Sequence record: NC_042056.1
Length of the DNA stretch: 64,000 nucleotides
Reading direction: 5' to 3' (one strand)
Part shown: positions 1 through 64,000 of the stretch, in pieces
Layout of the letters: each line of letters opens with the position of its first letter
Numbering within the stretch: position 1 is the first letter of the stretch
The notes under the pieces: model-generated
Seen by the model: only the letters and a program-made list of their open reading frames with translations
Database searches by the model: none
What the model was told of the DNA's origin: nothing
Position numbers and translations under genes: made by a program

Positions 1-1
1 A

Positions 2-445
2 GCGAACTACACCTCGACCACCACCATTAACGCCCTGACAAACTCCCCGGCCTACGTCGGGTCAGCTAACGTGCGTTACAGTCGTGGTCTGCCGGTACTC
101 GACACCTCGATTACCAAAGAGGTGTTAGTGGCACTTCAGGAACCGGTTGACCCGGCGCTGAGTCAGAAGTGTATTGACATGCTGACTTATGGTATCGATT
201 TCACCGCGTACCGAAACCTGCTGACGGTCGACGCTTCTGGTCTGCCACAATGGGCGGGGCTGCGGAAGATTCTGGATGACCTCGGCGTGCCGAGTTATTC
301 CGGTCCGTTGAACAGCAACACCGTGCAGGACGTGGCAACGTCAACGGCCCAATTCGCCAACAAAATCTATGACCGTGTGGTTATCCAAACGGGTATCGAT
401 GAAGCGGGTGTGAAGGGTGTGGCGTACTATCACTACAACAGCTAA
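2..445 (+). CDS. 5'-truncated putative virion structural protein
   Basis: Frame is open from nt 2 (ANYTSTTTINALTNSPAYVGSANVRYSRG...) to TAA 443-445; the NSPAYVGS..V.Y motif resembles S.AF.GS..V.W in the downstream paralogs. Confidence 0.6.
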   Translation, partial: ANYTSTTTINALTNSPAYVGSANVRYSRGLPVLDTSITKEVLVALQEPVDPALSQKCIDMLTYGIDFTAYRNLLTVDASGLPQWAGLRKILDDLGVPSYSGPLNSNTVQDVATSTAQFANKIYDRVVIQTGIDEAGVKGVAYYHYNS

Positions 446-450
446 GTGTG

Positions 451-475
451 GGGGTCCTTCGGGACCCCTTCTTCT
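451..475 (+). terminator. Intrinsic terminator (cUUCGg loop)
   Basis: GGGGTCC-TTCG-GGACCCC followed by TTCTTCT right after the stop. Confidence 0.75.
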
Positions 476-492
476 GGCGATGCGGAGTCCCT

Positions 493-1866
493 ATGCTTTT
501 TTATTCTAAGGAGGCAGCGCTGCTCGTGTATGACCAAGTCAATCGGGATAATCCTGACTTGGTAGTAGAGTTGACGCCAGCTATCGCCGCCTTAACCAGT
601 GGCCCGACAGTAGTATCGTCAAACGGCCGCAACACGAAAGCTGTCTTTACCGGATTTCCGGGGTCGGGGTTGCAAGGTAACGTAACCCTCTTTTACGACC
701 GCATTAACCTGTCGACCTTATTTAACTTTGTACCGAAAGTCTACATGCCGGATACCGTGCGCAATTATCGTGACGCGTTACCGGTTATCAATGAAGCTTT
801 AGGGTTGTCGTTGACCGCGAACGACATTACCACACCCGATGCACTACTGACACAATCGTCAGCCGCACCCCAGTCAGGCAAAATCACAATCGTCGGTAAC
901 TGTCCGGCCTTTACCGGTGCCATCAGCTTTACGTATATGCTGGAAGGGGCAGGCTTTTATCCTGACTCAGGCCCTGGACCGAAAACCTTATTACAAGGTG
1001 ACAGCCTGCGTGGTTATTTCGGTGTGGTGGATTCCGCTGAACTCTTTACCCACAAGGCGATTATCGACGCCGTGTTCTTAAAAGGAACGAAGCCGGTGTT
1101 GAGTCCCGGTACCGAAGGGTGGCACAAGTTCTTCTATCAAGGACGGGTGCTGTACTTCCCGGTGAGCGCTATCGGCTACACTATTGCTTGGCAGACGTTG
1201 TACGGCGAAGGATTGGTCTATGGCGTAGATGGCCCTGGCCCCTATCCGTCGGGCACGCCGGTTGACCAAGGTCGCATTATTGCTGCCGACTCCGTCAGCG
1301 AAGGCCGCTTCTATTACCGCTGTCGTTTACCGTCGCTGGGCAAAGACCCGGTGTCGGCGACCAACCTGCTACCGGCAACGGAATACGCGGGCAGTGAACT
1401 AGAGATGTTCAATTATCTCTATAACGGAAAGTGGGCAGCATTGCGGGGCGCTGCATGGACGGTGTACATCATGACGCAGGCCAGTGTCGTGGGGACGTTA
1501 ACCAACCACAAGGTTATTACCGGTTCTCTTGCCGCTTCAACCAACATACCGAAAACCATGGCGAGCACGAGTTACACCTGGTTCCCGGTGCTGGAGTTGG
1601 TTGACAAAAACGGCACGACCTTAGGACTGGAAGAGATCAAGGGTAACGTTGATCATACGCTCTACCCGATTCTTTTCGATACCACTAACACGATGGAACT
1701 CCATCCGGTGGTGTTAGGTAATCCACGTACCGTTGAATTTGCCCCGGTGCTGTTCTCTGCGGATAACAGTATGGCGTTGCATCCGGTGACGTTAGGCTTA
1801 CCGAAGACCGTAGACTTCACCCCCATCACCTTTACGGCTGAGTTATATACCCCGCCGGAAAGTTAA
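493..1866 (+). CDS. Virion structural protein, module 1 long (L) subunit
   Basis: ATG 493 with GGAG SD (the track GTG 448 overlaps the terminator); N-terminal RNT..GSG..G...FYDR domain plus GPGP..GD..GYFG domain shared with paralogs. Confidence 0.7.
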   Translation: MLFYSKEAALLVYDQVNRDNPDLVVELTPAIAALTSGPTVVSSNGRNTKAVFTGFPGSGLQGNVTLFYDRINLSTLFNFVPKVYMPDTVRNYRDALPVINEALGLSLTANDITTPDALLTQSSAAPQSGKITIVGNCPAFTGAISFTYMLEGAGFYPDSGPGPKTLLQGDSLRGYFGVVDSAELFTHKAIIDAVFLKGTKPVLSPGTEGWHKFFYQGRVLYFPVSAIGYTIAWQTLYGEGLVYGVDGPGPYPSGTPVDQGRIIAADSVSEGRFYYRCRLPSLGKDPVSATNLLPATEYAGSELEMFNYLYNGKWAALRGAAWTVYIMTQASVVGTLTNHKVITGSLAASTNIPKTMASTSYTWFPVLELVDKNGTTLGLEEIKGNVDHTLYPILFDTTNTMELHPVVLGNPRTVEFAPVLFSADNSMALHPVTLGLPKTVDFTPITFTAELYTPPES

Positions 1867-1878
1867 GAGGTAGTTATC

Positions 1879-2874
1879 ATGTCATTTACATTGCGTTGGA
1901 AGAACCCAAACGTAATTGCCACGGTGGTGAACATCTACCGTGACGTCAAAGATATTTCTGTTAGTGCACTACCTGCTCCGATTGCGACGTTGTCGAACGG
2001 AGAAACCGAATGGCGTGATACCACCGCCGTGGGCGGGTCGACCTACTACTATTTGCTGACTGTGACTGCGAACGGTAAGACCGTGGCGACAGCGAGCCAG
2101 AAATACGTGGTGGAAGTCAAGCGCGGGATTGGTCCGATGACCATTCTGCAAGGCGATGACCGCCTCGGCTTTATGGGTAACGTGCCGTACGATGAGCAGT
2201 GGCAGCCTACTCAGATGCCTGCGAGCTTTCAGGCAATGTACCCGACGCTACTGACTGACCGTGTCGGTCTGAGTAAGTTTACCCGCAACGGTAAAATCCT
2301 GTACCTGCTCAATAACAGTGCCCAGTTCCTCGGACAACAGTCGTGGGCGACGTTGTATCAGGCGGGGTTGGTGTACGGGACGGATGACTTTGGGCCGGTT
2401 GGTGGCCACGGGACGTTACCCGATACCTTGCAGGATGCAAAGATTTATCACAATGGTGATGTGTATCGGATGCGTCTTGCGCGTGGACTTACCGAAGAAG
2501 GCCAGTCACCAGCGTTTGCGTTTGACAGCAGCCTGCATTTGAAAGACCACGATGCGGTCTCTGCGCTTACCGGATTTAACGAATACAACGACCTGTTGTA
2601 CAGCATGGTGGTGGATGTCCCGGTCAAACAGCGCTGGGCGAACTGGAACCAGCTTGGGTCGAATCTGTTAGGTGCGGGCAGTGTTGCCAGTAACTCGGTA
2701 CTGATTAACGGTGGGGTACTGTGTCAGGAACACGACACGGCAACAGACAAGATTCTGCAACGTGGGTTGTTCTTGGCCACGGCCATGACGGCTACGTCCG
2801 CGATACAGCGCATTAACTATACCACCGCAGCCCAGTTGGGACGTTACTTCCCTATCTTTGAGCTGGTTGAGTAA
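1879..2874 (+). CDS. Virion structural protein, module 1 B subunit (FN3-like N-terminus)
   Basis: W.NPN..IYR..WRDTT..YYY FN3-like pattern, then the shared G.GP..GD domain; GAGG SD. Confidence 0.7.
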   Translation: MSFTLRWKNPNVIATVVNIYRDVKDISVSALPAPIATLSNGETEWRDTTAVGGSTYYYLLTVTANGKTVATASQKYVVEVKRGIGPMTILQGDDRLGFMGNVPYDEQWQPTQMPASFQAMYPTLLTDRVGLSKFTRNGKILYLLNNSAQFLGQQSWATLYQAGLVYGTDDFGPVGGHGTLPDTLQDAKIYHNGDVYRMRLARGLTEEGQSPAFAFDSSLHLKDHDAVSALTGFNEYNDLLYSMVVDVPVKQRWANWNQLGSNLLGAGSVASNSVLINGGVLCQEHDTATDKILQRGLFLATAMTATSAIQRINYTTAAQLGRYFPIFELVE

Positions 2875-2883
2875 GGAACGGTC

Positions 2884-3813
2884 ATGACTATTCGTTTAAA
2901 CTGGCCGTCACAAGCGGCCAAAGGTCTCACCGCCATTGAGATTTACCGCAAGGTCGGTTGGAATGCCACGCTGGATGTTAACAATCCGGGCACACCACTC
3001 GCCACGCTTGCAGGGGACGCTACCCAGTTTGTCGATGATGTGGCAACCCTGACCAACAACACGACCTACCGTTATTGGGTGGCGGCAGTGAAAGGTACCG
3101 AACGACTGATTGGTAATCCGATTACCCAAGGCTTCTTCCTCGACACTGGACCGGGTCCACAGACGTTGAAGAAAGGGGACTGGGGTTGCGGGTATTTCGG
3201 CACCCTCACCAAAGAAGAGTTCTTCAACACCCCCGAGCTGAAAGTTCTGTTACCTGCTGGTCAAGCGGCACTGTTTGTTTACGACCCGCCGCTGTGGCAC
3301 AAGTTTATTTTCCGGGGCCGTATTCTGTTCTTCCCGAACTACACCCACAGTAGCACCGCCTCGTTCGCCACCGCGTATTTGCGTGGGATGGCGTACGGCA
3401 CGGATGATAACGGACTGTATGTCCCCACTGGGCAAACTGCCACTAAACAGGACTGTAAAGTCACCAAGGGCGGCCGTACTTACCGTATCCGTTTACCGTG
3501 GGCGTTGCCTTACGATACCACCAACGGTGCGTCAGGGGATTACAATAACGGTGAATGGCGCAGTACCATGGCACGTCTGTTCACGCGTGGCGCTAACGAC
3601 CAGGCACCTGTCGGGCTTGGCATGTGGGATTCCCTGGCCAACTGGGGTACCAGTAACAGCATGTCCGACCCAGGTGCTACCGCAATGGCACCGATGTACG
3701 GTAACGGTTATAACCTGTACTGTTACGGCTATAGCCCTGTCAATATCACTATTAACAGTAACCTCAGCTCACCGACCAGCATGCTTTTTGTGTTCGAGCT
3801 GATTTTACCGTAA
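2884..3813 (+). CDS. Virion structural protein, module 1 C subunit (FN3-like N-terminus)
   Basis: LNW..Q..IEIYR..PLATL..YRYWVAAVK; paralog of 6259 and 9697. Confidence 0.7.
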   Translation: MTIRLNWPSQAAKGLTAIEIYRKVGWNATLDVNNPGTPLATLAGDATQFVDDVATLTNNTTYRYWVAAVKGTERLIGNPITQGFFLDTGPGPQTLKKGDWGCGYFGTLTKEEFFNTPELKVLLPAGQAALFVYDPPLWHKFIFRGRILFFPNYTHSSTASFATAYLRGMAYGTDDNGLYVPTGQTATKQDCKVTKGGRTYRIRLPWALPYDTTNGASGDYNNGEWRSTMARLFTRGANDQAPVGLGMWDSLANWGTSNSMSDPGATAMAPMYGNGYNLYCYGYSPVNITINSNLSSPTSMLFVFELILP

Positions 3814-3826
3814 CGGAGTATCCATC

Positions 3827-5221
3827 ATGGGTCTGTATAGCAAACCCGCACTCGATTTATTGGGGGCGCTCATTAACCGGGACAATCCGGGAGTAAAGAC
3901 TCAGCTGTCGTCGTCCAACATCCTTGTGCTGGGTGGACCATTCACGACCAGTCTGGGCAACAGTGGCCGCAATACCCGTATCCAACTGAACGGGGTTGTG
4001 GGTTCTGGCGTCAACGGAAAGATGGAATTTTTCTACGATCGTCTGAACTTAGGGGATTTGTTCAAGAACATCACCATTGTCTTTAACGGTGATAACAAGT
4101 CGACGAAACTCAAAGATCTGCTACCGGCGTTGAATGCCCAGTATGGGTTAAACTTGACGGAAGCTGATTTAGTCACGCCTGACGCAGCTCTGGATTACGG
4201 ATATACCGCAACACCCGTCACTTTTACCATGGCAGCGACGAGTCTGGCGTACCGTGGGAGTTTGACGGCAACGTGGTCACGCAAACCGGCCGGGGTTTAT
4301 CCGAAGTCTGGGCCGGGTACAAAAACGCTGCTGATGGGGAGTCTGCAAGAAGGCTACTTTGGCGTGGTGTCGAAAGAAGAGATGATGACATCCGGGGAGT
4401 TCTACGCGAACTTCTTTGATGGCAAAACGGTGAGCGGGTCAGGGGTGTTGGTTAACAACACGCTGTTCTGGTTGAAGTTTGCGCTGGATGGAAAGTTTGT
4501 CTTTGTCCCGAGCCACAACATGATTTCGAACATCAGCTGGGATACCTTGAACGCGTTTGGTGCGGCGAATGCCGATGCTAAATACCCGATGTTCGTGCAA
4601 AAAGACGACGACCAGTTCTTTTTCCAACTGCGATTACCACGATTCTCCACCACGCTTGAGCTTCCGCCGGATCGTACTGACCCTACTTCGGATGCGAATC
4701 GTCTGTTCAACAAGGTGCATAAGCAGTCGTACGGTAACGGGGCGTGGGCCGCGTTGACCACCGTGGATATGGCAAACGCCTTTGTCTGGTGGAACAAGCG
4801 AAATGATACCACGGCACCGTTCCCCGTTTACGTCTCGGCGTTTAACCAAGTCTCGGTAAACAATGCCGCATCCGCCAGTCCACAAAACTGGCGACCAGTG
4901 TTGGAGTTGGTCGATGCGGCTGACTATTTGATGCCGATGCGTAACCTCCAGGCAAAATTGGAAGTACCGGTACGGAACTTTGGGTTTATTCTCACGAGTA
5001 TCATCGACTCGAGTACGTTGCAGGCGATGAAAAACATCTCGGCAACACTGGCACGCGGTGTACCGGCACCGGTGTTGTACCGCCCAACGGCGAACATCTT
5101 CAAAGCAGCGCAAGACTTCCGAGCGACGAATCCGGTACGGTCGTTTGCATTCCGGTTCACAGCGACGTATGACAGGCGGACTGATTTAGCCACCACCAAT
5201 GGCGAACTGAACGGCTTTTAA
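3827..5221 (+). CDS. Virion structural protein, module 2 L subunit
   Basis: Paralog of 493 and 7153 (GRNTR..GSG..GK..FFYDRLNL); ends NGELNGF. Confidence 0.7.
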   Translation: MGLYSKPALDLLGALINRDNPGVKTQLSSSNILVLGGPFTTSLGNSGRNTRIQLNGVVGSGVNGKMEFFYDRLNLGDLFKNITIVFNGDNKSTKLKDLLPALNAQYGLNLTEADLVTPDAALDYGYTATPVTFTMAATSLAYRGSLTATWSRKPAGVYPKSGPGTKTLLMGSLQEGYFGVVSKEEMMTSGEFYANFFDGKTVSGSGVLVNNTLFWLKFALDGKFVFVPSHNMISNISWDTLNAFGAANADAKYPMFVQKDDDQFFFQLRLPRFSTTLELPPDRTDPTSDANRLFNKVHKQSYGNGAWAALTTVDMANAFVWWNKRNDTTAPFPVYVSAFNQVSVNNAASASPQNWRPVLELVDAADYLMPMRNLQAKLEVPVRNFGFILTSIIDSSTLQAMKNISATLARGVPAPVLYRPTANIFKAAQDFRATNPVRSFAFRFTATYDRRTDLATTNGELNGF

Positions 5222-5232
5222 AGGATACGATT

Positions 5233-6249
5233 ATGTCATTAAAACTTTCGTGGGCGAACCCGAACACGGCAGCCACCGCGATCCGTATCTATCGTAAAGA
5301 TACGAACTTTGACTCCAGTTCCCTTCCCACGCCGCTGGCGGAGATTGGGCCATTGGAAACCAGTTACATCGACACCACGGCGGTCGAAGGCAACAGTTAC
5401 TACTACGCCATCGGTACCGTGAGTGCGGTGGACGAGGTCTTTACCGCGACGCAGAAAATCGTTGCCACAGATAACCGTGGCGCGGGCCCGAACATCTTAC
5501 TCGGTGGCGACACCATGCTTGGCTACTACGGTCAGATGTTAGTTGAAGACTTTGTCAACAACTCCACCATTCTGGCTGCGGCGGCAACGCTTGCGGGATT
5601 GCCAACGGCGTTGGTATCGCCGAACTGGCACAAGTTTATCCGTAACGGAAAAATCTTGTACTTACCGGACACCAACTTCGGTAATACTGATTACCGCTAT
5701 CTGTACCAAGCGGGTTTTGTCCACGGTATTGATGCGAACGGACCGGCAGGCTTCGCGACGACGGGCCTGACACCAACGAAACAGTTGCGCACTTTTGTGC
5801 TGAAAGGTCAGACGTATAAAATCCGACTGATGCGTGGTTGGAGCGATGGTCCAGAAACGGATATCTCGGCGTACAACGGCGCGGCGGCTAACCACGATAA
5901 CGTGGCGAATACCAAAGACAACGAATTCAACGACTTGGTTTACGCGTTGAATAAGTTCACGCCGTTGAAACAACGTACCCCTAACTTCATCAATCTGGAG
6001 TGGGATAAATTTGTCGGTGCGCCTACTACCAACTGGAGCAGCTCCGAGGCCCTGAGTGCCATGATTGCACAGTTCCGCATTGTGACTCAGGAGCGCTGGC
6101 CGGGCGGCAGTGTATTATCCCGTGGCCAACGTGAAGTGACTTGGGGTCAGTATGCCTCACCACATTCGCGTGCGCATGTGTCGAACATCAGTTCCTCCGG
6201 GGTCACGCAAACGCTGATCTGGTTGCCAGTTATCGAACTCGTGGATTAA
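5233..6249 (+). CDS. Virion structural protein, module 2 B subunit
   Basis: MSLKLSWANPN, paralog of 1879 and 8698. Confidence 0.7.
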   Translation: MSLKLSWANPNTAATAIRIYRKDTNFDSSSLPTPLAEIGPLETSYIDTTAVEGNSYYYAIGTVSAVDEVFTATQKIVATDNRGAGPNILLGGDTMLGYYGQMLVEDFVNNSTILAAAATLAGLPTALVSPNWHKFIRNGKILYLPDTNFGNTDYRYLYQAGFVHGIDANGPAGFATTGLTPTKQLRTFVLKGQTYKIRLMRGWSDGPETDISAYNGAAANHDNVANTKDNEFNDLVYALNKFTPLKQRTPNFINLEWDKFVGAPTTNWSSSEALSAMIAQFRIVTQERWPGGSVLSRGQREVTWGQYASPHSRAHVSNISSSGVTQTLIWLPVIELVD

Positions 6250-6258
6250 GAGGTTACA

Positions 6259-7143
6259 ATGGGTATTAAATTAGATTGGGTGGATCAGTCTGCTCAACAA
6301 CTCACCGCGATTGAGATTTATCGTAGCGCCACACCAATCTCTACGACTAACCCCGGTACACCGATTGTGACGTTGCCGGGTAACGCAACGAGTTATGAAG
6401 ACAACACCGTCAAAAACAAATCGCGTTATTACTACCGTATTGCCGCAGTGAAGGGTAGTGATAAAAGCTTCTCGCCGAATCAACTCACCGGCTACTTCGC
6501 GGAAACCGGACCCGGCCGTGCTACCCCGATGCGCGGGGACTGGAACGCGGGCTTTATGGATGTACTGCCGATGAACGATTTCGTCAGTATGTCATCGTTG
6601 TTTACTAAGCTCCCCGGTTTGGCGAAATACGGCGCGGTCGCAAACACTATCCCTAGCTGGTACAAGATGTGTTATCAAGGCAAAGTATTATTTGTGCCCA
6701 GCGCGGCGATCACCAATATGTCTTGGAACGAACTGTACGCGGAGAAAGCCATCTTTGGGGAAGAAAGTACCGCGACGTTACCTAACGGCACCTTAGCCAG
6801 CGGGAAGCTGACGGTGGAAATCGGCGGGTTGAACTATATCGTTCGCTGCCCGAAACTCTCGCCGGTGGCGTACAGCAACTACGTTACCCTGCAAGAGCAA
6901 ACGGTGGATAGCGAGTGGCGTGATACCGTCAGTCGTCTTGCGCAGCTGTCGCTTGAGCCACAGGCCGGGGCCAAAACCCGCTTGATGGACTTGACAGGCG
7001 CTCCGTTTATCGCGGTAGGTGGACATCTTCAAAACGCCACCCAACACACTGCGATGCTGACCGCGGCCCCAGGGGCCTTGTCGTACGGGGGTGTTAACAA
7101 CCGTTATGCTATTGGGTTGATTCTTGAACTCGTCATGCCGTAA
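6259..7143 (+). CDS. Virion structural protein, module 2 C subunit
   Basis: MGIKLDWVDQ, paralog of 2884 and 9697. Confidence 0.7.
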   Translation: MGIKLDWVDQSAQQLTAIEIYRSATPISTTNPGTPIVTLPGNATSYEDNTVKNKSRYYYRIAAVKGSDKSFSPNQLTGYFAETGPGRATPMRGDWNAGFMDVLPMNDFVSMSSLFTKLPGLAKYGAVANTIPSWYKMCYQGKVLFVPSAAITNMSWNELYAEKAIFGEESTATLPNGTLASGKLTVEIGGLNYIVRCPKLSPVAYSNYVTLQEQTVDSEWRDTVSRLAQLSLEPQAGAKTRLMDLTGAPFIAVGGHLQNATQHTAMLTAAPGALSYGGVNNRYAIGLILELVMP

Positions 7144-7152
7144 GGAGGGCAC

Positions 7153-8685
7153 ATGGGCTTATACGATCGTGATTCGCTGAGTTTACTGTGTCGGCTCATC
7201 ATGCGCGATAATCCCCAGCTTGCTGTAGCACTTGATCCGACCAAGGTGATGGTGCTCAGCGGACCCTTTACATCCGGTTTAGGTACCAGCGGGCGTAATG
7301 CCCGCATTACCCTGAACGGACGGACTGGTTCAGGGATTGTTGGGAAAAAAGAATTCTTCTACGACCGCATCAACCTCGGTGCCTTATTCAACGGCATTAC
7401 CGTGGTGTTTATGGCGGCAGGCAGTGCCAAAACGTACGCCGATTTGTTACCGGCTCTCAATGAGCAGTATGGCATCACGTTGCAGGCTTCAGACCTCGCC
7501 AACGGTACCACCAAGCTGCCGCAAGCCTACACCCCTACACAGGTGACACTCACCATTGCCAGCACCTCACCGGCCTTTACAGGTAGCCTGACGGTCACCT
7601 GGACCCGAACGCCGGTAGGCACCTTCCCGGACTCGGGACCGGGCAGCAAGGTGATGTTGATTGGGGATATGAATGAAGGGTACTTCGGTTTAGTGTCCGA
7701 AGAGGAGCTGTTCAATGCCCCTGCATTGCATGCGAAGATAAACGAAGGCAATGCCAGCCCTGTCGGTACGGTTAATGCCATCCCAGCCACCCGCCACTGG
7801 TATAAGTTTGCCCGCGACGGCAAGATTGTTTATCTGGCCAGTTACAACCACATTAACATTCTCTGGCGGGATTTGTATACGCGTGGGGCAGTGTACGAAA
7901 CCACCGTACCGCTCAACGATCATAAAGCCCCTGCCAGTTTGACACGCACGGTGCAGAAGTTAGCAATGCGGAAAGTGGAGAGCGGACGGGAATGGTATTT
8001 GTCGCCATGTATGCCACGTCTGTCCGACCAGACCTCTTGGGACTATAGCGCCATTAACCAAACGCCCGACCCAACGGGTGACGTTGCCCGGCTGTTTATG
8101 AAAGTGGCAAATGCGGGAGGCTACGCTACCGGGGAATGGGACGTTCAGTCCATCGACGCCAACGGTTACTGGCAGTCCACGGCTTCTAAGTCTGACCCAG
8201 CAAAAGCCTTCGGCAGCAGCATGGTCGGTTGGAACCAGGGGATGTACGACATGCTCACCTTCACCGGGGGCTGGCGGCCGATGCTGGAACTGATTGATCC
8301 GGCCGTTGTGGGTTTACCATTAGAAAACTTCGTCGGTACCCCAGAGGGGGTTCTGCGTAAACCGTTGGTCACCATTAGTCCAGACACCGGCGATGTCCTG
8401 TTGCTGCTGTCGGACGTCGCGTGGGAAATCCAGGGGGCGTTGAAAAAGCCACAGGTCTCAATGCTACCCTCTCCACTGCTGAATGTCAGAGAGATAACGG
8501 CGCGCGTAGCAGCAGAAACCGATCCGCTTGTGCTGGACTTTGTTACGGCACCTCTCCTGAGTGTACGGCAGACCAGCTGGCAAAACGTATTGCGTGCACC
8601 GCAAGCACAACTTGTTGCGGAATACAAAGCATCGACGGTTGTTAATCTCGCGACTGCGAACGGTGAACTCGACGGCTTTAAATAA
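7153..8685 (+). CDS. Virion structural protein, module 3 L subunit
   Basis: Paralog of 3827; ends NGELDGFK; AGGAGG SD. Confidence 0.7.
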   Translation: MGLYDRDSLSLLCRLIMRDNPQLAVALDPTKVMVLSGPFTSGLGTSGRNARITLNGRTGSGIVGKKEFFYDRINLGALFNGITVVFMAAGSAKTYADLLPALNEQYGITLQASDLANGTTKLPQAYTPTQVTLTIASTSPAFTGSLTVTWTRTPVGTFPDSGPGSKVMLIGDMNEGYFGLVSEEELFNAPALHAKINEGNASPVGTVNAIPATRHWYKFARDGKIVYLASYNHINILWRDLYTRGAVYETTVPLNDHKAPASLTRTVQKLAMRKVESGREWYLSPCMPRLSDQTSWDYSAINQTPDPTGDVARLFMKVANAGGYATGEWDVQSIDANGYWQSTASKSDPAKAFGSSMVGWNQGMYDMLTFTGGWRPMLELIDPAVVGLPLENFVGTPEGVLRKPLVTISPDTGDVLLLLSDVAWEIQGALKKPQVSMLPSPLLNVREITARVAAETDPLVLDFVTAPLLSVRQTSWQNVLRAPQAQLVAEYKASTVVNLATANGELDGFK

Positions 8686-8697
8686 GAGGATTTGTAA

Positions 8698-9693
8698 ATG
8701 GCCTTAAAACTAAAATGGAAGAACCCGAATGTCGGGGCGACCACCATTGACATTTATCGTGGCGATACGATTAACGTCAGTCTCACCACACCACTGGTGA
8801 CATTAACGAACGGCGAGCTGTCGTGGGTAGATACGACGGCATTGTTTGGAAAAACGTATTACTACGTCTGGGCCGTGAATACCGCAAACGACCGCGTAGT
8901 CAGTCGCCCACAGAAAATTGAGGTTAACGACCGTAAAGGCCCTGGACCCAACTTGCTGTTGCATGGTAACGAAGGCTACGGTTTCTTTGGGGTGGTTCCA
9001 GCCGCAGATTTTGTTAACAGCGGCGCTATCTTGGCCGTAGCGAAAAATCTCAGTGGTGTCCCACAAGCCACCGTGTATCCGACTTGGTATAAGTTCATTC
9101 GCAAAGGCAAGGTTCTGTTTGTACCAAACCAAAGCTTTGGCGATACCACTTGGCAAGCACTGTATAACGCGGGCTTTGTTTACGGGGTTAACAATACGGG
9201 ACCGGGCGGTGCGGGAACCGTTAACCAATTAACAACGTTTGAACTGAACGGCGACCTGTTCTTAGTCCGGGCAACAAAAGCGTTTCCTGAGGAAGTGCCG
9301 TGGACGGACGGACTGGGTTCGTACGATCTTGATACCATGCCTGTGATGGCAAATGTGTACGCCGAATACGAAGACCTGCTGTATCCGATGGCCGCACACT
9401 CCCCGCTGCGTAAACGGATGGTAACGGTTGGAGATGAAAATCTCAACAGCGTCCTACCGCCCCTGTATAACACCGTCTCTCGTACTGTGATTGGGGTCTG
9501 CTGCCAGGACTACAACAACAACTTAGTGCTCCAGCGCGGGGTTGGCTATAACTCATACGGCCAATCCTCACACAACCGCAACACGCTGCGTGCCTGCAAC
9601 CGTCGTACCAAGACCGATACCTGCGTCTGGTGGCCGGTGGTGGAATACATTGGGCGTGTAGGTGAAGTAGACTTGACAAAATTAGGAGTGTAA
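8698..9693 (+). CDS. Virion structural protein, module 3 B subunit
   Basis: MALKLKWKNPN, paralog of 1879 and 5233. Confidence 0.7.
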   Translation: MALKLKWKNPNVGATTIDIYRGDTINVSLTTPLVTLTNGELSWVDTTALFGKTYYYVWAVNTANDRVVSRPQKIEVNDRKGPGPNLLLHGNEGYGFFGVVPAADFVNSGAILAVAKNLSGVPQATVYPTWYKFIRKGKVLFVPNQSFGDTTWQALYNAGFVYGVNNTGPGGAGTVNQLTTFELNGDLFLVRATKAFPEEVPWTDGLGSYDLDTMPVMANVYAEYEDLLYPMAAHSPLRKRMVTVGDENLNSVLPPLYNTVSRTVIGVCCQDYNNNLVLQRGVGYNSYGQSSHNRNTLRACNRRTKTDTCVWWPVVEYIGRVGEVDLTKLGV

Positions 9694-9696
9694 GGG

Positions 9697-10599
9697 ATGG
9701 GAATCACGATTAACTGGGATGACCAGACCGACCAAGCGTTAGATGCCATCGAGGTGTATCGTTCAACATCACCGATTGACATTAACAATCCTGGTACCCC
9801 GATTGCGACACTGGCAGGAACCGCCCGCTCGTACGAAGATACTGCGGTGAAAGTGGGGAACACGTATTACTACTGTGTGGCGGTAAAGAAGGGAGGGAAC
9901 CGTTCTTTCGGTGCGGTGCAGACCCAAGGCTATTATGCTAACTTAGGTCCTGGACCACAGCGGTTGTTACGCGGAGATTGGGTACGCGGCTACTTCGGTG
10001 AAATGTCTCCAGCTGACTGGGTGACCCCGGCGGATGTGGCTAACAAAATCAAGGATGCGCTCAAGTCCACCACGGGGATCACTTTCACAACCAGCACCGG
10101 CTCTATCTGGTTCAAGTTTATCTATAAAGGGAAGATTCTCTTTATTCCGAACCTGAACCTGTTGAACAGCAGCAACTGGACAACCGGCTACAATGCTGGG
10201 TTTATTTTCGGCACTGACGATTTTGGAAACTCACCAACGGGTGTCCCCGGTGCCGTTAACCAACGTTGTGTGATTGAAATCGCTGGGCTTCAGTACATCG
10301 CTCGTGCGATTCGTCTGTCAGAAAAACCGACTACCCAATACCTGACCGACCAGCTGGACTTTAATGACAGCGAATGGAAGTCTACCTATGCACGACTGCG
10401 GGCCGACGGGTTAGCCATTACCGACCCAACAGTACAACCGCGAGTGAATGACTTGAGCAGTCTTAACAGCACAGGCAGCGCGCATATGGCCGACGCTAAC
10501 AACAGCGCCGCGGTTATTAGCAGCGCTCCTGAAACCTTGGGCAAAACCCCGAAAACTTCGGGTATTGGCTGGATGGTTGTACTCGAACTGTTGCAATAA
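9697..10599 (+). CDS. Virion structural protein, module 3 C subunit
   Basis: MGITINWDDQ, paralog of 2884 and 6259. Confidence 0.7.
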   Translation: MGITINWDDQTDQALDAIEVYRSTSPIDINNPGTPIATLAGTARSYEDTAVKVGNTYYYCVAVKKGGNRSFGAVQTQGYYANLGPGPQRLLRGDWVRGYFGEMSPADWVTPADVANKIKDALKSTTGITFTTSTGSIWFKFIYKGKILFIPNLNLLNSSNWTTGYNAGFIFGTDDFGNSPTGVPGAVNQRCVIEIAGLQYIARAIRLSEKPTTQYLTDQLDFNDSEWKSTYARLRADGLAITDPTVQPRVNDLSSLNSTGSAHMADANNSAAVISSAPETLGKTPKTSGIGWMVVLELLQ

Positions 10600-10642
10600 A
10601 AAAAGATAACCTCTATACCCCGAAGGGTATAGAGGTCTTTTC
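10598..10642. terminator. Bidirectional intrinsic terminator
   Basis: A-run, ACCTCTATACCC-CGAA-GGGTATAGAGGT, T-run, between convergent genes. Confidence 0.85.
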
Positions 10643-11096
10643 ATTTCTCGTCAGGGCTCGTGGCACACTGCAAGAACGTCATACCCTCGCCGTTACCGGT
10701 AGTCGGGTCAACCGTAGAGTACGAGTAGGTTGCGTTCTTACCTTGGCTGCCGTGTAAGCGGTAATAGCGGGTGCCGGTAAACAGATCAACGCTACCGTCA
10801 ATTTTACCGAGCAAGTCTTTATACAGTTGCGGCGTTTGAACATCACCGCCCGGATAACTGGCGTGCCATGTGGCCCCGTTGTCGACCACGGTAACAGAGA
10901 AGGGCATCAATTCAAGCTTACCGAGTTGCGGTTGATACTTGACAAAAGTCTCTTTTGCAGCGCTACACTGATAGACCGTGAACTCGGTCGCTGCAACTGG
11001 AATGGTGCCAAATTGGTCCGTTGTGTTCGGTGCCATTGCACAGCCCGCGGCCAACATAATCAGCGCGACGAATAACATTTGAAGTTTACGCATCAT
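10641..11096 (-). CDS. Lipoprotein of unknown function (possibly MliC/PliC-like)
   Basis: MMRKLQMLFVALIMLAAG-C signal peptide with lipobox; two further Cys near the domain ends; start moved from the track start 11153. Confidence 0.65.
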   Translation of the reverse strand: MMRKLQMLFVALIMLAAGCAMAPNTTDQFGTIPVAATEFTVYQCSAAKETFVKYQPQLGKLELMPFSVTVVDNGATWHASYPGGDVQTPQLYKDLLGKIDGSVDLFTGTRYYRLHGSQGKNATYSYSTVDPTTGNGEGMTFLQCATSPDEK

Positions 11097-11221
11097 TTCC
11101 CTACCTTTCACAGTTTCGATTTTATTAGTGACAAACGTCATATAACAAGCCATGTCTGTAAGAAAGCGCGACCCTGCGCTATTTTCTATGTACCACCTGT
11201 TAACACTAAGAGGAATACCCG

Positions 11222-11758
11222 ATGGCCATCATCACTCCACAGGCGCAACTGGTTGCCCTGTTCAATGCGAAAAACGCAAGTCTGCCACAAGCGCTGGTTG
11301 TTGCTGACGTCACCTTCGGTGCCGTTGATGTCTACACACCGGGCGACGGTGGCGATACCCGCAACACCAAACTGACCATCACCGCAGTGGCCGACAACGC
11401 CCACTTCACCGGTGAGAAAGAACTGCACTACACCCGTCTGAGTTCAGGCATCGTCGGTCCGAAAGCGGTTACCGCGGATCTGGCAGACTGGGATACCGAC
11501 GCGGAAGTGCTGGCCATCCTGAATGCGGACGTTATTGCTGCGGGTAAAACCGAAGATGCGTTTGCACTGGCTGACCTGACCATTACGCGCGAAGGTACCG
11601 GTACCAACGAAGACCCGATGGTAATTGACGTGTCCATTAATGCGGGCCACATCAAGTACCTGCCGGGGCAGGTTGCCACGTATACCGTGACTGAAGAAAT
11701 TCAGAAAACGGATCTGAGCACCACCGATGGTGAGCTGGATGGTTTTACCGTCGCGTAA
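11222..11758 (+). CDS. Putative virion structural protein (RNT-domain family)
   Basis: GAGG SD; TRNTKLT..FTGEKELHYTR resembles the L-subunit N-domain; ends DGELDGFTVA. Confidence 0.65.
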   Translation: MAIITPQAQLVALFNAKNASLPQALVVADVTFGAVDVYTPGDGGDTRNTKLTITAVADNAHFTGEKELHYTRLSSGIVGPKAVTADLADWDTDAEVLAILNADVIAAGKTEDAFALADLTITREGTGTNEDPMVIDVSINAGHIKYLPGQVATYTVTEEIQKTDLSTTDGELDGFTVA

Positions 11759-11783
11759 CGCCCTGACTATGGTTAGGTAATAT

Positions 11784-11812
11784 AGGGAGCTTCGGCTCCC
11801 TCTTTTATTTTT
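11784..11812 (+). terminator. Intrinsic terminator
   Basis: AGGGAGC-TTCG-GCTCCCT followed by a T-rich tail. Confidence 0.85.
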
Positions 11813-11829
11813 TTCTTCAAGGAGTGCAC

Positions 11830-12330
11830 ATGGCGAAGACATTGCAAGAAGAGTTCATTGATTTAGTGAACACCAAAAACGCAGGATTAGGTTTAACGTT
11901 AGCGGACGTGGATTTCAGCGACCCGAGCGATTATGTCCCCGGCGCGGAAGGTGGTACGCGTAACAGCGTACTGACGTTAACAGCAAAAGCAAGCAGCGCG
12001 ACCTTTAAAGGAAGCAAAGATTATCACTTTAACCGCTTTAACCTTACCCATCCAAATGGGGAAGATGTGGTGTCTGTGATGATAAGCGACCTAGACTTGT
12101 ACTGGCAAGAGGACGATTATGCACTGGCGCAGTTTAACAAAGCCTTGCCTAACCATCCCGTTACCCTGTCAGAGGTCACCATCACCCGTAGTACGGTGGA
12201 AGGACACCTGCGTGTGAAGTTGAAAATCGTTCCAACCCATTTGAAATGGCAAGGTGCGTACGTATTCGAAATCTACGACGGTAAAACGTTACTGGATAGC
12301 CGAGACGGCGAGTTAGACGGTTTCAATTAA
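11830..12330 (+). CDS. Putative virion structural protein, paralog of 11222
   Basis: GGAG SD before ATG 11830; TRNSVLT..FKGSKDYHFNR; ends DGELDGFN. Confidence 0.65.
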   Translation: MAKTLQEEFIDLVNTKNAGLGLTLADVDFSDPSDYVPGAEGGTRNSVLTLTAKASSATFKGSKDYHFNRFNLTHPNGEDVVSVMISDLDLYWQEDDYALAQFNKALPNHPVTLSEVTITRSTVEGHLRVKLKIVPTHLKWQGAYVFEIYDGKTLLDSRDGELDGFN

Positions 12331-12376
12331 TAAAAAGGTGTACCGCTACCCTTCGGGGTAGCGGTATCCTTATTTT
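12329..12376. terminator. Bidirectional intrinsic terminator
   Basis: TACCGCTACCC-TTCG-GGGTAGCGGTA flanked by A- and T-rich runs between convergent genes. Confidence 0.85.
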
Positions 12377-12396
12377 AAACGGCCTGTACGGCCTTC

Positions 12397-13107
12397 TCAG
12401 GCGTTTAACAGTGGAATCTGCGTAATCGGTTGACTTAACGGCTGCGGTTCCCAAGTGACCGTTACAGCGTTAAATGCACGCTTGATATTCTGGTAACGTA
12501 CATTGACACACACCGAATGCTTCACATCCCAACGTTCATGCTCAGGAATCGCGTTTTCAATCTGTTCACGGAAGAACAGATAGTTGCGATTATAGTTCAG
12601 CGTGACATCCGAGATTGACGGGTAGCTGTACTGATGCGGGTTATCGTTCTTATCGGCATACGACGGCCAGCCGAAGTTCTTCACCGCTTCGTAAAACGAG
12701 TTGGCGAGGAATAGTTCGACCTTCATCATTTCCATAATCCGCAAGAACATCAAATCCGCAAACGGCTTGTCCGTTGCCCGTGACAGATTGCCCGACGGAG
12801 TATCCGGGTAGGGTGCTGGGGACGGGGCTTTCTGATACAGCAGGTCGTGGATACAGGCAGCTGCCGCCCAAGGGCCATCAGGGTGCAGAATCGGCTGTAA
12901 GGCAGCTGGGATACTCGCCAAGTCCGTGACGAAGCCCGCGGGGGCGGTGACATACATCAGCGTGTCAGGATGAATACCAGAACGGTACACCATGTCATCC
13001 AAGCCCGGATGATCACGGTACAATGCCCTCAGCGTAAACGGTACCCGGAAGTCGTCTGTCAGAATGAACCACTGCTTATCTAACACTTTATACTTCAACT
13101 CGTTCAT
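12397..13107 (-). CDS. DUF1353-like protein
   Basis: APAGFVTDLASIP..W.AAACIHDLLY..AD..F pattern typical of DUF1353. Confidence 0.7.
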   Translation of the reverse strand: MNELKYKVLDKQWFILTDDFRVPFTLRALYRDHPGLDDMVYRSGIHPDTLMYVTAPAGFVTDLASIPAALQPILHPDGPWAAAACIHDLLYQKAPSPAPYPDTPSGNLSRATDKPFADLMFLRIMEMMKVELFLANSFYEAVKNFGWPSYADKNDNPHQYSYPSISDVTLNYNRNYLFFREQIENAIPEHERWDVKHSVCVNVRYQNIKRAFNAVTVTWEPQPLSQPITQIPLLNA

Positions 13108-13220
13108 GAAAGTGCCACCTTAACCATACTGAGCACCACCATGCCTATAATCGACCCCCACAGCACATACGCAGGTGGATCATCCTCGGTAAAGAATTTT
13201 GTCGGTACAGAATTGTTCAT
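13104..13220 (-). CDS. 38-aa single-pass membrane micro-protein (not in ORF track)
   Basis: MNNSVPTKFFTEDDPPAYVLWGSIIGMVVLSMVKVALS*; AAGGG SD; TGA overlaps the next ATG (ATGA). Confidence 0.55.
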   Translation of the reverse strand: MNNSVPTKFFTEDDPPAYVLWGSIIGMVVLSMVKVALS

Positions 13221-13239
13221 GGTGATGCCCTTATGGTTA

Positions 13240-13839
13240 TTATTTAGAACATACCCCTACCTTGATAGCGTAGTCGCCCATTTCACGGTAGACACGGTCA
13301 TACCAACCGTAAGTGAACTCTTCGTTCTGTACACGCTTCTCGGAAATCTCGGTGTAGTAAGACACCTGATGGGAAGTGAGCGCGAACATCAAACGGTTGA
13401 AGCCATCCAGACCACGGGCTTTCAGGAAACCTTCCAGCGCAGTCATGGTAGCCGGGCCGATACCGCCGTCGGCAGAGATGTCGGCATACAGTTTACCCTG
13501 ACGGTTCAACACGTTCAGAATACGCTGAAGCGATTTGATGCAGTTTGCACGACCGGCGTTAATGCCGAAGTCGAACATACGGTCAGCCAAGAGCGGATTC
13601 CATGCGAGAATACGGTCAAGGCGCATACGGTCCCACCACCCTTTCTTGTAGATGTCGAGTGCCATCTGACGGGTCAGGTTACGCATGTCACCGGTGTAGC
13701 CGTTTTCGCGCGCAGTGGCTTGTGTGATGCCGAAGTTGGTTGGGCCACCCAAGTCGTTCGGGTTGTTAACATAACCGGCTTCAATGTTAACTTTGGCCGC
13801 AATGATACCTTCCATACTCCAACGGTCTACAGTTGTCAT
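13240..13839 (-). CDS. Glycoside hydrolase family 108 lysozyme with peptidoglycan-binding domain
   Basis: EAGYVNNPNDLGGPTNFGIT motif, FDFGINAG, ADGGIGPAT, FTYGW; GAGG SD before ATG 13839. Confidence 0.9.
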   Translation of the reverse strand: MTTVDRWSMEGIIAAKVNIEAGYVNNPNDLGGPTNFGITQATARENGYTGDMRNLTRQMALDIYKKGWWDRMRLDRILAWNPLLADRMFDFGINAGRANCIKSLQRILNVLNRQGKLYADISADGGIGPATMTALEGFLKARGLDGFNRLMFALTSHQVSYYTEISEKRVQNEEFTYGWYDRVYREMGDYAIKVGVCSK

Positions 13840-13880
13840 AACATTTCCTCTAATAAAGAACAACAGTCATAACAACCGTA

Positions 13881-13920
13881 AGAAAAAAAAGAAAAGCGAC
13901 CCACCCCCGAAGGAGTGGGT
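13881..13920 (-). terminator. Intrinsic terminator closing the radical SAM operon
   Basis: Minus strand ACCCACTCC-TTCG-GGGGTGGGT followed by a long T-run. Confidence 0.8.
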
Positions 13921-13925
13921 ACGAC

Positions 13926-14582
13926 TTAGGCTACACCGTTATCCGCAGCAAGCTGCTTAACTGCGGTGAAGTCTTTTTGTTCCGTGAGGATACGGATGCG
14001 TTGTTTCAACACAGACATGACCATGTGCAGGTCATTGTCACGCGTGATGATTTCCGCATAGAGGGCTTTAACGTCCTCCACCGTCCACGGCTCGATAGGC
14101 TCGTTGTTCAGCGTCATCCAGTACATCGGGTCAACCCCGGACTGCATGTAGCTTTGCATCGATTCGCGCGACTTCTCGTCAGCTTGGAACGTCTTGTCAC
14201 GGAAGGTAATGGGTGCAAACCGTTCCGCGTTATACTTGTCGTTCAGTTTCGGATAAATCGCATTGACTTCCTGATAGAGGTAGTTCTCCGTCGAGGTCAG
14301 CGCGGTACGTACGTGGTCTAAATCAATCTCCAGCACGTCAGCAATAAACTCTTTGGTTTTCTTCATCAGGAATTCAATTTCAACCGGTGACAGGTCAAAG
14401 CCTTTGAGTTTCTCGCGGGCTTTCTTGTCACTCATACCGTTAATCAGATGGTAGTGCAGTAGCAGGCAGAACCCGATACGGTTTTCCATCTGGTCTTGGT
14501 ATTCTTCCACGTAGTTACCGTAGCGGTCGATACGCGTGCCCCGTTCGAAATAACGGGCTTTTATTTCGTCGTTACTAAGCAT
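13926..14582 (-). CDS. Protein with C-terminal DUF4376-like (tail fibre-associated) domain
   Basis: ITFRDKTFQADEKSRESM..WMTLNNE..V.ALY..K.RI pattern in the C-terminal half. Confidence 0.55.
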   Translation of the reverse strand: MLSNDEIKARYFERGTRIDRYGNYVEEYQDQMENRIGFCLLLHYHLINGMSDKKAREKLKGFDLSPVEIEFLMKKTKEFIADVLEIDLDHVRTALTSTENYLYQEVNAIYPKLNDKYNAERFAPITFRDKTFQADEKSRESMQSYMQSGVDPMYWMTLNNEPIEPWTVEDVKALYAEIITRDNDLHMVMSVLKQRIRILTEQKDFTAVKQLAADNGVA

Positions 14583-15118
14583 CCGGATTCTCCTGCAATC
14601 CCAAGGTCAACCAGCAGACCGAAGTCAATGAACTGGAAATCATTTTCCAACTCTTCGCCCCAGAGCAGTTTGGCCTCTTCTGCTTCATCACCCATCTCTT
14701 CCAGCGTCTTACGTGCCACTTCGAATTCGTGGTAGAACGCATCGGTCAGGTGTGTACCGCGTAATGCACGCACAGTCACACCAGGGAAGTTCAGGGCCAG
14801 TCCCACAACGTTGGTTGGGTCTGCATCACCGGTAGAACGGCGCAGTACCTGCAACTTGTGTTTTGGGAACGCCACCACACGTTTTTCGAAACCGGGATTA
14901 CGTTTCTCGATTTCGACAACGGACTGGTGATCGTCTTCCACGCCCTGTAAAGGCAGGATGACATTCAGGCCATAACGGTTCAACAGACGAATGGTGTCAT
15001 CGTTGAAATCTTCACCCGGCACGATCGCATGGATGTTGTACAGCTTGTGTTTGCGAATGAACGCATCGACAAGGTGAACGTTACGCCGAGTAAAATTGTG
15101 AATCAGCAATGACTTCAT
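14561..15118 (-). CDS. Hypothetical protein in the radical SAM operon
   Basis: 185-aa ORF overlapping both neighbours, with GGAG SD. Confidence 0.6.
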   Translation of the reverse strand: MKSLLIHNFTRRNVHLVDAFIRKHKLYNIHAIVPGEDFNDDTIRLLNRYGLNVILPLQGVEDDHQSVVEIEKRNPGFEKRVVAFPKHKLQVLRRSTGDADPTNVVGLALNFPGVTVRALRGTHLTDAFYHEFEVARKTLEEMGDEAEEAKLLWGEELENDFQFIDFGLLVDLGIAGESGCLVTTK

Positions 15119-16427
15119 TCGAGGCTCCGAGTTCTAATTTAAGTTTATCTGCTTTCATGCGGTCACGCACGCAGCTCGCACAGTAGCACATGGATTTATC
15201 GTGCAGGTCGGCGACATTCGTGGTACCGGTTTTCTGATACCAGTATTCGGACACCAACAATTTCGCGGTCGTCCAACCACACTGGCGTCGCTCAGCATGG
15301 TACTCTTTACGCGCTTCCAGCTCGCCGTCACCGTTCTCGTAAGAAGCAGCCGCACAGCTACCGCACGAGTGTTTCATCGGGCAGCCTAAGCAGGTAGACG
15401 GGTAGTTGGTGTACTGCGTCTGAATTTCGTTCAGTAGTTTGTGACCGTCAATGTTCACAATCTCACGCCCACGCAGTTCTGCTACCGCTGAACGGGTGGT
15501 TACGGTTGACATGAAGCGGTTACAGCCGTAAATCTTACGGTCGAAGCCAAGACAGGTCATGTGGGTCAGCGTACCGCAGTAAGGACGTACACGGTCTGGG
15601 TGCAGACGGGTTGCTTCATCGTCCAGCAACTTCTGACGCCAGTCCGGGTCCCATGTCGCCATGAAGTCCAGCCCATCAGGAATGATGTGGGTCAGGATGT
15701 TACGTGGTGACTTGTGGTAGCCGTTGTCGACCCAGTAATCGATAACGTCAATCATCTGGTTTGCGATACCCAGAGCCATATCACGCGACAGAATGTCTTC
15801 GTACGTGACGTTACCGGAGATGGTACCACCGCCCGTTTCTTTAATCAGGTGAATCATGCTCTCGCCGTAACGAGGCAGGGTCTCACCGGTAAAGGTGGCT
15901 TTGATACCGAGTTCTGCAATACCGACAGATTTCAGGTATTGGTAGCCGCGCATCGCCTGCTCGTACGAGCCTTCACGCGAAGTGGTGAAGATACGATAGC
16001 GGTCGTGTACTTCTGGCAGACCATCGATGGACACACCAATCGACAGACGGTCTTTCCAGCGTTCAATGATTTCTTTGCTGATAGGACGGTCGAACAAGGT
16101 GCCGTTGGTAGAAATAGAGAATACGTACTGGCGGTTGTCGCGCGCCGCTAACTCTTCGGCTGTCTCAAAGACGGCTTTCAGAATCTTCGGCTGCATAAAC
16201 GGCTCACCCCCGATGATGTCGATAATGATTTCGGCATCTTCGATGTGACGGTCGCGGTCAAAACACGCATGAATAAAATCGACAGCGTCATCCACTTTGT
16301 TGTTGCGCGGATACTTACGTTCGTAGCAATACGAACAGTCGAGATTACAAGACAGGTTAGTTACGACCTGATACGTGAGTGTGGGGCGCTGTTTACGCGT
16401 CTGCGATGAAGATCGTTCTTCACTCAT
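15081..16427 (-). CDS. Radical SAM/SPASM peptide maturase (CXXX-repeat target type)
   Basis: CNLDCSYC (CX3CX2C), GGEP, STNG, SIDG..HDRYR; SPASM-type Cys set YCG..C..GCNRF / CLGC..CGSC..C. Confidence 0.9.
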   Translation of the reverse strand: MSEERSSSQTRKQRPTLTYQVVTNLSCNLDCSYCYERKYPRNNKVDDAVDFIHACFDRDRHIEDAEIIIDIIGGEPFMQPKILKAVFETAEELAARDNRQYVFSISTNGTLFDRPISKEIIERWKDRLSIGVSIDGLPEVHDRYRIFTTSREGSYEQAMRGYQYLKSVGIAELGIKATFTGETLPRYGESMIHLIKETGGGTISGNVTYEDILSRDMALGIANQMIDVIDYWVDNGYHKSPRNILTHIIPDGLDFMATWDPDWRQKLLDDEATRLHPDRVRPYCGTLTHMTCLGFDRKIYGCNRFMSTVTTRSAVAELRGREIVNIDGHKLLNEIQTQYTNYPSTCLGCPMKHSCGSCAAASYENGDGELEARKEYHAERRQCGWTTAKLLVSEYWYQKTGTTNVADLHDKSMCYCASCVRDRMKADKLKLELGASNEVIADSQFYSA

Positions 16428-17317
16428 TTGATTACCTCATTGCGATGTTTGCGAGCGTGGATCGTGCGATTGATGTAACGGTAGGCTTCTTGCCCAATGA
16501 CTTTCGCCAGCATGTTACAACCGCTATCGATTTCCATCTCGACATCCATCGTGTAGCCGATAGACGCATCGGAGTCCAGACGAACCAGACCGCTGCACGC
16601 GTTGCACGACTGCTCAAAGAACTTGCTGATGGAGAACCCAGTTGAGCCATTGTTCATGACATTCAGGCGTTCAATCTGGTCTTCCATTTTGTTGTAGCCG
16701 AACATGAAGTTCATCACCAAATCTTGGTTCAGAGGTTTCTTCATGCGGTTGTCCAACAGCAGCGTCATGTCTTTGAAGCCGTAGTGGTGGAGTGCGCGGT
16801 GTAAGTCCAGCAGGTCAGTGTGCCAATATTTATCAGCCAACTGCTCACGAGTCACCACGGCCCACGTATGGACGTTGTTCAGCGCAGCCATCACTTCGAA
16901 GGCTTCGAATGCACCATCTTCAACGACACGCCAGAGCGGACGTTCGCTCTTTTTGTATCCATCGAACGACACACAGATACGGTTAAACTGTTGCAGCATC
17001 GGGAGATGTTCCAGACGCATTTTCAGACCGTTCGTGTACAGCTCGTGAGTGAGATGCGGGTATCGGGCTTTGACTTCGGCCAGCAATGGCTCAATCTTGC
17101 GGGTTGCCATTAACGGCTCACCACCCGTCCAGTTCATCCCTTGTAAAGTCGGGTACTTCTCCAGTTGTTCAAACAGCGCTTCACGCTGAATTTCCCGACC
17201 AACATCTTTTGTGTCCATGTAATACGCTCCGCCGCAGAAACTACAATCCAAATTACACTTGGACGTCGTCACTATCGACAGCTCGGTAGGGGGACGTATT
17301 TGTGGTGCATCGGTCAT
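16424..17317 (-). CDS. Second radical SAM protein (short, possible Twitch-like C-terminus)
   Basis: CNLDCSFC, TGGEPL, YTNG, SFDG; C-terminal CNAC..GC. Confidence 0.85.
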   Translation of the reverse strand: MTDAPQIRPPTELSIVTTSKCNLDCSFCGGAYYMDTKDVGREIQREALFEQLEKYPTLQGMNWTGGEPLMATRKIEPLLAEVKARYPHLTHELYTNGLKMRLEHLPMLQQFNRICVSFDGYKKSERPLWRVVEDGAFEAFEVMAALNNVHTWAVVTREQLADKYWHTDLLDLHRALHHYGFKDMTLLLDNRMKKPLNQDLVMNFMFGYNKMEDQIERLNVMNNGSTGFSISKFFEQSCNACSGLVRLDSDASIGYTMDVEMEIDSGCNMLAKVIGQEAYRYINRTIHARKHRNEVIK

Positions 17318-17335
17318 TGCAGATTGCTCCAGTTT

Positions 17336-18214
17336 TTAATAGATCGCGAAAAGGGGGTCGTCCTCAAACTTCGCGCCCACATCCAGAAGGAAATCGGAGT
17401 GGTAGGCATCGAGTATTTGATTCAGAACAGCCTGACGGTCGTTAATCCGTTTAAGATCATCGAGTGTCACGCTTCGCGACTTGATGTTTGAAACTGCCTT
17501 TTCTTCGTCAGCTGTTAAGGAAACCTTCGACAGAAGGAAACTTACCAGCTTGCTCAGGTCAGCCTCGGTACCCGGTGCTTCACCGTAACGCAATTGAACC
17601 AAGAACTGCATCCACGGTTTGCGGATACGGCGACTGATTTCATGTGGATCGGTAATCGCTTCGAACTGCCCATCTACCGCATTCCAGCGAAACTTGTAGC
17701 TATACGCCAGTAAGTCAGCCAGACAATGGATACCGAGCGTTTCATAACCTAAGATGTGATGGTATTTTTCCACACCTTTATATTCTTCCGTGCCGGTCGG
17801 TACTACGGTGTACCAGAACGGATTAGAAGACGGGTAGTCCCAGCTCCACTCGCGACGAACCATGGGAATGACGTCCAAATCCGCAAACGGCGTGAAGATC
17901 ATTTCCAAATCCATCGAGTGGTTCAGGACTGCATCAGTAAAGAAATACTTACCGTCAATCAGTCGGCCACTGGCGTTCAGCTCGCCTTCATTAAACTTCA
18001 CATGCTGAACAGTGTGCTTACCGATGGAGTAGGTATTCTCTTCGGTGTACTGCTTACGTGTAATATCCCGCCCACGTACCTTAGGCCATTCGCCTGGCAG
18101 CATCGAGATAAGGCGTACTTCGTCAGCGATGTGTGCTTTCACACTGTCGTACGACGAAATGTGTAACGGGAAATTTTGCGTCGTGCGGTACGCCAAATGG
18201 AGGTCGTTCTTCAT
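17336..18214 (-). CDS. Hypothetical protein between precursor peptides and radical SAM genes
   Basis: 292-aa ORF with AAGGA SD, co-oriented in the operon. Confidence 0.65.
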   Translation of the reverse strand: MKNDLHLAYRTTQNFPLHISSYDSVKAHIADEVRLISMLPGEWPKVRGRDITRKQYTEENTYSIGKHTVQHVKFNEGELNASGRLIDGKYFFTDAVLNHSMDLEMIFTPFADLDVIPMVRREWSWDYPSSNPFWYTVVPTGTEEYKGVEKYHHILGYETLGIHCLADLLAYSYKFRWNAVDGQFEAITDPHEISRRIRKPWMQFLVQLRYGEAPGTEADLSKLVSFLLSKVSLTADEEKAVSNIKSRSVTLDDLKRINDRQAVLNQILDAYHSDFLLDVGAKFEDDPLFAIY

Positions 18215-18232
18215 GGTTTCTTTATCCTTACT

Positions 18233-18442
18233 TTATCGGTTACCCGCGCCGTAACTGCACCCACCACTGCACGACCAGCTACAGCTACCGTTGCAGTTAT
18301 AATGCGAGAGTGGAAGCCCAGCAAGGTTGTTGGTCGAACTGACCGTGCCGCGTGTGGCGATATAGTTATTGGCCTGTGCGGTCGTGATGTAGCCTTCGAC
18401 GTTCTGCACCCGATCGCGAATGTTTTTCAATGAGATTGCCAT
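18233..18442 (-). CDS. CXXX-repeat peptide 1 (short, 4 Cys)
   Basis: Leader MAISLKNIRDRVQNVE; core CNGSCSWSCSGGCS; GAGGA SD. Confidence 0.8.
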   Translation of the reverse strand: MAISLKNIRDRVQNVEGYITTAQANNYIATRGTVSSTNNLAGLPLSHYNCNGSCSWSCSGGCSYGAGNR

Positions 18443-18463
18443 AGGTCCTCACTCGATAGAGTT

Positions 18464-18856
18464 CTATCGACTGCCTGAACAGCCAGAGCATCCCGTACAA
18501 CTTGAACTACAGGAACCGGAACAGTTACCGGAGCATGTACCCGAACAACCGGAGCACCCACCCGAACACGAACCAGAACATCCTGAGCACCCACTGGTAC
18601 ACCCAGCAGTACAGCTCGACGAACATGAGGAACCGCAGCCCCCTGATGCCGAACCGGAACAGCCACCTGAACAGCTAGAGCAACCCCAGCTACAGGTTCC
18701 GCCGCAATCGTAATGAATACGTCCTTGGCCGCCGAATAAGTCGACGTTATTGGTTGCCTTATTACGGATGTAGGTTTGTACCCCACCTTCCGTTTTTAAG
18801 GAGTTCGCTTCGATCACAGCAATGCGATCCGCGATGTTTCGTAAGTTGATAGCCAT
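18464..18856 (-). CDS. CXXX-repeat peptide 2 (20 Cys)
   Basis: Leader MAINLRNIADRI; Cys/Ser/Gly CXXX/CXX core; GGGAG SD. Confidence 0.85.
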   Translation of the reverse strand: MAINLRNIADRIAVIEANSLKTEGGVQTYIRNKATNNVDLFGGQGRIHYDCGGTCSWGCSSCSGGCSGSASGGCGSSCSSSCTAGCTSGCSGCSGSCSGGCSGCSGTCSGNCSGSCSSSCTGCSGCSGSR

Positions 18857-18865
18857 TGTTTCTCC

Positions 18866-19255
18866 CTACTGTGGACCAGAGCAACCAGAGCAACCGGTGC
18901 AGCTGGAAGAACACGACCCGGCGCAACCACCGCCACACTTACCACTGCACGAAGACGCACAGGTACCTGAGCAACCTGAACAACCCGAACACCCACCGCC
19001 GCAGTTAGAAGAACAGCTACCCACGCACGTAGAAGTACAGGTTCCTGCGCAGCTGGTACAGCTTGCAGAACACCCGTTAGAACACGACCAGCTACAACTG
19101 CCGCCACAATCCAGACGGGAGGGAGACCACCCACTGAACGAGTCCGCAGCGTTGTAAGCTTTCGATGCAACCTGCCCGTCTACACGAGCCCCGGTAGCAT
19201 AGTTTGCTTCCACATTGTTAACGCGGTCGCGTATGTTTTTCATTGAAATCGCCAT
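18866..19255 (-). CDS. CXXX-repeat peptide 3 (21 Cys)
   Basis: Leader MAISMKNIRDRVNNVE; CXXX/CXX core; AAGGA SD. Confidence 0.85.
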   Translation of the reverse strand: MAISMKNIRDRVNNVEANYATGARVDGQVASKAYNAADSFSGWSPSRLDCGGSCSWSCSNGCSASCTSCAGTCTSTCVGSCSSNCGGGCSGCSGCSGTCASSCSGKCGGGCAGSCSSSCTGCSGCSGPQ

Positions 19256-19271
19256 ACGTTTCCTTTGTCAA

Positions 19272-19310
19272 TAAAAAAATGAGGACGCTGCCATAATGAC
19301 AGCACCTCAT
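19272..19310 (-). terminator. Imperfect terminator/attenuator between the tail gene and the peptide operon
   Basis: Minus strand ATGAGG-T-GCTGTC-ATTAT-GGCAGC-GT-CCTCAT followed by a T-run. Confidence 0.55.
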
Positions 19311-19320
19311 GTAATAAGTG

Positions 19321-20526
19321 TTATCGTGAACCCGCTTCGGCTTGTACGTCGTCGCGAGAAGTCAGGCTGCTGTTGACGTGTACTGCCGCCTGAACCACAC
19401 CGCCGTACTGCTTGTGGAGATAGTTCGGGTGTGGGTTATCTGCGTTAACGTGGTTCTGGAGATTCTGCGACAGGGTGTTAATGGAGTTCTGCAATCCAGC
19501 AACTTGCTGTTTCAGTGCATTCAGCTGACCAGAGAGATCCTGAATCTGCTGCTGCGTATCGGAACCGGCGGATTCCAAATCACTGATGCGCTGCTTGAGC
19601 CCATTGATGACTTGGTTCTGGTCATTGATCATCTTCTGGAGTTGTAACACCAGAGAGTTCAGGTCGGCCTGTTGTAACGCCGCCTTTTGGTAGTTCAATG
19701 CCACCGAATTCAGTTGGTCATTCCACGAACCGAGTGCACTGACCACCGCATCGATACGCGCACCGAGTGCTGTGTCCGCTGCTTTCAAATTACCGATGTC
19801 AGCGAGGACAGCGTTAATGGCAGTCTGAACCGTTTGAATCAGCGCGCGAATTTCGGTTTCAGTGAGACCGTTCGCCTGATGAATATCCAGTGCGTGAACA
19901 TTACCTTTGGCATCGATGTGCGATTGTAGCGCCGCCATCATCTGGGTTTGCATGTCAGACATGGCTGCCAGAATCTGCTGGAGCTGAACTTCGTTACCGG
20001 AGTTAATCGCATCGGTCATCAACGCGAGTTGCGTAATGATGTATTCGAAACCAAACAGGTCGCCGAGGTCTTTAAAGGCCGGAGCCGCTGCAAAGGTATC
20101 CGGGACATTACGCAGGTCAGCGAAGTCAACTTTGCGGTCTTCAAGGTTGGCATCAGCCAACGCCTGTTTAATCGCAGAGATAACCGCCGACTGTGGGCCA
20201 CCGACAACCTGTGCAAGACAGACGATATCGGTTGGGATAGCCGGGTTAGTGACGACCACACCCATACAGATTTCGCGGTTCTTAGCAAGCTTCATGTACG
20301 CCGGATGGATGTAAATCAGCTCGTAGTCGGTACCGCGTTTATAAATGGTGTTGGGTTGATTGGCAGGCCGCATACGGAACGTATCCGCAAAGAACGGCCC
20401 TGCTGGGAAAGCGAACGCACGGTTGACCTTCCCCCCACCTAACACAACCGGGACATTGACCGCGTTACTGGACGCAGCCCCTGTCAGGTCAAGTGGGTAT
20501 TGAAATAGAATATCTGGCATGGCCAA
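19321..20526 (-). CDS. Virion/tail-fibre-like protein with long coiled coil
   Basis: N-domain YPLD..GPFF..GTDYEL shared with the three upstream paralogs; heptad-rich middle; NPHPNYL fibre-like end. Confidence 0.7.
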   Translation of the reverse strand: MAMPDILFQYPLDLTGAASSNAVNVPVVLGGGKVNRAFAFPAGPFFADTFRMRPANQPNTIYKRGTDYELIYIHPAYMKLAKNREICMGVVVTNPAIPTDIVCLAQVVGGPQSAVISAIKQALADANLEDRKVDFADLRNVPDTFAAAPAFKDLGDLFGFEYIITQLALMTDAINSGNEVQLQQILAAMSDMQTQMMAALQSHIDAKGNVHALDIHQANGLTETEIRALIQTVQTAINAVLADIGNLKAADTALGARIDAVVSALGSWNDQLNSVALNYQKAALQQADLNSLVLQLQKMINDQNQVINGLKQRISDLESAGSDTQQQIQDLSGQLNALKQQVAGLQNSINTLSQNLQNHVNADNPHPNYLHKQYGGVVQAAVHVNSSLTSRDDVQAEAGSR

Positions 20527-20567
20527 ACTCCCTTAGTGAGACGTCCTTGTCTCGACGTGTTAGATGG

Positions 20568-23500
20568 TTACGGCAACTTAGGCATAAGATTGACCGTCAG
20601 TTTTGACGGGGTGACCGTTCCGCCGTAATAGTTGACCCCGTTGCCGATGTACAACGCGTTGTCGGCAATAAGCATGGGTATCGGTTGGCGGAAGATGACA
20701 TCTCCATGAACAATCGGGAAATAATCATCGATGGAAACACCTGCTGGCATGGCGACTTTATAAACATCAAGCACACCACCAGTGATACGCCCCGCCGCAC
20801 CCTGTACGTTCGTTATGGCACGAATGGCCACAGTAGCAGCATCGGAGATATAGAACACCGTCGCTGTGCCGTTATCCACGTTGGAGACACTGAACGCAGC
20901 GAACGCGGTGGTCTGACCCCCGTTGATACCATTAAACACGAATGTGTTTTTGACCCCCACCTCGGCAGCAAGTGTGACCTCAGCCAGTGCAGAAGAAAAC
21001 GTTGCAGAAACATCGAGGTTGGCGTTGGTACATCCAATGGTGCCGGAGCCCAAAGAGTAACCACTCTTCAATTTGATTTTCACCGTCGGGGTCGACGGGG
21101 TAATCTCCACAATCATTTTCCACGCAATCGAGATGACAGCCGACATCCCCGGAATACCCACCAAATACGCATTGTCTACATCAGAAGCCTGACCAAAGTT
21201 GGCACCCTTCATCGTGAACTTCTTGTAGTCTTTAGGCAAGGTAGCGACCGGCGCATCCCGCAGCAACTCGATAGGAACCTTGTGGCTTTGAGACGCGAAG
21301 ACCGGGCCAATCTGCGACATATCCAGATACCCATCACCGGTAGCCGCCGGAGCAGAAAGGGGTTGCTTACGCAATAGCCCCAGTCGCGAAAGCCGCGCTT
21401 CACTGTCCACATTCACATCGTGGCTGTAGACCGTGGCGGTATGCTCCGCCAACTGTTTCAACTCGCCCAAGCGTTTCACTTTTGTGAACTCAGACGACAA
21501 GATACGCTGACTGTCGGTGACTACCGTCCCGATAAACAACCGGGTATCCGTATCGGGCATTTTCTGCGTCAAAAGCTGGTATTCCGGTTTGCCGTTCACC
21601 ACCGCCGCGTGCATGTAGAACGTACGGTTTTGGTACGCACCGGGGAACAACGTCTTGAGGTTCTGGTTATACGCATCCAACGTGTAATAGTCGGAACCAA
21701 ACCGTAAGCTCTCAGACTCGGTGATGTACAGCTCCCACCCTTCTGCGGTTTTTACCCCAGCAACGATTGCAACATTCCCCGCAGGGGTGTAGTTTGTCAC
21801 CCCTGCCGCAACAAAGTCGTTCGGTGGTGCGCTTGGGCCTGCGAAATAAGACGGTGAAATCACCTGCCCGTTTGACCGCAGCATTCGCTCCCCAACAAAC
21901 GAAAGGATGGTAGCATAGTTGTAAAACGTGCTGCCGTGCACCCCCGCCTTCGTCGCCGTCAGCTTACCTCCGTTCAAACTGAAAATCAGCTCAAGGTGGT
22001 ACGCCGCGGATGACCCCACGACCTGCCGAATCATGAAGTTCGGCAAGTGCATGATGCCCGTACCGTCACCTTTCTCGTAGAAGATTGGTTGGCCCATTCT
22101 GCTGCTGTGCCCAGAATAGTTGGTATTCTGAATGAGTTGCAGGTTGCTGTACGTCGCGATGTTGGTGTATACAACGTCAGCTGTGGTCGTGACCAGCTGA
22201 ACAACCCCGTTCACGACGCTCGGGTAGATTTGGAACGTAACATTCCCTAACCGCTTATTGCCGTTATAGAGTGCGTAGTACGACATTTGTGCAATCCAAA
22301 TCGGATTGGCATCAAGGGGTCGAATCGCCCACACGGAAAAGAGGAGGTTAATCGGGTTGGCAATGCTGTCCGCCACCTCACCTGCCGGTGCTGCCGCTTT
22401 TAAGGCCGCCGTTATCTTGTTCCATGTGTCGGAGGACAACGTAAGGGTATCGGCTTTTGGTACCGCACCCACGGCCTGGTACCGCTTCACACCGGGACCG
22501 TTCCAATACGCGCCGTTTAACTTACCCGACTGGAGCGTGGATGTCGCACACCACGTCATGTCTGCCAAAGCGTAGTAATCGTCAACCGAGAAATTGCGGC
22601 GCACGTTACTCGGCCCTGCGCCCAAGTACGCGGGACCGTATGTTGTGTTTGGGTCTACCTCGACATACACCGCGCTGTTGGCGTTGGCGGGACTAAACAG
22701 ATACGCATTATTGCCCAGATACACCGGATGGGATTGACCGACAGAATACACCGAGCCAATACCGCCCGTGAACTGCCAGTTCGCCAGAGAGGTGTAACCG
22801 CTTTTGTGGTCTCCTGCGATAAAGTCGTAGAAGTCCGCGTCCATTGTCGAGTGTGCTAACCCGTTGGGGAGGGTGTCCTGAGACTGATCGTAAATAGACC
22901 ATGCACGTTGGCCAACCCCTTGGAACACCCGCATGCGGTTATCAGCATTGCCGTACGGGAACCGAACTTTCCAGCCTGCCTCTTTGAGCTTTGTCCCAGT
23001 GGCAAGATACACATCGTCCGCATCGATTTTGAATGGGAAGATATCTGCATTATCCAGCGAGACCGTCAACGTATCCATGTCAATCTGGAACGAAGTCGCC
23101 CAAGTGAAACGGCCATACGCGTCATCAGGGCTCAACAATAACAGGGTGCTCAAAATACCTACCCTGGTCATGTTCTCGCGCTGCGCTACCGCATACGTCG
23201 CGATGTTGTGTGCGATGTTGCGCAGGTTACCCCAGCGTACTTTACCGGCCTCGGTCACATAGGTGGTGCCCTGTGTCGCAGGGTCGGTCGCATCAGTGTC
23301 TGTGTTAGCGCGCAGCAACACTGAGATACCGTTGACGCTGTTCCCCCCCTTGAGAGCAGCAGGGGTGTAAACCATCTTGTCCCCACTGACTGACCCTACT
23401 AACGCATAGACACTGTACTGGGTATTGGTCAATTCCAGATGAAGAATGTAGACCTTCCCTTTATACACAATGGTTTGTTCGCGTGTCTGATCGCCGAGAT

Positions 23501-25559
23501 AGCCACTGACCGTGCCGTTCGCGTCGAACGAGGCAGGGAATTCACTCCGATACACCTGTTTGTGTTTGGTGTAGTTCAGCGTTCCTTCCAGCATGACTGT
23601 GTAGAAATATCCGTCGCTGCCTAAACAGACAAGTGCCGCATCGCCTGACGCAACCAGTGTGAGTAGCCGGACACCGGGATACTTACTCATTCCCGCTGGG
23701 TGGTATGGGAACGACGTCTGCTGCTCCCCTGCAATTGACCCATTGTTGTTTACACGGGCATAGCCGTAGTAAATGCGATCAGTGTTCGGCAATCCGTCGT
23801 TTGCATTGCGTAACAGGTAAACGATGTCCCCTTCCTGCTTGACTGCCCCCAACCCTTTCCAGCTCAGCTGTTTCGCAAAACCGGCAAAGTTCCCCACCGT
23901 TGGAATAGGCAGGAACCCACTGTTACCGTACGAGGCACCCCCAGTCGTCCACGACGGCAACAGACCGTCCAACACGTCTTTGTACGTATTAAGGCGCTGT
24001 TGTACGTTATAGCCCTGCTTTGACGTCACCACTTTGTTCGTGGTGGTATCAATCGCATCCCACAGTTGCAACAGACCTGCGTCCGTATCAGACGCCGTTG
24101 GTACGCCCGTCAGGTCGGCAAACGTGTGCGTGTGGTTTGCCAGAGCCTTATTTGCCAACACCGCACGAATGGCGTTGGTCAACGGTTTCTCAGCAGGCGC
24201 GGTGTTGTTGATGTTACCCACACCTAAATCGGCGGTCGTTAAGGTAAGGGACTGTTTCGTACCGTCATCAATGAACTTCTTCCCGTTAATGGTGTACGTG
24301 TTGTCCACGTAATCATCCAGCGTCTTTTTCAGGACGTTAACAGCATACTGCGAAATCGCGGTACCCGAAGAAATATTTGCAGACAGGTTGGTGATAGCAA
24401 ACAGCCCCGGCACTTTGTCAGTTGCCGTGGGCAGTTGCGCGTTCATGGTCAGTGGAGAAGACTGCTTCGCTGTACCGAATACCTTGATGGTGTCGGTTGG
24501 AGAAAAGTAAGCGTTCCCCGGTAAGAGTTTTACTTCGGACAGGTACAACGAGACCATGTCCGGTGTGACCAGATATGCACCGTTAAAGATGGGTGCCACT
24601 GCGCCGTTGAGCACATAAGCCGTGTTCAGCCCCGAGCCCAACTCAACCCCCACACCCCGTTCGTTACTGTCTGCATCAGCAGTGATGTTGATAGCACGGG
24701 TGGTGGTAATAAGGAACTTATCGCCTTGCAGGGTGATAACATGGCTCGAGTCGGCGGTACGGAATGTCAACGCACCGTTATTCAGCACCTTGAGGCGACC
24801 ACGCAGTTCACCAAGCACCACAGGCATCAGGGTATCGATGTGAGCTTGCTGAATGCCGTTTGCTTTCATGATAGCGACTAACTCATCCAGCGTTTTACCG
24901 AATGCCTTCGTCGAGTCTACCGCTTTGGTCAGTACCTTTAACGCCCCAATCTCATCCGCAGTGTATTGGTGTGCGTTTTTGATACGATGGTGGCTGTACA
25001 TGTTGTCGTCGAAAATCTTTTTACCGTTGGCAAAAATCAAATCGGTGACCTCGGCGTACGCCACATCCATATCGCCTGCCCGCTTAATCAAACCTTGACG
25101 GATATCATCCAGCGCTTTCACGACTTCATCGCGGAGCAGGGCTTCATCTAAGTTGGCAGGTGGGTCAATTGCAGGAACCACTGGTGCATAACGCATCAGT
25201 TCAGACCAGTCGGTGTTACGCGGGTCTTTGATGTCCTCTTTCACCAAGAACTTGCCAATCTCGGTCTGTGGTACGCGGTATTCGCGACCAATCGAATAGA
25301 TCGTGTAGTCAACAGAGGTGTCTCCGTTAATCAACATAATCCCGCCGTAGATTTGGTCTTTCATTGCGACAGCGGCTTCTTTATAATAGTAGCCGAGGTA
25401 GTAATCCAGACCCTCAATGAGCTTCACGCCTGCGCTGTTTTTCAGCTCAAGCCCGGTACGGAAGAACGGCCCCTCAGGAGGGATGACCACATTGTATTTG
25501 TTCGGATATGTGGTCGTCAGTAGCGTACCGGTAAATTTGGCTACGTTCGTGCTCGCCAT
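20568..25559 (-). CDS. Large tail-fibre-like virion protein (1663 aa)
   Basis: Shared GPFF/DY N-domain, DLGVGNINNT..KP and HTH/AT..G..L fibre motifs, long Gly/Thr/Asn-rich beta-type C-terminus. Confidence 0.7.
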   Translation of the reverse strand: MASTNVAKFTGTLLTTTYPNKYNVVIPPEGPFFRTGLELKNSAGVKLIEGLDYYLGYYYKEAAVAMKDQIYGGIMLINGDTSVDYTIYSIGREYRVPQTEIGKFLVKEDIKDPRNTDWSELMRYAPVVPAIDPPANLDEALLRDEVVKALDDIRQGLIKRAGDMDVAYAEVTDLIFANGKKIFDDNMYSHHRIKNAHQYTADEIGALKVLTKAVDSTKAFGKTLDELVAIMKANGIQQAHIDTLMPVVLGELRGRLKVLNNGALTFRTADSSHVITLQGDKFLITTTRAINITADADSNERGVGVELGSGLNTAYVLNGAVAPIFNGAYLVTPDMVSLYLSEVKLLPGNAYFSPTDTIKVFGTAKQSSPLTMNAQLPTATDKVPGLFAITNLSANISSGTAISQYAVNVLKKTLDDYVDNTYTINGKKFIDDGTKQSLTLTTADLGVGNINNTAPAEKPLTNAIRAVLANKALANHTHTFADLTGVPTASDTDAGLLQLWDAIDTTTNKVVTSKQGYNVQQRLNTYKDVLDGLLPSWTTGGASYGNSGFLPIPTVGNFAGFAKQLSWKGLGAVKQEGDIVYLLRNANDGLPNTDRIYYGYARVNNNGSIAGEQQTSFPYHPAGMSKYPGVRLLTLVASGDAALVCLGSDGYFYTVMLEGTLNYTKHKQVYRSEFPASFDANGTVSGYLGDQTREQTIVYKGKVYILHLELTNTQYSVYALVGSVSGDKMVYTPAALKGGNSVNGISVLLRANTDTDATDPATQGTTYVTEAGKVRWGNLRNIAHNIATYAVAQRENMTRVGILSTLLLLSPDDAYGRFTWATSFQIDMDTLTVSLDNADIFPFKIDADDVYLATGTKLKEAGWKVRFPYGNADNRMRVFQGVGQRAWSIYDQSQDTLPNGLAHSTMDADFYDFIAGDHKSGYTSLANWQFTGGIGSVYSVGQSHPVYLGNNAYLFSPANANSAVYVEVDPNTTYGPAYLGAGPSNVRRNFSVDDYYALADMTWCATSTLQSGKLNGAYWNGPGVKRYQAVGAVPKADTLTLSSDTWNKITAALKAAAPAGEVADSIANPINLLFSVWAIRPLDANPIWIAQMSYYALYNGNKRLGNVTFQIYPSVVNGVVQLVTTTADVVYTNIATYSNLQLIQNTNYSGHSSRMGQPIFYEKGDGTGIMHLPNFMIRQVVGSSAAYHLELIFSLNGGKLTATKAGVHGSTFYNYATILSFVGERMLRSNGQVISPSYFAGPSAPPNDFVAAGVTNYTPAGNVAIVAGVKTAEGWELYITESESLRFGSDYYTLDAYNQNLKTLFPGAYQNRTFYMHAAVVNGKPEYQLLTQKMPDTDTRLFIGTVVTDSQRILSSEFTKVKRLGELKQLAEHTATVYSHDVNVDSEARLSRLGLLRKQPLSAPAATGDGYLDMSQIGPVFASQSHKVPIELLRDAPVATLPKDYKKFTMKGANFGQASDVDNAYLVGIPGMSAVISIAWKMIVEITPSTPTVKIKLKSGYSLGSGTIGCTNANLDVSATFSSALAEVTLAAEVGVKNTFVFNGINGGQTTAFAAFSVSNVDNGTATVFYISDAATVAIRAITNVQGAAGRITGGVLDVYKVAMPAGVSIDDYFPIVHGDVIFRQPIPMLIADNALYIGNGVNYYGGTVTPSKLTVNLMPKLP

Positions 25560-25583
25560 GAAAAAACACTCCTACGTATTGAT

Positions 25584-25635
25584 AAAAGGTTACCGCCCTC
25601 TCGGGCGGTAGCTTGCGGGTATCACGCCCGCAAGC
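25584..25635 (-). terminator. Tandem hairpins / terminator
   Basis: GCTTGCGGG..CCCGCAAGC directly adjacent to TACCGCCC-TCTC-GGGCGGTA; short T-run on the minus strand. Confidence 0.55.
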
Positions 25636-25645
25636 GTGTACCCCT

Positions 25646-28600
25646 TTATACCCACTGACCGAAGTCAGTTCCATCTGTGGTGCGCTCAGCGTCCATCTTA
25701 GCCTGCAACACATTCCACAGCCTCGTGGTCATGTGTAGCGGGTTTATCCTTTTCGCTGTATAGCGGTCAGCGACAAACCACATCGCATCCGCTACGGTAT
25801 TTTCCGTTATCGTGGTGAGTAGTGTACCGCCCGCATCGTAGAGTTCGTACGTGAACTCCAGTTTCAACGGATCGGATGTGTACCCCGGAAGGTACGCCAG
25901 CTGAAGTTTCAAATCCCCACGACGGGCCGGTACCGGAACGCCGAGTTCACCGCCAAGGGATGAAGCGTAAGCCACATTTATCACCTGTCCACCAATGGCA
26001 AGCTGACGCACCGCATTGGCTTGTGTGCCTTTGACGATTTTCAGTTTGGCCACTTTGGAGGACTGCGGGAGATTGTACTCAACCAGCATGCCTGAGATAA
26101 GGAAGTTCGTGCCGTCAGAGCTGCCGGGTTTTCCGAACCAGTTGCCGTTCGTGTCGACAGAGTGAACCGACTGGAGCAGCGCATCCCGGTTAAACGCCAG
26201 TGGCAGGTAACCTGCGTGTGACGCATGGAAGGAACGACACCCCATCGGGACTAACTGGTATTCGGTATACCGCACGTCAGGTACGAACACTCCCGCAGGT
26301 AACACCACGGTCGCATTCTTCACCGACGTGTTCGGCAGCACACCCGAATCGGCATACGACTCGAACAGCGAACGAAGGTACTGGTAGGCATCTTCAACAA
26401 ACCCAATCCCGTCCAGCGGAGCCACAGACCCCAGAAGGCTACAGACACTCGTACCACCACCCAACGGTGGCAGTTCAAGTCCAACGAAGCCACCCATCAG
26501 TCCCCGGACATCAACATCGAACTGAATCTCCAGCTCATTAATGAGCAAAGAGCCATCGACGTCGTTTGGATTGCCCGCGAAGTACACGCTGAACACCGAC
26601 AGTTTCCGAAGCGTGACGTTGTACGAGTAACGCACCGCCAATCTCGGAGAGCCTGCTTTCAGTGTGGTCAAATCCATCACCCCCAAGACCGCTGACGCTT
26701 CATTCTTCCGAAGTGACGTCGTCTTGGAATACAGGATGTTGGATTCAAACGTTGGCAATGTCGTATTGACACCCGCATGGGTAGCGATAGCGTTAACGTA
26801 GCCGTAATCCGGTTCAGTCACACCATCGAGTGGCACGCGCAGATAGCGGTTTCGGTAATCCGCAGGCACACTCCCAAGGGTTGGGCTGGCAAACAACAAG
26901 GCCGGTAACGGTTGTGCGAACAGTCCGTTGGTCTGGTATTCTTCGTACACTAACCCACCTTGGAACGTCGGTGCCCCATTCGCCTTCGGGTTGGATGGGG
27001 TGAACCACCATTGCGGTGTTTGCTCCGTCGTCTCCAGCAGCATGTACGCTTTTTTCGTGGTGCTGTTGCGTGACATCTGCGCCAGTCCGTACACCGTCTC
27101 GGCTCCGGCAGTGACTTCACCGTAGAGGGCCGATGGTGAATTGAACCGCAGTTTACCAATCGGCAACATCGCCAGATTATCCGTCAGTGTCCAATCACGG
27201 GCCGCTGGGATATGTTGTTGCAAACTGGCTATATGGTCGGACGCCTCGTTGGAAATCCCGTAATCGCGCATCATCGGGAAACTGACGGTCGGGGTAGTGA
27301 TGCCGCCCGCAGGGACATCAACCACACCAATCAAGGCGGTTTCCGGTGAAACCTCATTTGTCGGTTGCGGTTCAGCACGACTGTACATGGATTGAGTTAC
27401 CATGTTCAGATACAGGAAGTGACGATTACCGAACGTTGGGGTCATGAACTCCCCAAGCTGGGTGATCGGCGTCCCGACGTCACTGCGGTAAATCGGCAGA
27501 GATTCGTCATAAACCTCAAAGGCCATCGCCGCAGCTTTCGTCGCGTCATTGCAGTCCGCACGAATCCCCAAGCAGGCAGATTGTTTTGCGGAGTCCACAT
27601 CGACTTCCAAGAAGAACGGCGAGTTGCCCGTCCCCACTTCCTGACCATCCAGATAGACCGTCACCTTACCACCCGCCACGATATACAGCCTCAGCGTTCC
27701 TGTGTACGATTTTAAGCGTAGTTTGGACAGCAGAGAGATAACGGACAGGTTACCCATCCCATTGGCACTCAAGCCGATAGGCGTCGCTTTTAAGGCGAAG
27801 TTGGGTTTGGAGGAAATGGCGGAGAAGTCAAAGTTCGCTGCGGTGTTCTTCACCGCAGGCGTCCAGTTACGCTCCATCGTGTTGTTCGGACTGAACCAGT
27901 TGAACATCGGGGTGGTTTCGAGGTTAATCGACCCACTTACCTTCCCCTCAGCCCGGTCATTCCCCCGCAGATAGAAATACTGGAGGTCTTTGACTTGAAG
28001 GATACGGCCAGATGCAACCGACCACGTTGAAGCATCGATGATGGAGAAATCTGTTGACACTCCGGTTTTCACCGACTTCAACGCATCACTAATCGCATCC
28101 AAACGATCGCTCAAGCGCTTCATGACGTTCGGTGTCACACCTTTACTGCCGGACAGACCATCATCCAAATCGGTGTACCGACCCAGACCCTCAGTGGCGT
28201 TCGTTGCCAGTGGCAAGTTTAAGGATGCAAATGTGTGCTTGTGTCCTTTATCACTCAACCCATCCATTGCGGTAGATTGGTCAGCAGAGACCGGTTTGTT
28301 GACGTCAGCAGTGTTATCTGCTTGGCTCAGACCAATATCTGTCTTGGTCATCACACGCGCACCGTCGTCCATTGGTTTGGAGTTGAGCATGGTGGTTTTC
28401 GCCACATAGCCCGACGCCTTACCTTCATACGGCTGCAACGAGTCTGGGGTCGAAGCAACACCACTGACTTCGTCGCCCACACCCGACTTTAACACCGCGG
28501 TACCTTTTACGGTGGTGGTGGCAGACGGTAGCGTCAGAGAGGCTTTAACCGGATCGGCTTTCGAACCTTTACCAGTGACTGAAATACCACCACGCCCCTG

Positions 28601-29725
28601 AACGTAAATCTTCTGGTCGTCCGGGTCGCTGGTTTGCCCGCTCTCAGTCGGTTGGTATTTCATCAGTAACGTGGTCGTGAGCAACACTTTCCCGTTCAGG
28701 GTCAGCTTGTCCATCCCGAGCGCATTACCTGATGACTCGATACGCAGGGTGTTCGTTCCCGACGTCCACTCCATGAAACGGGTAGTGGTGTCGTTGGCGT
28801 CGTAACCTGCGGCCAGAATAACCGCCCCGTTGCTTTTAATCGTAAAGGCTGTATCGGTGAAGGTGATTTCCGATGTTCCGCTTTTCGACTTGAACAACGA
28901 CCGGTTGGCAGCGAGTTGCTGAATAAAGACACCGGAGACATCTTTGCACGCCCACTTCTCGATATACTTATCGATATCGCTTTGCTGGAGCCCCAAGGCG
29001 CGGATTTCAGCCGTCAGGGTACGCAAGGTCTTCCCGTAAGCTAAGAACGTGTCTGGGGTCTTCAGGTTCGCAGGATGTGCGTTCGCTTGTGCGGACGTCG
29101 TCCCGTGGGGGTTGTGTGCCGCAATGTGTGCAGGGTAGTTAAAGGTGGTGATTTCCTTTGCTAATCCGGCAACGGTGACTTTCAGTGCCGCAAGCTTTGC
29201 CTTAACGGCATTGTTCGCGGCCTCAGAATCCAGCTCAACGTCATGCACGGCTGACGCCACGTATTTTTTATTCAGCAGGTCATGCCATGAAGTGGCAGCC
29301 GGTTTAGGGGGGAAGAACGTCGGGCGATTATCAACCTTAAACCAATCTGCATCCACAGGGTTATTCAGGTATTTAATCAGTTCATCGAGGATGTCAATGA
29401 ACGGCGAATAGAACGTATCCCCCAACGCTTGACCTACAAAGGTCAAAGACCCACCGATTTTCGGATTGATGAGTTGGATACCGCACGCAACAGGTGTGGC
29501 CACCGACTCATTCAGTTCTGGCATCTGGTAGGTTATTTCATAATCGACCCCACGGGTAAGCGGGGTCGTACTGCCGGACGCAGTCACCACTAAGCTGACT
29601 TCGAAGAACGGGCGGTTTTTCAGAATCACCACCCGGTCATCGGTCTTCTCGTTTGTGATGATGCGTTCTTCCTTGAACGCATTTGCGGGGCTAGTACCCT
29701 TCCAGTCGTAAGGATACGAAACCAT
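25646..29725 (-). CDS. Large tail-fibre-like virion protein (1359 aa)
   Basis: YPYDWKG..RPFF..GVDYEI N-domain; NPHG; KTDIGL..DNTADVNKPVS; HKH. Confidence 0.7.
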   Translation of the reverse strand: MVSYPYDWKGTSPANAFKEERIITNEKTDDRVVILKNRPFFEVSLVVTASGSTTPLTRGVDYEITYQMPELNESVATPVACGIQLINPKIGGSLTFVGQALGDTFYSPFIDILDELIKYLNNPVDADWFKVDNRPTFFPPKPAATSWHDLLNKKYVASAVHDVELDSEAANNAVKAKLAALKVTVAGLAKEITTFNYPAHIAAHNPHGTTSAQANAHPANLKTPDTFLAYGKTLRTLTAEIRALGLQQSDIDKYIEKWACKDVSGVFIQQLAANRSLFKSKSGTSEITFTDTAFTIKSNGAVILAAGYDANDTTTRFMEWTSGTNTLRIESSGNALGMDKLTLNGKVLLTTTLLMKYQPTESGQTSDPDDQKIYVQGRGGISVTGKGSKADPVKASLTLPSATTTVKGTAVLKSGVGDEVSGVASTPDSLQPYEGKASGYVAKTTMLNSKPMDDGARVMTKTDIGLSQADNTADVNKPVSADQSTAMDGLSDKGHKHTFASLNLPLATNATEGLGRYTDLDDGLSGSKGVTPNVMKRLSDRLDAISDALKSVKTGVSTDFSIIDASTWSVASGRILQVKDLQYFYLRGNDRAEGKVSGSINLETTPMFNWFSPNNTMERNWTPAVKNTAANFDFSAISSKPNFALKATPIGLSANGMGNLSVISLLSKLRLKSYTGTLRLYIVAGGKVTVYLDGQEVGTGNSPFFLEVDVDSAKQSACLGIRADCNDATKAAAMAFEVYDESLPIYRSDVGTPITQLGEFMTPTFGNRHFLYLNMVTQSMYSRAEPQPTNEVSPETALIGVVDVPAGGITTPTVSFPMMRDYGISNEASDHIASLQQHIPAARDWTLTDNLAMLPIGKLRFNSPSALYGEVTAGAETVYGLAQMSRNSTTKKAYMLLETTEQTPQWWFTPSNPKANGAPTFQGGLVYEEYQTNGLFAQPLPALLFASPTLGSVPADYRNRYLRVPLDGVTEPDYGYVNAIATHAGVNTTLPTFESNILYSKTTSLRKNEASAVLGVMDLTTLKAGSPRLAVRYSYNVTLRKLSVFSVYFAGNPNDVDGSLLINELEIQFDVDVRGLMGGFVGLELPPLGGGTSVCSLLGSVAPLDGIGFVEDAYQYLRSLFESYADSGVLPNTSVKNATVVLPAGVFVPDVRYTEYQLVPMGCRSFHASHAGYLPLAFNRDALLQSVHSVDTNGNWFGKPGSSDGTNFLISGMLVEYNLPQSSKVAKLKIVKGTQANAVRQLAIGGQVINVAYASSLGGELGVPVPARRGDLKLQLAYLPGYTSDPLKLEFTYELYDAGGTLLTTITENTVADAMWFVADRYTAKRINPLHMTTRLWNVLQAKMDAERTTDGTDFGQWV

Positions 29726-29735
29726 TTGCTTCTCC

Positions 29736-32700
29736 TTAATCTCTAAATACGATGGCCTTGTAGTTATTGCCTACGAGTTGCAAGTCCATCCCCACGTAGT
29801 TAATCGCGCTCGGTAGACCGTCACCCCATTTCGCGGCAGCGATGTTGTTGGCGATAACGGATTTCTTGAGGTCAATCGCTTGCGAGTTTCCGGCCAGCCC
29901 TTCGTAAACCCGTACCCGGCCCAACTCACTGTAGTTGTTCAGGTAATCGAGTGCCGTGACATACCGATGCTGTGCGTTGAACTGCCCGGCAGTATAACTC
30001 ACCATGATTTTTACCGTCTTGTTCAGCGCAGCCCCAACACCGAAATAAATCGGCTTTTCAGGGGTACTGAGAAGCATGGCGACGTCGATGTCAGCGGCCG
30101 CTAAACGGCTTGTGATATCAGTCGTGCTTTTCTCCCCAGTCTCTACCCGTTCAATCACCATCGTTGACGCCACCGTGGAGAGCGTGATCGTGTACTTGAT
30201 GGTATAGTTGAGCAGCTTCACCGTACCGGTAATGACGATGCTAGGCCCGCGATTCAGGCCATACGTCAATCGTGGGTTGAGCCTGTCAAACGATGATGCT
30301 ATCGCGTAACGCGACTCGTCGATACCTAACGTGAACGACGGGGTTGCGCCCGCTGCGCCCCAGTTGCCACACAATGCCAGATTGACACGGTTACCCGCAG
30401 GACTGTTGACACCTGAAGTGGTAACAGCCAAGGACAAGGTGCGGAAGGCGGCACCTTTCTTGTACGCCAAGAGGTGTAAGAGTCCATCACCCGAAACGGT
30501 TGTCTCGTCCGGTGTGAAGTTAACACCCACACCATCAGCGTTTGAGATTGGTGTCAGGTTCACCCATCCAGCACGATAGGTCGTGGTGACTTGGAAACCA
30601 CCATCAATGGGGTAGCCTGCCGCTAATGCGGTGAGACCATCGATAGCGAACTCTCGCCAGTCACTCCCTACGGTGTTTACCGAGCCTGACCCACCGGCCC
30701 ACGAAACACCTTCTTTTCCATAAGTGTACCCAAATGCCGCCTGTGTGATGGCGCGTGGCGTATGGGCACTGACGTTCTCCGCATGGTCAGACAACTCGCG
30801 GTAATCGCCCAAACGCGTTACGTTACGTACGCTGGCAGAAATGACACTGTCTTCGTCAGTCACGATGTCGCCAATTCGTGTCATCGTTTCCGATTCGGCG
30901 AGATTGGTACTGTCCTTAATGACATAAACCGCAGCATTATCAACGATGTCTACAAAGATACCAAAGGTGGCATCTACATGGCTTGCCGGGAACAGTTCTG
31001 CGACGTTAAACGTGGTTAGGGGCACCGTGTAATCACGACCAACGAAATAGTTGTTCGCTTTGATGGACACCATCCAGCCCGTGATGGTTACAGCCGCTTG
31101 AATCGCACCGTTACCACTCTCACCATAACGCAAGATATCAATCACCGCATTCGGGTCACTGTTATCCTGCACCGCTTCGAGCTTCGCCACATCTTTCAGT
31201 TGTTGAAGCACGTAGGAACCGTCGAGCGCGAGTGTGGCGTCATTCACCAACCCACCGTAGCGAATAAGACCCGCTTTAGCTGTGGTAGCCGAACCAATAC
31301 CAAACGCCGCAGCGTCGTGGGTATGGCCGACTTGGGCATACTTCGCAAACTCGGTAGCCTGTGCGGTCGAGACCGGCAGCGCATCATCGCTGATGTTCTC
31401 CACACTACCCAGATTCAATGTGTACTTGTCGATGGTCACAGACGAAGCCAACGATACCCCGTTGATATACGCACGGGCCTTCTCCAGTTTCCCGGTAAAG
31501 GTTTGCGCCAGCTTCTTAATCAAAGCCGGGGTCGCAGCCAATGTTTGTGAGTCACCAAACTCACTGGTGAGCAGGCGCATGGCCAGCGTATTCACATCGG
31601 TATCAGACGGCGGGAGGAAAGTCAGGATAAACGGTTGGGTTTCAATCCCGTTACCAGTAATACTAACCGTTGGGGTATTGGCACCGTAATAGATACCGTC
31701 ACCCCCACCGCTGTTCCCCGGTAGGTACTGACCGACTGTCGTTGGATCGAGTAAGATTTTGTTGTTCCACCGCAGACCACGCGAGTCGGGGTAGAGTACA
31801 AACGTATTCGCCCCGGCAGTAAACGTAATCGGTTGGTTACCGGCAGACACACGGATGTTGTCACGCGCTAACGCCCGAACCGCTTTATCGTCAACCTGCA
31901 AATTCGTACCTACACCATTTGACTCAGCGTCTTTTGATGAGGTTACAGATGACAGACCCGGTAACATGGTAAAGGTACCGGTAATCGTCCGGTCAGCACC
32001 GGTACGCAACATCTTGTCTGTGAAGTCTGAGGCTTTCGCACTGAGGCCATTCACATACGTGGCTAATTGCGCCTGTGTACGCCCGTAGACGAGAGTTGCA
32101 TCGTCAGCAATACCGTTCTTCTCAATCGCACGCATACGCCCGTAGGAATCGTCACCGTGCGGATTGTTCTTATCAGTGACGTGTGCAATCGCCGGAGAGG
32201 TGCGATACAGCTTATCGACCAACTCGTGATACTTTTTGAGGATGGTTAAGACATCGCTGCCGTCGGAATCGGTGGGGACTTGGGCAAGCTTTTTACCGAT
32301 GGCCGCGATGGCGTTCATCAGTTCACGTTCGCCTTTCCAATTTTCCCAATCGAACTGGATATCCACTGGCGGGAAATACACATCCCCAATGACCATCTCC
32401 CACTGACACTCGGACGGGAACACATCTTTATTCCGGTCACGCTCGGCATTAACCTGCGCAGTGCTTCCGACACCGATACCTACCGCGTGGTAATCCAATG
32501 TGAAGTTCTGCGTGTAATTTGGGTTGATTATCCAAACCATGCCGTGGGTGGAACGCCCTGTCCGCTGCATAGAGGTCATGTACGGATGAGTGATGACGTA
32601 ATCCGAGGCCAGCTTTAAAACTTTACCAGCACTTTTGACGACCAATGAACCGGTGTAAAAAGGGCCATTCTTCGGGACCAGCATGCGGTACTTCGTACCA

Positions 32701-32771
32701 ATGACGGTTCCCGGCTCACCGGTAATTTTATTACCCGGTAATTTTTGATGCGGGTCAAAGACGACAGCCAT
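29736..32771 (-). CDS. Tail-fibre-like virion protein (1011 aa)
   Basis: FDP..N.I..GPFY..SDY N-domain; NNPHG; LGSVENISDDALPVS; HTH. Confidence 0.7.
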   Translation of the reverse strand: MAVVFDPHQKLPGNKITGEPGTVIGTKYRMLVPKNGPFYTGSLVVKSAGKVLKLASDYVITHPYMTSMQRTGRSTHGMVWIINPNYTQNFTLDYHAVGIGVGSTAQVNAERDRNKDVFPSECQWEMVIGDVYFPPVDIQFDWENWKGERELMNAIAAIGKKLAQVPTDSDGSDVLTILKKYHELVDKLYRTSPAIAHVTDKNNPHGDDSYGRMRAIEKNGIADDATLVYGRTQAQLATYVNGLSAKASDFTDKMLRTGADRTITGTFTMLPGLSSVTSSKDAESNGVGTNLQVDDKAVRALARDNIRVSAGNQPITFTAGANTFVLYPDSRGLRWNNKILLDPTTVGQYLPGNSGGGDGIYYGANTPTVSITGNGIETQPFILTFLPPSDTDVNTLAMRLLTSEFGDSQTLAATPALIKKLAQTFTGKLEKARAYINGVSLASSVTIDKYTLNLGSVENISDDALPVSTAQATEFAKYAQVGHTHDAAAFGIGSATTAKAGLIRYGGLVNDATLALDGSYVLQQLKDVAKLEAVQDNSDPNAVIDILRYGESGNGAIQAAVTITGWMVSIKANNYFVGRDYTVPLTTFNVAELFPASHVDATFGIFVDIVDNAAVYVIKDSTNLAESETMTRIGDIVTDEDSVISASVRNVTRLGDYRELSDHAENVSAHTPRAITQAAFGYTYGKEGVSWAGGSGSVNTVGSDWREFAIDGLTALAAGYPIDGGFQVTTTYRAGWVNLTPISNADGVGVNFTPDETTVSGDGLLHLLAYKKGAAFRTLSLAVTTSGVNSPAGNRVNLALCGNWGAAGATPSFTLGIDESRYAIASSFDRLNPRLTYGLNRGPSIVITGTVKLLNYTIKYTITLSTVASTMVIERVETGEKSTTDITSRLAAADIDVAMLLSTPEKPIYFGVGAALNKTVKIMVSYTAGQFNAQHRYVTALDYLNNYSELGRVRVYEGLAGNSQAIDLKKSVIANNIAAAKWGDGLPSAINYVGMDLQLVGNNYKAIVFRD

Positions 32772-32837
32772 TTTCTACTCCTTAATATCCAAGTCGTCGA
32801 GTTCATACTATGACCTGAACCCTTAGAGGAATCGCTT

Positions 32838-34097
32838 GTGGATGCTATTTATCAAGTGCGGGGCGACTGTGCATTTGGCTTCTCCAGAGACACCCGGACT
32901 TGGGTTGCCATCGACGTTTCCCAGCCATTAAAAACACTCTGTGGGAATTACCACACCTTTGAAGTGGGGTTAGAATCCCTCGGACACGAGTTTACCTTAT
33001 TCAGTCTGTATTACTTAGGCGAACTCCAGCAGCGTTCTGATACGTTGCAAGACTGGTTAAACACCAAAGCAGGGGTAAGCCTAGCCTTGCTGAAAGATGG
33101 GCTGCCTAAGCTCGAATTCGTAGAAGGCCATTACCAGTGCCTGAATGCGCCTGTGGGGCCGGAAGCCTACTTGTGCCCACCGAACTACCACTACAGTCAA
33201 GACTTTGCGTTAGACGACGCCAGCGACATGGTCGTGCTGGCAACCGGGGACGATCGTCAGACACTGGCTACCAATGCGTTGTTCAACATTAACGGCCAAT
33301 GGGTACCGCACAAACAAGACAGCGTCGGTGTTCGCTTACCGGGCGCAGGTAATATTGTTCGTCGTAGTGGGCAGTCTGATATCGGCTGTTGGTTCTTTGA
33401 TGATATTGGGTCTGTTGAAACCTACCCGATGAAAGACCTGACCCTTACTAAGTTGGATACGACACGCGACTACCACTCCACACTGATGGTGTCTCTCCCA
33501 ACGAGCATTACTGGGAAAACCGTCGGGTATGTGATTGGTGGTATCCTGCACTGGTTGAAGCCAGAGTTCTATTTCAGTGACAAAGCCATTATGTTGAGTC
33601 TGCCGAACATGAGCCTGATTAAAACCATCATGGAAACCCGTGAGTATTACGACTGGGAGAAAATCGGCATCGGTGATTTGTCCACCCCGACCTCCGTGAA
33701 TGCGCTCAAGAACCCAGAGAACTTCAAAGCGTTACTCCAGCACGAATCCAGTTTCATCGTGTTGGTCGATAACCCGTATTTGGAGTTTGAAGAACTTGGC
33801 CTCAATCACGGTGCGTCGTATGGTCGTTTCCACTTGCGTGACCCGAATGACATTGACAGCGAAAAGCCTCTTGGCCCGCTGTTCAATCAATTCGGTAAAT
33901 GCGTCGGTTACTGGCCAACGTGGGAAGACGGTGAGTGGACATTCCACACCGGGGAACTGACTCGACCTAACTGGCTGTTTAACCGCAGCAAGTGGCAGAA
34001 TCAAGGTCTGGTAAATGATGCCATCCCGATTCACAGCTACCAGCCGTACCGCGTCATCAATGCGCACATGAAGCGCGTCAAGGCACGAAAAAAATAA
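32838..34097 (+). CDS. Hypothetical protein, probably virion structural
   Basis: 419-aa ORF, GTG start with GAGGA SD, divergent from the tail block; function inferred from context only. Confidence 0.55.
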   Translation: MDAIYQVRGDCAFGFSRDTRTWVAIDVSQPLKTLCGNYHTFEVGLESLGHEFTLFSLYYLGELQQRSDTLQDWLNTKAGVSLALLKDGLPKLEFVEGHYQCLNAPVGPEAYLCPPNYHYSQDFALDDASDMVVLATGDDRQTLATNALFNINGQWVPHKQDSVGVRLPGAGNIVRRSGQSDIGCWFFDDIGSVETYPMKDLTLTKLDTTRDYHSTLMVSLPTSITGKTVGYVIGGILHWLKPEFYFSDKAIMLSLPNMSLIKTIMETREYYDWEKIGIGDLSTPTSVNALKNPENFKALLQHESSFIVLVDNPYLEFEELGLNHGASYGRFHLRDPNDIDSEKPLGPLFNQFGKCVGYWPTWEDGEWTFHTGELTRPNWLFNRSKWQNQGLVNDAIPIHSYQPYRVINAHMKRVKARKK

Positions 34098-34145
34098 CCT
34101 GTCTACCTCTCCTTCACGGGAGAGGTAGTGGTTTTACTTTTTTTG
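34089..34145. terminator. Bidirectional terminator
   Basis: CTACCTCTCC..GGAGAGGTAG stem with A-run before and T-run after, between convergent genes. Confidence 0.8.
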
Positions 34146-34146
34146 C

Positions 34147-34356
34147 TTATTCAGCTTTGTAGACGATGGCGCTACCGTGCTGGGTGTTATTGCCGGAGAT
34201 ACCGACCACCTTGAACGCATCGCCGCCTGCTTCTTCGGCTTTCTTAGCCAGCGCGGCAGTTACGTCATCGACAGTCGAACCGGTAGCACTGACGTTACCG
34301 ATTTTCTTGTAGTTGGACGGAATGGTTTCTGCGCTTGCGAACTCTTTAATGCTCAT
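34147..34356 (-). CDS. DUF1471 (YdgH/BhsA/McbA-like) protein lacking a signal peptide
   Basis: KIGNVSATGST..LAKKA..GGDAFKV..GNN..HGSAIVYK; GAGGA SD. Confidence 0.8.
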   Translation of the reverse strand: MSIKEFASAETIPSNYKKIGNVSATGSTVDDVTAALAKKAEEAGGDAFKVVGISGNNTQHGSAIVYKAE

Positions 34357-34419
34357 TACAAAATCCTCTTTCTGATTAAAGGCACAATGCCATGTAGCAT
34401 AATAACAGGCCAGAACGTA

Positions 34420-34453
34420 AAAAGAAAAGAACCCTACTCCGAAGAGTAGGGGT
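34420..34453 (-). terminator. Intrinsic terminator
   Basis: Minus strand CCCTACTC-TTCG-GAGTAGGG followed by TTCTTTTCTTTT. Confidence 0.75.
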
Positions 34454-34608
34454 TTCCCATGACTTTAATTTAGACCGAGGTCTGCCATGCCTATTGTGAA
34501 CATCTTCAAATTAGCGCGGAAAAAAGTGGCTGCTTAACAAGACGGGGTTTAATGTCGTCGAGTATTCGACAGCTATGACGTTTGTCATAATAGACAGGTG
34601 TCTTGTAA

Positions 34609-35535
34609 TTAATGTGGTTTAGACACATCTTTACCGTCGCCTTGTTCGGTGTGCGTGTGGACAGAGAACGTGATGTTGGCAATCTTCGCATCACTCACAG
34701 TGAACATACCTACACCTTCACCCGTGCCGCCATACAGGAAGTCTTTCCCGACTTCGACATTGCCGGTGAATTTGGACTTCGGTGAGTCAACCAACCAGTC
34801 TTGCGTTTTGAACGTGGCCGACTTACCAGCGGTCACATCCCAGACGTCACACTTCCCTTTAATGAGTTTCGATTCCATGTTTATCGATTTCTTCGAGAAC
34901 ATGAAGATGTCTTCTTTGTTCATGTTGATTTTCGATAGCATGGCGTTCTCAAACCCAAGGTCGTACTCCAATGAGTTCATGTAATACTGGTTGCCGAGGT
35001 GGTCACGGCAAATCCACGTACCGTCACGGGTGTTGAACTGATGGATGTAGGCGGCCTTCTCCCCGTTCATCATCGATGTACGCAGGGTAATGTGTCCGTC
35101 CATCGGTGAATAGTTGACGACGTAGGCATTCGACAGGTCATCCGCCATCATGTTGTTCGGGTCGGCTGAGAAGGCGAAGATAGCATCTTCTAATCGCTTC
35201 ACGTTTGCCGTGTTCAGGTCAACCCAAAAGAAGATGTCTGTTTCACCCAAACGGTAAATGAGCACTTGGTCTTCTTTACGGACGTTTGGGGAGTTGACGC
35301 GGTTTGAGTTGAACTTCCACCACCGGGCGGTAATGGTGTTCCCCTCTTTAACTTTTAAGTTGTCAGTTGCGGTGCCCGTGGAGTGGGATTTTTCTGTTTC
35401 CATCTCTTGGACAGCAACCTTGGTCGGTTCCATGAAGCTGACTTCAATGGGAATGATTCTCACGATATCGGTTTTCCGAGCTTTGTCTTCGGCAACGATA
35501 CCCAGAGAATAGAAATGGACTTGAGACTTTTCCAC
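34609..35535 (-). CDS. Baseplate central spike (gpV/gp138-like)
   Basis: Beta-repeat C-terminal half ending HTHTEQGDGKDVSKPH (HxH apex motif); GAGGAGG SD before GTG 35535. Confidence 0.75.
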   Translation of the reverse strand: MEKSQVHFYSLGIVAEDKARKTDIVRIIPIEVSFMEPTKVAVQEMETEKSHSTGTATDNLKVKEGNTITARWWKFNSNRVNSPNVRKEDQVLIYRLGETDIFFWVDLNTANVKRLEDAIFAFSADPNNMMADDLSNAYVVNYSPMDGHITLRTSMMNGEKAAYIHQFNTRDGTWICRDHLGNQYYMNSLEYDLGFENAMLSKINMNKEDIFMFSKKSINMESKLIKGKCDVWDVTAGKSATFKTQDWLVDSPKSKFTGNVEVGKDFLYGGTGEGVGMFTVSDAKIANITFSVHTHTEQGDGKDVSKPH

Positions 35536-35818
35536 GTTTACCTCCTCGGTTCTCATATTACCCCTTTTTTACGTCTGATCCTTTTGATGTGTCGAAGGGA
35601 AACCGTCGGGGGAAAGGGGGGATCTGTGTGAGGATTGCATAGATCAACGGAGGTAGCGTCCCTGCTACCGACACCCTTTATTCTTTTTGTCTTGACCTTG
35701 CCCTATTCTTTTTTACACCAGTGGGCAGTCGTATGGCATTGAGCCATACGGATACCGTTTTCGTTTCCCGATTAGGGGTCGTCGGTTATCCTTTCTTCCT
35801 TTTTCAGAGGTATTAGAA

Positions 35819-36526
35819 ATGAGCAGAATCAATTACAACTTCGACTTTAAGCTGGGTGCTAAGTTATTAGAAGAGAACGTCCTTCGTGCCCCGAATTCCC
35901 ACTGGCGGCTAAAGTTCGGTAAGCTCCTGTCCGAATCCGGGTTACGTGCGATTGCCTCACCGTACTACCAGATAGACGAACTTGTGTCGGTGGTGCCATG
36001 CGAAGACCGTGAGGGGGGTGCGCTAATTCTCGAACTCAACAACAACGAGTACCTCCGGCAGTTAGAGAACCACTACGCGAAAATGCTCATGACTGCGTAC
36101 GATGTCACGGATAAGAAAGTCTCGGTTGGGAATATGCAATCCAAAGTCATTATCCGACAGCACGGCAACTCTAACACGGCTGTTGTGCTTGAGCTGTGGG
36201 TTAGCGGTAACATTAATGACGGGCACCCACAAGGTGTGAAGCCGTTTACGGAGTGCTTTGTGTTTGAAGCGTCTATGGAACGCGATCCGTACCCGACCGG
36301 GACAACCGACTTTGGTACCGACGAAGAACGTATTCCTGATGTACAGGAGCGCAGCATCAACTCGCCGGTCTATCTGGTACAGGCCCAAAACGTGAAAACC
36401 ATCTTTGGCGTGGGGGCAAAAGAAAACCCGGAACGCATTTACGTGATGGCCCGTTGGGCAGGTTGGAGTGAAGTGAAATTCTACGGCGGTCAGGTTCTCC
36501 TGATAGCGAAGCTGTCTATCGGTTAA
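35819..36526 (+). CDS. Hypothetical protein
   Basis: 235-aa ORF with GAGG SD and a downstream terminator. Confidence 0.65.
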   Translation: MSRINYNFDFKLGAKLLEENVLRAPNSHWRLKFGKLLSESGLRAIASPYYQIDELVSVVPCEDREGGALILELNNNEYLRQLENHYAKMLMTAYDVTDKKVSVGNMQSKVIIRQHGNSNTAVVLELWVSGNINDGHPQGVKPFTECFVFEASMERDPYPTGTTDFGTDEERIPDVQERSINSPVYLVQAQNVKTIFGVGAKENPERIYVMARWAGWSEVKFYGGQVLLIAKLSIG

Positions 36527-36530
36527 CCTT

Positions 36531-36564
36531 GTGGGGCTTCGGCCCCACTCTGATTATATTTTTT
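36531..36564 (+). terminator. Intrinsic terminator
   Basis: GTGGGGC-TTCG-GCCCCAC followed by a T-rich tail. Confidence 0.75.
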
Positions 36565-36590
36565 CTCAGATATATATTACTTAGGTGAGA
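36564..36590 (+). promoter_or_regulatory. Putative early phage promoter (TATATTAC motif), copy 1
   Basis: TCTCAGATATATATTACTTAGGTGAGA; 26/27 identical to 39631; contains the phiKZ early consensus TATATTAC. Confidence 0.75.
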
Positions 36591-36634
36591 TTGCATTCGT
36601 AATCTTTAATCTATTGACTTTCGAGGAATCCATT

Positions 36635-37252
36635 ATGCCTAAAATTACCATGATGCACATCGCCCTTAATGCACTGCGCGGTACCCAGCGTATCGAGTCG
36701 TTAACTTATCCACTTTTGGACACCGCCGCTCGTATCTTCGGTACGGGAATGGTGTATCAACACGACTGGGTGGGTAACGACAAACGTGAAGAAGTGTACG
36801 ACACCGACAGCGAACATTGCCGTCAACTTCGTGAACTACTTCGTACTGCCGCAGAAGAAACCGGACTGAATACGCTGCTGCCTAACGGTAAGGTGACTGT
36901 CCATGTGTCAGATAGTAAGGACATGCCTGACTACGAACCCGTGATACATTTGGATTGTATTCGCGTCTCTGTAGTGGTTTATAACGACACTGATACCGTG
37001 TCTTTTAATACCATCATGCGGCCTGCGGAAGGTGTTGAAGTGACAACACGCGAACTGGAATGGGATCGTAAACCGTTCCCTTGTCCGGGAGACGCCACCA
37101 CTCAGCGCCCAGTTTTACTGTTAGAGCATCATGACCTCATCGCCATGACAACCACCGAAACCAGCTTTAATGATTTCATCAAGACCGCCGTGGATAAAGG
37201 TTGGCAAAACATCCAACGCTACGGTCAGCAAATTGTATTAATCAAACACTAG
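36635..37252 (+). CDS. Hypothetical early protein, paralog of 37270
   Basis: ATG 36635 with GAGGA SD; FPC..D.T..P..LL motif. Confidence 0.65.
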   Translation: MPKITMMHIALNALRGTQRIESLTYPLLDTAARIFGTGMVYQHDWVGNDKREEVYDTDSEHCRQLRELLRTAAEETGLNTLLPNGKVTVHVSDSKDMPDYEPVIHLDCIRVSVVVYNDTDTVSFNTIMRPAEGVEVTTRELEWDRKPFPCPGDATTQRPVLLLEHHDLIAMTTTETSFNDFIKTAVDKGWQNIQRYGQQIVLIKH

Positions 37253-37269
37253 ACTATCGAGGATTAACC

Positions 37270-37875
37270 ATGTGCCAATTTCCAGATGTAAACGATATTC
37301 TCAACGACCTTGAACGGGGTGCGGATGAAGTAGAGTACGCGGAGATTGCCCGCCTGCTTCCGAATGACACTTCCGATTTGTACGAGGTGGTTGAGCCGCG
37401 TAACGTGTTGTCGGTGAAGATTATCCGTGCACAAAGCGCTGGGTTTTCAAAGAACCTGCTCGGTGGGTTGTACGAAGCGATAAGCCGTAACAAACTTATC
37501 AGCAGTGCGCAGCTCAAAGTCGAAGCCACGACGATGCGCATTCGCCGTTACCGTCGTACTGTGCGGGTGCCGGGGGTGTCACTGTATTACAAACCCAACA
37601 TCTTCCCGGATGATAAAGGGCCGATTGAGATTCACCTTGTGTTACGGGACGGGTGGGAAGATACGTGGTTGGCTGTGGAACATGACAAGTTCCCTTGTGC
37701 CGACGACGTAACACCTAACGAGCCGATGCGTCTGCTGGGAGCCAATGAACTACGTGCCATTTGCAGTGCGTTGATTCCTCGTGAACACCACGCGAAAGTG
37801 GTGGCGGATTTAGCGGTACAGTACGGCTGGCGTCGCGGGGTTCCCGCGGGTAATCAAGTGTGCTTAATCGGATGA
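37270..37875 (+). CDS. Hypothetical early protein, paralog of 36635
   Basis: ATG 37270 with GAGGA SD; FPC..D.T..P..LL motif. Confidence 0.65.
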   Translation: MCQFPDVNDILNDLERGADEVEYAEIARLLPNDTSDLYEVVEPRNVLSVKIIRAQSAGFSKNLLGGLYEAISRNKLISSAQLKVEATTMRIRRYRRTVRVPGVSLYYKPNIFPDDKGPIEIHLVLRDGWEDTWLAVEHDKFPCADDVTPNEPMRLLGANELRAICSALIPREHHAKVVADLAVQYGWRRGVPAGNQVCLIG

Positions 37876-38417
37876 AAAATAAAATGATTGTAAAACAAAT
37901 GAACAGCGGCGAAGTCATGTTCAATTACGGCAAAGAATTTCCAGCCGTGCAGAAGTTACCTATCGCCGGGGAATATATCGTCTTTGAGGACGACTATAAA
38001 CCGGCTGTTATCTTCAAACATGCCACGATGGCCGCCTCGCGGGTTTTCCTGCTGGAGGCTATCTTCACCACCAAAAATGAATTGCCCGTTCGTGACCTGC
38101 ATGCGTTTTGTCCCGGTGGGCCAAAGCAATTCGCGGTTATCTTTGTTCTTCCTCTTTCACTTACGGTCGTGGATAGAGAACCGTCGGGTTCTATTTGTGC
38201 CCCCGATGGCGAGAACGGATACAAAGGGATTAGCGATGCGTTGATTTTGACTGATGCGCACCACTTCTCGAATGACGATATTGACAAGATACTGAAAGGC
38301 GCGGACGGCCGTAATGTGGTGGTCTGCTATTCCAGTGACGTTTTACGTACAAAAGCGCTTCGCCATCTGGCGGAGCAACACAACTATTGTGTAGCAAAAC
38401 ACATCTATTCATTCTAA
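37872..38417 (+). CDS. Hypothetical protein
   Basis: ATGA overlap with the upstream stop. Confidence 0.6.
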   Translation: MKNKMIVKQMNSGEVMFNYGKEFPAVQKLPIAGEYIVFEDDYKPAVIFKHATMAASRVFLLEAIFTTKNELPVRDLHAFCPGGPKQFAVIFVLPLSLTVVDREPSGSICAPDGENGYKGISDALILTDAHHFSNDDIDKILKGADGRNVVVCYSSDVLRTKALRHLAEQHNYCVAKHIYSF

Positions 38418-38427
38418 GGAGCAAGAC

Positions 38428-38991
38428 ATGCGCTATGAAGCGTTTCACATCTGCAAACCTTCTACCTTTATTGAGTCACTGAAAGCAATGGAGGGCACCA
38501 CCCTCGTTGAGATGCGCCCGACGTTCTACACAGCGACTCGTGAAGGGGCGCAAAAGATTGCCAAGCAGTACGGCAGCGTGACAATCATCCCGGTCACACT
38601 CGCTTTGTCACGTCCGTTCATTAATGCACCGGATGCGTCACGAATCACACTCGACTGGTTCTATGAGTTTCTGCCAGGTTATAAGGTGCTTGCGATCGCA
38701 GGTCGTTTTGAGCACCTTTTAGTCAACACCAGCCGCTGGCAGGAACTTGAAGCCAGTTATGGGACACCACTCACGCTGTCTTCCCTTTACGACCGAAGCC
38801 TTCAGGACTTCCTGACGTTACCTTTAGAAATCTGTGCATTAGCCGAAGACGGCGCGATACGGAACATGGTCTCGTCAATGGGGTACGATGGTTTCATCTA
38901 TGGCGGCAGTGGCGATGCAGAAGGGGAAGTGATTTACTATCCCCTGAACACCGCCGGGATTCGCTATGGCAGTGAAGAAATGGTGAGTTAA
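38428..38991 (+). CDS. Putative ART-PolyVal-like (ADP-ribosyltransferase-fold) protein
   Basis: AFH..TFYT..A..YG..IPV.L.L..PF..GYDG..E pattern; AGGAG SD. Confidence 0.4.
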   Translation: MRYEAFHICKPSTFIESLKAMEGTTLVEMRPTFYTATREGAQKIAKQYGSVTIIPVTLALSRPFINAPDASRITLDWFYEFLPGYKVLAIAGRFEHLLVNTSRWQELEASYGTPLTLSSLYDRSLQDFLTLPLEICALAEDGAIRNMVSSMGYDGFIYGGSGDAEGEVIYYPLNTAGIRYGSEEMVS

Positions 38992-38995
38992 GTCG

Positions 38996-39019
38996 CGGGG
39001 ACGTTGTCCCCGATTTTTT
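38996..39019 (+). terminator. Intrinsic terminator
   Basis: CGGGGAC-GTT-GTCCCCG followed by a T-run. Confidence 0.7.
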
Positions 39020-39051
39020 ACAACAGCAATCTATATTTTTAGGATAACATC

Positions 39052-39624
39052 ATGCTACAAATGCACAGCTATTTTGATACAGCTGAATTGGAACGCCTGC
39101 AACGTGAGGGGAAGCTTCCCGTCGGGCTAACGTTGGGCAGTATTCAGAAATGCATGAGCAAAGGGGACGGGGTATTAATGTTATTCCGTTGTGCACGGTC
39201 ATGGGACGTGAAAGCAGCCCTTGTCTCGTTGCCGATCGGTGAAACCAAAAATACCCGCAAGGTGTTGACTGCGTTTTGCTCTGTCAGTGAACTGCCTTCC
39301 GAGTCGCTCTATTATCACCTCGAGTCCAACCACTTTGCCAGTGCCGAAGTGCATATCCCGTCATCGGCCTGTCTGTCAGATGACTTCCCGGATTGGGTGG
39401 TCTACCGTCATGTTCGTCAAGCGCCGGGTGTGCCTGATGAGATGCGGATTCTGGAACCGGGAATGGTTGATGTGGCGTTGGGGAATCTTGACGACAACGA
39501 ACGCCCCGAACGCATGGAAATCTTTGTGGCCCGTAAAGCCATTAAAGATGTCGGCAACAACATGCGTGGGTTAATTAAGCGCGGGTTCATCTCACGCAAG
39601 TTCATTTACCAGATCTCGCAGTAA
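39052..39624 (+). CDS. Hypothetical protein, possible degenerate R-S-E type ADP-ribosyltransferase fold
   Basis: LFRC..PIGE..LTAFCS..EVHIP..DEMRILEPG spacing. Confidence 0.3.
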   Translation: MLQMHSYFDTAELERLQREGKLPVGLTLGSIQKCMSKGDGVLMLFRCARSWDVKAALVSLPIGETKNTRKVLTAFCSVSELPSESLYYHLESNHFASAEVHIPSSACLSDDFPDWVVYRHVRQAPGVPDEMRILEPGMVDVALGNLDDNERPERMEIFVARKAIKDVGNNMRGLIKRGFISRKFIYQISQ

Positions 39625-39630
39625 AAATAA

Positions 39631-39657
39631 TCTCAGATATATATTACCTAGGTGAGA
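39631..39657 (+). promoter_or_regulatory. Putative early phage promoter (TATATTAC motif), copy 2
   Basis: TCTCAGATATATATTACCTAGGTGAGA, intergenic. Confidence 0.75.
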
Positions 39658-39710
39658 GTTAGCTATTAACTCTTGCCTTTCTTTCTTTTTATCACTTACA
39701 GGATAACATC

Positions 39711-40175
39711 ATGCACGATACAACGATCAACTCTACCCGTAAACTATTGGAACGCCGTAACGATATCGAGGCACATTTCAACAGCTTCAAAGACAAGCTG
39801 GGCGACCTGTGGAAAGTGGTACGTAGCGCAAACGGCGATGTGCGTAAGTATGACGAAACGTCCCCAGAAGTGGAGTTCGCGAAGAACCTGCCAATGACGC
39901 TGCGTGTCCAATTCATGGACACCTTCGGCGACTGGGCAAACCGTTTCGCCGTTGATGTCATTGGCCAATTCAATTATGAAAAATTTGACATTGACATAGA
40001 TGGCCGTATTCGTTCTGATGTGGGTCGTGTGGGTGATAGCGTGTACATTAACTTTACCGAAATCGCAAGCGGCATTTCGGTTCGCGTCGAACTGACCTAC
40101 GTCGAAATCGCGGGCATGATCGCAGCCGGTTACAACTATAGCATCGAAGCTCCGCTGTTCTTTACTGTTTACTGA
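39711..40175 (+). CDS. Hypothetical early protein
   Basis: 154-aa ORF with AGGA SD after the promoter motif. Confidence 0.65.
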   Translation: MHDTTINSTRKLLERRNDIEAHFNSFKDKLGDLWKVVRSANGDVRKYDETSPEVEFAKNLPMTLRVQFMDTFGDWANRFAVDVIGQFNYEKFDIDIDGRIRSDVGRVGDSVYINFTEIASGISVRVELTYVEIAGMIAAGYNYSIEAPLFFTVY

Positions 40176-40225
40176 TTCCTTGTGGTGGCCCTCGCGGTCG
40201 CCGCATCCTTAACTTTTTTAAGAGA

Positions 40226-40618
40226 ATGAAAAAAATGCGCAAGCTCCTCTCGACTATCGCGGTTGTATGTTTTGTACTGGCAGGTCTGTCTAAAGTAGTG
40301 GAAGCGAACGATACCACGTTCGACAAATTCAAGCCCGCGAATGATACCTATCCGATGGCTCCCGACGAACACGCGGAGTTGCTTCGATTTCAAGGAAACA
40401 TCTACGTGTACAAACTGGTGGGTGCAGATGGTAGCTGTCATGGAGTGGCCATTGCAAATGGTGATACCCGCTTCTACCAGCGTCTCGAAGATATCGGCTG
40501 TGACCCAGATGTCGACCATGTGTCCTTTGCCCCTTCTGAACTAGAAGGGTACCAGATGTTGAACTTCTACAGTAAAACGGTCGCCGTTGGGCGGATCACA
40601 ATTAAAGCTCAGGAGTAA
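40226..40618 (+). CDS. Exported protein of unknown function
   Basis: Signal peptide MKKMRKLLSTIAVVCFVLAGLSKVVEA. Confidence 0.6.
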   Translation: MKKMRKLLSTIAVVCFVLAGLSKVVEANDTTFDKFKPANDTYPMAPDEHAELLRFQGNIYVYKLVGADGSCHGVAIANGDTRFYQRLEDIGCDPDVDHVSFAPSELEGYQMLNFYSKTVAVGRITIKAQE

Positions 40619-40622
40619 TATC

Positions 40623-41024
40623 ATGAAAGTTATCCTTACGCTGTTGGTTGCAACCCTGTTTAGTTTTGCCAATCTGTCTTACGCGAACACCAAACCTCGG
40701 TATCCCGACCACATCACCTACGAAAAGACCAAGGTCTCCTTCTGGTGTCAGCGTGAGGATATCAAAGCCGGTGATTGCGACGTGGTCTCCATGACCCCGG
40801 ATGAAGAATGGGTGTCCGTCACCGGCACTCCGGGCACAGCGTGCGAAGATACCCCTATCGGTATCGTGAACCTGCGTACCGGCAAAGCACGCGATATCGA
40901 TTACGACGGTGGGTGTAAAACTCAGACCCGTCCGCAGTTTGTACAGATGGCTGATGGCAAGATAGGCTTGCAGGTCGTCGATGTTAAAGCCAATTGGGCA
41001 ATCACCACTGTTCCCCTGAACTAA
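40623..41024 (+). CDS. Exported 4-Cys protein
   Basis: AGGAG SD; signal peptide MKVILTLLVATLFSFANLSYA; Cys pattern shared with 41035. Confidence 0.65.
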   Translation: MKVILTLLVATLFSFANLSYANTKPRYPDHITYEKTKVSFWCQREDIKAGDCDVVSMTPDEEWVSVTGTPGTACEDTPIGIVNLRTGKARDIDYDGGCKTQTRPQFVQMADGKIGLQVVDVKANWAITTVPLN

Positions 41025-41034
41025 GGAAAGTCAC

Positions 41035-41424
41035 ATGCGCCACGCAGTTGCAGTCATCACCGGTTTCGTTTTCGCTTTAGCCGTTTCGTTTGTCCCTACC
41101 GCTTCCGCGTCAACGGATATCGGTGCTATCTTGCAGGAGATTCAGTATCAGTACAGCCCGCCGGATTTCGGTGTGTGTGAAAATGGTACCGTGGCGTGTA
41201 AAGAAGTCGGCAAAAAGGACGAGTTCATTCTCGTCCATGCTGACGGTGGCACCCAATGCCCTGCGGGATATTACTTCATCTTGAATTCCAAAGAAGGAAT
41301 CATTGAGCCGGTCATTGCACCGACCTGTGACCCGTCTTTAAAGATTGGTTTCGCACACAGCAGTCGTGCCATCGAACTCGCCTTGTTTGGTAAAGTCTCA
41401 GGTACAGTTCCGCTTGACCGCTAA
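41035..41424 (+). CDS. Exported 4-Cys protein, likely paralog of 40623
   Basis: Signal peptide ending ASA; C..C..GT.C..C pattern. Confidence 0.65.
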   Translation: MRHAVAVITGFVFALAVSFVPTASASTDIGAILQEIQYQYSPPDFGVCENGTVACKEVGKKDEFILVHADGGTQCPAGYYFILNSKEGIIEPVIAPTCDPSLKIGFAHSSRAIELALFGKVSGTVPLDR

Positions 41425-41507
41425 CAGTTTGGCCCTGTAACGTTTTCCCCTAAGATGTTATCCTGGTTGCAGGGTCCTTTTTATTCTTGACTATCGAGGT
41501 TTATATC

Positions 41508-42053
41508 ATGATTACTTCTATTACCACAGCTGTCAATACCGCCCGTCGTTATTTCGAAGTGAAAACCGCGTACAACATTGATCGGTTCCGTTTCCAGTCA
41601 ATGGTCTCCACTGCCCACAAACTGCTCACCCTGTCTGATGCGATTCGTCGTGACGGGGATGAGCAGGCGGTGGCGCTGGCAGAGAGTATCAGCCATCACT
41701 GGTTTACCAAAACGCTGGGTTCTAGCCTGTTCGCCGAACACAAGGAAACCTTCCTTGCAGTACAGTCGTGGATTTATGCGTCAGGCCACCAGTTCGATGT
41801 GTCACAGAACCAGTACGCAACCGATGAGTATTGTCAACATATTCTGGTCTTACCACCTGCTACCTCGACGCCAAAGATTCTGAACATGACCAATTCAGAA
41901 ATGGCGTTACCGGATTTCGTGCGCTCGGAAATGCACAAAAAGGCAAACGGTGTGCTGCAAATTGGCAAGCGTCGTTTACCTATCTTCGATTTTACTCGCC
42001 GTGAGTGTGGACCGTCGTACAATATCGTGAGCGGATATTGGCCGACTGTCTAA
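41508..42053 (+). CDS. Hypothetical protein
   Basis: ATG 41508 with GAGGT SD. Confidence 0.6.
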   Translation: MITSITTAVNTARRYFEVKTAYNIDRFRFQSMVSTAHKLLTLSDAIRRDGDEQAVALAESISHHWFTKTLGSSLFAEHKETFLAVQSWIYASGHQFDVSQNQYATDEYCQHILVLPPATSTPKILNMTNSEMALPDFVRSEMHKKANGVLQIGKRRLPIFDFTRRECGPSYNIVSGYWPTV

Positions 42054-42060
42054 GTCGCAG

Positions 42061-42092
42061 AGGGTGGGGGCTATTGCCCACCCTCTTTTTTT
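42061..42092 (+). terminator. Intrinsic terminator
   Basis: AGGGTGGG..CCCACCCT followed by a T-run. Confidence 0.75.
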
Positions 42093-42111
42093 GCCCAAAA
42101 AAGGAACCATT

Positions 42112-42687
42112 ATGCTTGACCAACAACTGTTAACCGCTTTACGTGTACTGGAGATTCAGGAATCTCTTAACAACGGCACCAGTGCCTTTATGATGGGTTG
42201 TTCAAAAGAGACCTTTGATCGGTTCCGTCAACACCCGACGTTAGGCCCGTGGATGGAGCAGAAGTATCCGCATACGCTGGCCGCGATTGATGCGTACTTC
42301 GAAGAACCTGTGGAAGAACGCAACATCCACGAAGACCCGTTCCGTTATCTGACCAATCACGAAATGCCCGTACGTGTGATGCTCGTCAGTGATACTGAGA
42401 ATGGCGTGCGTTGTGAATTCCCTGAATGGGGAGGCGATAAATCCCAAGTGGTTATTATCCGAAACGCAGCAGGTTATCAGAAAGTTGGACCCGCTGGGAC
42501 TCTTTACGATTTCCAGAATCCTTCTTCCCCTTACATCGTACCGGTGTTCTTGGGTGATAAGGCACCACTCTATACACATGACCTCGCGGTAATCATGACT
42601 CAGGTTACACTGGAACTGTTACAGTCCGACGAAGGGGTTGCGTGGAGTAACATTTTAGCGAAGCGTTCTTTAGACGTGAATGCCTGA
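42112..42687 (+). CDS. Hypothetical protein
   Basis: ATG 42112 with AAGGA SD (the track GTG start lies inside the terminator). Confidence 0.6.
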   Translation: MLDQQLLTALRVLEIQESLNNGTSAFMMGCSKETFDRFRQHPTLGPWMEQKYPHTLAAIDAYFEEPVEERNIHEDPFRYLTNHEMPVRVMLVSDTENGVRCEFPEWGGDKSQVVIIRNAAGYQKVGPAGTLYDFQNPSSPYIVPVFLGDKAPLYTHDLAVIMTQVTLELLQSDEGVAWSNILAKRSLDVNA

Positions 42688-42690
42688 CGT

Positions 42691-42723
42691 GGTGGCCTTC
42701 GGGCCACCTCTCTTAATTTTTTT
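42691..42723 (+). terminator. Intrinsic terminator
   Basis: GGTGGCC-TTCG-GGCCACC followed by a T-rich tail. Confidence 0.75.
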
Positions 42724-42777
42724 ACGTGAGTATTAATGATTATGAAATAACTACAACTAATTCATTAGGACCTCGCG

Positions 42778-45291
42778 ATGCTGAAGGTTGAGCGCATTAT
42801 TCTAAAAGGTTTTACGGGCATGGGATTGCACGAAATCGAAACTTTTGATTTCACTCTCATGTCCGACGTGACCATTATCTTAGGGGGTAATGGTTGCGGG
42901 AAAACAAGTCTGTTGAATGTCTTCTTCCCGATAGCCCCACCGAAAACCGATTTTGTTGACGGGGGGATGTACACCAATATCGCCCTGTGTGGCGATGACC
43001 GTTACGAGTTCAAAGTGAAACGTGACGGGAACAGTCTGGTTTGCTTTATTAAGAACCTGAGCAAAGATTTAGTGGTGTTGGATCACGCCAATGCCAAAGT
43101 GTATAATTCCCGTGTGTACGAACTGACCGGCATTGATAAAGAAGTCAAAGAACTCATTAACGGCGAATCGTTATTAACGAACGGGAATACCGAACAACGT
43201 CGTAAATGGTTCACCCGGATGTCCACCTCGGATCTGAACTACGCGCTGGACTTCTACAAGAAGCTGCGCAAGCAAGCCAGTCTGATGAACGGGGCCATTG
43301 ACCACACGGCGAAAAAGATAGCGGATTTGCAAGTGCGTGTATTGCACGACGATGAAGAACGCAAACTGCTCAGTGCTCGCTTGGTCGAGATGGAGTCCGA
43401 ACTCCGTCAGCTTGATGATGCCATTGCAATCCTTCCAAACTTTGACGGCTCATCGAACAAAGAGAAAATCGTTGCGTTCCTGAAGAGTCTGGAAAGCCAA
43501 GTCGCCAAGGTGTTGAACGAACGCACCTTACCAACCGATTTGGAAATCAGCGTGGCTGAACAGACCCTCTCCGTGTGGAAAGAGTCTGCTGCATCAGCAG
43601 ATGCCACGACCGATGCGTATAGCCGTGAGTTGTCTATTCTAATGGATGAGGCAACGCGTCAGGAATACCTGATGAAAAACCACAGCGGACTCAAGGAAAC
43701 GATTGAAAACCAATCGGCGGCATTAAATGAAATGGTTAAGCATATCACCGCTTGGCCTGATTTGATTGCCGAAGGGTCTATCACTACGCAAATGCTGTTA
43801 AACGCGCAGAACGACCTCTCTCAGTGGTCTTACTCTTTATCCGGGTCGTTGGATGAAATTATTCATCCGTCACGTTTGCGTGAGGCTGAGGGCCGTTTAA
43901 CGGAGCATGACGCGATCTCTGCGGATTTGCGTGAGCAACTCCAGCGGGCGGAGAATGTGTTGCGTGGACTAGAGCATGACCGTACGCATTTTCTCGACAC
44001 GCAGGAAGTCGCCTGTCCCCGTTGCACGCACGTCTTTCGTCCCGGTGTCAATGACAGCTTAGAGAATATCGAAGCGGCCATTGGACGTGAAGTCGGTGTA
44101 TGTAAAGCGCTGCGGGAAAGGATTGCGACACACCAATCAACGCGCGGTGACATTGAAACGGATGTGATGGCAAAACGTCGTATCCGTGACATTATCATGA
44201 CGTACACGAAAGACCCGGTTGTGGGGTTGTTCTTCAAGCGGTTGATTGAAGAAGAAGTCTTCACCGTGAACCGTGACCGTTATGCGATGTTGTCCGTCCA
44301 GTTCTTTGACGAACTGAAACAGGCGATTGAATACCGTCGGGTGTTTGAAGACTTGGTGAAGTCCAAGAAGGATTGGGATGAAGCGGTCAACGCGGTGGGG
44401 AACATCGACGGGGCACTGAACTCAAAGATTGACCGTATTCGTGCACTCTTAGCAGAGTCCTCTCAGAAGCGCTCAGATGCGCAACGCGAGGTTGTGAAGT
44501 GGCGTGAAGAGTTACACCGTTTGAACGATGTACGCACGACAGTGGAGTTCCTGAGCCGCGCATTTACGGTTCTCGACACCATGATTGAAACCTCAACCAC
44601 CAACGTGATGGTAAACTGCTTACAAACCAAACGACAATCGTTGCTGGACACGTACTCTGTGGCCCGTGATCGTTTCCGTCAGATGGACAGTGAGTTGAAC
44701 GTGCTGGCGTCGTTGGAGGCTGAGCAGAAAGAACTGCAACACCGACAGAAAAACATTCGTCTCATGATTACCGCGTGGTCACCAGAGAAGGGTGTGCTGA
44801 AAAAGTACATCTACAACTCGATCGTGCGCATCACGGAGATGATGAACCGTTATATCGGGGCAGTGTGGCAGTACCCGATGAACGTTCTGCCGTGTGATGT
44901 CAGTGAAGGCGATTTGGATTACACGTTCCCGTACACGCTAAAAAACAACCCGGACCCTGTGGTGGATGTCATTAAAGGCTCCAAGGCACAGAAGAACATC
45001 TTTAACCTGAGCTACCGCTTGACCGCCTACAAAGGGCTGAACTTACGTCAGTATCCTTTGCTATTGGACGAGCCGTCAGAAGGGATGGATGAAGAACACA
45101 AGCAAGCACTCGTGGCCTTTATCAAGATGTTAGCTGAATCGGGGGAATTCTCTCAGGTGATTGTGGTCTCCCACGAGCCAGAGGTGCATTCCAAGTTAAA
45201 CGAAGCGACGTACTGTGTTGTTGAACCAACGGGTGTGACGTTACCCCCGGTTTACAACGTGGGCGTGAAAATCAAATACGCAGGCCAGTAA
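42778..45291 (+). CDS. sbcC: SbcC/Rad50-like SMC-family ATPase
   Basis: Walker A GGNGCGKTS, long coiled coil with central CPRC zinc hook, Walker B LLLDEP, SHE switch. Confidence 0.9.
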   Translation: MLKVERIILKGFTGMGLHEIETFDFTLMSDVTIILGGNGCGKTSLLNVFFPIAPPKTDFVDGGMYTNIALCGDDRYEFKVKRDGNSLVCFIKNLSKDLVVLDHANAKVYNSRVYELTGIDKEVKELINGESLLTNGNTEQRRKWFTRMSTSDLNYALDFYKKLRKQASLMNGAIDHTAKKIADLQVRVLHDDEERKLLSARLVEMESELRQLDDAIAILPNFDGSSNKEKIVAFLKSLESQVAKVLNERTLPTDLEISVAEQTLSVWKESAASADATTDAYSRELSILMDEATRQEYLMKNHSGLKETIENQSAALNEMVKHITAWPDLIAEGSITTQMLLNAQNDLSQWSYSLSGSLDEIIHPSRLREAEGRLTEHDAISADLREQLQRAENVLRGLEHDRTHFLDTQEVACPRCTHVFRPGVNDSLENIEAAIGREVGVCKALRERIATHQSTRGDIETDVMAKRRIRDIIMTYTKDPVVGLFFKRLIEEEVFTVNRDRYAMLSVQFFDELKQAIEYRRVFEDLVKSKKDWDEAVNAVGNIDGALNSKIDRIRALLAESSQKRSDAQREVVKWREELHRLNDVRTTVEFLSRAFTVLDTMIETSTTNVMVNCLQTKRQSLLDTYSVARDRFRQMDSELNVLASLEAEQKELQHRQKNIRLMITAWSPEKGVLKKYIYNSIVRITEMMNRYIGAVWQYPMNVLPCDVSEGDLDYTFPYTLKNNPDPVVDVIKGSKAQKNIFNLSYRLTAYKGLNLRQYPLLLDEPSEGMDEEHKQALVAFIKMLAESGEFSQVIVVSHEPEVHSKLNEATYCVVEPTGVTLPPVYNVGVKIKYAGQ

Positions 45292-45464
45292 TGTACAATG
45301 CAGCGGTATCGATAGTAGGTTGGATTCTGACGGTGTTATACATCGTCTTTGGGGCAGGATGGGCGGTCGGTATCGCGACCGCTTCACTGTTCATGATTGC
45401 ATGGCCAATGCCGTTGCGGTTTGCTAAGCGGGTAAAAGCAAAGTACAAAGGGGGTAGGTCATGA
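45291..45464 (+). CDS. 57-aa membrane micro-protein (not in ORF track)
   Basis: ATG overlaps the sbcC stop (TAATG); MYNAAVSIVGWILTVLYIVFGAGWAVGIATASLFMIAWPMPLRFAKRVKAKYKGGRS. Confidence 0.55.
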   Translation: MYNAAVSIVGWILTVLYIVFGAGWAVGIATASLFMIAWPMPLRFAKRVKAKYKGGRS

Positions 45465-45568
45465 TGTTCGATGTGTTGTTTACGTTAGGTTGTTTGTATC
45501 TTGTTGCACGTTCCCTGAACTGGGTGCTGAAACGTGCTAAATTTAAAGGAGCCTTTGATGAAATATAA
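45461..45568 (+). CDS. 35-aa membrane micro-protein (not in ORF track)
   Basis: ATGA overlap; MMFDVLFTLGCLYLVARSLNWVLKRAKFKGAFDEI. Confidence 0.45.
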   Translation: MMFDVLFTLGCLYLVARSLNWVLKRAKFKGAFDEI

Positions 45569-45755
45569 AAAGCCGACGTGTGAACAGACCATCACCTGGT
45601 GGGATGGTGTGTGCATCGCCGTGATGCTGTTGATAGTCCTTTTTTTGAAGTGGGACTGGTTTACGATATTTATCGTTGCCCTTGACATGTTTGTACTGGG
45701 CATGCGCTTTGGGCGCAACACGTCGTACTTTAAACCGCTTCTGTTCTGGCGGTAA
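45558..45755 (+). CDS. 65-aa two-helix membrane protein
   Basis: AAGGAG SD before ATG 45558; two hydrophobic segments. Confidence 0.6.
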   Translation: MKYKKPTCEQTITWWDGVCIAVMLLIVLFLKWDWFTIFIVALDMFVLGMRFGRNTSYFKPLLFWR

Positions 45756-45760
45756 CTATA

Positions 45761-45868
45761 ATGACTAAGATCTTCAAAGGTCTACTTTGCTCCATTCTTT
45801 ACTTCGTTACTGGTACATGCGCATTCGCCTTTGGGGCGGTGTATTCCTTGTGCATGGGATTGTTCTGA
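45761..45868 (+). CDS. 35-aa membrane micro-protein (not in ORF track)
   Basis: MTKIFKGLLCSILYFVTGTCAFAFGAVYSLCMGLF; weak SD. Confidence 0.4.
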   Translation: MTKIFKGLLCSILYFVTGTCAFAFGAVYSLCMGLF

Positions 45869-45882
45869 TATAGGACCAATTC

Positions 45883-46134
45883 ATGAAAAAAGAAAATCCA
45901 TCTGAGAATGATGACATCGAGGACAGAGTGCGGAAGATAGTAGTAATCGGTCTGGGGATGACCGGTATCTCTACTGCACGCTCTATCGACGATTTTGCTC
46001 AGGAAGTAAAATTAGAGAATGTGAAGTTGGAGCGGCGTTTCGGGGAAGACTGGCGGGGAAACCAGACGAGCCACGAACGGCATGTGGGGAAGCATGCCGC
46101 AAAAACGCGACTTTGGAAAAGTCAACGACGATAA
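45883..46134 (+). CDS. Small hypothetical protein with an isolated GxGxxG motif
   Basis: AGGA SD; KIVVIGLGMTGISTARSI; basic C-terminus. Confidence 0.55.
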   Translation: MKKENPSENDDIEDRVRKIVVIGLGMTGISTARSIDDFAQEVKLENVKLERRFGEDWRGNQTSHERHVGKHAAKTRLWKSQRR

Positions 46135-46209
46135 TAGCAACCATGCTATGCGTACTACGCAACCGATTTCACTAGCCGTCTTTTAGGCGGTCTCACTCAG
46201 GATAATAAG

Positions 46210-46695
46210 ATGATTGAAGCAGCGATTCTTAAAGACTCGACTGAGCTGACAACAGATCAGCAGAAACAGTTGTTAGGTTTACATTATGCTTTTTTGAATT
46301 ACCAACGTAGCGTTTTAGGCGTCAAGATTGACGTGCCTGAGCTGGCCGTTGCCACACTGTTCCGCGGTAACCGCATTGCGGTTGCACTCGAAGCAGGTCG
46401 TGTGGTGGGCTACTGCATTTACCGGGTTATTTCCGGGGTGCTAAAACTGCGTACGCTCTTTGTGGCTGAAGAACACCGTCGTTCCGGTAAGATGTCTGCC
46501 CTCATTGAGTTGATTAGCGCGCGTGAGGTCTATGCCAATGCACAACTGACCGTGCATCAAAAATGCCGACCTGCGTACAATTTCTTTACACGTCTGGGGT
46601 ACGTGGCCAGTGAGTTAGATGGCTGGTTAAACCTGTTCTTTGATAGACACACCAGTTTGGCCAATAACAAGACCACACAATCAGCCGTTGTTTAA
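46210..46695 (+). CDS. GNAT-family N-acetyltransferase
   Basis: VVGY..LRTLFVAEEHRRSG (motif A)..LTV..AYNFF.RLGY. Confidence 0.8.
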   Translation: MIEAAILKDSTELTTDQQKQLLGLHYAFLNYQRSVLGVKIDVPELAVATLFRGNRIAVALEAGRVVGYCIYRVISGVLKLRTLFVAEEHRRSGKMSALIELISAREVYANAQLTVHQKCRPAYNFFTRLGYVASELDGWLNLFFDRHTSLANNKTTQSAVV

Positions 46696-46848
46696 AACTG
46701 TAGCTCTCCTTACGATTCACCTCACTATGAGTGAAGTGTTTTTACGTGAGGAGAGCTATTTATGTTAAACCCTAAAATTTCGTTTATCCCGGAAATCGTC
46801 TGTGCGCAAGAATACGCACGGGTGATACCGTTCTTAAAGGACACACTG

Positions 46849-47094
46849 ATGGCTGAGCCAAAGCATGTGAATGTGGGGACGATTGGTCACGTTGATCATT
46901 CCCGTTCCGGTATCTCGGCGTGTATTTCTGGCGCACTGGGTACCTTACCAAAGACCACGACCCACTGGGATGTGATCGGTGTTAAACCGCAGCAACCGTT
47001 GAACGCAATGAATGCGAGCATGGTGGAGCTGATTGAAGACGCGGTGCTTAACGGCCGAGACGTTTACGTTGCGCACGTTCACCCGAAGGTGTAG
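46849..47094 (+). CDS. Small protein carrying an EF-Tu N-terminal-like segment
   Basis: AAGGA SD before ATG 46849; [12 protein letters not shown] matches the EF-Tu G1 region; track start 46762 is also possible. Confidence 0.6.
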   Translation: [81 protein letters not shown]

Positions 47095-47096
47095 CA

Positions 47097-47609
47097 ATGA
47101 GTCAGGTAGACATCTACGGTGAGGAGCACACGGTAGATGAGCGCAATCGGGTGGAATGGGCAATACTCGATAACCATCGTCGTAAGCCTTACCAGTTCCT
47201 GCTGTGCGAAGAACTGGGGCCGTATGCTTGGCATACCCCTAAAGAAATCGCACAGGCTATCAAAGACCGGATGTGGAGCATTTCACCACGCGGGTTGGAA
47301 CTGGCCTTAAAGCTCAAGATACCGGCCATCGGTATCGACCTTTGGGATGACGATGTTTATGCCAAAGACATCAAAGATAAAAACGGCTTTGCGGTCAATG
47401 TAAGCCGGAGTTTCTTCTTACGTGAAACCAAGATGGTAGACACGATAGAGGAGTACCGACAGAAAGGTCGGTTGGCCGTCATGTTAGGTGACGCGCATTT
47501 ACGTACCGTTGCGACAAAAGAGCTGGGTGAACCTTCTTTGCTGTGGCAGCGGTTTCGAAAAGACAAACAAGTGGTTATTTACCGTAGCCCTTGTAAAGAA
47601 ATTGACTAA
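47097..47609 (+). CDS. Putative ChaN/TraB/EreA-like fold protein
   Basis: IYGEEH..LLCEE..RETKM..VMLGDAHL motif series. Confidence 0.5.
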   Translation: MSQVDIYGEEHTVDERNRVEWAILDNHRRKPYQFLLCEELGPYAWHTPKEIAQAIKDRMWSISPRGLELALKLKIPAIGIDLWDDDVYAKDIKDKNGFAVNVSRSFFLRETKMVDTIEEYRQKGRLAVMLGDAHLRTVATKELGEPSLLWQRFRKDKQVVIYRSPCKEID

Positions 47610-47621
47610 GGATAACAGGCC

Positions 47622-48014
47622 ATGACTTTTAGACCCGCCATTCAAACTGTTTACGAAGACGAAGCGAAAGTGCTACAAATTACACAACTGGCGCACGAAA
47701 TGATGCTACGTTGGAAGTGCACCCAAATCGGTAACACCATGTTGACCCGCCTTAATTTCCTGCTGCGCATGGAGCCGGAGATTGAAATGGCCAACATCAC
47801 ACCGAAGTACCTTCGTCCGTCTCTGTTCCGTGAAGTCAAAATGTTGACCCACATTGGTGTCGATGTGCGGAAGGTCTGGCCTGCTATGATGAACCCGCAG
47901 AAATGCGAACAAATTACATCAACCATCAATCTTGTGTCTTGCCTTCGCCGTAGTGGAATCCACCACGAAGGGTTGGAAGCCGCATTTGCTTCCTGGGTAA
48001 GGAAAAATAAATGA
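47622..48014 (+). CDS. Hypothetical protein
   Basis: 130-aa ORF with AAGGA SD. Confidence 0.6.
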   Translation: MTFRPAIQTVYEDEAKVLQITQLAHEMMLRWKCTQIGNTMLTRLNFLLRMEPEIEMANITPKYLRPSLFREVKMLTHIGVDVRKVWPAMMNPQKCEQITSTINLVSCLRRSGIHHEGLEAAFASWVRKNK

Positions 48015-48277
48015 CCAAAGTTATACCGGAGCATGTCTCCGAAGCCTTAAAAGAGTTGTCGGGTGTTCACCGACCGCTCATCAGTAGCTGTACCGAGGCG
48101 GAGCGCACATACCTCCACTCGACGTTAGCCATTGCATTACGGTGGTACGAAAAGGATACCCGGCCGGTAGCGGAGGGTTACAAACGTACCTTCTACTACA
48201 CCCGTAAAGACGAGTTCCCCCACACCTACGTCTTTACGCATTCCGATGAGATTATCAACCATGCTCATCTTCCGTGA
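48011..48277 (+). CDS. Hypothetical protein
   Basis: ATGA overlap, 88 aa. Confidence 0.55.
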   Translation: MTKVIPEHVSEALKELSGVHRPLISSCTEAERTYLHSTLAIALRWYEKDTRPVAEGYKRTFYYTRKDEFPHTYVFTHSDEIINHAHLP

Positions 48278-48746
48278 TGAACGCCACGTTGAGGGCGATT
48301 TGTTTAATGCTCCAGAAACGTACAAAGTCATCACGATAAACTGCGTCGGAGCAATGGGCAAGGGTATTGCGCTTGCCTGTCGCGAACGTTATCCCGATTT
48401 GTATGAAAACTATCGCACGCGTTGTCGTGCTGGTGAAATTACAATCGGGCACGTTTACCTCTACGAAGAGGAGAAGATTATTCTGCTGCCAACCAAGACC
48501 CACTTTAAGATGCGGTCTGAGTTGTCATTCGTCACGACAGGGATTGATGCGTTAGCCGACCTTGGGCGTGACCTGAACGAGTCCATTGCTATCCCGCCTT
48601 TGGGGATGGTAAATGGGTGGATGAAATGGAAAGAACGTGTAGAGGTTTATCATCACCTCTACAACCGGCTACAACCTGGAGAAACGAACTATCGCGTATA
48701 CTTGCCTTTAGCGTTAATCACAGAGGCAAAGAAAGCCTTAATCTAA
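48261..48746 (+). CDS. Macrodomain protein (DarG/TARG1-like ADP-ribose hydrolase)
   Basis: EGDLF..INCVGAMGKGIA..YP..LPTKTHF..SIAIPPLG; start at 48246 or 48261. Confidence 0.85.
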   Translation: MLIFRDERHVEGDLFNAPETYKVITINCVGAMGKGIALACRERYPDLYENYRTRCRAGEITIGHVYLYEEEKIILLPTKTHFKMRSELSFVTTGIDALADLGRDLNESIAIPPLGMVNGWMKWKERVEVYHHLYNRLQPGETNYRVYLPLALITEAKKALI

Positions 48747-48750
48747 ACTT

Positions 48751-48768
48751 TCTTAAATAGATATTATC
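48751..48768 (+). promoter_or_regulatory. Degenerate copy of the phage promoter motif
   Basis: ATAGATATTATC core shared with 58286; intergenic. Confidence 0.4.
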
Positions 48769-48861
48769 ACATGGGCACGTACCAAGGAGTCATTGCTGTC
48801 CGCGCCGTTATTCATGTCGAGTAACGGAAAAGTATAAAGAACACCAACGGAGTATACGACG

Positions 48862-49626
48862 ATGTTACGTTTCATTCTTATTTGCTTGGCAACATTGCTG
48901 TCGTTTAACGCGGCTGCCATCACTTCGAGTCCAAAGAAGGACTACGCAACAGAGTTCAAGATGATTGAGGGCCGGTTTGAAAAGGTTCGCCCCCTCATCG
49001 TGAAAATCAGTAATGAGCAAGGCGTCCACAGTGGACTCATGACGACACTGATTTATAAGGAATCCACATTCAACCGCATGGCGGTGAATAAACAGGGCAG
49101 TACGGCAAAAGGGCTCGTCGGTATGACTGACCCCACCAAGCGAGCGATGCTCAAAATGTACGGTAAGCAGCTTGGACTTGCCCGCAATGCAGACATTCAT
49201 AATTCGCGCGTGGCCATTAAATTAGCCTCGGCCTATCTTAACCATGTCGAAAACGCCATGACCAAACGCTTGAAGCGTCCTGTGTCTAACGGAGAAATTT
49301 ATCTGGGCTACAAATTCGGCCCTGCGGGTGCTATCGCTATGCTCAAGAAGAAACCGTCTAAGGCGGCTCGTGAGCTTCGCTCCTATAAACGGGATGCGGC
49401 CTTTTATGGCGCGTTGGTTAAGCCTATCGATGCATCTGAACCAGTAAAACAAACTGCCGCAGTCAAACCTGACGACAGTGAGAAAGTCGCCGAACTCCAA
49501 GAGATTTGGCACACCTTGTACGGCACATATGCGCCGGTAACTCGCACCACGTTACTGGCCTCTACATTGACTATAGGAGCACCGCTTGAACATCGTCCAA
49601 CAACCATGGTATCCCGCTTTATGTAA
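48862..49626 (+). CDS. Lytic transglycosylase (SLT-like) with signal peptide
   Basis: N-terminal signal peptide; IYKESTF (catalytic ES), STAKGL, Y.GY.FGP. Confidence 0.7.
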   Translation: MLRFILICLATLLSFNAAAITSSPKKDYATEFKMIEGRFEKVRPLIVKISNEQGVHSGLMTTLIYKESTFNRMAVNKQGSTAKGLVGMTDPTKRAMLKMYGKQLGLARNADIHNSRVAIKLASAYLNHVENAMTKRLKRPVSNGEIYLGYKFGPAGAIAMLKKKPSKAARELRSYKRDAAFYGALVKPIDASEPVKQTAAVKPDDSEKVAELQEIWHTLYGTYAPVTRTTLLASTLTIGAPLEHRPTTMVSRFM

Positions 49627-50098
49627 AGCGGCACAATTGACAGCCGGTGACATTCTGTCAATTGCGTTAGGGGCGGACACTATCGACCCTGAAAAACCAT
49701 TTACCCGAGAAGAGTTCTCGGAGCGCCACAACTTCTGGGATGCGTTTGAAAATGCGTTCGGTGATACCGAAGATGCAGAATTCGACTGGAACGCAAACCA
49801 AGCGGTCATGTGGATATGTGGCATGCGCCCGTATGTTGACGAAACCGAAGTCGGCCATGTCCTGACGTGGCGTCAAAGCCAAGCGTACAATCGCGACCTG
49901 AGCTTCACCGAAGCGTATATGGAAGCGTCTGTTGCGTTGCAGAACATTTTCTGGGGTGAGTCAGCGTACGTTCAACGTTCGTTCCTGACCATTCTGGAAA
50001 AGCTCAAGCAGACGCACAAAATCTGGCGCAGTGAAACGGCCCCAGAGCATCTGTTTGTGCTGGAGTACCAAGTGGTGCCTAACCAGCCGTTAGTGTAA
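49586..50098 (+). CDS. Hypothetical protein
   Basis: TTG start with AGGAG SD; overlaps the SLT 3' end. Confidence 0.55.
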   Translation: MNIVQQPWYPALCKAAQLTAGDILSIALGADTIDPEKPFTREEFSERHNFWDAFENAFGDTEDAEFDWNANQAVMWICGMRPYVDETEVGHVLTWRQSQAYNRDLSFTEAYMEASVALQNIFWGESAYVQRSFLTILEKLKQTHKIWRSETAPEHLFVLEYQVVPNQPLV

Positions 50099-50107
50099 CC
50101 GAAAACA

Positions 50108-50143
50108 CCAGACCTTTCGGGGTCTGGTTGTTTTAATTTATTT
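50108..50143 (+). terminator. Intrinsic terminator
   Basis: CCAGACCT-TTCG-GGGTCTGG followed by a T-rich tail. Confidence 0.75.
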
Positions 50144-50166
50144 TGCCCCCTACAAGGAGATTCTTT

Positions 50167-50655
50167 ATGTTTGCACGTTATCAACGCTGGGGACACAACG
50201 ATCCCTATGCCTACTTCATGTTAAACGCACTGGTTGTCTGCACCCTCTTTTACGCTTACGGGGTGTTCGTGCTCAATCAAGACCCGGCAGGAGCTTTTCT
50301 GTTTGTCTACATCGGCATGTGGGTATTTTGTTGCAGCATCATGGCAATCCTCTACCGACTGACCATGGTCGTATACTGGGTAGACCACTCTGGTTACACG
50401 CTTGAAGAGTTGAACTGGCTGCAACGTCTTGCGGCAGAGGAAGTGCGTGGGTTGTACAAGACCGCTGATTGGATGGACTTGCGCAATGCGGCAAAACGCG
50501 TTCAGCGTGAGTTGCCAAACTTTGACATGGATTACGCGATCATGGCCATTATTTGGGCGCAAGGCAAACGGAACAAACCGGTCAGGGTCTGTGAGGACGC
50601 CACCGATTTCATCGCGTTCAACCCAAAGATATGGCACATCGTCAATTACGTTTAA
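50167..50655 (+). CDS. Membrane protein (2 TM)
   Basis: AAGGAG SD before ATG 50167; two hydrophobic helices. Confidence 0.65.
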   Translation: MFARYQRWGHNDPYAYFMLNALVVCTLFYAYGVFVLNQDPAGAFLFVYIGMWVFCCSIMAILYRLTMVVYWVDHSGYTLEELNWLQRLAAEEVRGLYKTADWMDLRNAAKRVQRELPNFDMDYAIMAIIWAQGKRNKPVRVCEDATDFIAFNPKIWHIVNYV

Positions 50656-50667
50656 GGAAAAATATTG

Positions 50668-51231
50668 ATGGCTAATACATCGCTCATTAAGTTGGCAGAA
50701 ATCAGAAAGCCGGTTCATCCGTTCCGGCTATACATTCTCACCCGTTGGCGTTTCCTCTCCACGTACTTGGTACTGGTGATGTTGTGTCTCATCTCCTCGG
50801 TCATTCTCTCACTGCTGACCAACTGGAGTGCGTTTGATCTGTTGGTGTTTGAATCCTTTGTCATTCCGGTACTCATCACACTCAGCGTGACGGGATACCT
50901 GAAACGACGTTGGATACAGAAATCTACACTGACCACGGATGATGTTTACGAACTGGTCGGCTATGGGAAGTGGCTGGTGCGCAAATACGGCAAAAGGATG
51001 GAGTGGCCAACGATTTGCGCGGCCGCATCTAATCCTGAACCCAAAGTAGGGTCGCAGGCAGGATACTCAAGCCCGCCACGTTTCGACCGTGAGTTTCCAC
51101 AGGAGGCTGTGCTTGGTGGTATTCTTTGTGCCATGGTGAAAGAAGGCGGTTGGGATTCTTTACCGCAAGAAGCCATCAACGCCATGTTCTATTACCCGAA
51201 CATCTACAAGCCGTTCTACGGCCACTATTAA
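50668..51231 (+). CDS. Membrane protein (2 TM), possible paralog of 50167
   Basis: AAGGA SD; two TM segments then a similar soluble segment. Confidence 0.6.
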   Translation: MANTSLIKLAEIRKPVHPFRLYILTRWRFLSTYLVLVMLCLISSVILSLLTNWSAFDLLVFESFVIPVLITLSVTGYLKRRWIQKSTLTTDDVYELVGYGKWLVRKYGKRMEWPTICAAASNPEPKVGSQAGYSSPPRFDREFPQEAVLGGILCAMVKEGGWDSLPQEAINAMFYYPNIYKPFYGHY

Positions 51232-51283
51232 TTTTACGTAATCCACCCTTTTAATGACTATCTAAAACACAAGGAATAACAAC

Positions 51284-52165
51284 ATGTTTCATGCTTCCGT
51301 AATCAAAGCCCTCGTAGCCCGTATCCAATCTCGTGACTTCTCTTATCCGCTGAATGCACTGAATGCGCTCAGTAACCTCATCGTCATGCGCAACGCCGGT
51401 CTGAACACGGTTACGGTTTCTGAACTCGAAACGCTGCTCGGGTGTGAGCTGGAAAAGGCATTCCCGCTGCCTGCCATTCAAATCGTCGTTGACGGCGTTG
51501 AAAACACCGTGGCCATCAACGGTCACAAATTCCACACGCCGGATGAAGAAGCGGCGAAGCTGACGTGGCGTCCACACCCAGCATGGGGCATTGTGGTCAA
51601 AGACGAAGCGGGTGTTTACCAGCTTATCGCCTCCGCTGACCCGTACCGTATTCCGCGTGGTGAACTGTCTATTCCGTTTGACTATGCCGAGTACGAAGAA
51701 TCCCTCGGTGCTATCAAGCAGGACAACATGCTGATGTCCCGCGGCCAGGTTATCTGGGAAATCCGTAATTGGTCTGACGTGTCGAAGATTCTCAACTCCT
51801 GCGAATATTTCGAAATGGGTATTCAGCGTCGTCATCCACAGTTTAAGGATGAAATCCCCACCCTACTCGGCAACGAAGACGATCTGAAAACCACCTTCGT
51901 TGATATCAACCTGCTGGAAGAACGTGGTCTGGAAATCGGGGCTTACGGCAACTCCGTGCTGGAACTGGTTGACCGTCTGATTAAAGTCGAAGGTGAAACC
52001 GTGAAGGTGGACATCGATGAAGAACAGATGGCTATCGTAGCGAAGATTCACAAAGAGCTGGGCATCGATGCAATCGTCGAGCAGCTCCAGCGTGTCCCGG
52101 CCAAGAAGCGTACCCGCAAAGAAGTGCGCGGTATTATGGCTGCGTTCCTCGCTCAAGACAAATAA
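51284..52165 (+). CDS. Hypothetical protein
   Basis: 293-aa ORF with AAGGA SD and terminator after the stop. Confidence 0.7.
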   Translation: MFHASVIKALVARIQSRDFSYPLNALNALSNLIVMRNAGLNTVTVSELETLLGCELEKAFPLPAIQIVVDGVENTVAINGHKFHTPDEEAAKLTWRPHPAWGIVVKDEAGVYQLIASADPYRIPRGELSIPFDYAEYEESLGAIKQDNMLMSRGQVIWEIRNWSDVSKILNSCEYFEMGIQRRHPQFKDEIPTLLGNEDDLKTTFVDINLLEERGLEIGAYGNSVLELVDRLIKVEGETVKVDIDEEQMAIVAKIHKELGIDAIVEQLQRVPAKKRTRKEVRGIMAAFLAQDK

Positions 52166-52211
52166 ATAAAAAGCCTACCTACCCCGTCGGGGTAGGTAGC
52201 TTTATTTTTTT
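52160..52211. terminator. Bidirectional terminator (near-identical to 62185-62236)
   Basis: A-run, CTACCTACCCC-GTC-GGGGTAGGTAG, T-run. Confidence 0.85.
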
Positions 52212-52827
52212 AATTTGTTAAGCCAGCATCTTTGATGATTTTCAACATGTTGTCGTTCATCACCTGCAACTCATTCGCACGCTGCGTTGCTGCTGCCAAT
52301 TGCTCAGTCAGCGGAGCCGATTGACGAATGTTCGCTTTGCGTCGTGCTTCCATCTTGATATGGTCTTCCTCGGTGACAGTCCCCTCGTATTGCATGACGG
52401 TCAACTCACCGGTGGTTTCCACACCCACTTGCGATTTAATCAGCGCAATGATGTCATCATTCAGCTTACCCGCATCCACATAACTCGGCGTCAACCCCAA
52501 ATCGAACACATACACATTACGGGTATACGAAATCGAGTTTTGTCCGGGGTAATCTGCCAAGAACGTGTTGGGCACATAACGGACTTCCCCATCGGTCGAT
52601 TTGAACGTTAAGATTGCAGCCTTAACATCCGCATCGTCGAGATAGTCCTGCCGTGATAGCCCTTTTGGTTCGTAATACTTGAGATAAACATCCTCACCAT
52701 CACGTACCAGTTCGGGGAACGTACGAATGGCCTCGAGTTTGAAGACCACGTTGCTCGGAAACTCGTAGGGGTTATTCGCGGTGAACAACCCGGCTAAGTT
52801 TACCTCTGGCGTTAAAGGTATCCGCAT
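52210..52827 (-). CDS. Hypothetical protein, probably virion-associated
   Basis: 205-aa ORF with AAGGAG SD, co-transcribed with 52838; C-terminal coiled coil. Confidence 0.6.
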   Translation of the reverse strand: MRIPLTPEVNLAGLFTANNPYEFPSNVVFKLEAIRTFPELVRDGEDVYLKYYEPKGLSRQDYLDDADVKAAILTFKSTDGEVRYVPNTFLADYPGQNSISYTRNVYVFDLGLTPSYVDAGKLNDDIIALIKSQVGVETTGELTVMQYEGTVTEEDHIKMEARRKANIRQSAPLTEQLAAATQRANELQVMNDNMLKIIKDAGLTN

Positions 52828-52837
52828 TTACGACTCC

Positions 52838-54196
52838 TTATTGCCAAACAGCGCTACGTGCCAGAACACGGAACTCCACGTTCTCGAACTCAAAGACCCA
52901 GAAGGTTAACCCGTCGTGATCTTCATCTTCCATTTTCACCACGTTCAGGGATGAGTTATATGGATGGTACTCCTCGGCCGCAATCAATGCTTCGAGGTAT
53001 AAGCTCAACCATTCTGTGGTCGGTTTTGAAACACGGGAGATGTCCGGGTTGCTGCTGCCAATCAACGCGTAGTCTGGAATGATGTCCATCAAGGACGCTT
53101 TCTTCTTATCATTCTCAGGGCCAGCGATTGCGATAGCATTGAGCGACTTATAAATGCTCGGCAAGTCAGAAACTTCCGTGGTCGGTAACGGGATAGTACC
53201 GTTATTTTTCTCAGCAGCGGTGAGCGCGCGCCATTCGCCGAATTTGGAAATGGCTTTTACCTGGAGATCATATGGGAACAGGGGCAAATATAATGCTGCG
53301 ACGTCTTCTTGGTTTGGAATCCCTCGGATAGACCAGCCAGGAATGATGGTGAATTTGGTAGTGGTGAAGATTTCCGGGAAGACCGGCACCCAATCCTTAT
53401 TCCCATAATCCGAGTTCGCCAGAATGTAATCGCGTAATGCTTGTTTCTGGCGAGTTGGGTTCAAACCTGCCCGACCGTAGATTATGAGGGTCATCGGAAT
53501 GACCAATGTAGCCTCGTAGTCCTCGCGGTCGTGCCAGGTGTAGTTGTGCGTTAAACGCGCCGTAAATGGATAACCGTCAGCGAGCACGTTGACTTTATCG
53601 TCGTGGTCGGGTAAGTTGAAAGATTCCATCGCTTTTGCGACAACCGTTTTGACAGCCTGGAAGGTGTCAACCGGCATGATGGGCATCTGCACTTCAATTT
53701 CCCAGCCAAGATAATCTTGATCAAAATCAGCGTCTGAGAACCAAACCATAATTTGGTTATCAACATCGGATGGACTTTCTACTTTGTCCACCGTGGTTTC
53801 GAATTTCCAGCTCACCCAGCGTGGGAACCAGTTACCGTTTGCCTGAATCATGGCACCCGTCTGCACATTGCTGATTGTGGTTTGGAATTGTCCCACTAAC
53901 AAACGCTGAAACTCTGACTCGTCATTTTTCGTGTTGCCCAGAATCGCTTGGTTGTAAATCCACTGGGTCAGCGCGAGGACATGGTCAGTAAAGAGTGCCG
54001 GTACTTTTATCTTCGTCTCATCGCGAAGATACGTGAACGCCACTAATTCAACCTGAAGGTTAGCCTTAGCGAATTTTTGTTTATTCTTCGCAAAAGACCA
54101 ACTTTGATCGGATAACTCACCTACTGGAGCAACTGCACCTTCAGGAGCGTTATCGATTAGTGCCGGTATTTCGATGAAGCCTTGTAAATTGAACAT
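52838..54196 (-). CDS. Putative virion structural protein
   Basis: ATG 54196 (MFNLQGF) with GGAG SD; the track start 54319 overlaps the divergent gene; function inferred from context. Confidence 0.55.
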   Translation of the reverse strand: MFNLQGFIEIPALIDNAPEGAVAPVGELSDQSWSFAKNKQKFAKANLQVELVAFTYLRDETKIKVPALFTDHVLALTQWIYNQAILGNTKNDESEFQRLLVGQFQTTISNVQTGAMIQANGNWFPRWVSWKFETTVDKVESPSDVDNQIMVWFSDADFDQDYLGWEIEVQMPIMPVDTFQAVKTVVAKAMESFNLPDHDDKVNVLADGYPFTARLTHNYTWHDREDYEATLVIPMTLIIYGRAGLNPTRQKQALRDYILANSDYGNKDWVPVFPEIFTTTKFTIIPGWSIRGIPNQEDVAALYLPLFPYDLQVKAISKFGEWRALTAAEKNNGTIPLPTTEVSDLPSIYKSLNAIAIAGPENDKKKASLMDIIPDYALIGSSNPDISRVSKPTTEWLSLYLEALIAAEEYHPYNSSLNVVKMEDEDHDGLTFWVFEFENVEFRVLARSAVWQ

Positions 54197-54218
54197 AAAA
54201 ATAAACTCCGAGGTGAGC

Positions 54219-54707
54219 ATGATAGCTGCAATTATTAAACTGCTTCCTTTTCTCCAGTTGCTTCTAGAAGCATTCAAGCCGGGGGATGGAGAAAAGGTAA
54301 CCCGAGCCAATAAAATCACAGCACTCGCAATCGTTTTACTTCTGACGTATTCACTCTTTGTGTCGTACGCCTACGTTGACCAGTTTCATAAATTGGTTCA
54401 GATTCGAGAACACGACCAGTACGTCGCTCGCCAGAACGACGAGCGTGGAGAGACCATCAAAACGCAGGCGGATGAGTTAAGAACGCTCTACAGCCGCATT
54501 TTCGAATGCTTGAGCAATCGACCATATGATGGCGCGAAGGGCGCAGCAAGTGTACCACCTCCTGCTCCAGTGGCGGTACCGCAAACACCGGTTCACACCG
54601 AAACCAAAACCGCCGACAACAAGCGCGAGGCTGCTGCTAAGCCGGTAGGTGTAGTAGATATGAGTCAGTTCCGTCAAGAACTGCTCAAGAACTTAAACGA
54701 GGAGTGA
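54219..54707 (+). CDS. Candidate inner-membrane spanin (i-spanin)
   Basis: GAGGTG SD; TM helix followed by coiled coil, Cys and a Pro-rich linker; immediately upstream of a lipoprotein. Confidence 0.45.
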   Translation: MIAAIIKLLPFLQLLLEAFKPGDGEKVTRANKITALAIVLLLTYSLFVSYAYVDQFHKLVQIREHDQYVARQNDERGETIKTQADELRTLYSRIFECLSNRPYDGAKGAASVPPPAPVAVPQTPVHTETKTADNKREAAAKPVGVVDMSQFRQELLKNLNEE

Positions 54708-54709
54708 AA

Positions 54710-55174
54710 ATGAGGGTCATGCTAATTTGCTTATCGCTGTTGCTCACAGCGTGTAGCAGCTGGGCACCCGTCAAGACGACCACTGCAAACACTGAGTGGT
54801 CGGTTCGTGAACTTGGACCACCCCCTGTTTATCCACAAGGGGTAGTAAATCTGGATGACCCGCGATACCGTTCGTGGGTGGCAGATGTTAATGCGTATGC
54901 GTACTACGTGTTCGTGTACGCCCGTAATCTTAACGATTACGCCAGAGTTCATGGATGGCGGCCACCGCAAGTTGCACCCATTTGTGAGAAGTTTGATTTG
55001 TGGGTGGTTCATCCCATTCCACAACGCATTACCTTGGACGAACGTGCTCGTCGTCCTGAGGACATCTCACGCGATTTGGCAACGCAACTCAAGCGCATTC
55101 TACTGAACTACCGTGAAGATCGTAAGTCTTTCCAGAAAGCATACGAAGCCCACCTTAGCACATGCCTTAACTAA
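54710..55174 (+). CDS. Lipoprotein, candidate outer-membrane spanin (o-spanin)
   Basis: GAGGAG SD; MRVMLICLSLLLTA-C lipobox; Pro-rich; extra Cys. Confidence 0.5.
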   Translation: MRVMLICLSLLLTACSSWAPVKTTTANTEWSVRELGPPPVYPQGVVNLDDPRYRSWVADVNAYAYYVFVYARNLNDYARVHGWRPPQVAPICEKFDLWVVHPIPQRITLDERARRPEDISRDLATQLKRILLNYREDRKSFQKAYEAHLSTCLN

Positions 55175-55178
55175 AACA

Positions 55179-55218
55179 CGACACCTATTCCTTCGGGGGT
55201 AGGTGTCGCTTTATTTTT
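55179..55218 (+). terminator. Intrinsic terminator
   Basis: CGACACCTATTCC-TTCG-GGGGTAGGTGTCG followed by a T-rich tail. Confidence 0.8.
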
Positions 55219-55262
55219 ACACAACCAACCCATCTAATGTATACCCACAGGAGAGTTTAATC

Positions 55263-56018
55263 ATGACCGAAGTCACCCCAACCAAACGCACGCCGAATAT
55301 CTTCGATGCACCCGATATCCATATCCCAACCATCGTCATCGGTATCGACGCCGAGACTAAGTCAACCCGCGCCGATGCGTATCCGGTTGCCATTGGGGCA
55401 GGGGCATGGGACATCGCTACGATGCGTCTTATCGCGACGCATTACCAGACCATCGACCCGAACGATGAGAAAGCAAAAGCCATCTTCCATGAAGACCCAT
55501 ACACCATGGCGTGGTGGCGTGGGGAAGGGGATAACCCAGACTATGCACCGTCGCGTGAAGCATACGCCGAAGCATTCTCCGGCACCATGCCGATGCCAGA
55601 AGCCTTATGGGGGATGTACAACTTCCTTGAGAAGTTCAAATCTCACAAGGTTGCACTGACTATGCGTGGCCCAGAGTTCGATCAACCGATTCTGATGAAC
55701 GCCTTTGCCCAGTGTGATGTCCCGACGAGTCTCCTGAAACGTTTCTCGATGCTGGACTCTGACCGGACGGCTGAGCGTATCATGCACGCATTCAACCTGA
55801 CGCCGGACTACCGTGCGGAATCGCACAACTGGACGCGCGGTAAAGACGCTTATCTGCACCATGCCTGTTTTGATGCAGCGCGTGAAGGTTACATTACTGC
55901 CCGTATTTATCACTTAGCGCTGGTTGCGCGTCTGCACGGCTTTGACCGTATGCTGGAAGCGCACAACCAATTGATGACCGGTGAATATACGGCTATGGAT
56001 TATCTGAGAGAGGAATAA
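55263..56018 (+). CDS. DEDD-family 3'-5' exonuclease
   Basis: IGIDAET (ExoI), GPEFD..IL (ExoII), HHACFDA (ExoIII); ATG 55263 with GGAG SD. Confidence 0.85.
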   Translation: MTEVTPTKRTPNIFDAPDIHIPTIVIGIDAETKSTRADAYPVAIGAGAWDIATMRLIATHYQTIDPNDEKAKAIFHEDPYTMAWWRGEGDNPDYAPSREAYAEAFSGTMPMPEALWGMYNFLEKFKSHKVALTMRGPEFDQPILMNAFAQCDVPTSLLKRFSMLDSDRTAERIMHAFNLTPDYRAESHNWTRGKDAYLHHACFDAAREGYITARIYHLALVARLHGFDRMLEAHNQLMTGEYTAMDYLREE

Positions 56019-57538
56019 TGGACGTTAAAGAGTACGATCATGTCGTCGTCTATACGGACGGTAGTCGTGTAGGCCCTCCGAATGGTACGGGGGGCGGTAT
56101 CCACGGGTACGCTTTCAACAGTGGGGTGTTAAATGAAAACACCCCGTACAGCCTGCCGGACGTAGAGGAGTGTGTCACGACCAACGGGTACAAGAAGTTC
56201 CCGAAGGACATTAAGAAGCCCACGGTACCTGAAACAGTTGATTTCTTCGACTGTGTAATTCCCGTTCCGGCGGAGTTCTGGTCGGACGTGGCAGAACTGA
56301 TGGCATTTATCAGTCTCTTTGAAAACTCACCTATCCTTGCCAAGAACTACACCATCTATATCGATGCGTCTTACGTGGTCAACGCGTGGAACGATTGGAT
56401 GGATGGATGGCGTAAGCGCGGTTGGACGAAGGCAGACGGTACCCCGATTGCTAACGTCAACCTTATCAAGAAGATTGATGAGATTAAGACCCGTTTGCGT
56501 CAAGAAGGCCGTTCTATCCGCGTGATCAAAATCAAAGGCCACGCAGGGTTCTACGGTAACGAGCGTGCGGACATGATGGCGCGTAAAGCCTCATCAATGG
56601 TTGCTGCGGGTCAAGGGGTTGAGTACCGTCCGTTGTGGAGCGTCTCCGGTGAGCTGCCTGCGGAACCCGAAGCTGAGGTCATGGGCGGCGACGGCAGTTT
56701 ACTCAACATGCCAAAAATCACCAACACGAAGTTCTGCTATCCGTTAGTGAATGAGGAACACCCAACCTTGTCCATTAACGGTGAAAGCTGGAAATACATG
56801 TTCGGTGGGAACCACGCAAAGAACAAGGAAGATATCGTGTTCATCGGTAAGATGATACCCGATGCGCAGTTTGCGGTGTTCCTGAGTAAAGACGGTTGGG
56901 ATAACATTTACCAGTTGGTCAACAAGCACAACGAATTGGCGTGGGATAATATCCCGCCGATGAAACGCTATGACCCAATTGCCATTGTGTACAACACGAT
57001 GATTAAGCGCAAGAAGTTCCAAGACGCTGCAAAAGAAGGGTTGCCGGTTAATCTGATGAAATTCAGCGAAGACGGGAACCTGTGGATGTACGACGACCTT
57101 GCAATTACGCGTGTCGTGCGCCCAGCGCTGCTCTCTTACCGTGCGTTGGAAATCCGTGATGAACTGGCTGCCTTTTTACGCGACGGCGTAGAAGACCGCT
57201 CAAGCGTTGTGCTGAACGATATCACCCATCTGCTATTTGATGAGAAAGACAAGCCGGTGAAGACCTTCTACCGTAATGTCGATGTCAGTTTCAACGTGAA
57301 GGTCAACTACCCTGAAAGTGACAAGCAGATTCCGATTATCCTGACCCGTAATATCGACATGCCGGATCGTACCGACATGAACCGTATCATGGAGCCAGGC
57401 GGTAAATGGTACGTGGCTTGTCGTCGTCCCCAGAAACGTTGCGTGGAGTTTGCTGTAGTCTACATTGGTAAGGAATACCATGGACTGTGGTGTGGCTATT
57501 ATGCCAACAAACGCATCCTGAGAGAAGAGGAAGTGTAA
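56018..57538 (+). CDS. rnhA: Ribonuclease HI with long C-terminal extension
   Basis: YTDGS, AEL, IDASYV, W..W..GW, KGHAG..GNE.AD. Confidence 0.9.
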   Translation: MDVKEYDHVVVYTDGSRVGPPNGTGGGIHGYAFNSGVLNENTPYSLPDVEECVTTNGYKKFPKDIKKPTVPETVDFFDCVIPVPAEFWSDVAELMAFISLFENSPILAKNYTIYIDASYVVNAWNDWMDGWRKRGWTKADGTPIANVNLIKKIDEIKTRLRQEGRSIRVIKIKGHAGFYGNERADMMARKASSMVAAGQGVEYRPLWSVSGELPAEPEAEVMGGDGSLLNMPKITNTKFCYPLVNEEHPTLSINGESWKYMFGGNHAKNKEDIVFIGKMIPDAQFAVFLSKDGWDNIYQLVNKHNELAWDNIPPMKRYDPIAIVYNTMIKRKKFQDAAKEGLPVNLMKFSEDGNLWMYDDLAITRVVRPALLSYRALEIRDELAAFLRDGVEDRSSVVLNDITHLLFDEKDKPVKTFYRNVDVSFNVKVNYPESDKQIPIILTRNIDMPDRTDMNRIMEPGGKWYVACRRPQKRCVEFAVVYIGKEYHGLWCGYYANKRILREEEV

Positions 57539-58290
57539 TGCAGAAGTTGCACAGCCAAACGCTTGTGATGCACACCGCGCAGTTGGTGGAGTCGATGGCG
57601 GACTACGCGTTTCTCACGTATGTGAAAGACCGTGCACGGTGTCAGGTGGAAGGGATTCCACCGTTTGATTGTCGTGAGATTGGGAAGCAGGCCATGGCGG
57701 AAGTCGTGGCTGAACTCCTGCTCGATGCGATCATGGGAATTAACGCTAACACCGGTTTCAGTTATCGCGGCGTCGTGAAGATGCCGGTTATCCACACTGA
57801 GAAGTATCAGAACTGGCGTGATTCAGGTAATTGTGGGATGTTCACCGTCGAAGAGATGTTTGACGCCCATTGTCGCGAGTTACCACTGGGGCCACTCATC
57901 GAAGGCGCTATCCGCTGGTACACCAGTGAGTTTGTCAACGAGATCATGGCACTGATCAACAACGATTGGTACTGTGACCGAGAAAATGAACTCGTTATCT
58001 TTACCAGTCGTGAGTTGCTCGTGAAGCAGATTCTCAACGGGACGGTGGTGTTGCCATTGCTGGCGAAGGAAGATTACGAATTTGCCGCTGAGGCGGACAG
58101 CTTCGAAGCAATTCGTGACGAAGTCTTCCAATGGCCATACTCGTTTGTCACCCAAAACGAGATGAAGGTGTTGCACGAACGTATTCCGTCTTTCATCCTC
58201 TCGCCAGAAGACCAAGATTCCGATGAAGACCCTACGGTCGAACTCTACGTCTTGAAGCCAGAAGTGATTGATAGAATCAAAAAACTCTGA
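57538..58290 (+). CDS. Hypothetical protein
   Basis: TAATG coupling to the RNase H stop. Confidence 0.65.
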   Translation: MQKLHSQTLVMHTAQLVESMADYAFLTYVKDRARCQVEGIPPFDCREIGKQAMAEVVAELLLDAIMGINANTGFSYRGVVKMPVIHTEKYQNWRDSGNCGMFTVEEMFDAHCRELPLGPLIEGAIRWYTSEFVNEIMALINNDWYCDRENELVIFTSRELLVKQILNGTVVLPLLAKEDYEFAAEADSFEAIRDEVFQWPYSFVTQNEMKVLHERIPSFILSPEDQDSDEDPTVELYVLKPEVIDRIKKL

Positions 58291-58312
58291 GATAGATATT
58301 ATCTTGGTGAGC
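58286..58312 (+). promoter_or_regulatory. Putative phage promoter, copy 3
   Basis: TCTGAGATAGATATTATCTTGGTGAGC; 22/27 match to 39631. Confidence 0.6.
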
Positions 58313-58332
58313 AGTCTATAAGGAGTATCAAA

Positions 58333-59067
58333 ATGCTTCGTGTCAACACCCCCGAACTCCTTCTCTTTAACCCCTCGCTTGTCGAGGGGTTGTTCGACAA
58401 GATGTGGGAGCGATACTTTAGAGAGGAGATGAATTCTGACCCGTGGTGGGAACGCTACCGTGGTGACTTCTTTCTGGACTCTTCGCAGATTACGCTGGAT
58501 GTGTTCAGCCGCTGTGTCGAAGAAGTAGTACAAGCTGCAAACCTGCGTCGTCCGATGGACTTCAATTACATCACGTTTGATTTTTCATGGTACATGGACA
58601 ATTACAACTACGAATGTGATTTGGGGATAGACGACCAAGAGAAGATTGAAAACAAGATGTTTGATTTCTTCCACTTTGCAATTAACCAATTGGTTTCACA
58701 GGAGTTCTTAGATGCGGCATGCAAACGACTAACCCCGACATGGGAATCCTTAACGGAACTCGTGGGGCAGCGTGGCATTGTGGGCTTCTGGTACGAACCC
58801 TGTCAAGGCCAGATGCACATGGACTCAGGACGTGACCACGTCTGGGCGGTGCAAGAAGGGGATTATGACGCTGAGCTGTATGCTGAGTGGCAAGGTGCGG
58901 TTGCAGGCACACTCTTTTACCACGCCACCATTGGCGATGGTAATGAGTTTTATTTATTTAATGGGTCGCTTATCCAAGACGGACAAACACTTGACCACAT
59001 CCCACTTGGGGAGATGGTGACACTGTGTCGTCTGACTGAACAAGCACAAACTATCATTGACCTTTAA
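58333..59067 (+). CDS. Hypothetical acidic protein
   Basis: AAGGAG SD, 244 aa. Confidence 0.65.
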   Translation: MLRVNTPELLLFNPSLVEGLFDKMWERYFREEMNSDPWWERYRGDFFLDSSQITLDVFSRCVEEVVQAANLRRPMDFNYITFDFSWYMDNYNYECDLGIDDQEKIENKMFDFFHFAINQLVSQEFLDAACKRLTPTWESLTELVGQRGIVGFWYEPCQGQMHMDSGRDHVWAVQEGDYDAELYAEWQGAVAGTLFYHATIGDGNEFYLFNGSLIQDGQTLDHIPLGEMVTLCRLTEQAQTIIDL

Positions 59068-59079
59068 GGAGTATCTACC

Positions 59080-59448
59080 ATGAAACTTGATCAAGCTATC
59101 CAACAGTATGTTACCCAATTCGACCGACACGGCCTGTTCCTGCTGCGCTTCACTAACGAAACCCAACTGCTGGAGCACAACCCAAAAACGTTTGCCGTGG
59201 TGTATGAAAACGACGGCATCGGTGAACCAGAGCGTATGACGCTGCGTAAGCTGCGTCAAGATGCCATTGAAGCCAAGGTCGTTCATGTTCAACCTGTCGT
59301 CTGTGCCCAAGGCTGGCCGGGTAAGCTCGATGTCGAAGCAGACGTGGTGTTAACTGTCGTGCAGGACGGTGACGTGCGTCGACTGGTGCCTGTAAAATGG
59401 CGTACCCTTGACACCCTGCCAGACGGCGTTGAATTCACGGAGTTGTAA
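59080..59448 (+). CDS. Hypothetical protein
   Basis: AAGGAG SD, 122 aa. Confidence 0.65.
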   Translation: MKLDQAIQQYVTQFDRHGLFLLRFTNETQLLEHNPKTFAVVYENDGIGEPERMTLRKLRQDAIEAKVVHVQPVVCAQGWPGKLDVEADVVLTVVQDGDVRRLVPVKWRTLDTLPDGVEFTEL

Positions 59449-59450
59449 GT

Positions 59451-60188
59451 ATGGATATGCGTCCCGTCAGGTTATACCTGCTGACGGCGCTTCACGATCA
59501 TTTGATGCGTCTCGGTGAGGCGCGTCATATCGCGAAGACAGCGTATCTGATGATTGCGCGAGAAATCGCGCGGTCTGACTTACGTGACCGTCACAAATGG
59601 CTGTTAACGGATGTGTGCGAGCGTTTGAAAGCACGCGTCTATTCGGATGAACTTACCCGTGCCCTTTCCTACGTCTGGGTCTATGATGACATTCGGGACG
59701 AATCCTTTCTCGACAACAGCGCACGGGTGGTTAAGTTAATCGAACGGGTGACCAACGATTACTACGCAACCACGGGTGGCCTCACAACCGAAGTGAATAT
59801 CCAAAGCTCCATCTTGGATTCGCTTCGTGAGACTGCCAATCATCTCGATGCGCCCATTCTTTTTTCTACCGACTATGACCTGTTGCGTTTTCGCATCTGG
59901 TTTACTGGGGAAATGGATGACGTCGACATGCACGAGCTGTGGTGTCATGACGTGCACAGCATGGATGAATGGACGTCCCTGCTTACGACCTACCCATCGG
60001 AGAAATACTTGTGGCGTCAAGATCACGAGCCGCTGCTTCCAGAGAGATTAGATGAAGAAGGTTACGACATCGAAGCGTTCTGGAAAAACATCACGATTCT
60101 CAGTTTGGACAAGCTCTACGTCGAAGCGAAGGAGCGTCTGTGCTCCGAGGATGAAGACCGATGCGAACTGTACACAGCTATGCACTGA
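59451..60188 (+). CDS. Hypothetical protein
   Basis: 245-aa ORF abutting its neighbours. Confidence 0.65.
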   Translation: MDMRPVRLYLLTALHDHLMRLGEARHIAKTAYLMIAREIARSDLRDRHKWLLTDVCERLKARVYSDELTRALSYVWVYDDIRDESFLDNSARVVKLIERVTNDYYATTGGLTTEVNIQSSILDSLRETANHLDAPILFSTDYDLLRFRIWFTGEMDDVDMHELWCHDVHSMDEWTSLLTTYPSEKYLWRQDHEPLLPERLDEEGYDIEAFWKNITILSLDKLYVEAKERLCSEDEDRCELYTAMH

Positions 60189-60577
60189 TGATGTTCCAAG
60201 CGTGGTGGCCAAAGCTCACGGAAGGGATTATTGGCGTGTCGGGGTGGGAATATGTGCTGGTGACCTCGTACCTGATAGAGTGTGCGAAGAACGGCCTTAT
60301 CCTGCCCAGTGAACGTCGTCAGGCGATGCTGATGGAGAAACTTGACTCCATGTATCCCGCGGCGATGTTCCAACACCGTAAGCATTTGTTCCATGCTGCG
60401 CTTGTTGAGTTAGGTGATGAACGTACTGCGATTATCGTGAAGAAAATACGCGATGAGATGGTTAATGTGTCACGCGAACTTAATCTGGTTTGGGTCGGTG
60501 TGTCGTACACACCGTTAGATGTTGTTCGTTGTCGTTACCAAGTTAATTTCGCAGCCACAACCCGAGGTGTTGCATGA
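60188..60577 (+). CDS. Hypothetical protein
   Basis: TGATG coupling. Confidence 0.6.
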   Translation: MMFQAWWPKLTEGIIGVSGWEYVLVTSYLIECAKNGLILPSERRQAMLMEKLDSMYPAAMFQHRKHLFHAALVELGDERTAIIVKKIRDEMVNVSRELNLVWVGVSYTPLDVVRCRYQVNFAATTRGVA

Positions 60578-61113
60578 AAGTATTATTAGACTTCTCGTTA
60601 TCAGAATCGCGGGCAAAGCTCGATGCGGTTTTGCTGGCGATGAAGAAGTCATTGGAGTTCGAAGTCCACAACGCGCTCGCGGAGTATGAGCGTACGTTAA
60701 AAGTGGAAACGGGCGATACCTATTGTCTGGTCGATGCCGAGGGGATTGTCAAAACCACGGTCGATGGGATGATTGATAAAGTCCGTAACGTCCTCAGTAC
60801 CCCACTGCCAGTTATGGTGGCACACTGGGACGATGGGGCCGATGTACTTGACCTGATTCGCGATGCCTTTGAGAAAGGTGCAGCGAACATGGAAAGTATG
60901 GCACTGGGTGATGCTACCGAAGTGTACGTGACCGTCCCGATGAAAGAGGGCGGTAACAACTTTGAGATGGTGTCTCTGCACGAGGTGCTGAACACGGCCA
61001 ATTCGCAGGCGATTGATAAGATACTGAACGACGCGTGTGTTAAAGTGCGCGACATCTGTATCAAAGAGATTGTCTACATTCAGGAAAAACTCTTGAAGGG
61101 AGCTACCTGGTGA
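60574..61113 (+). CDS. Hypothetical protein
   Basis: ATGA overlap; GAGGT SD. Confidence 0.65.
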   Translation: MKVLLDFSLSESRAKLDAVLLAMKKSLEFEVHNALAEYERTLKVETGDTYCLVDAEGIVKTTVDGMIDKVRNVLSTPLPVMVAHWDDGADVLDLIRDAFEKGAANMESMALGDATEVYVTVPMKEGGNNFEMVSLHEVLNTANSQAIDKILNDACVKVRDICIKEIVYIQEKLLKGATW

Positions 61114-61712
61114 AACTCCACATTAACCTGACCCCCAGTAACTTTGAAAAGCACTGGCCGGAAATGATGATGCAAATCCGTGAGTCGATGGATGCGTTCA
61201 TGCATGAGTTTACCGGCTTGGCGGTAGAAGACAACAAACTTCTCACGCTGCCACTCTGGTCTGTTTTGTTTGATCCGATATCGCGGTTGTCTAACTCCAT
61301 GCTGACGTTTGAATTTGACAAGACAGACATCGAAGATAAACGTATTGAGAAGAACATCGAGATTATCACCCTCGATACGAAACTCGACAGCGTGCTGGAA
61401 GACATTCGCGATGCGGTGAACTACGAGTTGAATGAGTTCAAGACATCCACCACTGCGAATGAAGCACTCAACGAATGGTTAAAAGAGATGTCTGACGAAA
61501 CCCGTGGTAAGTTACGGGATGAGTTGGTTGGGTTGGTTCATCGACACATCTCGACACTACTCGATATCCTGTTCGCGCAACTGACAGCGGAAATCATCGA
61601 AATCTCGTTCCGCTTTCGCCCGCGTCCGGTGTTAGTGTCAACGGATGGTGGTACGAAGATGGTAGGACGTATATCGGATATGATTCAGGACGTCCCTGAC
61701 GAACCGGCTTAA
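61110..61712 (+). CDS. Hypothetical acidic helical protein
   Basis: GTGA overlap; GGAG SD. Confidence 0.65.
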   Translation: MKLHINLTPSNFEKHWPEMMMQIRESMDAFMHEFTGLAVEDNKLLTLPLWSVLFDPISRLSNSMLTFEFDKTDIEDKRIEKNIEIITLDTKLDSVLEDIRDAVNYELNEFKTSTTANEALNEWLKEMSDETRGKLRDELVGLVHRHISTLLDILFAQLTAEIIEISFRFRPRPVLVSTDGGTKMVGRISDMIQDVPDEPA

Positions 61713-61714
61713 CC

Positions 61715-62194
61715 ATGAACGTGTATTTCGATTACGATGACTCGCATATCCGGCAGTTGTGGGTTGATGCGTTTGACAGTATTCGTATCGATTTGCAAGA
61801 GTATCTGCGAAATCAGATGCGTGAGTGCTCGCACACGGAATCGGTTGTTCTGGCGCAAACGTTGTTACAGCCCACCTATCAGGTGTTTTACAAACAACAC
61901 GACACTGTGTTTCGGACGGTCGTGGAAAAGGAAGACTTAGACGCATCGGAGTATTCGTTTGAGCTTGACGATGAAGCATACCGGAAACTCATCACCCAGA
62001 GTATCGAGGTGTCGGTTGTGGCAACGAAGAAGACGTGGAATGTCAGGACGTTGCCGGTGTTATTCGACCGGGATATCGTCTGCCAAAAAATCGAGGCCAT
62101 TCTCTTCGAGCATTTGGATGAGTTTGTCATTGAGTTGGTTGGGTACATGGAAGCCTTTGTCAACGAACTGATAGAGCAACGTCGAAATAAATAA
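61715..62194 (+). CDS. Hypothetical acidic helical protein
   Basis: 159-aa ORF, 2 nt after the upstream stop. Confidence 0.65.
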   Translation: MNVYFDYDDSHIRQLWVDAFDSIRIDLQEYLRNQMRECSHTESVVLAQTLLQPTYQVFYKQHDTVFRTVVEKEDLDASEYSFELDDEAYRKLITQSIEVSVVATKKTWNVRTLPVLFDRDIVCQKIEAILFEHLDEFVIELVGYMEAFVNELIEQRRNK

Positions 62195-62236
62195 AAAGCC
62201 TACCTACTCCATCGGGAGTAGGTAGCTTTATTTTTT
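62185..62236. terminator. Bidirectional terminator (near-identical to 52160-52211)
   Basis: A-run, CTACCTACTCC-ATCG-GGAGTAGGTAG, T-run. Confidence 0.85.
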
Positions 62237-62998
62237 TTATTTTGAATTGGCCTTTAAGGCTTTCAGTCTATCCCCGGTCTGGCTTAATGCTTGAATCAGC
62301 TCGTTGTTCTGTTTCATGAACAGACCAAACAGCTCAACCCAATCGGATGCCATGTCCAGCATCTTGACGATTTCAGCAGCGCACTGCGGATGTACCGGCG
62401 TTTCTGCTAACTCATCTGTGCTGGCACCGATGCTGGCAATCAGCTTATCGATATTGCGCTTGAGCTTTTCAGTAACCTCTTTGCTCAGTGCTTTGCTGCG
62501 GTTGAACGCCACATCAATCTCACCGGCATTGTGGAAGACCTTCTCAATCGGACGTTGGTCGACCGACGTTGTGGTGTAAGACGCAGCCAATTTCTTGACG
62601 AGGTCTTTCGGGTCAACGTTTTTGAGCGGGTACTTCAAATCTTTGAAGCGGAAACCGACAGGAACGGTAAGCATTCCTTTGTCATGGGTAAACGCAGCCA
62701 GTTGGCGGTTCACCGGTTCCAGCACGCCATCAATCAGGTTGTCCAGTACAGACCACACCGATTCCAGACGCTGGATATGGTCAATCATGTACACGTTCAG
62801 ACCCGGTGGTACGGTGACAAGCATCCCGGAGAAATGCAGGAACTTCTCTTGCTGCATCCATTTGGACATTGCCGACATGTCATCGTAGTTTGCCGGTTTG
62901 ATTTCTTGTTCGCTTCCGTTGAACGTCTTAGGAAGCACAGCCGACACTTTCGAGGCAAAAGTAGAAAGCGCGGCAATCGGGTTCAGGTTCATTTTCAC
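62237..62998 (-). CDS. Hypothetical protein, possibly virion-associated
   Basis: 253-aa helical ORF, GTG start with GAGG SD. Confidence 0.6.
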   Translation of the reverse strand: MKMNLNPIAALSTFASKVSAVLPKTFNGSEQEIKPANYDDMSAMSKWMQQEKFLHFSGMLVTVPPGLNVYMIDHIQRLESVWSVLDNLIDGVLEPVNRQLAAFTHDKGMLTVPVGFRFKDLKYPLKNVDPKDLVKKLAASYTTTSVDQRPIEKVFHNAGEIDVAFNRSKALSKEVTEKLKRNIDKLIASIGASTDELAETPVHPQCAAEIVKMLDMASDWVELFGLFMKQNNELIQALSQTGDRLKALKANSK

Positions 62999-63083
62999 CT
63001 CGGTGGAAGGGTAGGCTACATACTAAGTCTTTTTACGGTTAAGCCCTGTGTTATGTAGACGACTAACCCCTGAGGAATTGAAG

Positions 63084-63359
63084 ATGCAAATCAAAATGTT
63101 TACGCGTGCCTTGTCCGCGAAATTCGAACCTGAAATCTATTTCACCCCGCTGCGTAAGGATAATGAAGGCAATCGTGTTGTGGTTGGTCGTATCCTGAAA
63201 TCAGAAACGCTGGCTGATGGTAAGCGTCAGTTGACCATCGAAATCGACGATCGTAACAAAAACCGTTTCAAAGACTTGGGCGAAGAAGCCTGGGTTGAGC
63301 AACACTTCGAACTGAATAACAAGCGTCGCCTGATGCTGCCTACCAAAAAACGCGCTTAA
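63084..63359 (+). CDS. Hypothetical protein
   Basis: GAGGA SD before ATG 63084. Confidence 0.6.
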   Translation: MQIKMFTRALSAKFEPEIYFTPLRKDNEGNRVVVGRILKSETLADGKRQLTIEIDDRNKNRFKDLGEEAWVEQHFELNNKRRLMLPTKKRA

Positions 63360-63371
63360 CGGAGTTACGAC

Positions 63372-64000
63372 ATGGCAGGTCCAGCAAAACAAGTCATGGG
63401 TGAGGTGATTCGCCCACGCTTTAACGTCTACACCATTATGGATCATGCGCTTGGTACGTATGTGAAAGGTGAAGACGGCCTCTACTACCTGAACGGTGGT
63501 TTTGCCCACATCATGGGCTTTGCGGGTCGCGGTAACACCTTTAAGTCGACGCTGATGGATTTCTGCATCTTCCAGATGCTTATCCGTTATCGTGCTGCGT
63601 GGGGGTCGAAGTTCGATACCGAAGTCTCAGCAGCACTCGACCGTCTGGAGCAGGGCTATATCTCTGCACAGAACGCCAACGGTATCCACGATGGGTCTTC
63701 TGTACTGAGCCTCATTGAAGAAGAACGTTATAACCTCGTGGGTTCTGACGTCATGCCGGGCGAAGAGTATTACGCCAACTACATCCGTGATGAAGTGGAA
63801 GGCCGCTTTAAAGCGTACATGGGCGGCAAGGGTGTGCGTGAAACGCCGTTCCCTGATCCGGTACGCAAACGCAATAAGACCATGAACGACCCATGGTATT
63901 ACTCCATCGACTCCCTGTCTGAGTGGCACTCGTCTAAAATTGAAGACAAGCACTCTGAAACCAAAGTCGGTGATTCAGAGCAGAACGCCCTGAACATGCG
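63372..64000 (+). CDS. uvsX: UvsX/RecA-like recombinase, 3'-truncated by the window edge (not in ORF track)
   Basis: GGAG SD; MAGPAKQVMGEVIRPRFNV..NGGF..GFAGRGNTFKST (Walker A)..DTE..IDSLSE; frame open to the window end. Confidence 0.75.
   Translation, partial: MAGPAKQVMGEVIRPRFNVYTIMDHALGTYVKGEDGLYYLNGGFAHIMGFAGRGNTFKSTLMDFCIFQMLIRYRAAWGSKFDTEVSAALDRLEQGYISAQNANGIHDGSSVLSLIEEERYNLVGSDVMPGEEYYANYIRDEVEGRFKAYMGGKGVRETPFPDPVRKRNKTMNDPWYYSIDSLSEWHSSKIEDKHSETKVGDSEQNALNM

Follow-up and report, generated by a model that had tools for sequence, protein, structure and literature searches.

The 64,000-nt window analysed here (NC_042056.1) comes from the Erwinia jumbo phage Machina and carries, beside its tail-fibre genes, eight co-oriented minus-strand genes at 13926-19255 bounded by two terminator-like hairpins (Table 1). 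On balance, we lean toward a model in which the Cys-rich proteins encoded there are stand-alone fibre-end modules, matured by two radical SAM (rSAM) enzymes together with a gp174-like partner, and in which the module as a whole serves the adsorption apparatus. Gene content, conservation, co-occurrence, domain fusions and genomic setting are observed directly; from these we infer the action of the enzymes on the Cys-rich proteins, its chemistry and a place for the product in the virion.

All eight open reading frames lie where the original prediction placed them on the minus strand, and together with Pfam matches they bore out the gene content and order of the original prediction. A profile search of the eight proteins, proposed there as a check, assigned gp173 and gp172 to Radical_SAM and gp170 to DUF4376. 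The UUCG hairpin and T tract expected to close the operon were located at its downstream edge; the upstream hairpin has a 10-pair stem, a 3-nt loop and a T-rich tail, and AGGA lies a few bases 5' of the pepA ATG. The overlapping start and stop codons that had been described hold for the last three junctions (4, 38 and 22 nt), whereas the first four junctions are gaps of 9-21 nt. The tail-fibre setting also stood: four genes lie upstream (gp178 to gp181), and virion mass spectrometry of SPN3US places their homologues there, gp167-gp170, in the Tail class.

Table 1. Features of the Machina module and the adjoining tail genes (positions in the window)
Feature	Position	Strand	Description
gp179, gp180, gp181 (1663, 1359, 1011 aa)	20568..32771	-	large tail-fibre or baseplate paralogues
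gp178, 401 aa	19321..20526	-	coiled-coil tail protein directly upstream; phrog_2163 E 1.5e-110
terminator-like hairpin + T tract	19284..19306	-	between gp178 and pepA; module's upstream edge
pepA (gp177), 129 aa	18866..19255	-	49-aa N-terminal fibre-like segment, then 80-aa CXXX/CXX-repeat Cys/Ser/Gly core with 21 Cys
pepB (gp176), 130 aa	18464..18856	-	pepA paralogue; 50-aa N-terminal segment, then 80-aa core with 20 Cys
pepC (gp175), 69 aa	18233..18442	-	short paralogue; N-terminal segment and junction as in pepA/pepB; 4 Cys
gp174, 292 aa	17336..18214	-	conserved third component; phrog_8030
gp173, 297 aa	16424..17317	-	short rSAM enzyme; Pfam Radical_SAM
gp172, 448 aa	15081..16427	-	SPASM-type rSAM enzyme; Pfam Radical_SAM
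gp171, 185 aa	14561..15118	-	jumbo-phage-only accessory protein; phrog_7988
gp170, 218 aa	13926..14582	-	DUF4376 protein; jumbo-phage-only
intrinsic-terminator-like hairpin	13899..13920	-	9-pair stem, TTCG loop, then long T tract; module's downstream edge

A synteny survey, also suggested as a check, found the module kept in some 62 records of SPN3US-like jumbo phages and the enzyme clade tail-associated in other phage types: gp172-type enzymes occur in P2-like, lambda-like, T7-like and T4-like phages or prophages, always near tail-fibre or baseplate genes. Among 89 comparison loci, chosen solely by similarity to gp172, a same-strand Cys-rich CXXX ORF adjoins the enzyme in 82, and in Type I loci a gp173-type short rSAM is nearly always paired with the large one. 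In a Campylobacter P2-like prophage, baseplate W/J/I is followed by a tail fibre that ends in a Cys-rich domain, then by a gene for a 250-aa protein, the two rSAM genes, DUF1353 and a sheath gene; GpJ precedes the module in a lambda-like prophage of Deferribacter. Further settings include loci with a T7-type fibre, one T4-like contig and two loci (L040, L053) with baseplate wedge genes upstream.

The Cys-rich proteins themselves match phrog_6085 (pepA, E 1e-48; pepB, E 1e-50; pepC, E 4e-29), a domain that often forms the C-terminal end of tail-fibre proteins encoded beside homologous rSAM pairs. It is fused to tail-fibre domains in L009 (PF12571, E 2e-40), L022 (phrog_2631, E 3e-32) and L023, and elsewhere to a GDSL esterase or an F5/8 type C domain. 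Searching 1.84 billion representatives with pepB (phmmer) gave 58 matches, 32 of which end at most 10 aa from the C-terminus; pepB relatives are mostly longer proteins in which the matching region is C-terminal. In the fused fibres the PHROG matches begin at profile positions 17-35, and the junction stretches are alike on inspection. Judged by sequence comparison, the Machina 'leader' is the counterpart of the fibre stretch that precedes the Cys-rich domain.

The upstream genes offer a candidate partner for such fibre ends. The SPN3US homologue of gp178, gp167, belongs to the Tail class and has 880 PSMs (PMC10052503 Table S2), and a phrog_2163 protein (E 7e-52) adjoins the rSAM and Cys-rich pair at the unrelated locus L053; gp178 is likely the fibre partner of the Cys-rich proteins. 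SPN3US gp168-170 are classed as Tail and described as 'paralog family C' (PMC10052503), and their Machina homologues gp179-gp181 have no Pfam match. The SPN3US homologues of Machina gp170, gp171 and gp172 are trace, non-virion proteins (PMC10052503 Table S2), as expected of assembly factors. Their non-virion status also fits a different role for the Cys-rich proteins, that of transient rSAM-matured chaperones or templates for folding gp178-gp181, outside the finished virion. The tail-fibre block is the usual position for a chaperone, as in the P2-like prophage, and DUF4376 and DUF1353 proteins lie nearby. In many relatives, however, the domain sits covalently within a fibre protein and so would travel with the fibre unless cleaved, and heavy covalent stapling would be costly for a transient factor. 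We consider this role unlikely.

Among the remaining proteins of the module, gp174 has no Pfam or NCBIfam match, and its AlphaFold2 (AF2) model (pLDDT 89) matched nothing in the PDB or BFVD except its own orthologue. Direct homologue searching returned it only on jumbo-phage-size contigs; hhalign matched it with 97% probability to the 250-aa protein in the same position of the Deferribacter prophage, and jackhmmer found a gp174-like ORF in 18 loci, with 18 of the 19 Type I loci having one (the exception is L013). From its position and conservation, our guess is that gp174 may bind the substrate or serve as a scaffold for the rSAM enzymes. gp171, confined to the 8 jumbo loci, is predicted to form an alpha/beta partial barrel (AF2 pLDDT 88), for which Foldseek ranked SkfB best (6EFN, TMq 0.59, E 2e-3), followed by SuiB and QueE. 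Its best structural overlay is with the rSAM core, yet it lacks the cluster-binding Cys motif, and hhalign against rSAM alignments gave nothing significant. Fold searches of gp174 and gp171 found no RiPP recognition element (RRE). gp170 matches DUF4376 in Pfam (E 7e-10) and, weakly, tail-fibre and tail proteins in PHROG; gp161, its counterpart in SPN3US, appears among the non-virion proteins (PMC10052503 Table S2). It is possibly a fibre-assembly factor.

When the Cys-rich criterion was applied to all six frames of the window, pepA and pepB were the sole matches. Successive Cys in the pepA core are spaced by 4 in 15 cases and by 3 in 5, and in the pepB core by 4 in 13 cases, by 3 in 5 and by 8 once; nearly all other residues are Ser, Gly or Thr, and neither core has more than one that is charged. 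All four Cys of pepC are at spacing 4, and its counterparts in CR5 and Kwan have only 2 Cys. Orthologues of pepA are present in every SPN3US-like genus examined, and the pepB leader region was detected in 62 phage records. Compared with seven related phages, changes in the pepA and pepB cores are concentrated at the third codon position, and codons with synonymous changes only outnumber nonsynonymous ones (152 versus 108 in pepA, 252 versus 135 in pepB); the reading frame of both is therefore real. In SPN3US the Cys-rich proteins are unannotated, SPN3US_0166 being a wrong-frame ORF. As the cores lack Lys and Arg, published virion proteomics would be blind to these proteins, and their absence from it is uninformative.

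Every Cys column is invariant (21 of 21 in pepA, 20 of 20 in pepB), compared with 13 of 59 and 13 of 60 other core columns, which indicates strong selection on the Cys residues. Invariant Cys suit metal ligands as well as crosslink donors, and their dense, regular arrangement among small residues is like that of metal-binding proteins. The domain might thus mainly bind metal (Zn, Fe or Fe-S lining the fibre), with the rSAM enzymes making no crosslinks in it and modifying something else or few residues. We find this rather improbable, as almost everywhere the domain is accompanied by an rSAM/SPASM relative of thioether-forming maturases, a pairing that is hard to explain if the enzyme is inactive on the domain. 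The metal-binding and crosslinking readings are partly compatible.

Both enzymes match Pfam Radical_SAM (gp172, E 5e-15; gp173, E 2e-11). gp172 has CxxxCxxC at residues 27-34 and, in an alignment, eight conserved C-terminal Cys; the Pfam SPASM model gave no match at E up to 0.1. In NCBIfam it scores highest with TIGR04115 (126.6 bits; cut-off 350), closely followed by PapB (125 bits; cut-off 340), and it reaches 65.5 bits with TIGR03906 (cut-off 453). The families named in the original prediction were right in kind, TIGR04115 being an rSAM maturase for CXXX-repeat targets and TIGR04114 a Cys-rich target repeat. The Machina peptides had no match to TIGR04114 at E up to 0.1 in the NCBIfam search. 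As gp172 and the peptides fall below the respective TIGR04115 and TIGR04114 cut-offs, gp172 is placed by its scores as a sister clade, not a member, of the TIGR04115/PapB families. More distant Type II viral relatives (L024, L053, L063) score above the TIGR04115 cut-off, and at L012 and L013 the Cys-rich ORFs score above that of TIGR04114. The best PDB match of gp172 is CteB (5WGG, E 2e-12), in an alignment that starts at CteB residue 104; an RRE-size N-terminal extension is absent from gp172. In gp173, an alignment of 11 orthologues shows a GGE motif, CxxxCxxC (residues 21-28) and, near the C-terminus, conserved Cys at 238, 241 and 267; these three suggest one auxiliary cluster, twitch-like in kind. 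Weak PDB matches of gp173 include SkfB. Since the nearest enzymes are CteB, PapB and TIGR04115, we infer by analogy that gp172 and gp173 would make thioether crosslinks. PapB uses Asp and Glu as acceptors, residues that the Machina cores nearly lack, so acceptor and crosslink type cannot be carried over from PapB.

The operon had been called RiPP-like, and part of this stood: enzymes of the peptide-maturase type do lie beside Cys-rich peptides. The usual leader-plus-core precursor did not, the N-terminal part being fibre-like. In a classical RiPP system, the 50-aa leader would be removed, and lysis would set free a crosslinked core with an antibacterial or signalling function. The layout does look like such a cluster, since small Cys-rich ORFs adjoin an rSAM/SPASM enzyme that best matches peptide maturases, and an endolysin gene lies just downstream in Machina, but endolysin adjacency varies across genera and is not conserved. 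Searches of Pfam, NCBIfam and PHROG revealed neither a protease nor an exporter among the genes of the module, and an immunity gene is absent too; gp172 is without the RRE-size extension, and the gp174 model has no known fold. An 80-aa core with at least 20 Cys is unlike known RiPP cores, the 'leader' resembles an internal tail-fibre stretch, and many relatives carry the domain as part of a large fibre protein. We regard a released effector as quite improbable. Of the two purposes originally proposed, the crosslinked virion appendage is favoured, as phrog_6085 ends fibres beside rSAM pairs, and the effector at lysis is disfavoured. That the rSAMs act on a nucleotide, cofactor or lipid, the Cys-rich neighbours being incidental, is very improbable: the gp173 matches that hint at it (QueE, MoaA, NrdG and viperin-type models in NCBIfam, all far below cut-offs, and a weak PDB match to a lipid-modifying rSAM enzyme) span the generic rSAM core only, whereas a Cys-rich ORF recurs at nearly all comparison loci and Type II relatives exceed the TIGR04115 cut-off.

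Among known systems, TIGR04115/TIGR04114 likewise combine an rSAM/SPASM enzyme with an adjacent CXXX-repeat protein, a pair defined in silico; the Machina-type clade adds a short rSAM and, except in L013, a gp174-like protein. We found no paper on the chemistry or biology of this pair or on a link to phage tails. CteB, the SCIFF maturase, and PapB, the maturase of the ranthipeptide freyrasin, share CxxxCxxC and a Cys-rich C-terminal auxiliary-cluster region with gp172, which differs in lacking an N-terminal RRE-size domain and in scoring far below cut-offs. Their known substrates are short peptides bearing a small number of Cys-X3-Asp/Glu or Cys/Thr sites, whereas the putative Machina substrates have 69-130 aa, and two of these contain some 20 Cys while nearly lacking Asp and Glu. 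QhpD, another rSAM/SPASM enzyme, forms several Cys-derived crosslinks in QhpC, the small subunit of quinohemoprotein amine dehydrogenase. The likeness is one of concept, in that a crosslinked small protein is a structural part of a larger complex and not a secreted natural product; gp172 is far under the cut-off of TIGR03906, the target sequence differs and the proposed complex is the virion. Fibre tips and chaperones, such as T4-type distal tips and adhesins, resemble the Cys-rich proteins in position after fibre genes and in that the domain ends fibres in relatives. No known tip or chaperone gave a sequence or fold match, and neither our knowledge of the field nor the literature search turned up one that depends on rSAM chemistry. 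The HK97 capsid 'chainmail' is formed by self-catalysed isopeptide bonds and is likewise an intracellular covalent hardening of a virion part; Machina would instead use dedicated Fe-S enzymes on a tail component.

Collectively, our data are consistent with a fibre-end model in which pepA, pepB and pepC are small fibre-type proteins, a fibre-matching N-terminal segment leading into a CXXX-repeat domain, and in which Machina and related phages carry the fibre end domain on small genes of its own, directly behind gp178. Late in infection, in the reducing cytoplasm, SPASM-type gp172 and twitch-type gp173 would act on the Cys repeats, with gp174 probably helping to hold the substrate, as gp172 itself lacks a recognition domain. 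The product would contain many Cys-derived covalent crosslinks, by analogy most likely thioethers, and may take the form of a highly stable, stapled knob or rod that is incorporated in the tail fibres or attached to them; the jumbo-phage-only proteins gp171 and gp170 would be additional helpers in assembly. Our literature search returned no paper that links rSAM enzymes to phage tail fibres or describes such a modification of a virion protein. If the model is true, rSAM-made crosslinks in tail-fibre proteins would be a virion modification that we have found in no paper.

Positions 13800-19400 of the window match the record of Erwinia phage Machina (NC_042056.1, 241,654 bp, genus Machinavirus) at 100% identity, window positions being record positions minus 124,000, and the ORF list contains all eight minus-strand genes of the original prediction exactly as described (see table). 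In gene order, the module opens with gaps of 9, 21, 18 and 18 nt and continues with overlaps of 4, 38 and 22 nt; thus, the overlapping junctions claimed for the operon hold for the last three and not for the first four. The UUCG terminator said to close the operon was confirmed as a TTCG-loop hairpin with a T tract. As the gaps and overlaps are short and hairpins stand at both edges, the module looks like one transcription unit inside the tail block. A scan for sigma-70 promoters returned fewer sites than in shuffled controls, a result that says little about a phage that has its own RNA polymerases.

Features of the module in the window, and the corresponding pepA/pepB regions in related phage records
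Feature	Position	Strand	Source or remark
pepA (gp177)	18866-19255	-	ORF list
pepB (gp176)	18464-18856	-	ORF list
pepC (gp175)	18233-18442	-	ORF list
gp174	17336-18214	-	ORF list
gp173	16424-17317	-	ORF list
gp172	15081-16427	-	ORF list
gp171	14561-15118	-	ORF list
gp170	13926-14582	-	ORF list
Strong hairpin, TTCG loop and T tract	13920-13899	-	closes module
Second terminator-like hairpin	19306-19284	-	between gp178 and module
pepA/pepB region, SPN3US	L002 7414-8221		miscalled, e.g. SPN3US_0166
pepA/pepB region, phiEaH2	L004 3135-3928		miscalled, e.g. G173_gp087/088
pepA/pepB region, CR5	L005 3145-3950		miscalled, e.g. CR5_157
pepA/pepB region, Kwan	L006 3127-3953		miscalled, e.g. Kwan gp183/184
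pepA/pepB region, Caitlin	L007 3107-3894		miscalled, e.g. Caitlin gp175/176

Two further features of the region deserve mention. The product of gp167 (12397-13107, minus strand) contains DUF1353 (E 2e-16) and carries the annotation 'tail assembly chaperone'. In a Campylobacter P2-like prophage (locus L009, 7068-7433), a gene with DUF1353 likewise stands immediately behind the rSAM pair, and in CR5 a gene annotated 'tail assembly chaperone' comes after the module. The association may be a recurring one. On the plus strand, positions 1-10800 hold about thirteen consecutive genes, gp151-gp163, annotated as virion structural proteins in the Machina locus (L001), most of them 276-331 aa long and three of 457-510 aa. 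This run may be the counterpart of a family of paralogues that has been reported from the head of SPN3US.

In both pepA and pepB, some 50 aa of N-terminal sequence precede an 80-aa core, which contains 21 and 20 Cys, respectively, mostly at every fourth residue. Apart from one charged residue (Lys or Arg) and one Trp, the remainder of each core is Ser, Gly and Thr, and there is not a single Asp or Glu. pepC shares the N-terminal part and has just 4 Cys. Tandem CXXX periodicity is evident in all three proteins, as the Cys-to-Cys interval is four residues in 15 of 20 cases in pepA, 13 of 19 in pepB and 3 of 3 in pepC. All three belong to phrog_6085, a family of Cys-rich domains (E 1e-48 for pepA, 1e-50 for pepB and 4e-29 for pepC), and a Pfam search gave no match to any of them even at E up to 10. 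TIGR04114, an 18-residue Cys-rich repeat model of an rSAM target (cut-off 20 bits), matched none of the three at E up to 0.1; it is passed by the Cys-rich ORF of contig L012 (26 bits) and by the fibre of contig L013 (20.7 bits).

SPN3US, phiEaH2, CR5, Kwan and Caitlin keep all three paralogues in unchanged order. When the cores were compared with those of seven related phages, third-position changes predominated and synonymous codon changes outnumbered nonsynonymous ones. Every Cys column is invariant (21 of 21 in pepA, 20 of 20 in pepB), against about one fifth of the other core columns, in an alignment of repeats that itself favours placing Cys on Cys. Despite this bias, the aligned cores plainly conserve the number and spacing of Cys, and sequence comparison indicates that pepA, pepB and pepC are real genes under selection. 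In CR5 and Kwan (L005 3963-4172; L006 3963-4172), pepC retains 2 of its 4 Cys and its C-terminal tail differs; the modified part of pepC may be disappearing in some lineages.

Synteny extends well beyond Machina. The large rSAM was found in 67 phage records; the N-terminal segment of pepB was found in 62, and both listings comprise the same SPN3US-like phages, with hosts that include Erwinia, Salmonella, Escherichia, Cronobacter and Proteus. These jumbo phages conserve the block in its entirety, and the genes downstream of it vary between genera. Outside the clade, the next gp172 relatives (31-39% identity) lie directly after tail-fibre genes in prophages and phage contigs, and not in ordinary bacterial gene clusters. 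In the Campylobacter pinnipediorum P2-like prophage (L009), baseplate W/J/I is followed by a 384-aa tail fibre and a 250-aa protein, and then by two rSAM genes, DUF1353 and a sheath gene; the fibre matches PF12571 (E 2e-40) and ends in a Cys/Gly/Ser CXXX repeat of ~40 residues. Similarly, a lambda-like prophage of Deferribacter abyssi has GpJ, a 302-aa fibre-like protein whose C-terminal ~100 aa are CXXX repeats, a 250-aa protein that matches the gp174 family and two rSAM genes. Two contigs with T7-type fibres show the fibre, an uncalled Cys-rich ORF, a gp174-like gene and two rSAM genes, the 76-79-aa ORF lying 2 nt past the fibre stop in another frame (L011 3021-3251; L012 3017-3256), and in a T4-like contig a phrog_6085-type domain ends a 568-aa fibre-like protein.

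A scan of IMG/VR, seeded with rSAM patterns only, yielded 193 relatives; 80 of these were retained. Across these 80 and the earlier loci, a same-strand Cys-rich ORF sits beside the rSAM gene in 82 of 89 cases; elsewhere in the 64-kb window, no further ORF of this Cys-rich kind was found. The loci show two layouts. Type I (19 loci, 30-100% identity to gp172) usually comprises at least one Cys-rich protein, a gp174-like protein, a short rSAM and a large rSAM, with three exceptions among the 19. Type II (24-29% identity) mostly comprises one Cys-rich protein and one large rSAM, and likewise adjoins baseplate and fibre genes; in one such locus, L053, a protein of phrog_2163, the family of Machina gp178, adjoins the enzyme (E 7e-52). 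Several loci stand out. L022 has one 686-aa rSAM ORF (5134-7194) in place of the short and large enzymes of other Type I loci, which may be a fusion of the two. In L013, a T4-like contig (2083-2798 and 3583-5001), the short rSAM reaches 472 aa with a long additional C-terminal region, and two rSAM-like fragments upstream (71 and 157 aa) are possibly a broken extra copy. L064 (943-10251) holds three rSAM ORFs, one rSAM-like ORF without the cluster motif and two very large Cys-rich proteins, of 551 aa with 52 Cys and 421 aa with 78 Cys.

Where phrog_6085 is part of a fused protein, it is C-terminal, behind tail-fibre PHROG domains (L022, L023, L009), a GDSL esterase (L041) or an F5/8 type C domain (L086). 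The L022 fusion combines phrog_6085 with tail-fibre PHROGs down to E 3e-32, and the Cys-rich domain ends proteins with recognised tail-fibre domains in L009, L022, L023, L013 and L008. In the fused proteins, the PHROG match starts at profile positions 17-35, inside the N-terminal segment that would be the leader of a RiPP precursor, which argues against that role. We scanned this junction with a short degenerate pattern; the junctions of Machina pepB (ATNNVDLFGGQGRIHYDCGGTCSWGC) and of the Deferribacter fibre (ATNADQLGGQAGSYYRCSDCSWTC) resemble each other unaltered. When pepB was compared by phmmer with 1.84 billion representative proteins, 58 matched, and in 32 of them, proteins of 60-370 aa, the best stretch ends at most 10 residues from the C-terminus. 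Another match of this search, P0197 (2688 aa), has 20 matched stretches. In L085, a Cys-rich protein (2618-3733) matches Hint (intein-type) domains around residues 181-228 (Hom_end_hint, E 1e-9); this stretch falls inside its Cys repeats or immediately behind them (rich window from about residue 131).

Pfam Radical_SAM matches both gp172 and gp173. The top NCBIfam matches of gp172 are TIGR04115, an rSAM peptide maturase family with a CXXX-repeat target (126.6 bits; whole-protein cut-off 350), and the PapB family NF047865 (125 bits; cut-off 340), both scores falling short of the cut-offs. Type I enzymes in general score 113-157 bits against TIGR04115, similar to their PapB scores; three of five Type II enzymes tested pass it (434-474 bits), the other two reaching 293.6 and 341.4. 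By these scores, the Type I enzymes appear to form a clade separate from TIGR04115. gp172 has three features of a TIGR04115-type enzyme: a CxxxCxxC motif (C27, C31, C34), a C-terminal Cys-rich auxiliary-cluster region of SPASM type, and Cys-rich neighbours, with pepA, pepB and pepC 0.9-2.8 kb upstream on the same strand. In A2, an alignment of 30 gp172 relatives, the three motif Cys are invariant, as are C284, C302, C346, C349, C355, C358 and C383, with C292 nearly so; the Pfam SPASM model is not among the gp172 matches listed at E up to 0.1. The shorter gp173 has CxxxCxxC, GGE and three conserved C-terminal Cys, which suggest that it carries one auxiliary cluster, and its database matches are restricted to the generic rSAM core. 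One gp172 relative, P0156 (634 aa), is fused to a cytidylyltransferase domain (PF02348).

The closest solved structure to gp172 is the SCIFF maturase CteB (5WGG, E 2e-12), one of the closest characterised enzymes. CteB makes thioethers and has an N-terminal recognition domain, whereas gp172 does not have this domain. As CteB aligns only from its residue 104 (gp172 residue 24, with the gp172 rSAM motif beginning at residue 27), gp172 has no room for a CteB-like RiPP recognition element (RRE). PapB differs in its substrates, the defining feature of which we take to be Cys-X3-Asp/Glu acceptor motifs; such sites are absent from pepA and pepB because their cores contain neither acidic residue.

gp174 has no family match, and its AF2 model (pLDDT 89) found nothing in the PDB better than E 0.19 and only its own orthologue in BFVD (Foldseek). 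It matches the Deferribacter 250-aa protein (hhalign probability 97%) and, weakly, the Campylobacter 250-aa protein (19%), which jackhmmer later included. The gp171 model is an alpha/beta partial barrel (pLDDT 88) that overlays best, with weak similarity, on the rSAM core of SkfB (TMq 0.59, E 2e-3); the cluster motif is missing, and similarity of the gp171 profile to rSAM alignments is not significant. Thus, gp171 is not a clear case of a degenerate rSAM, nor is it a flavodoxin, and a role as flavodoxin-like reductant was dropped, the fold search pointing weakly to rSAM cores instead. Neither the gp174 nor the gp171 model matched an RRE-like fold, and nothing supports gp174 as an RRE. gp170 contains DUF4376, and both gp171 and gp170 are restricted to the eight jumbo loci.

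On the most parsimonious interpretation, pepA, pepB and pepC represent a tail-fibre end domain in free-standing form, which the two rSAM enzymes and the gp174-like partner would mature. The crosslinks would probably be Cys-to-carbon thioethers, since the closest characterised enzymes make thioethers and this chemistry fits a Cys-repeat substrate. It is possible instead that the Cys-rich domain binds metal, or that the Cys-rich proteins act as transient assembly factors. An exported RiPP is unlikely, because the cluster lacks the RRE-recognised leader and the peptidase or exporter of a canonical RiPP cluster (no leader peptidase or exporter among the eight proteins in Pfam, NCBIfam or PHROGs; no N-terminal room in gp172 and no RRE-like match for the gp174 and gp171 models), and because the Cys-rich domain is elsewhere fused to structural proteins. 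Returning to the fibre-end reading, we reason that staples made by Fe-S enzymes could rigidify part of a fibre inside the reducing cytoplasm. We put forward tentatively, at somewhat less than an even chance, a model in which many myo-, sipho- and podovirus-type phages harden their distal receptor-binding fibre ends by covalent rSAM staples, formed in a reducing cytoplasm that does not permit disulfides, and in which SPN3US-like jumbo phages have split off the domain as three conserved paralogues, which may assemble into a small three-chain fibre joined to gp178.

Published proteomics of SPN3US lists gp167-gp170, homologues of Machina gp178-gp181, as tail proteins and gp161-gp163, homologues of gp170-gp172, as trace non-virion proteins, with gp164 and gp165 undetected (PMC10052503). 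The SPN3US annotation omits all three Cys-rich ORFs (SPN3US_0166 is a wrong-frame ORF across pepB), and the pepA, pepB and pepC cores have no tryptic sites; the absence of these proteins from the SPN3US tables therefore carries no weight. In the SPN3US, phiEaH2, CR5, Kwan and Caitlin records, the orthologues of pepA and pepB are either absent from the annotation or displaced by ORFs in a wrong frame or on the opposite strand, and correct calls occur in Machina-like records only, so that proteomics built on those annotations is blind to them. Standard annotation and tryptic proteomics systematically overlook these Cys-rich proteins, a gap in current methods.

What is already known is the enzyme-target pairing, as the curated in-silico family pair TIGR04114/TIGR04115, whose numbers the original prediction gave correctly in kind. 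Full-text literature searches brought up no account of the cluster, of TIGR04114/04115 chemistry or biology, or of a link between rSAM/SPASM enzymes and tail fibres; a 'thioether' match in one tail-fibre paper was an unrelated reference. We rate as new the distinct two-enzyme clade, the partner protein and the biological setting. Tail fibres determine which bacteria a phage attaches to, and their folding is, to our knowledge, attributed to chaperones alone. If our model is true, enzyme-made covalent crosslinks in the fibre end would be a new layer of virion biology and an unrecognised class of enzyme-dependent virion-protein modification. It would also give the orphan CXXX-repeat rSAM family a biological function, account for the puzzling rSAM genes beside tail genes in many phage genomes, and provide a natural case of a protein of ~80 residues with some 20 enzyme-made staples.

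Follow-up and report, generated by a model that had tools for sequence, protein, structure and literature searches.

Radical-SAM enzymes with SPASM domains carry out a peptide chemistry that is known from antibiotics, from cofactors and, recently, from an anti-phage effector. PapB (freyrasin) and CteB (thermocellin), thioether synthases of ranthipeptides and sactipeptides, are SPASM enzymes that act again and again along a CX3-type core, each time bonding the sulfur of a Cys to a carbon in a residue close by. In thioether synthases of the CteB kind, the substrate thiolate is bound at a three-Cys auxiliary site that has a free position. A curated CXXX-repeat system (TIGR04114 and TIGR04115; PF27846) combines a SPASM enzyme with a Cys-X3 target rich in small residues; to our knowledge, it has been defined computationally only. 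We know of only one pair of radical-SAM enzymes acting on a repeat substrate, HXS, that has begun to be studied. HXS consists of the repeat protein HxsA, the paired radical-SAM enzymes HxsB and HxsC, and the small protein HxsD, and both enzymes are required (PMC13128918).

We analyzed a window of 64,000 nucleotides (the whole stretch of DNA under study) from the Erwinia jumbo phage Machina (NC_042056). Two adjacent radical-SAM ORFs were confirmed in place and correspond to RefSeq gp172 and gp173; all Machina features given below are on the minus strand. ORF, Pfam, NCBIfam and structure matches identify gp172 (15081..16427) as a long radical-SAM/SPASM enzyme of 448 aa and gp173 (16424..17317) as a short radical-SAM enzyme of 297 aa. 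We consider it probable that they belong to a four-part module, made up of a Cys-repeat domain, an accessory protein of the gp174 family and the short and long enzymes, in which the Cys-repeat domain is modified.

The two enzyme genes overlap, as an earlier note on this DNA had read. The TGA stop of gp173 and the ATG of gp172 share an ATGA (16424..16427), since the junction sequence is ...AAATGAGTG..., and a GGAG lies ~9 nt upstream of the gp173 ATG. Upstream of gp173 are gp174 (17336..18214; 292 aa; phrog_8030), an orphan accessory protein that is the third conserved component of the module, and three small Cys-repeat proteins. gp175 (18233..18442; 69 aa; phrog_6085) has 4 Cys with every interval CXXX and is the simplest candidate substrate. 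gp176 (18464..18856; 130 aa; recognized by ORF, PHROGs and Cys spacing) and gp177 (18866..19255; 129 aa; 21 Cys with 15 CXXX and 5 CXX intervals) are also candidates. On the other side, gp171 (14561..15118; 185 aa; phrog_7988), which is conserved in the phage SPN3US, is part of the same gene string and overlaps gp172 at the latter's 3' end, and gp170 (13926..14582; 218 aa), a DUF4376 tail-fibre-associated protein by Pfam and PHROGs, is the last gene of the string.

The genes from gp177 to gp170 overlap or abut and are bracketed by terminator-like hairpins, which supports their being one unit. A hairpin with a 10-bp stem and a T-run (19284..19306), between gp178 and gp177, is the likely upstream boundary, and one with a 9-bp stem, 6 GC pairs and a T-run (13899..13920), directly after the gp170 stop, is the likely downstream boundary; both were found by a consensus scan only. 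Immediately upstream of the module are gp178, a virion structural protein of ~400 aa, and gp179, a 1663-aa tail-fibre candidate (together 19321..25559). The neighbours in Machina include tail-fibre, endolysin and tail-chaperone genes.

We found that gp172 has the features of a full SPASM enzyme. Its Pfam Radical_SAM score (PF04055; 56.5 bits, gathering cut-off 29.5) places it in the superfamily. Cys residues are at positions 27, 31, 34, 55, 284, 292, 302, 346, 349, 355, 358, 383, 414, 416 and 419. C27, C31 and C34 form the SAM-cluster motif (CNLDCSYC), with a GGE at 73-75, and the residues at 284/292/302/346/349/355/358/383 make up a SPASM-type set of eight. C414, C416 and C419 add a C-terminal CxCxxC (CYCASC), and the earlier description of a SPASM-like set plus CYCASC in this enzyme was borne out. 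The motif sought was C...G...C, a gap, CX2CX5CX3C, a gap and C, with 7 or 8 Cys, which could hold two auxiliary 4Fe-4S clusters; gp172 has it, with a central CX2CX5CX2C (346-358) that is a one-residue variant. Among 21 long sequences, down to 31% identity, C284, C302, C346, C349, C355, C358 and C383 are invariant and C292 is kept in at least 90%. Identity to Machina across jumbo-phage genera is 59-80%. The closest solved structure is CteB (phmmer 1.9e-12; Foldseek 3.2e-15; mean pLDDT of the gp172 model 85.6).

gp173 is also a member of the radical-SAM superfamily (44.8 bits against the same cut-off of 29.5), with a different C-terminal region. Its Cys residues are at 21, 25, 28, 115, 238, 241 and 267. 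The SAM cluster is C21/C25/C28 (CNLDCSFC), with GGEP at 65-68, so that the CNLDCSxC noted earlier is present in both enzymes. C115 is not conserved, and after the SAM core only C238, C241 and C267 remain (C238-xx-C241-S242, the CNAC at 238-241, then G266-C267), just as previously described. These three are invariant down to 22% identity, and the full 7- or 8-Cys SPASM motif is absent. The tail is best described as reduced, SPASM/twitch-like, with at most one auxiliary site. In this shortened C-terminal Cys domain gp173 is like SkfB and the twitch enzymes (SkfB: sequence E 0.008; fold Z 14.5; Foldseek 4.3e-9), but it matches full SPASM enzymes better (Z 19 versus 14.5), it has no RRE, and its C-x(1-2)-C ... 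G-C pattern is specific to its own family. The gp173 model (mean pLDDT 88.2), aligned over residues 4-297 with VIA-align, gave Z of 19.1 to CteB, 18.8 to ChlB, 18.3 to TigE and 17.7 to anSME. Identity to Machina across jumbo-phage genera is 40-61%.

Neither enzyme can be assigned to a curated peptide-maturase family. The top NCBIfam models for gp172 are TIGR04115 (126.6 bits, cut-off 350) and PapB (NF047865; 125 bits, cut-off 340), and HxsB (TIGR03978) scores 82 bits against a cut-off of 370. TIGR04115 is also the top model for the Campylobacter orthologue (143.7 bits, whole model aligned), far below its cut-off as well. gp173 matches a mixture of named NCBIfam families, all of them weakly (AF0577, PapB, twitch, viperin, HxsC). 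It reaches 40.6 bits to PapB and is not listed among the TIGR04115 matches; short enzymes score 33-49 bits (gp173, 32.9) to HxsC (TIGR03977; cut-off 267.9), which is the top match for the Deferribacter orthologue. Because these scores are far below every peptide-maturase cut-off, family membership gives no ground for assigning the chemistry of the curated families to gp172 or gp173.

By sequence, gp172 and gp173 are distinct families. Long and short profiles align over the SAM core alone (hhalign; residues 5-204 versus 5-218), in agreement with the earlier note, which had called them two different radical SAM enzymes. A shared match to phrog_1802 raised the possibility that they are recent paralogues; we rejected this, as BLASTP gave 28% identity over 76 residues and hhalign the SAM core only. 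A PqqD-like RRE is absent from both: the first residue of the SAM motifs is 27 in gp172 and 21 in gp173, and the alignments begin at CteB residues 104 and 88, respectively, past the RRE of CteB.

Both enzymes look catalytically active. CX3CX2C and GGE were intact in 23/23 short and 20/20 long distinct sequences checked, and the three-Cys tail is kept in the short and the SPASM set in the long enzymes. In addition, we found three natural short::long fusions (P0141, P0206 and P0247), again with CX3CX2C and GGE intact. P0141 is preceded by a 570-aa protein with a faint Cxxx-repeat Pfam match and by a 221-aa protein. P0206 has lost the three-Cys tail of the short enzyme, and that site is therefore not universally required. 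Most other candidate fusions with several radical-SAM domains had generic weak matches of ~50 bits to both profiles and were rejected.

The loss of the tail in P0206 might indicate that one enzyme is non-catalytic, a scaffold or chaperone for the other enzyme or for the fibre. Likewise, the weak matches of gp173 to viperin, MoaA, QueE and NrdG-type families, and its fold similarity to viperin and MoaA (Z ~15), might indicate that a nucleotide, a cofactor or some other non-peptide molecule is the substrate of the pair. We regard these possibilities as very unlikely. The catalytic motifs are intact in every sequence examined, fusions included, and strict linkage to Cys-repeat ORFs across unrelated phage types would be hard to explain if the substrate were not a peptide. 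Peptide maturases (Z about 17.6-19.1) lead the nucleotide enzymes by ~4 Z and cover the whole of gp173. In both sequence and fold, gp172 and gp173 are closer to SPASM/twitch maturases, which modify peptides, than to radical-SAM enzymes with non-peptide substrates.

We found that the pairing of the two enzymes is conserved well beyond Machina. The adjacency of gp172 and gp173 is kept in ~64 cultured jumbo-phage records, and thus is not a matter of chance. We examined SPN3US-like jumbo phages, P2-like and siphovirus-like prophages, and metagenomic phages. In each lineage a Cys-repeat sequence was accompanied by one or more short and one or more long enzymes, and a gp174-like protein was also beside the pair in almost all of them. 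Short enzyme, long enzyme and Cys-repeat ORF were present in all jumbo-phage loci, in a Deferribacter prophage, in a P2-like Campylobacter prophage, in the 213-kb phage L083, and in L104-L109. An apparently lone long enzyme in L107 proved to be an error of the gene caller, which had missed an intact short-enzyme ORF at 5105-6001. Gene order varies (short-long, long-short or short-gp174-long), as does copy number: L058 and L059 have two short and one long enzyme, and L105 has one short and two long-like.

The accessory protein is related across most of these loci. An HMM built from 17 jumbo-phage orthologues of gp174 alone matched the positional equivalents in L104 (3e-38), L003 (3.7e-14), L108 (8.5e-14), L107 (6e-9), L106 (7.5e-6), L004 (1.4e-5) and L109 (2e-4). 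A 239-aa ORF at the gp174 position in L083 had no detectable relation to gp174. Searches of Pfam (E up to 10), NCBIfam and the Atlas gave no assignment for gp174, and its Atlas model (pLDDT 0.34) had no usable neighbours.

The Cys repeats lie in a tail-fibre context. A fibre-like protein encoded next to baseplate or GpJ genes ends in the repeat in L003, L004, L083, L105 and L106, and these fibre-fused carriers are tail-fibre proteins of 240-600 aa. The module is located among baseplate and fibre genes at every locus examined; DUF4376 genes like gp170 flank it in L105 and L109. In Machina, the three ORFs upstream of gp174 have the mixed CXXX and CXX spacing and the CSW motif that had been pointed out before. 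The cores consist almost wholly of C, S, G and T, and Asp and Asn are rare in them. The TIGR04114 repeat model scores 11.5 bits on gp176 and 14.3 bits on the Deferribacter fibre, below its cut-off of 20, although CXXX repeats are plainly present beside the enzymes.

Other features of gp175-177 would fit a classical RiPP cluster, in which these proteins are leader-core precursors that are tailored, cleaved and released during infection as antimicrobial or signalling peptides. They are small ORFs in which ~50 aa at the N-terminus are conserved and the Cys-rich C-terminal part is hypervariable, SPASM-type enzymes adjoin them, and the nearest curated families are RiPP maturases. However, we found no protease or leader peptidase, transporter or exporter, or immunity gene in gp170-gp178 using Pfam, NCBIfam and PHROGs. 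Moreover, the same repeat is elsewhere the C-terminus of long tail-fibre proteins, the module is always among baseplate and fibre genes, and the residues just ahead of the repeat are common to the free-standing and fibre-fused forms. A secreted-peptide function is, in our judgment, quite improbable. The substrates appear to be the tips of tail fibres, or free-standing modules of such tips, and not antibiotics of the secreted RiPP kind. Because many unrelated phages keep the pair beside a Cys-repeat tail-fibre tip, the most likely role of the two enzymes is joint modification of part of the virion, not production of an antibiotic peptide. The lineage-wide pairing, the repeat context and the fusions all indicate, therefore, that the pair works as a unit on a structural protein, and argue strongly that the Cys-repeat domain is its substrate.

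These comparisons distinguish the phage module from the described systems. Unlike the curated CXXX-repeat system, which it resembles in enzyme and target type, it is never without a second, short radical-SAM enzyme, and a gp174-family protein is part of it in nearly all lineages (the short enzyme and the gp174 family match no curated model); its targets appear to be tail-fibre tips. Precomputed matches to PF27846 itself, weak or faint, are present on the fibre-like proteins in L105 and on the P0141 contig. Among solved structures, CteB comes closest to both gp172 and gp173, but CteB has an N-terminal RRE; PapB and CteB act as single enzymes; the phage cores are Ser/Gly/Thr without the CX3[D/N] acceptor pattern of PapB; and the phage substrates, proteins of 69-600 aa, are linked to the assembly of the virion. 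HXS is similar in having a long SPASM-type enzyme with an adjacent second radical-SAM enzyme, a small accessory protein and a repeat-protein substrate (PMC13128918). It differs in that its repeats are His-Xaa-Ser rather than Cys repeats and in that it defends bacteria against phages by means of a periplasmic effector rather than being a tail-fibre module (PMC13128918), and our searches found no HxsD-like match for gp174, which by these searches is unrelated to HxsD.

The earlier note had proposed two-step tailoring. Joint, non-redundant action on Cys-rich cores is well supported, because the enzymes are different, motif-intact, peptide-maturase-like, paired everywhere and sometimes fused. Two more specific versions do not hold as general rules. 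A division of work by CXX versus CXXX spacing is contradicted by L083 (27/27 CXXX) and L105 (10/10 CXXX), which have both enzyme types. An enzyme dedicated to Trp is contradicted by L004, L105, L107 and L109, where the cores shown have no Trp and both enzymes are present.

We suggest, less firmly, that the pair probably installs thioether cross-links, with some division of labour between the long and short enzymes. Each enzyme would cleave SAM reductively at its CX3CX2C cluster, and the 5'-deoxyadenosyl radical would take a hydrogen from a residue of the core. A sactionine- or ranthionine-type thioether would then be closed by a Cys thiolate that probably sits at an auxiliary Fe-S site. Repeated along the core, this would give a densely cross-linked fibre tip resistant to protease and reduction. 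The Cys-repeat domain (CXXX/CXX, rich in Ser, Gly and Thr) is the C-terminal fibre tip in most phages, and in Machina and SPN3US-like phages it is split off as the three small proteins gp175-177. The steps of the two enzymes would be non-redundant: the enzymes could differ, for example, in acceptor position or in making links within or between chains, or one of them could perform a second, distinct chemistry. Alternatively, the Cys repeat could be a metal-binding element on which the enzymes perform some other reaction.

A different alternative keeps the same substrate and assigns the thioethers to the long enzyme, while the short enzyme epimerizes residues (L to D), oxidizes C-alpha or C-beta (as in anSME-like conversion of Cys to formylglycine), or makes just one cross-link, at a specific site close to the conserved beginning of the repeat. 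Several observations are consistent with this. The C-terminal domains of the long and short enzymes differ completely; the short enzyme evolves faster, as its lower identity range indicates; short and long copy numbers vary independently (L058/L059 versus L105); and the gp173 model matches anSME in addition to the thioether enzymes and, more weakly, EpeE (Z 12.2). HXS also needs both of its enzymes, for processing and for one site-specific change. Nonetheless, the best structural matches of gp173 are thioether or cross-link maturases and not epimerases, and its three-Cys auxiliary site with a free position may be a thiolate holder of the CteB type. A Trp-specific step is not general, because Trp is absent from several cores. 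Overall we think a separate chemistry for the short enzyme unlikely, though less so than a secreted peptide. We tentatively propose that in phages of several morphotypes a two-enzyme machine with a gp174-type adaptor writes a ladder of thioethers into the Cys-X2-3 repeat of the fibre tip, and that the links made by the long and short enzymes may be chemically or topologically distinct, for example within versus between the chains of a trimer.

Published virion mass spectrometry of SPN3US lists gp160 and gp167-171 and none of gp161-166 (PMC5694885). In our mapping, gp161-166 include both enzymes, and gp167 and gp168, which were seen in virions (PMC5694885), are homologues of gp178 and gp179 by their sizes and gene order. 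From the two together, the enzymes are not virion components. The absence of the Cys-repeat proteins from the list is uninformative, because SPN3US mis-annotates them: we found that its Cys-repeat genes were called in the wrong frame, an error that probably hid the proteins from virion proteomics. A literature search, which covered few subscription journals and whose silence is thus weak evidence, found no description of the module, and a comparative review of jumbo phages does not mention radical SAM (PMC7824862).

The module should be tractable: SPN3US has an amber-mutant genetic system (PMC5694885), and the smallest candidate substrate, gp175, has just 4 Cys. It raises the general question of why some repeat substrates need two radical-SAM enzymes. 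Fibre stability also matters for the use of these phages in the biocontrol of Erwinia and Salmonella, for which they are candidates. If fibre tips are indeed stapled by thioethers, radical-SAM/SPASM chemistry would enter virion assembly and act on the tail-fibre tip that contacts the host. It would be the first case of radical cross-links being put into a virion protein by an enzyme, and a RiPP-like pathway that ends in a structural, receptor-binding organelle and not in a secreted peptide.

Erwinia phage Machina is a jumbo myovirus with a genome of 241.6 kb, and the window matched it at 100% identity across the 4.9 kb compared. Two of its minus-strand genes, gp172 (448 aa; 15081-16427) and gp173 (297 aa; 16424-17317), were already annotated, each in RefSeq solely as "radical SAM domain-containing protein" (adding 124,000 to these window positions gives the NC_042056 coordinate). 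The gp173 stop codon overlaps the gp172 start in the sequence ATGA, and gp173 has its own GGAG approximately 9 nt 5' of its ATG. The two genes lie within a single string of eight abutting or overlapping minus-strand genes, from gp177 to gp170. The first three, gp177, gp176 and gp175, encode Cys-repeat proteins (129, 130 and 69 aa, respectively), which are candidate substrates. The others are gp174 (292 aa, no assigned function), the two radical SAM genes, gp171 (185 aa, no assigned function) and gp170 (DUF4376). Directly upstream of the string, gp178 encodes a virion structural protein and gp179 a fiber candidate of 1663 aa. Genes for an endolysin and a tail assembly chaperone are downstream; gp167 (12397-13107), near the module, is a tail assembly chaperone (phrog_1158). 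A consensus scan, the sole method used here, identified strong minus-strand terminator-like hairpins at 19306-19284 and 13920-13899. Because these sit exactly at the upstream and downstream ends of gp177-gp170, they suggest that the string is a separate transcription unit within the tail-fiber block.

We found that both open reading frames have the features described in an earlier note: the ATGA overlap, the SAM-cluster cysteines, a SPASM set plus CxCxxC in gp172, and three C-terminal cysteines in gp173. In gp172, the SAM-cluster cysteines are at residues 27, 31 and 34, GGE is at 73-75, and an eight-Cys SPASM-type set (284, 292, 302, 346, 349, 355, 358 and 383) is followed by an extra C414-x-C416-xx-C419. 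In gp173, the corresponding positions are 21, 25 and 28 for the SAM cluster and 65-67 for GGE, followed by C-terminal cysteines at 238, 241 and 267 and no extra Cys motif. Both proteins scored above the Pfam Radical_SAM cut-off of 29.5 bits (56.5 bits for gp172 and 44.8 bits for gp173).

These residues are highly conserved. When gp173 was aligned with 16 relatives, the most divergent at 22% identity, C21, C25, C28, G65-G66-E67-P68, C238, C241, S242, G266 and C267 were invariant. Aligned with 20 relatives (down to 31% identity), gp172 had an invariant SAM cluster, GGE motif and set of seven SPASM cysteines, and C292 was at least 90% conserved. Across all fetched loci, CX3CX2C, GGE and the C-terminal Cys sets were kept in 23/23 distinct short (gp173-type) and 20/20 distinct long (gp172-type) enzymes. 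Between jumbo-phage genera, identity to the Machina proteins was 59-80% for the long enzyme and 40-61% for the short. From these alignments, both enzymes are constrained and look catalytically active. Neither appears dead, and neither groups with non-peptide radical SAM families, two outcomes that would have spoken against the proposal of the earlier note. Among long enzymes, only those of the jumbo-phage clade conserve the CxCxxC tail of gp172 (residues 414-419; window 15081-15200), and prophage versions lack it; this knuckle may bind a metal or serve in docking. A comparable CxCxxCxC string terminates P0162, a 390-aa extended short enzyme from a metagenomic phage contig (L104).

Both proteins most resemble peptide maturases. 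The best match of gp172 among curated families was TIGR04115, a CXXX-repeat-target maturase (126.6 bits; cut-off 350), followed by PapB (125 bits; cut-off 340), with further RiPP maturases ranking below. Its nearest solved structure was the thioether synthase CteB (phmmer, 1.9e-12; Foldseek with a predicted model of pLDDT 85.6, 3.2e-15). The sequence-level family matches of gp173 were weak and mixed. Over residues 4-297, its model (pLDDT 88.2) aligned with CteB (Z 19.1), ChlB (18.8), TigE (18.3) and anSME (17.7), and a second tier (viperin, MoaA and PqqE) followed approximately 4 Z units below. These predicted models show gp172 and gp173 as radical SAM enzymes of the SPASM-maturase fold. BLASTP aligned gp172 and gp173 at 28% identity across just 76 residues, and profile-profile alignment joined the SAM core alone (residues 5-204 vs 5-218), so they are not close paralogues. 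Neither contains an RRE leader-binding domain: in both, the SAM core comes first, and the alignment to CteB starts at its residue 104 for gp172 and 88 for gp173.

The two enzymes occur together. In SPN3US-like jumbo phages of Erwinia, Salmonella, Escherichia, Cronobacter and Proteus, both genes were adjacent in all of ~64 records from cultured phages. Further relatives of gp172, at a lower identity of 31-39%, were in unrelated phage types, and in each the short enzyme, the long enzyme and a Cys-repeat were together among tail genes. Adjoining GpJ in a Deferribacter prophage (L003), the pair accompanies a 302-aa fiber-like protein with a C-terminal repeat. In a P2-like Campylobacter prophage (L004/L005), the repeat is the C-terminus of a 384-aa Phage_tail_fib protein; a DUF1353 protein (L004 10068-10433) immediately follows the short enzyme. 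The repeat is also the C-terminus of a 600-aa fiber in a 213-kb phage (L083) and of a 410-aa protein adjoining GpJ in L105, which has one short and two long-like enzymes. It ends a 240-aa open reading frame in a P2-like baseplate context (L106), is near the C-terminus of a 258-aa one adjoining GpJ (L108), and ends a 112-aa stop-to-stop one in a metagenomic phage contig (L109), each with a short and a long enzyme. A second radical SAM open reading frame in L108 matched the short family weakly and partially. Free-standing repeat proteins accompany two short and two long enzymes in L104, and a free-standing 76-aa repeat peptide accompanies the pair in a metagenome-assembled genome contig with adjacent tail genes (L107), where the short enzyme is an intact open reading frame (5105-6001) overlooked by the gene caller.

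Some loci have additional features. In L083, the intact short enzyme carries an additional C-terminal domain of ~220 aa (473 aa in total). Just after the 600-aa Cys-tipped fiber, two consecutive fragments (7986-8701) correspond to the start and a later portion of a short enzyme, which suggests a second short copy broken by a frameshift, or a sequencing error. Two jumbo-phage contigs (L058/L059; 5422-6343, 7935-8873) contain two short copies and one long, the additional short copy being between Cys-repeat genes. Two S-AdoMet lyase (PF23780) genes (1269-3537) lie ~3 kb upstream of the pair in L109, an odd placement of SAM destruction beside SAM use in one phage contig.

Gene order was short-long, long-short or short-gp174-long. 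Because it differs between lineages, retention of the pair reflects selection beyond inherited synteny. A profile search of 1.84 billion representatives gave 26 clusters at E up to 1e-30; approximately 40 full-length short-type clusters were among the top 150, most with a C-x(1-2)-C ... G-C tail. Three natural proteins (P0141, P0206 and P0247) fuse a short-type N-terminal half to a full long-type C-terminal half. P0141 is preceded by two proteins, one of 570 aa that gives a faint Cxxx-repeat Pfam match and one of 221 aa. In P0206 (668 aa, metagenomic), the short half retains CX3CX2C and has no Cys in its tail, so a covalently joined pair can lose the auxiliary three-Cys site. The Cys repeat normally belongs to a tail fiber, and the residues just before it are common to fiber-fused and free-standing forms. 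These gene neighborhoods show a strict linkage of both enzymes to a predicted Cys-repeat fiber tip. A classical RiPP cluster is unlikely: Pfam, NCBIfam and PHROGs gave no protease, exporter or immunity gene in the gene string.

A third component appears to be conserved. An HMM built from jumbo-phage orthologues of gp174 only recovered positional equivalents in L104, L003, L108, L107, L106, L004 and L109 (E 3e-38 to 2e-4), with a marginal match in L105 and nothing found in L083. Profile matches thus show a gp174-type protein accompanying the pair in nearly all lineages, making it a third conserved, still anonymous component.

Salmonella phage SPN3US (L002) carries the same three Cys-repeat open reading frames (130, 134 and 68 aa; L002 6130-6522, 6533-6937 and 6953-7159; NC_027402 ~143,190-144,220). 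They are not annotated; RefSeq has a 111-aa open reading frame in another, wrong frame at that site (ACQ60_gp100). Missing from the annotation, the Cys-repeat proteins could not have been identified in the published virion proteomics, whose databases probably lacked them. Mass spectrometry of SPN3US virions detected 86 proteins, including gp160 and gp167-171, with gp161-166 all missing (PMC5694885). Mapping by size and order (gp168, 5.2 kb/188 kDa; gp167, 44.8 kDa; gp160, 18.5 kDa), we infer that gp163 and gp164 correspond to the enzyme pair and that gp165 is homologous to gp174. The missing gp161-166 fit with non-structural maturation enzymes.

How might the work be shared? Two-step tailoring of Cys cores by two enzymes, as the earlier note proposed, is supported when taken to mean an obligate, non-redundant partnership. 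Division by CXX and CXXX spacing does not account for L083 and L105, where all intervals are CXXX and both enzyme types are still kept. A CSW start is common among cores; Trp is missing from those shown for L004, L105, L107 and L109, which argues against modification of Trp by one enzyme as a general role.

We suggest that gp174 or the conserved pre-repeat segment would present the substrate. Each enzyme would make a 5'-deoxyadenosyl radical and take hydrogen from a core residue, and an auxiliary cluster would hold the Cys sulfur to which the radical site couples. The auxiliary site of CteB leaves one iron free to hold a Cys sulfur; the three-Cys site of gp173 may, by analogy, do the same. Coupling of this kind by both enzymes would yield a ladder of small thioether rings. 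The main alternative is that the short enzyme does a different, second chemistry.

In architecture, the closest precedent is the HXS defense system, where two radical SAM enzymes and a small partner act on a repeat protein. There, both radical SAM enzymes are required, and HxsC binds HxsD, not HxsB (PMC13128918). We found no description of the function, pairing or fiber-tip link of the phage enzymes in the literature searched, coverage of which was incomplete. Neither enzyme reaches the cut-off of any curated peptide-maturase family, so the pair represents a variant of the radical SAM Cys-repeat maturation theme that belongs to no named family.

What the first reader, a model, noticed from the sequence alone, without database searches (positions are those of the whole stretch)
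18233..19255. Three paralogous precursor-like peptides: conserved ~50-aa leader, graded Cys cores, protein-level selection
Seen in sequence: leaders MAISLKNIRDRVQNVE / MAINLRNIADRIAVIE / MAISMKNIRDRVNNVE; first Cys at residue 50, 51 and 50; every core begins C(G/N)G(S/T)CSW(S/G)CS; Cys counts 4, 20 and 21. Peptides 2 and 3 end in an identical 15-mer GSCSSSCTGCSGCSG in which 12 of 15 codons differ synonymously, so the repeat is held by purifying selection and is not DNA slippage. Peptide 2 has an in-register Cys-to-Ala swap (CSGS-ASGG). Inference: the amphipathic leader is either an enzyme-recognition leader or a trimerising coiled coil that docks the Cys-rich tip onto a fibre. The 4-Cys peptide could be a cap, a decoy or a minimal substrate.
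Basis: partly seen in the sequence, partly recalled or inferred. Interest (0 to 1): 0.85.

Follow-up and report, generated by a model that had tools for sequence, protein, structure and literature searches.

The report
Cysteine-repeat fibre-tip peptides of a phage
Three small, real and strongly conserved genes of Erwinia jumbo phage Machina encode the free-standing form of a cysteine-repeat domain that ends the tail fibre in many other phages and sits next to two radical-SAM enzymes in every module examined, so they are most likely enzyme-cross-linked parts of the adsorption apparatus rather than antibiotic-like peptides.

Summary
The window is Erwinia phage Machina. The three ORFs are gp177, gp176 and gp175 (129, 130 and 69 aa), each with its own Shine-Dalgarno site. 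They head a tight operon with gp174 (unknown fold), a short radical-SAM (rSAM) protein gp173 and an rSAM/SPASM protein gp172.

The same ordered trio occurs in all 21 related jumbo-phage loci examined. Every cysteine column is invariant there although synonymous sites are saturated.

The key result comes from elsewhere. The same junction motif, C..CSW.C start and CXXX repeats form the C-terminal end of tail-fibre proteins in distant jumbo phages and in P2-like, lambda-like and other prophages. In each of the five modules whose neighbourhood I read, two rSAM genes follow; in three of them so does a detectable gp174 homologue.

The rSAM/SPASM enzyme is a distant relative of the "CXXX-repeat target" and PapB thioether maturases. 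It scores below their curated cut-offs and lacks an N-terminal RRE. The cores contain no Asp or Glu.

Best reading (about 0.6): these are detached fibre-tip modules cross-linked by the rSAM pair, and the roughly 50-aa "leader" is a retained fibre segment. This is a new variant of a known kind. No description of it turned up in the literature searched. The genes are missing or called in the wrong frame in SPN3US.

The parts
18866..19255 (-). gp177, peptide type A (129 aa): ~49-aa N-terminal segment, then C..CSW.C and 21-Cys CXXX/CXX repeat core
   Evidence: phrog_6085 E 1e-48; orthologues in all 21 loci
18464..18856 (-). gp176, peptide type B (130 aa): 50-aa N-terminal segment and 20-Cys core with one conserved Cys-to-Ala position
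   Evidence: phrog_6085 E 1e-50
18233..18442 (-). gp175, peptide type C (69 aa): same N-terminal architecture, short 4-Cys core
   Evidence: phrog_6085 E 4e-29; short in every relative
17336..18214 (-). gp174 (292 aa), conserved accessory protein of the module. Confident model, no structural relative, no RRE detected. Sits where a fibre assembly chaperone would sit in the P2-like prophage.
   Evidence: phrog_8030; BLASTP 3e-12 to the Deferribacter prophage 250-aa protein; HMM hits in L023, L107, L024; AF2 pLDDT 86; fold searches empty
16424..17317 (-). gp173 (297 aa), short radical-SAM protein with CX3CX2C and three conserved C-terminal Cys
   Evidence: Pfam PF04055 2e-11; alignment A6; homologue in every module examined
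15081..16427 (-). gp172 (448 aa), radical-SAM/SPASM peptide-maturase-like enzyme without an N-terminal RRE
   Evidence: TIGR04115 126.6 bits and PapB 125 bits, both below cut-off; invariant Cys set; family profile aligns to CteB residues 105-430, E 4.9e-35
14561..15118 (-). gp171 (185 aa), unknown, overlaps the gp172 stop; co-operonic in the jumbo-phage clade only
   Evidence: phrog_7988; no PDB or Pfam hit; no counterpart annotated in the distant modules
13926..14582 (-). gp170 (218 aa), DUF4376 domain protein with weak tail-fibre PHROG hits; last gene of the operon
   Evidence: PF14301 7e-10; phrog_1807/2837 tail
19284..19306 (-). terminator-like hairpin plus T-run between gp178 and gp177 (upstream boundary of the peptide operon)
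   Evidence: sequence
13899..13920 (-). terminator-like hairpin after gp170 (downstream boundary)
19321..20526 (-). gp178, coiled-coil virion structural protein directly upstream. Syntenic counterpart of SPN3US gp167, which a published homologue table pairs with phiKZ ORF134 (structural). Candidate docking partner, not shown.
   Evidence: phrog_2163 1.5e-110; not homologous to the shafts of fused fibres
20568..25559 (-). gp179, giant baseplate/fibre protein (homologue of SPN3US gp168)
   Evidence: 32% identity, E 6e-74 to SPN3US gp168 C-terminal half; gp168 called a baseplate/fibre tail protein in PMC5105663

Best explanation
gp177, gp176 and gp175 are the stand-alone form of a C-terminal tail-fibre module. 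The module has three parts: a roughly 45-50-aa fibre segment ending in a junction motif (N/D-A..L.G(Q)....YY-R/D), a C..CSW.C start, and a run of CXXX/CXX repeats made almost only of Cys, Ser, Gly and Thr.

The peptides are made late from their own operon together with their maturation machinery. That machinery is the accessory protein gp174, the short radical-SAM protein gp173 and the radical-SAM/SPASM enzyme gp172.

Inferred steps:
1. The enzymes abstract hydrogen from core residues and join Cys sulfur to carbon. Each thioether costs 2 Da. The flexible Cys/Ser/Gly tail becomes a compact, redox- and protease-resistant cross-linked rod or ladder.
2. The acceptors must be Ser, Thr, Gly, Asn or Ala, because the cores contain no Asp or Glu.
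3. The N-terminal segment is kept. It serves for assembly (possibly an A/B/C trimer mirroring a homotrimeric fibre end) and for docking to a baseplate or fibre protein encoded just upstream. It may also be the handle the enzymes or gp174 recognise.

Shown: gene reality, conservation, operon structure, enzyme family relationship, and the fusion of the same module to tail fibres elsewhere. Inferred: the chemistry, retention of the N-terminal segment, presence in the virion, and stoichiometry.
For: 1. Real, selected genes with a fixed A-B-C order in 21 loci spanning several jumbo-phage genera.

2. Tight operon gp177 to gp170, with 9-21-nt gaps or overlaps, bounded by terminator-like hairpins. In two metagenomic relatives the short rSAM gene lies between peptide genes A and B.

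3. gp172 scores best against the CXXX-repeat-target maturase TIGR04115 and against PapB. Its closest solved relative is the thioether-forming CteB. Its nearest bacterial relatives are flanked by CXXX-repeat proteins or peptides.

4. The same motif and repeats are the C-terminus of tail-fibre proteins:
- a 568-aa fibre in a 213-kb viral contig;
- a 302-aa fibre in a Deferribacter prophage downstream of a GpJ-like tail-tip protein;
- a 384-aa Phage_tail_fib protein in a Campylobacter P2-like prophage between baseplate J/I and sheath/tube;
- a 429-aa fibre near an integrase;
- a 494-aa fibre in a 228-kb contig.
Each is followed by two rSAM genes. Three of the five also carry a detectable gp174 homologue.

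5. In a search of 1.84 billion representative proteins, 45 of 120 hits carry C..CSW.C. In 31 of them it lies late in the protein, and in 28 of those 31 the repeat ends 2-11 residues from the C-terminus.

6. All 25 fused proteins scanned match phrog_6085. Every functionally named PHROG among the 25 families listed in the output is a tail, tail-fibre, collar or spike family.

7. Profile alignments start at query position 5-10, so the whole 'leader' aligns inside fused fibres. Position-specific preferences upstream of the first Cys are shared by fused and free forms.

8. No protease or transporter is recognisable in the operon.

9. Precedent: a SPASM rSAM enzyme installs ranthionine cross-links on a Cys-repeat protein whose paralogue shares a 47-aa N-terminus (PMC13692751).
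Against: - There is no direct evidence that the peptides are in the virion or are modified. No proteomic or transcript data were found for them. They are absent from, or called in the wrong frame in, the SPN3US annotation.
- Several short paralogous genes with a conserved N-terminus and a variable Cys core next to rSAM enzymes is also the classical RiPP layout.
- gp178 is not detectably related to the shafts of fused fibres, so a simple gene-fission history is not shown and the docking partner is unknown.
- gp172 scores far below the curated cut-offs of every named maturase family, so its reaction is not predictable.
- The monomer model of gp176 is uninformative.
- No gp174 homologue is detectable in two of the five distant modules.
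Confidence: 0.6

Rival explanations
1. Classical RiPP. The three genes are precursor peptides whose 50-aa leader guides the rSAM enzymes and is then removed. The cross-linked Cys-rich cores are released at lysis as diffusible products such as an antimicrobial, a signal or a metal chelator.
For: - Leader/core layout with three paralogous precursors beside rSAM/SPASM enzymes.
- Small CXXX peptides of 62-94 aa lie beside related rSAM genes in Firmicutes MAGs.
- Thioether RiPP precedents exist: PapB and CteB.
Against: - No protease, transporter or immunity gene is recognisable in the operon.
- gp172 lacks the RRE domain and no RRE-like fold was found in gp174.
- The whole 'leader' is homologous to an internal fibre segment in fused proteins.
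- The module sits inside tail gene blocks in several unrelated kinds of phage.
Confidence: 0.15
2. Transient assembly module. The Cys-repeat domain, modified or not, acts like an intramolecular or trans-acting chaperone or nucleation tag for fibre folding. It is cleaved off or left behind, so it is absent from the mature particle.
For: - The C-terminal position on fibres is also where established fibre chaperone domains lie (general knowledge of phage fibres).
- gp174 sits in the chaperone slot of the P2-like prophage.
- An annotated tail assembly chaperone lies nearby (gp167).
Against: - Invariance of every Cys over saturated synonymous divergence, plus two dedicated rSAM enzymes, is a heavy investment for a discarded part.
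- No protease domain or cleavage motif was recognised.
Confidence: 0.12
3. Unmodified metal- or iron-sulfur-binding proteins. They would be metallothionein-like stores or scaffolds, for example feeding the clusters of the neighbouring rSAM enzymes or forming metal-bridged fibre tips. The rSAM enzymes would act on something else.
For: - Cys makes up about a quarter of the cores.
- Function of the archaeal analogue CrpA is unknown, and its authors suggest metal binding because the cluster is up-regulated on pyrite.
Against: - No metallothionein or other family hit.
- The strict co-occurrence is with a maturase-type rSAM/SPASM whose relatives flank CXXX targets.
- The conserved Trp and junction motif are not explained.
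Confidence: 0.08
4. Not genes. On this view the open frames are by-products of a repetitive GC-structured DNA tract.
For: Several other frames over the same DNA are also open, and annotators chose them in SPN3US, Kwan and CR5.
Against: - Shine-Dalgarno sites precede each ORF.
- Identical peptide stretches are encoded by different codons, including both Ser codon families.
- Cys columns are invariant and pN/pS is 0.3-0.4 at saturated pS.
- The profile finds relatives across distant phages.
- SPN3US gp166, the alternative frame, is missing from the published homologue table, which runs from row 165 to row 167.
Confidence: 0.01

Closest known systems
CXXX-repeat radical-SAM target system (NCBIfam TIGR04114 target repeat, TIGR04117/04118 targets, TIGR04115 maturase)
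   Same: - Tandem Cys-Xaa3 repeats rich in small residues lie next to an rSAM/SPASM enzyme.
- TIGR04115 is the best NCBIfam hit of gp172.
- Weak TIGR04114 and TIGR04118 hits fall on the peptides, and a threshold-level TIGR04114 hit falls on the fused fibre of L021.
   Different: - All scores for the window proteins are below the curated cut-offs (126.6 against 350; 11.5 and 8.7 against 20).
- The phage module has two rSAM genes, often a gp174-type protein, a conserved junction motif and a C..CSW.C start.
- It sits on or beside tail fibres.
- To my knowledge the reaction of the TIGR04115 family has not been determined apart from PapB.
PapA/PapB (freyrasin) ranthipeptide system of Paenibacillus polymyxa
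   Same: An rSAM/SPASM enzyme acts repeatedly on CX3-spaced motifs in one substrate. PapB is the second-best NCBIfam hit of gp172 (125 bits).
   Different: - PapB links Cys to Asp or Glu carboxylate-bearing residues (PMC9413430). The Machina cores have no Asp or Glu.
- The score is below the 340 cut-off.
- The PapB literature assumes leader binding to an RRE domain, whereas gp172 has no N-terminal RRE.
- The PapA product is a small peptide, not a fibre domain.
CrpA/CrpB/CrpC of Methanococcus voltae (PMC13692751, 2026)
   Same: - A SPASM rSAM enzyme installs thioether (ranthionine) cross-links on a Cys-repeat protein rather than a short peptide.
- The paralogous substrates share an N-terminal segment of about 47 aa followed by C-terminal Cys repeats.
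   Different: - CrpC belongs to TIGR04463, which gp172 hits with only 57 bits against a cut-off of 525, and it carries an RRE.
- The CrpA repeats are 17-residue units with C-X-X-Q/D.
- The context is cellular, not viral.
SCIFF/CteB thioether maturase (PDB 5WGG/5WHY)
   Same: It is the closest solved structure by sequence. The family profile aligns over the rSAM core and SPASM region (E 4.9e-35).
   Different: The alignment starts at CteB residue 105, so the CteB N-terminal RRE domain has no counterpart. The SCIFF substrate is a roughly 45-aa peptide with six Cys.
QhpC/QhpD of quinohemoprotein amine dehydrogenase
   Same: An rSAM/SPASM enzyme cross-links a small structural subunit that stays part of a protein complex. 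gp172 hits the QhpD model TIGR03906 weakly (65.5 bits).
   Different: Cross-links go to Asp or Glu. There is a single substrate with few Cys, no repeats and no viral context.

Membership tests
CXXX-repeat rSAM target proteins (TIGR04114 and relatives) | Tandem Cys-Xaa-Xaa-Xaa repeats | tested here: met
   Cys spacings are 4 (majority) or 3 over 80 residues in gp177 and gp176.
CXXX-repeat rSAM target proteins (TIGR04114 and relatives) | Score at or above the curated cut-off of the family model | tested here: not met
   TIGR04114 11.5 and 8.7 bits against 20; TIGR04118 12.8 against 35. No Pfam hit even at E<=10.
CXXX-repeat rSAM target proteins (TIGR04114 and relatives) | Adjacent maturase that is a member of TIGR04115 | tested here: not met
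   An adjacent rSAM/SPASM is present and TIGR04115 is its best hit, but at 126.6 bits against a cut-off of 350.
PapA/PapB ranthipeptides | Cys paired with an Asp/Glu acceptor (CX3D/E) | tested here: not met
   No Asp or Glu in any of the three cores. PapB chemistry from PMC9413430.
PapA/PapB ranthipeptides | Maturase scores as PapB family (NF047865 >= 340 bits) | tested here: not met
   125 bits.
Radical-SAM/SPASM enzymes | CX3CX2C cluster motif in an rSAM core | tested here: met
   PF04055 for gp172 and gp173. C27, C31 and C34 are invariant in 24 homologues. The motif is present in gp173 homologues.
Radical-SAM/SPASM enzymes | C-terminal multi-Cys auxiliary-cluster (SPASM) domain | tested here: met
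   - gp172: seven further invariant Cys.
- The profile aligns through the SPASM region of CteB.
- Sources name three homologues 'radical SAM protein with 4Fe4S-binding SPASM domain'.
- gp173 has only three conserved C-terminal Cys, so a full SPASM domain is not met for gp173.
RiPP precursor peptides | Leader recognised by an RRE domain in the maturase or a partner | tested here: not met
   gp172 starts at the rSAM core, with residue 24 aligned to CteB residue 104. The gp174 model has no PqqD/RRE-like match among fold hits. The sensitivity of this test is limited.
RiPP precursor peptides | Leader removed and core released (protease and/or exporter) | not testable with these tools
   No protease or transporter family appears in the operon. 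Cleavage itself needs mass spectrometry.
Phage tail-fibre C-terminal domain (phrog_6085 module) | Same domain found as the C-terminus of proteins with tail-fibre N-terminal parts | tested here: met
   - All 25 fused proteins hit phrog_6085, and all named co-hit families listed are tail families.
- Phage_tail_fib N-terminus in L024 and a Phage_tail_fib gene in the L029 module.
- Tail gene neighbourhoods.
Phage tail-fibre C-terminal domain (phrog_6085 module) | Physical presence in the virion | not testable with these tools
   No proteomic record was found. The ORFs are not in the SPN3US annotation, and the papers searched do not mention them.
CrpC-type maturases (TIGR04463) | Score at or above cut-off | tested here: not met
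   57.1 bits against 525.

The most novel reading that the evidence does not exclude
Tailed phages of several unrelated kinds (jumbo, P2-like and lambda-like prophages, and a fibre with a weak T7-tail-fibre-like N-terminus) use RiPP-type radical-SAM chemistry to build part of the virion. The part would be a thioether-laddered cysteine-repeat tip on the tail fibre. In the SPN3US/Machina clade this tip has been split off into three separate chains, A, B and C, that assemble as a heterotrimeric end-piece. It would be a new class of enzymatically cross-linked virion structure and a structural rather than natural-product role for CXXX-repeat maturases.
Probability: 0.4. Interest if true: 0.85.

Novelty: new variant of a known kind. 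Interest (0 to 1): 0.72.

Why it matters
If the reading holds, post-translational radical chemistry known from peptide natural products is part of how some phages build their adsorption organelle. That changes how fibre tips of these phages should be modelled and searched for in proteomes, because modified, Cys-rich, nearly trypsin-resistant pieces are invisible to standard workflows.

It also gives the orphan CXXX-repeat maturase family a concrete biological setting and many natural substrates.

Practically, it shows that two or three conserved genes are missing or called in the wrong frame in well-studied model genomes (SPN3US, phiEaH2, CR5, Kwan). It also shows that the annotated starts of SPN3US gp164 and CR5_154 cut off the catalytic cluster motif.

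The question is directly testable with existing virion preparations of a genetic model phage.

Tried and rejected
- **Word-indexed protein search with the gp177 N-terminus.** It found a single 74-aa protein, probably because gene callers miss or mis-frame these ORFs.
- **Genome-contig scan with the gp172 family.** A generic rSAM pattern swamped it. It returned only relatives of 30% identity or less (36-37% over some short partial segments) and did not recover the Deferribacter and Campylobacter loci. It was still useful for showing CXXX neighbours.
- **gp174.** No Pfam, NCBIfam or PDB sequence hit. The model is confident but has no structural relative in PDB or BFVD beyond an orthologue. An RRE or protease role could not be supported.
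- **gp176 monomer model.** pLDDT 43, discarded.
- **Gene-fission idea (gp178 as the former shaft of the peptides).** No similarity to the shafts of fused fibres.
- **gp171, gp170 and gp178.** No solved relatives.
- **Sacti- versus ranthi-synthase assignment by active-site profiling (PMC10288494).** Not attempted beyond noting the approach. The scoring tables are not in the text held, and the result would not be decisive.
- **Literature.** No paper linking phage fibres, Cys repeats and rSAM enzymes was found. The 2011 paper that I recall as the first description of CXXX-repeat systems could not be opened under the identifier I tried. That attribution rests on my memory and on the NCBIfam model names.
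Full report
**Identity of the window.** Positions 16000-21000 are 100% identical to Erwinia phage Machina (NC_042056, a 241.6-kb jumbo myovirus) at record positions 140000-145000. The RefSeq record annotates the three ORFs as hypothetical proteins gp177, gp176 and gp175.

Neighbours on the same strand:
- Upstream lie the virion structural protein gp178 and the giant proteins gp179-gp181.
- Downstream lie gp174 (hypothetical), two radical-SAM domain proteins gp173 and gp172, then gp171 and gp170.
- The C-terminal half of gp179 is 32% identical (E 6e-74) to SPN3US gp168. The SPN3US literature calls gp168 a baseplate/fibre tail protein related to phiKZ gp131 (PMC5105663).

**The observation.**
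- Lengths are 129, 130 and 69 aa. The first Cys is at residue 50, 51 and 50. Cys counts are 21, 20 and 4.
- Each core opens with C(G/N)G(S/T)CSW(S/G)CS.
- Cys spacing is 4 or 3 throughout. The one spacing of 8 in gp176 is the Cys-to-Ala position.
- The cores consist of Ser, Cys, Gly and Thr with a few Ala and Asn, one Trp, and no Asp or Glu.
- The 15-residue stretch shared by gp176 and gp177 differs in 12 of 15 codons, and Ser is encoded by both codon families. The repeat is therefore maintained at protein level.
- Each ORF has a Shine-Dalgarno-like site.
- Intergenic gaps from gp177 to gp170 are 9-21 nt or overlaps. Terminator-like hairpins lie just upstream of gp177 and just downstream of gp170. 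This suggests one transcription unit.

**Conservation.**
- tblastn finds the gp177 N-terminus in 48 phage records: Erwinia, Salmonella, Escherichia, Proteus and one listed as Enterobacteria. gp172 is found in 67 records.
- In SPN3US, CR5 and Kwan the same slot holds the same three ORFs in the same order. A scan of viral contigs added more loci.
- All 21 loci carry a long type A, a long type B and a short type C peptide.
- Across 17-19 distinct sequences per type, synonymous differences are saturated (pS 0.75-0.80) and pN/pS is 0.3-0.4 in both halves. Every majority-Cys column of A (21) and B (20) is invariant.
- The Cys-to-Ala position of type B is shared by the Machina, SPN3US and phiEaH2 groups. 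CR5 and Kwan types keep Cys there.
- Type C is short everywhere, with 2-5 Cys.
- The three N-terminal segments are paralogous and resemble nothing else in the window.
- All three peptides belong to phrog_6085, a family of unknown function.

**The enzymes.**
- gp172 (448 aa) has the CX3CX2C motif and seven further Cys that are invariant in 24 homologues.
- Its best NCBIfam matches are the 'CXXX-repeat target family' maturase TIGR04115 (126.6 bits, cut-off 350) and PapB (125 bits, cut-off 340). A long list of thioether and other peptide maturases follows.
- The closest solved structure is the SCIFF thioether maturase CteB. The family profile aligns to CteB residues 105-430 (E 4.9e-35). The rSAM core and SPASM domain are therefore present but the N-terminal RRE domain is not.
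- gp173 (297 aa) is a shorter rSAM protein with three conserved C-terminal Cys.
- gp174 (292 aa) has no family or PDB sequence hit. It gives a confident model (pLDDT 86) with no structural relative other than its orthologue.

**The decisive comparison.** Homologues of gp172 fall from 49% identity or more (jumbo-phage contigs) to 39% or less. The more distant ones turned out to sit in tail modules.
- In a 213-kb AT-rich viral contig (L021), a 568-aa fibre-like protein ends in '...GGQPPDFYTCGGSCSWSC' followed by about 100 residues of CXXX repeats. rSAM genes follow it.
- In a Deferribacter abyssi prophage (L023), a 302-aa protein a few genes downstream of a GpJ-like tail-tip protein ends in '...NADQLGGQAGSYYRCSDCSWTC' plus repeats. 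A 250-aa gp174 homologue (BLASTP 3e-12), a 263-aa rSAM and a 385-aa rSAM follow.
- In a Campylobacter pinnipediorum P2-like prophage (L024), a 384-aa protein with a Phage_tail_fib N-terminus ends in Cys-Ser-Gly repeats. It lies between baseplate J/I and sheath/tube. A 250-aa protein in the position of a fibre assembly chaperone and two rSAM genes follow.
- Two more cases have the same gene set: a 429-aa fibre near an integrase, and a 494-aa fibre on a 228-kb contig that also carries a T4 gp13-like gene.
- An HMM built only from jumbo-phage gp174 proteins finds the accessory protein in three of the five distant modules.
- A Ruminococcaceae prophage has DUF2612, Phage_tail_fib, a related rSAM and a 248-aa Cys-repeat protein.

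**How general it is.** A profile of the three window paralogues was searched against 1.84 billion representative proteins and gave 120 hits at E<=1e-3.
- Forty-five hits carry C..CSW.C. In 31 of these it lies late in a protein of 116-549 aa.
- In 28 of those 31 the repeat ends 2-11 residues from the C-terminus.
- The residues upstream of the first Cys show the same position-specific preferences in fused and free forms: N/D at -14, A/S/T at -13, L/F at -10, G at -8 in 71-79%, Q at -7, Y/H at -3, Y at -2 and R/D/N at -1.
- Profile alignments begin at query position 5-10, so the whole 'leader' aligns inside the fused proteins.
- All 25 fused proteins scanned against PHROGs hit phrog_6085. Every functionally named family among the 25 listed in that output is a tail fibre, tail collar fibre, tail spike or tail protein family. 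These come from many different PHROGs, so the domain has been combined with many fibre shafts.
- A second class, with a C-x3-C-x-G-[LMFY]-C start and proteins up to 1785 aa, also appeared. I did not follow it up.

**Relation to cellular systems.** The nearest bacterial relatives of gp172 (23-30% identity over most of the protein) are flanked by CXXX-repeat proteins or by 62-94-aa CXXX peptides of the classical RiPP type.
- The window peptides give only sub-threshold hits to the target models: TIGR04114 11.5 and 8.7 bits against 20, and TIGR04118 12.8 against 35. The L021 fibre just reaches the TIGR04114 threshold.
- A 2026 study shows that a SPASM rSAM enzyme installs ranthionine links on a Cys-repeat protein, CrpA. 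Its paralogue shares a 47-aa N-terminus (PMC13692751). This is the closest functional precedent for modification of a protein-sized Cys-repeat substrate.

**Interpretation.** The three genes are best read as the detached form of a fibre-end module that is matured by two rSAM enzymes with a dedicated accessory protein.
- Thioether formation, retention of the N-terminal segment, an A/B/C trimer, and docking to gp178 or gp179 are inferences.
- gp178 is not related to the shafts of fused fibres, and the monomer model of gp176 is uninformative.
- The classical released-RiPP reading remains possible. It is weakened by the fusion evidence, by the lack of an RRE, protease or transporter, and by the constant tail context.
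- The SPN3US homologue table lists gp163-gp165 homologues in PhiEaH2 and CR5 but none in phiKZ. It pairs gp167 and gp168 with phiKZ structural ORFs 134 and 145. The module is therefore an insertion into a conserved fibre/baseplate block of the SPN3US-like lineage.

**Literature.** Ten full-text searches found no paper that connects phage fibres, Cys repeats and rSAM enzymes, or that mentions these ORFs. Absence from the held library is not proof of novelty.

Noticed in passing
L002 (SPN3US) 4130-5159; L004 (Kwan) 4127-5172; L003 (CR5) 4145-5172: - In SPN3US, peptides A and B are not annotated, and SPN3US_0166 is a different reading frame of peptide B.
- In Kwan, gp184 is another frame of A and gp183 lies on the opposite strand of B.
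- In CR5, CR5_157 lies on the opposite strand.
- Only the short peptide C is annotated correctly in Kwan and CR5.
- tblastn shows 'none' under the match in many further records, including phiEaH2, Caitlin, Asesino and the SPFM and SPLA phages.
   Followed up: yes
L002 6091-7005; L003 6109-6984: The annotated starts of SPN3US gp164 and CR5_154 lie too far downstream and cut off the CX3CX2C radical-SAM motif. The full ORFs contain it.
   Followed up: yes
L006 6001-7790 (also L007): In two metagenomic jumbo phages the short radical-SAM gene (303 aa) lies between the peptide A and peptide B genes. This rearrangement ties the enzyme to the peptides even more closely.
   Followed up: partly
L021 6385-7100 and 7885-9303: In the 213-kb viral contig the short radical-SAM gene is split into two ORFs (one interruption; sequencing error or real break not determined). 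A further 472-aa protein carries a second copy of that domain.
   Followed up: no
L026 3405-7167 (Candidatus Termititenax aidoneus); similar in L027, L028: A 667-aa protein made largely of CXXX repeats lies upstream of a gp172-like rSAM gene, in the same neighbourhood as a FliI/T3SS-type ATPase gene. This looks like a cellular, possibly flagellum-associated, use of the same substrate-enzyme pair.
   Followed up: no
proteins P0192-P0291 (e.g. P0211, P0219, P0236): A second class of Cys-repeat proteins starts C-x3-C-x-G-[LMFY]-C instead of C..CSW.C. There are 35 representatives of 120-1785 aa, and the repeats are mostly C-terminal. Their genomic context was not examined.
   Followed up: no
window 17336-18214: gp174 folds confidently (pLDDT 86, pTM 0.81) into an alpha/beta N-terminal part and a helical C-terminal part. 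It has no relative in PDB or BFVD apart from its orthologue, so the fold is apparently undescribed.
   Followed up: partly
window 19284-19306 and 13899-13920 (minus strand): Two strong terminator-like hairpins bracket the gp177-gp170 block. The upstream one is followed directly by TTGACA and the gp177 ribosome-binding site.
   Followed up: no
rows P0085, P0099, P0104 (Salmonella phages SPFM20, SPFM15, SPFM8); also P0167-P0171: The gp172 and gp174 counterparts in several SPFM phage records align over only 7-17% of the query by BLASTP despite strong HMM scores. This suggests frame errors in those assemblies. I did not examine them.
   Followed up: no
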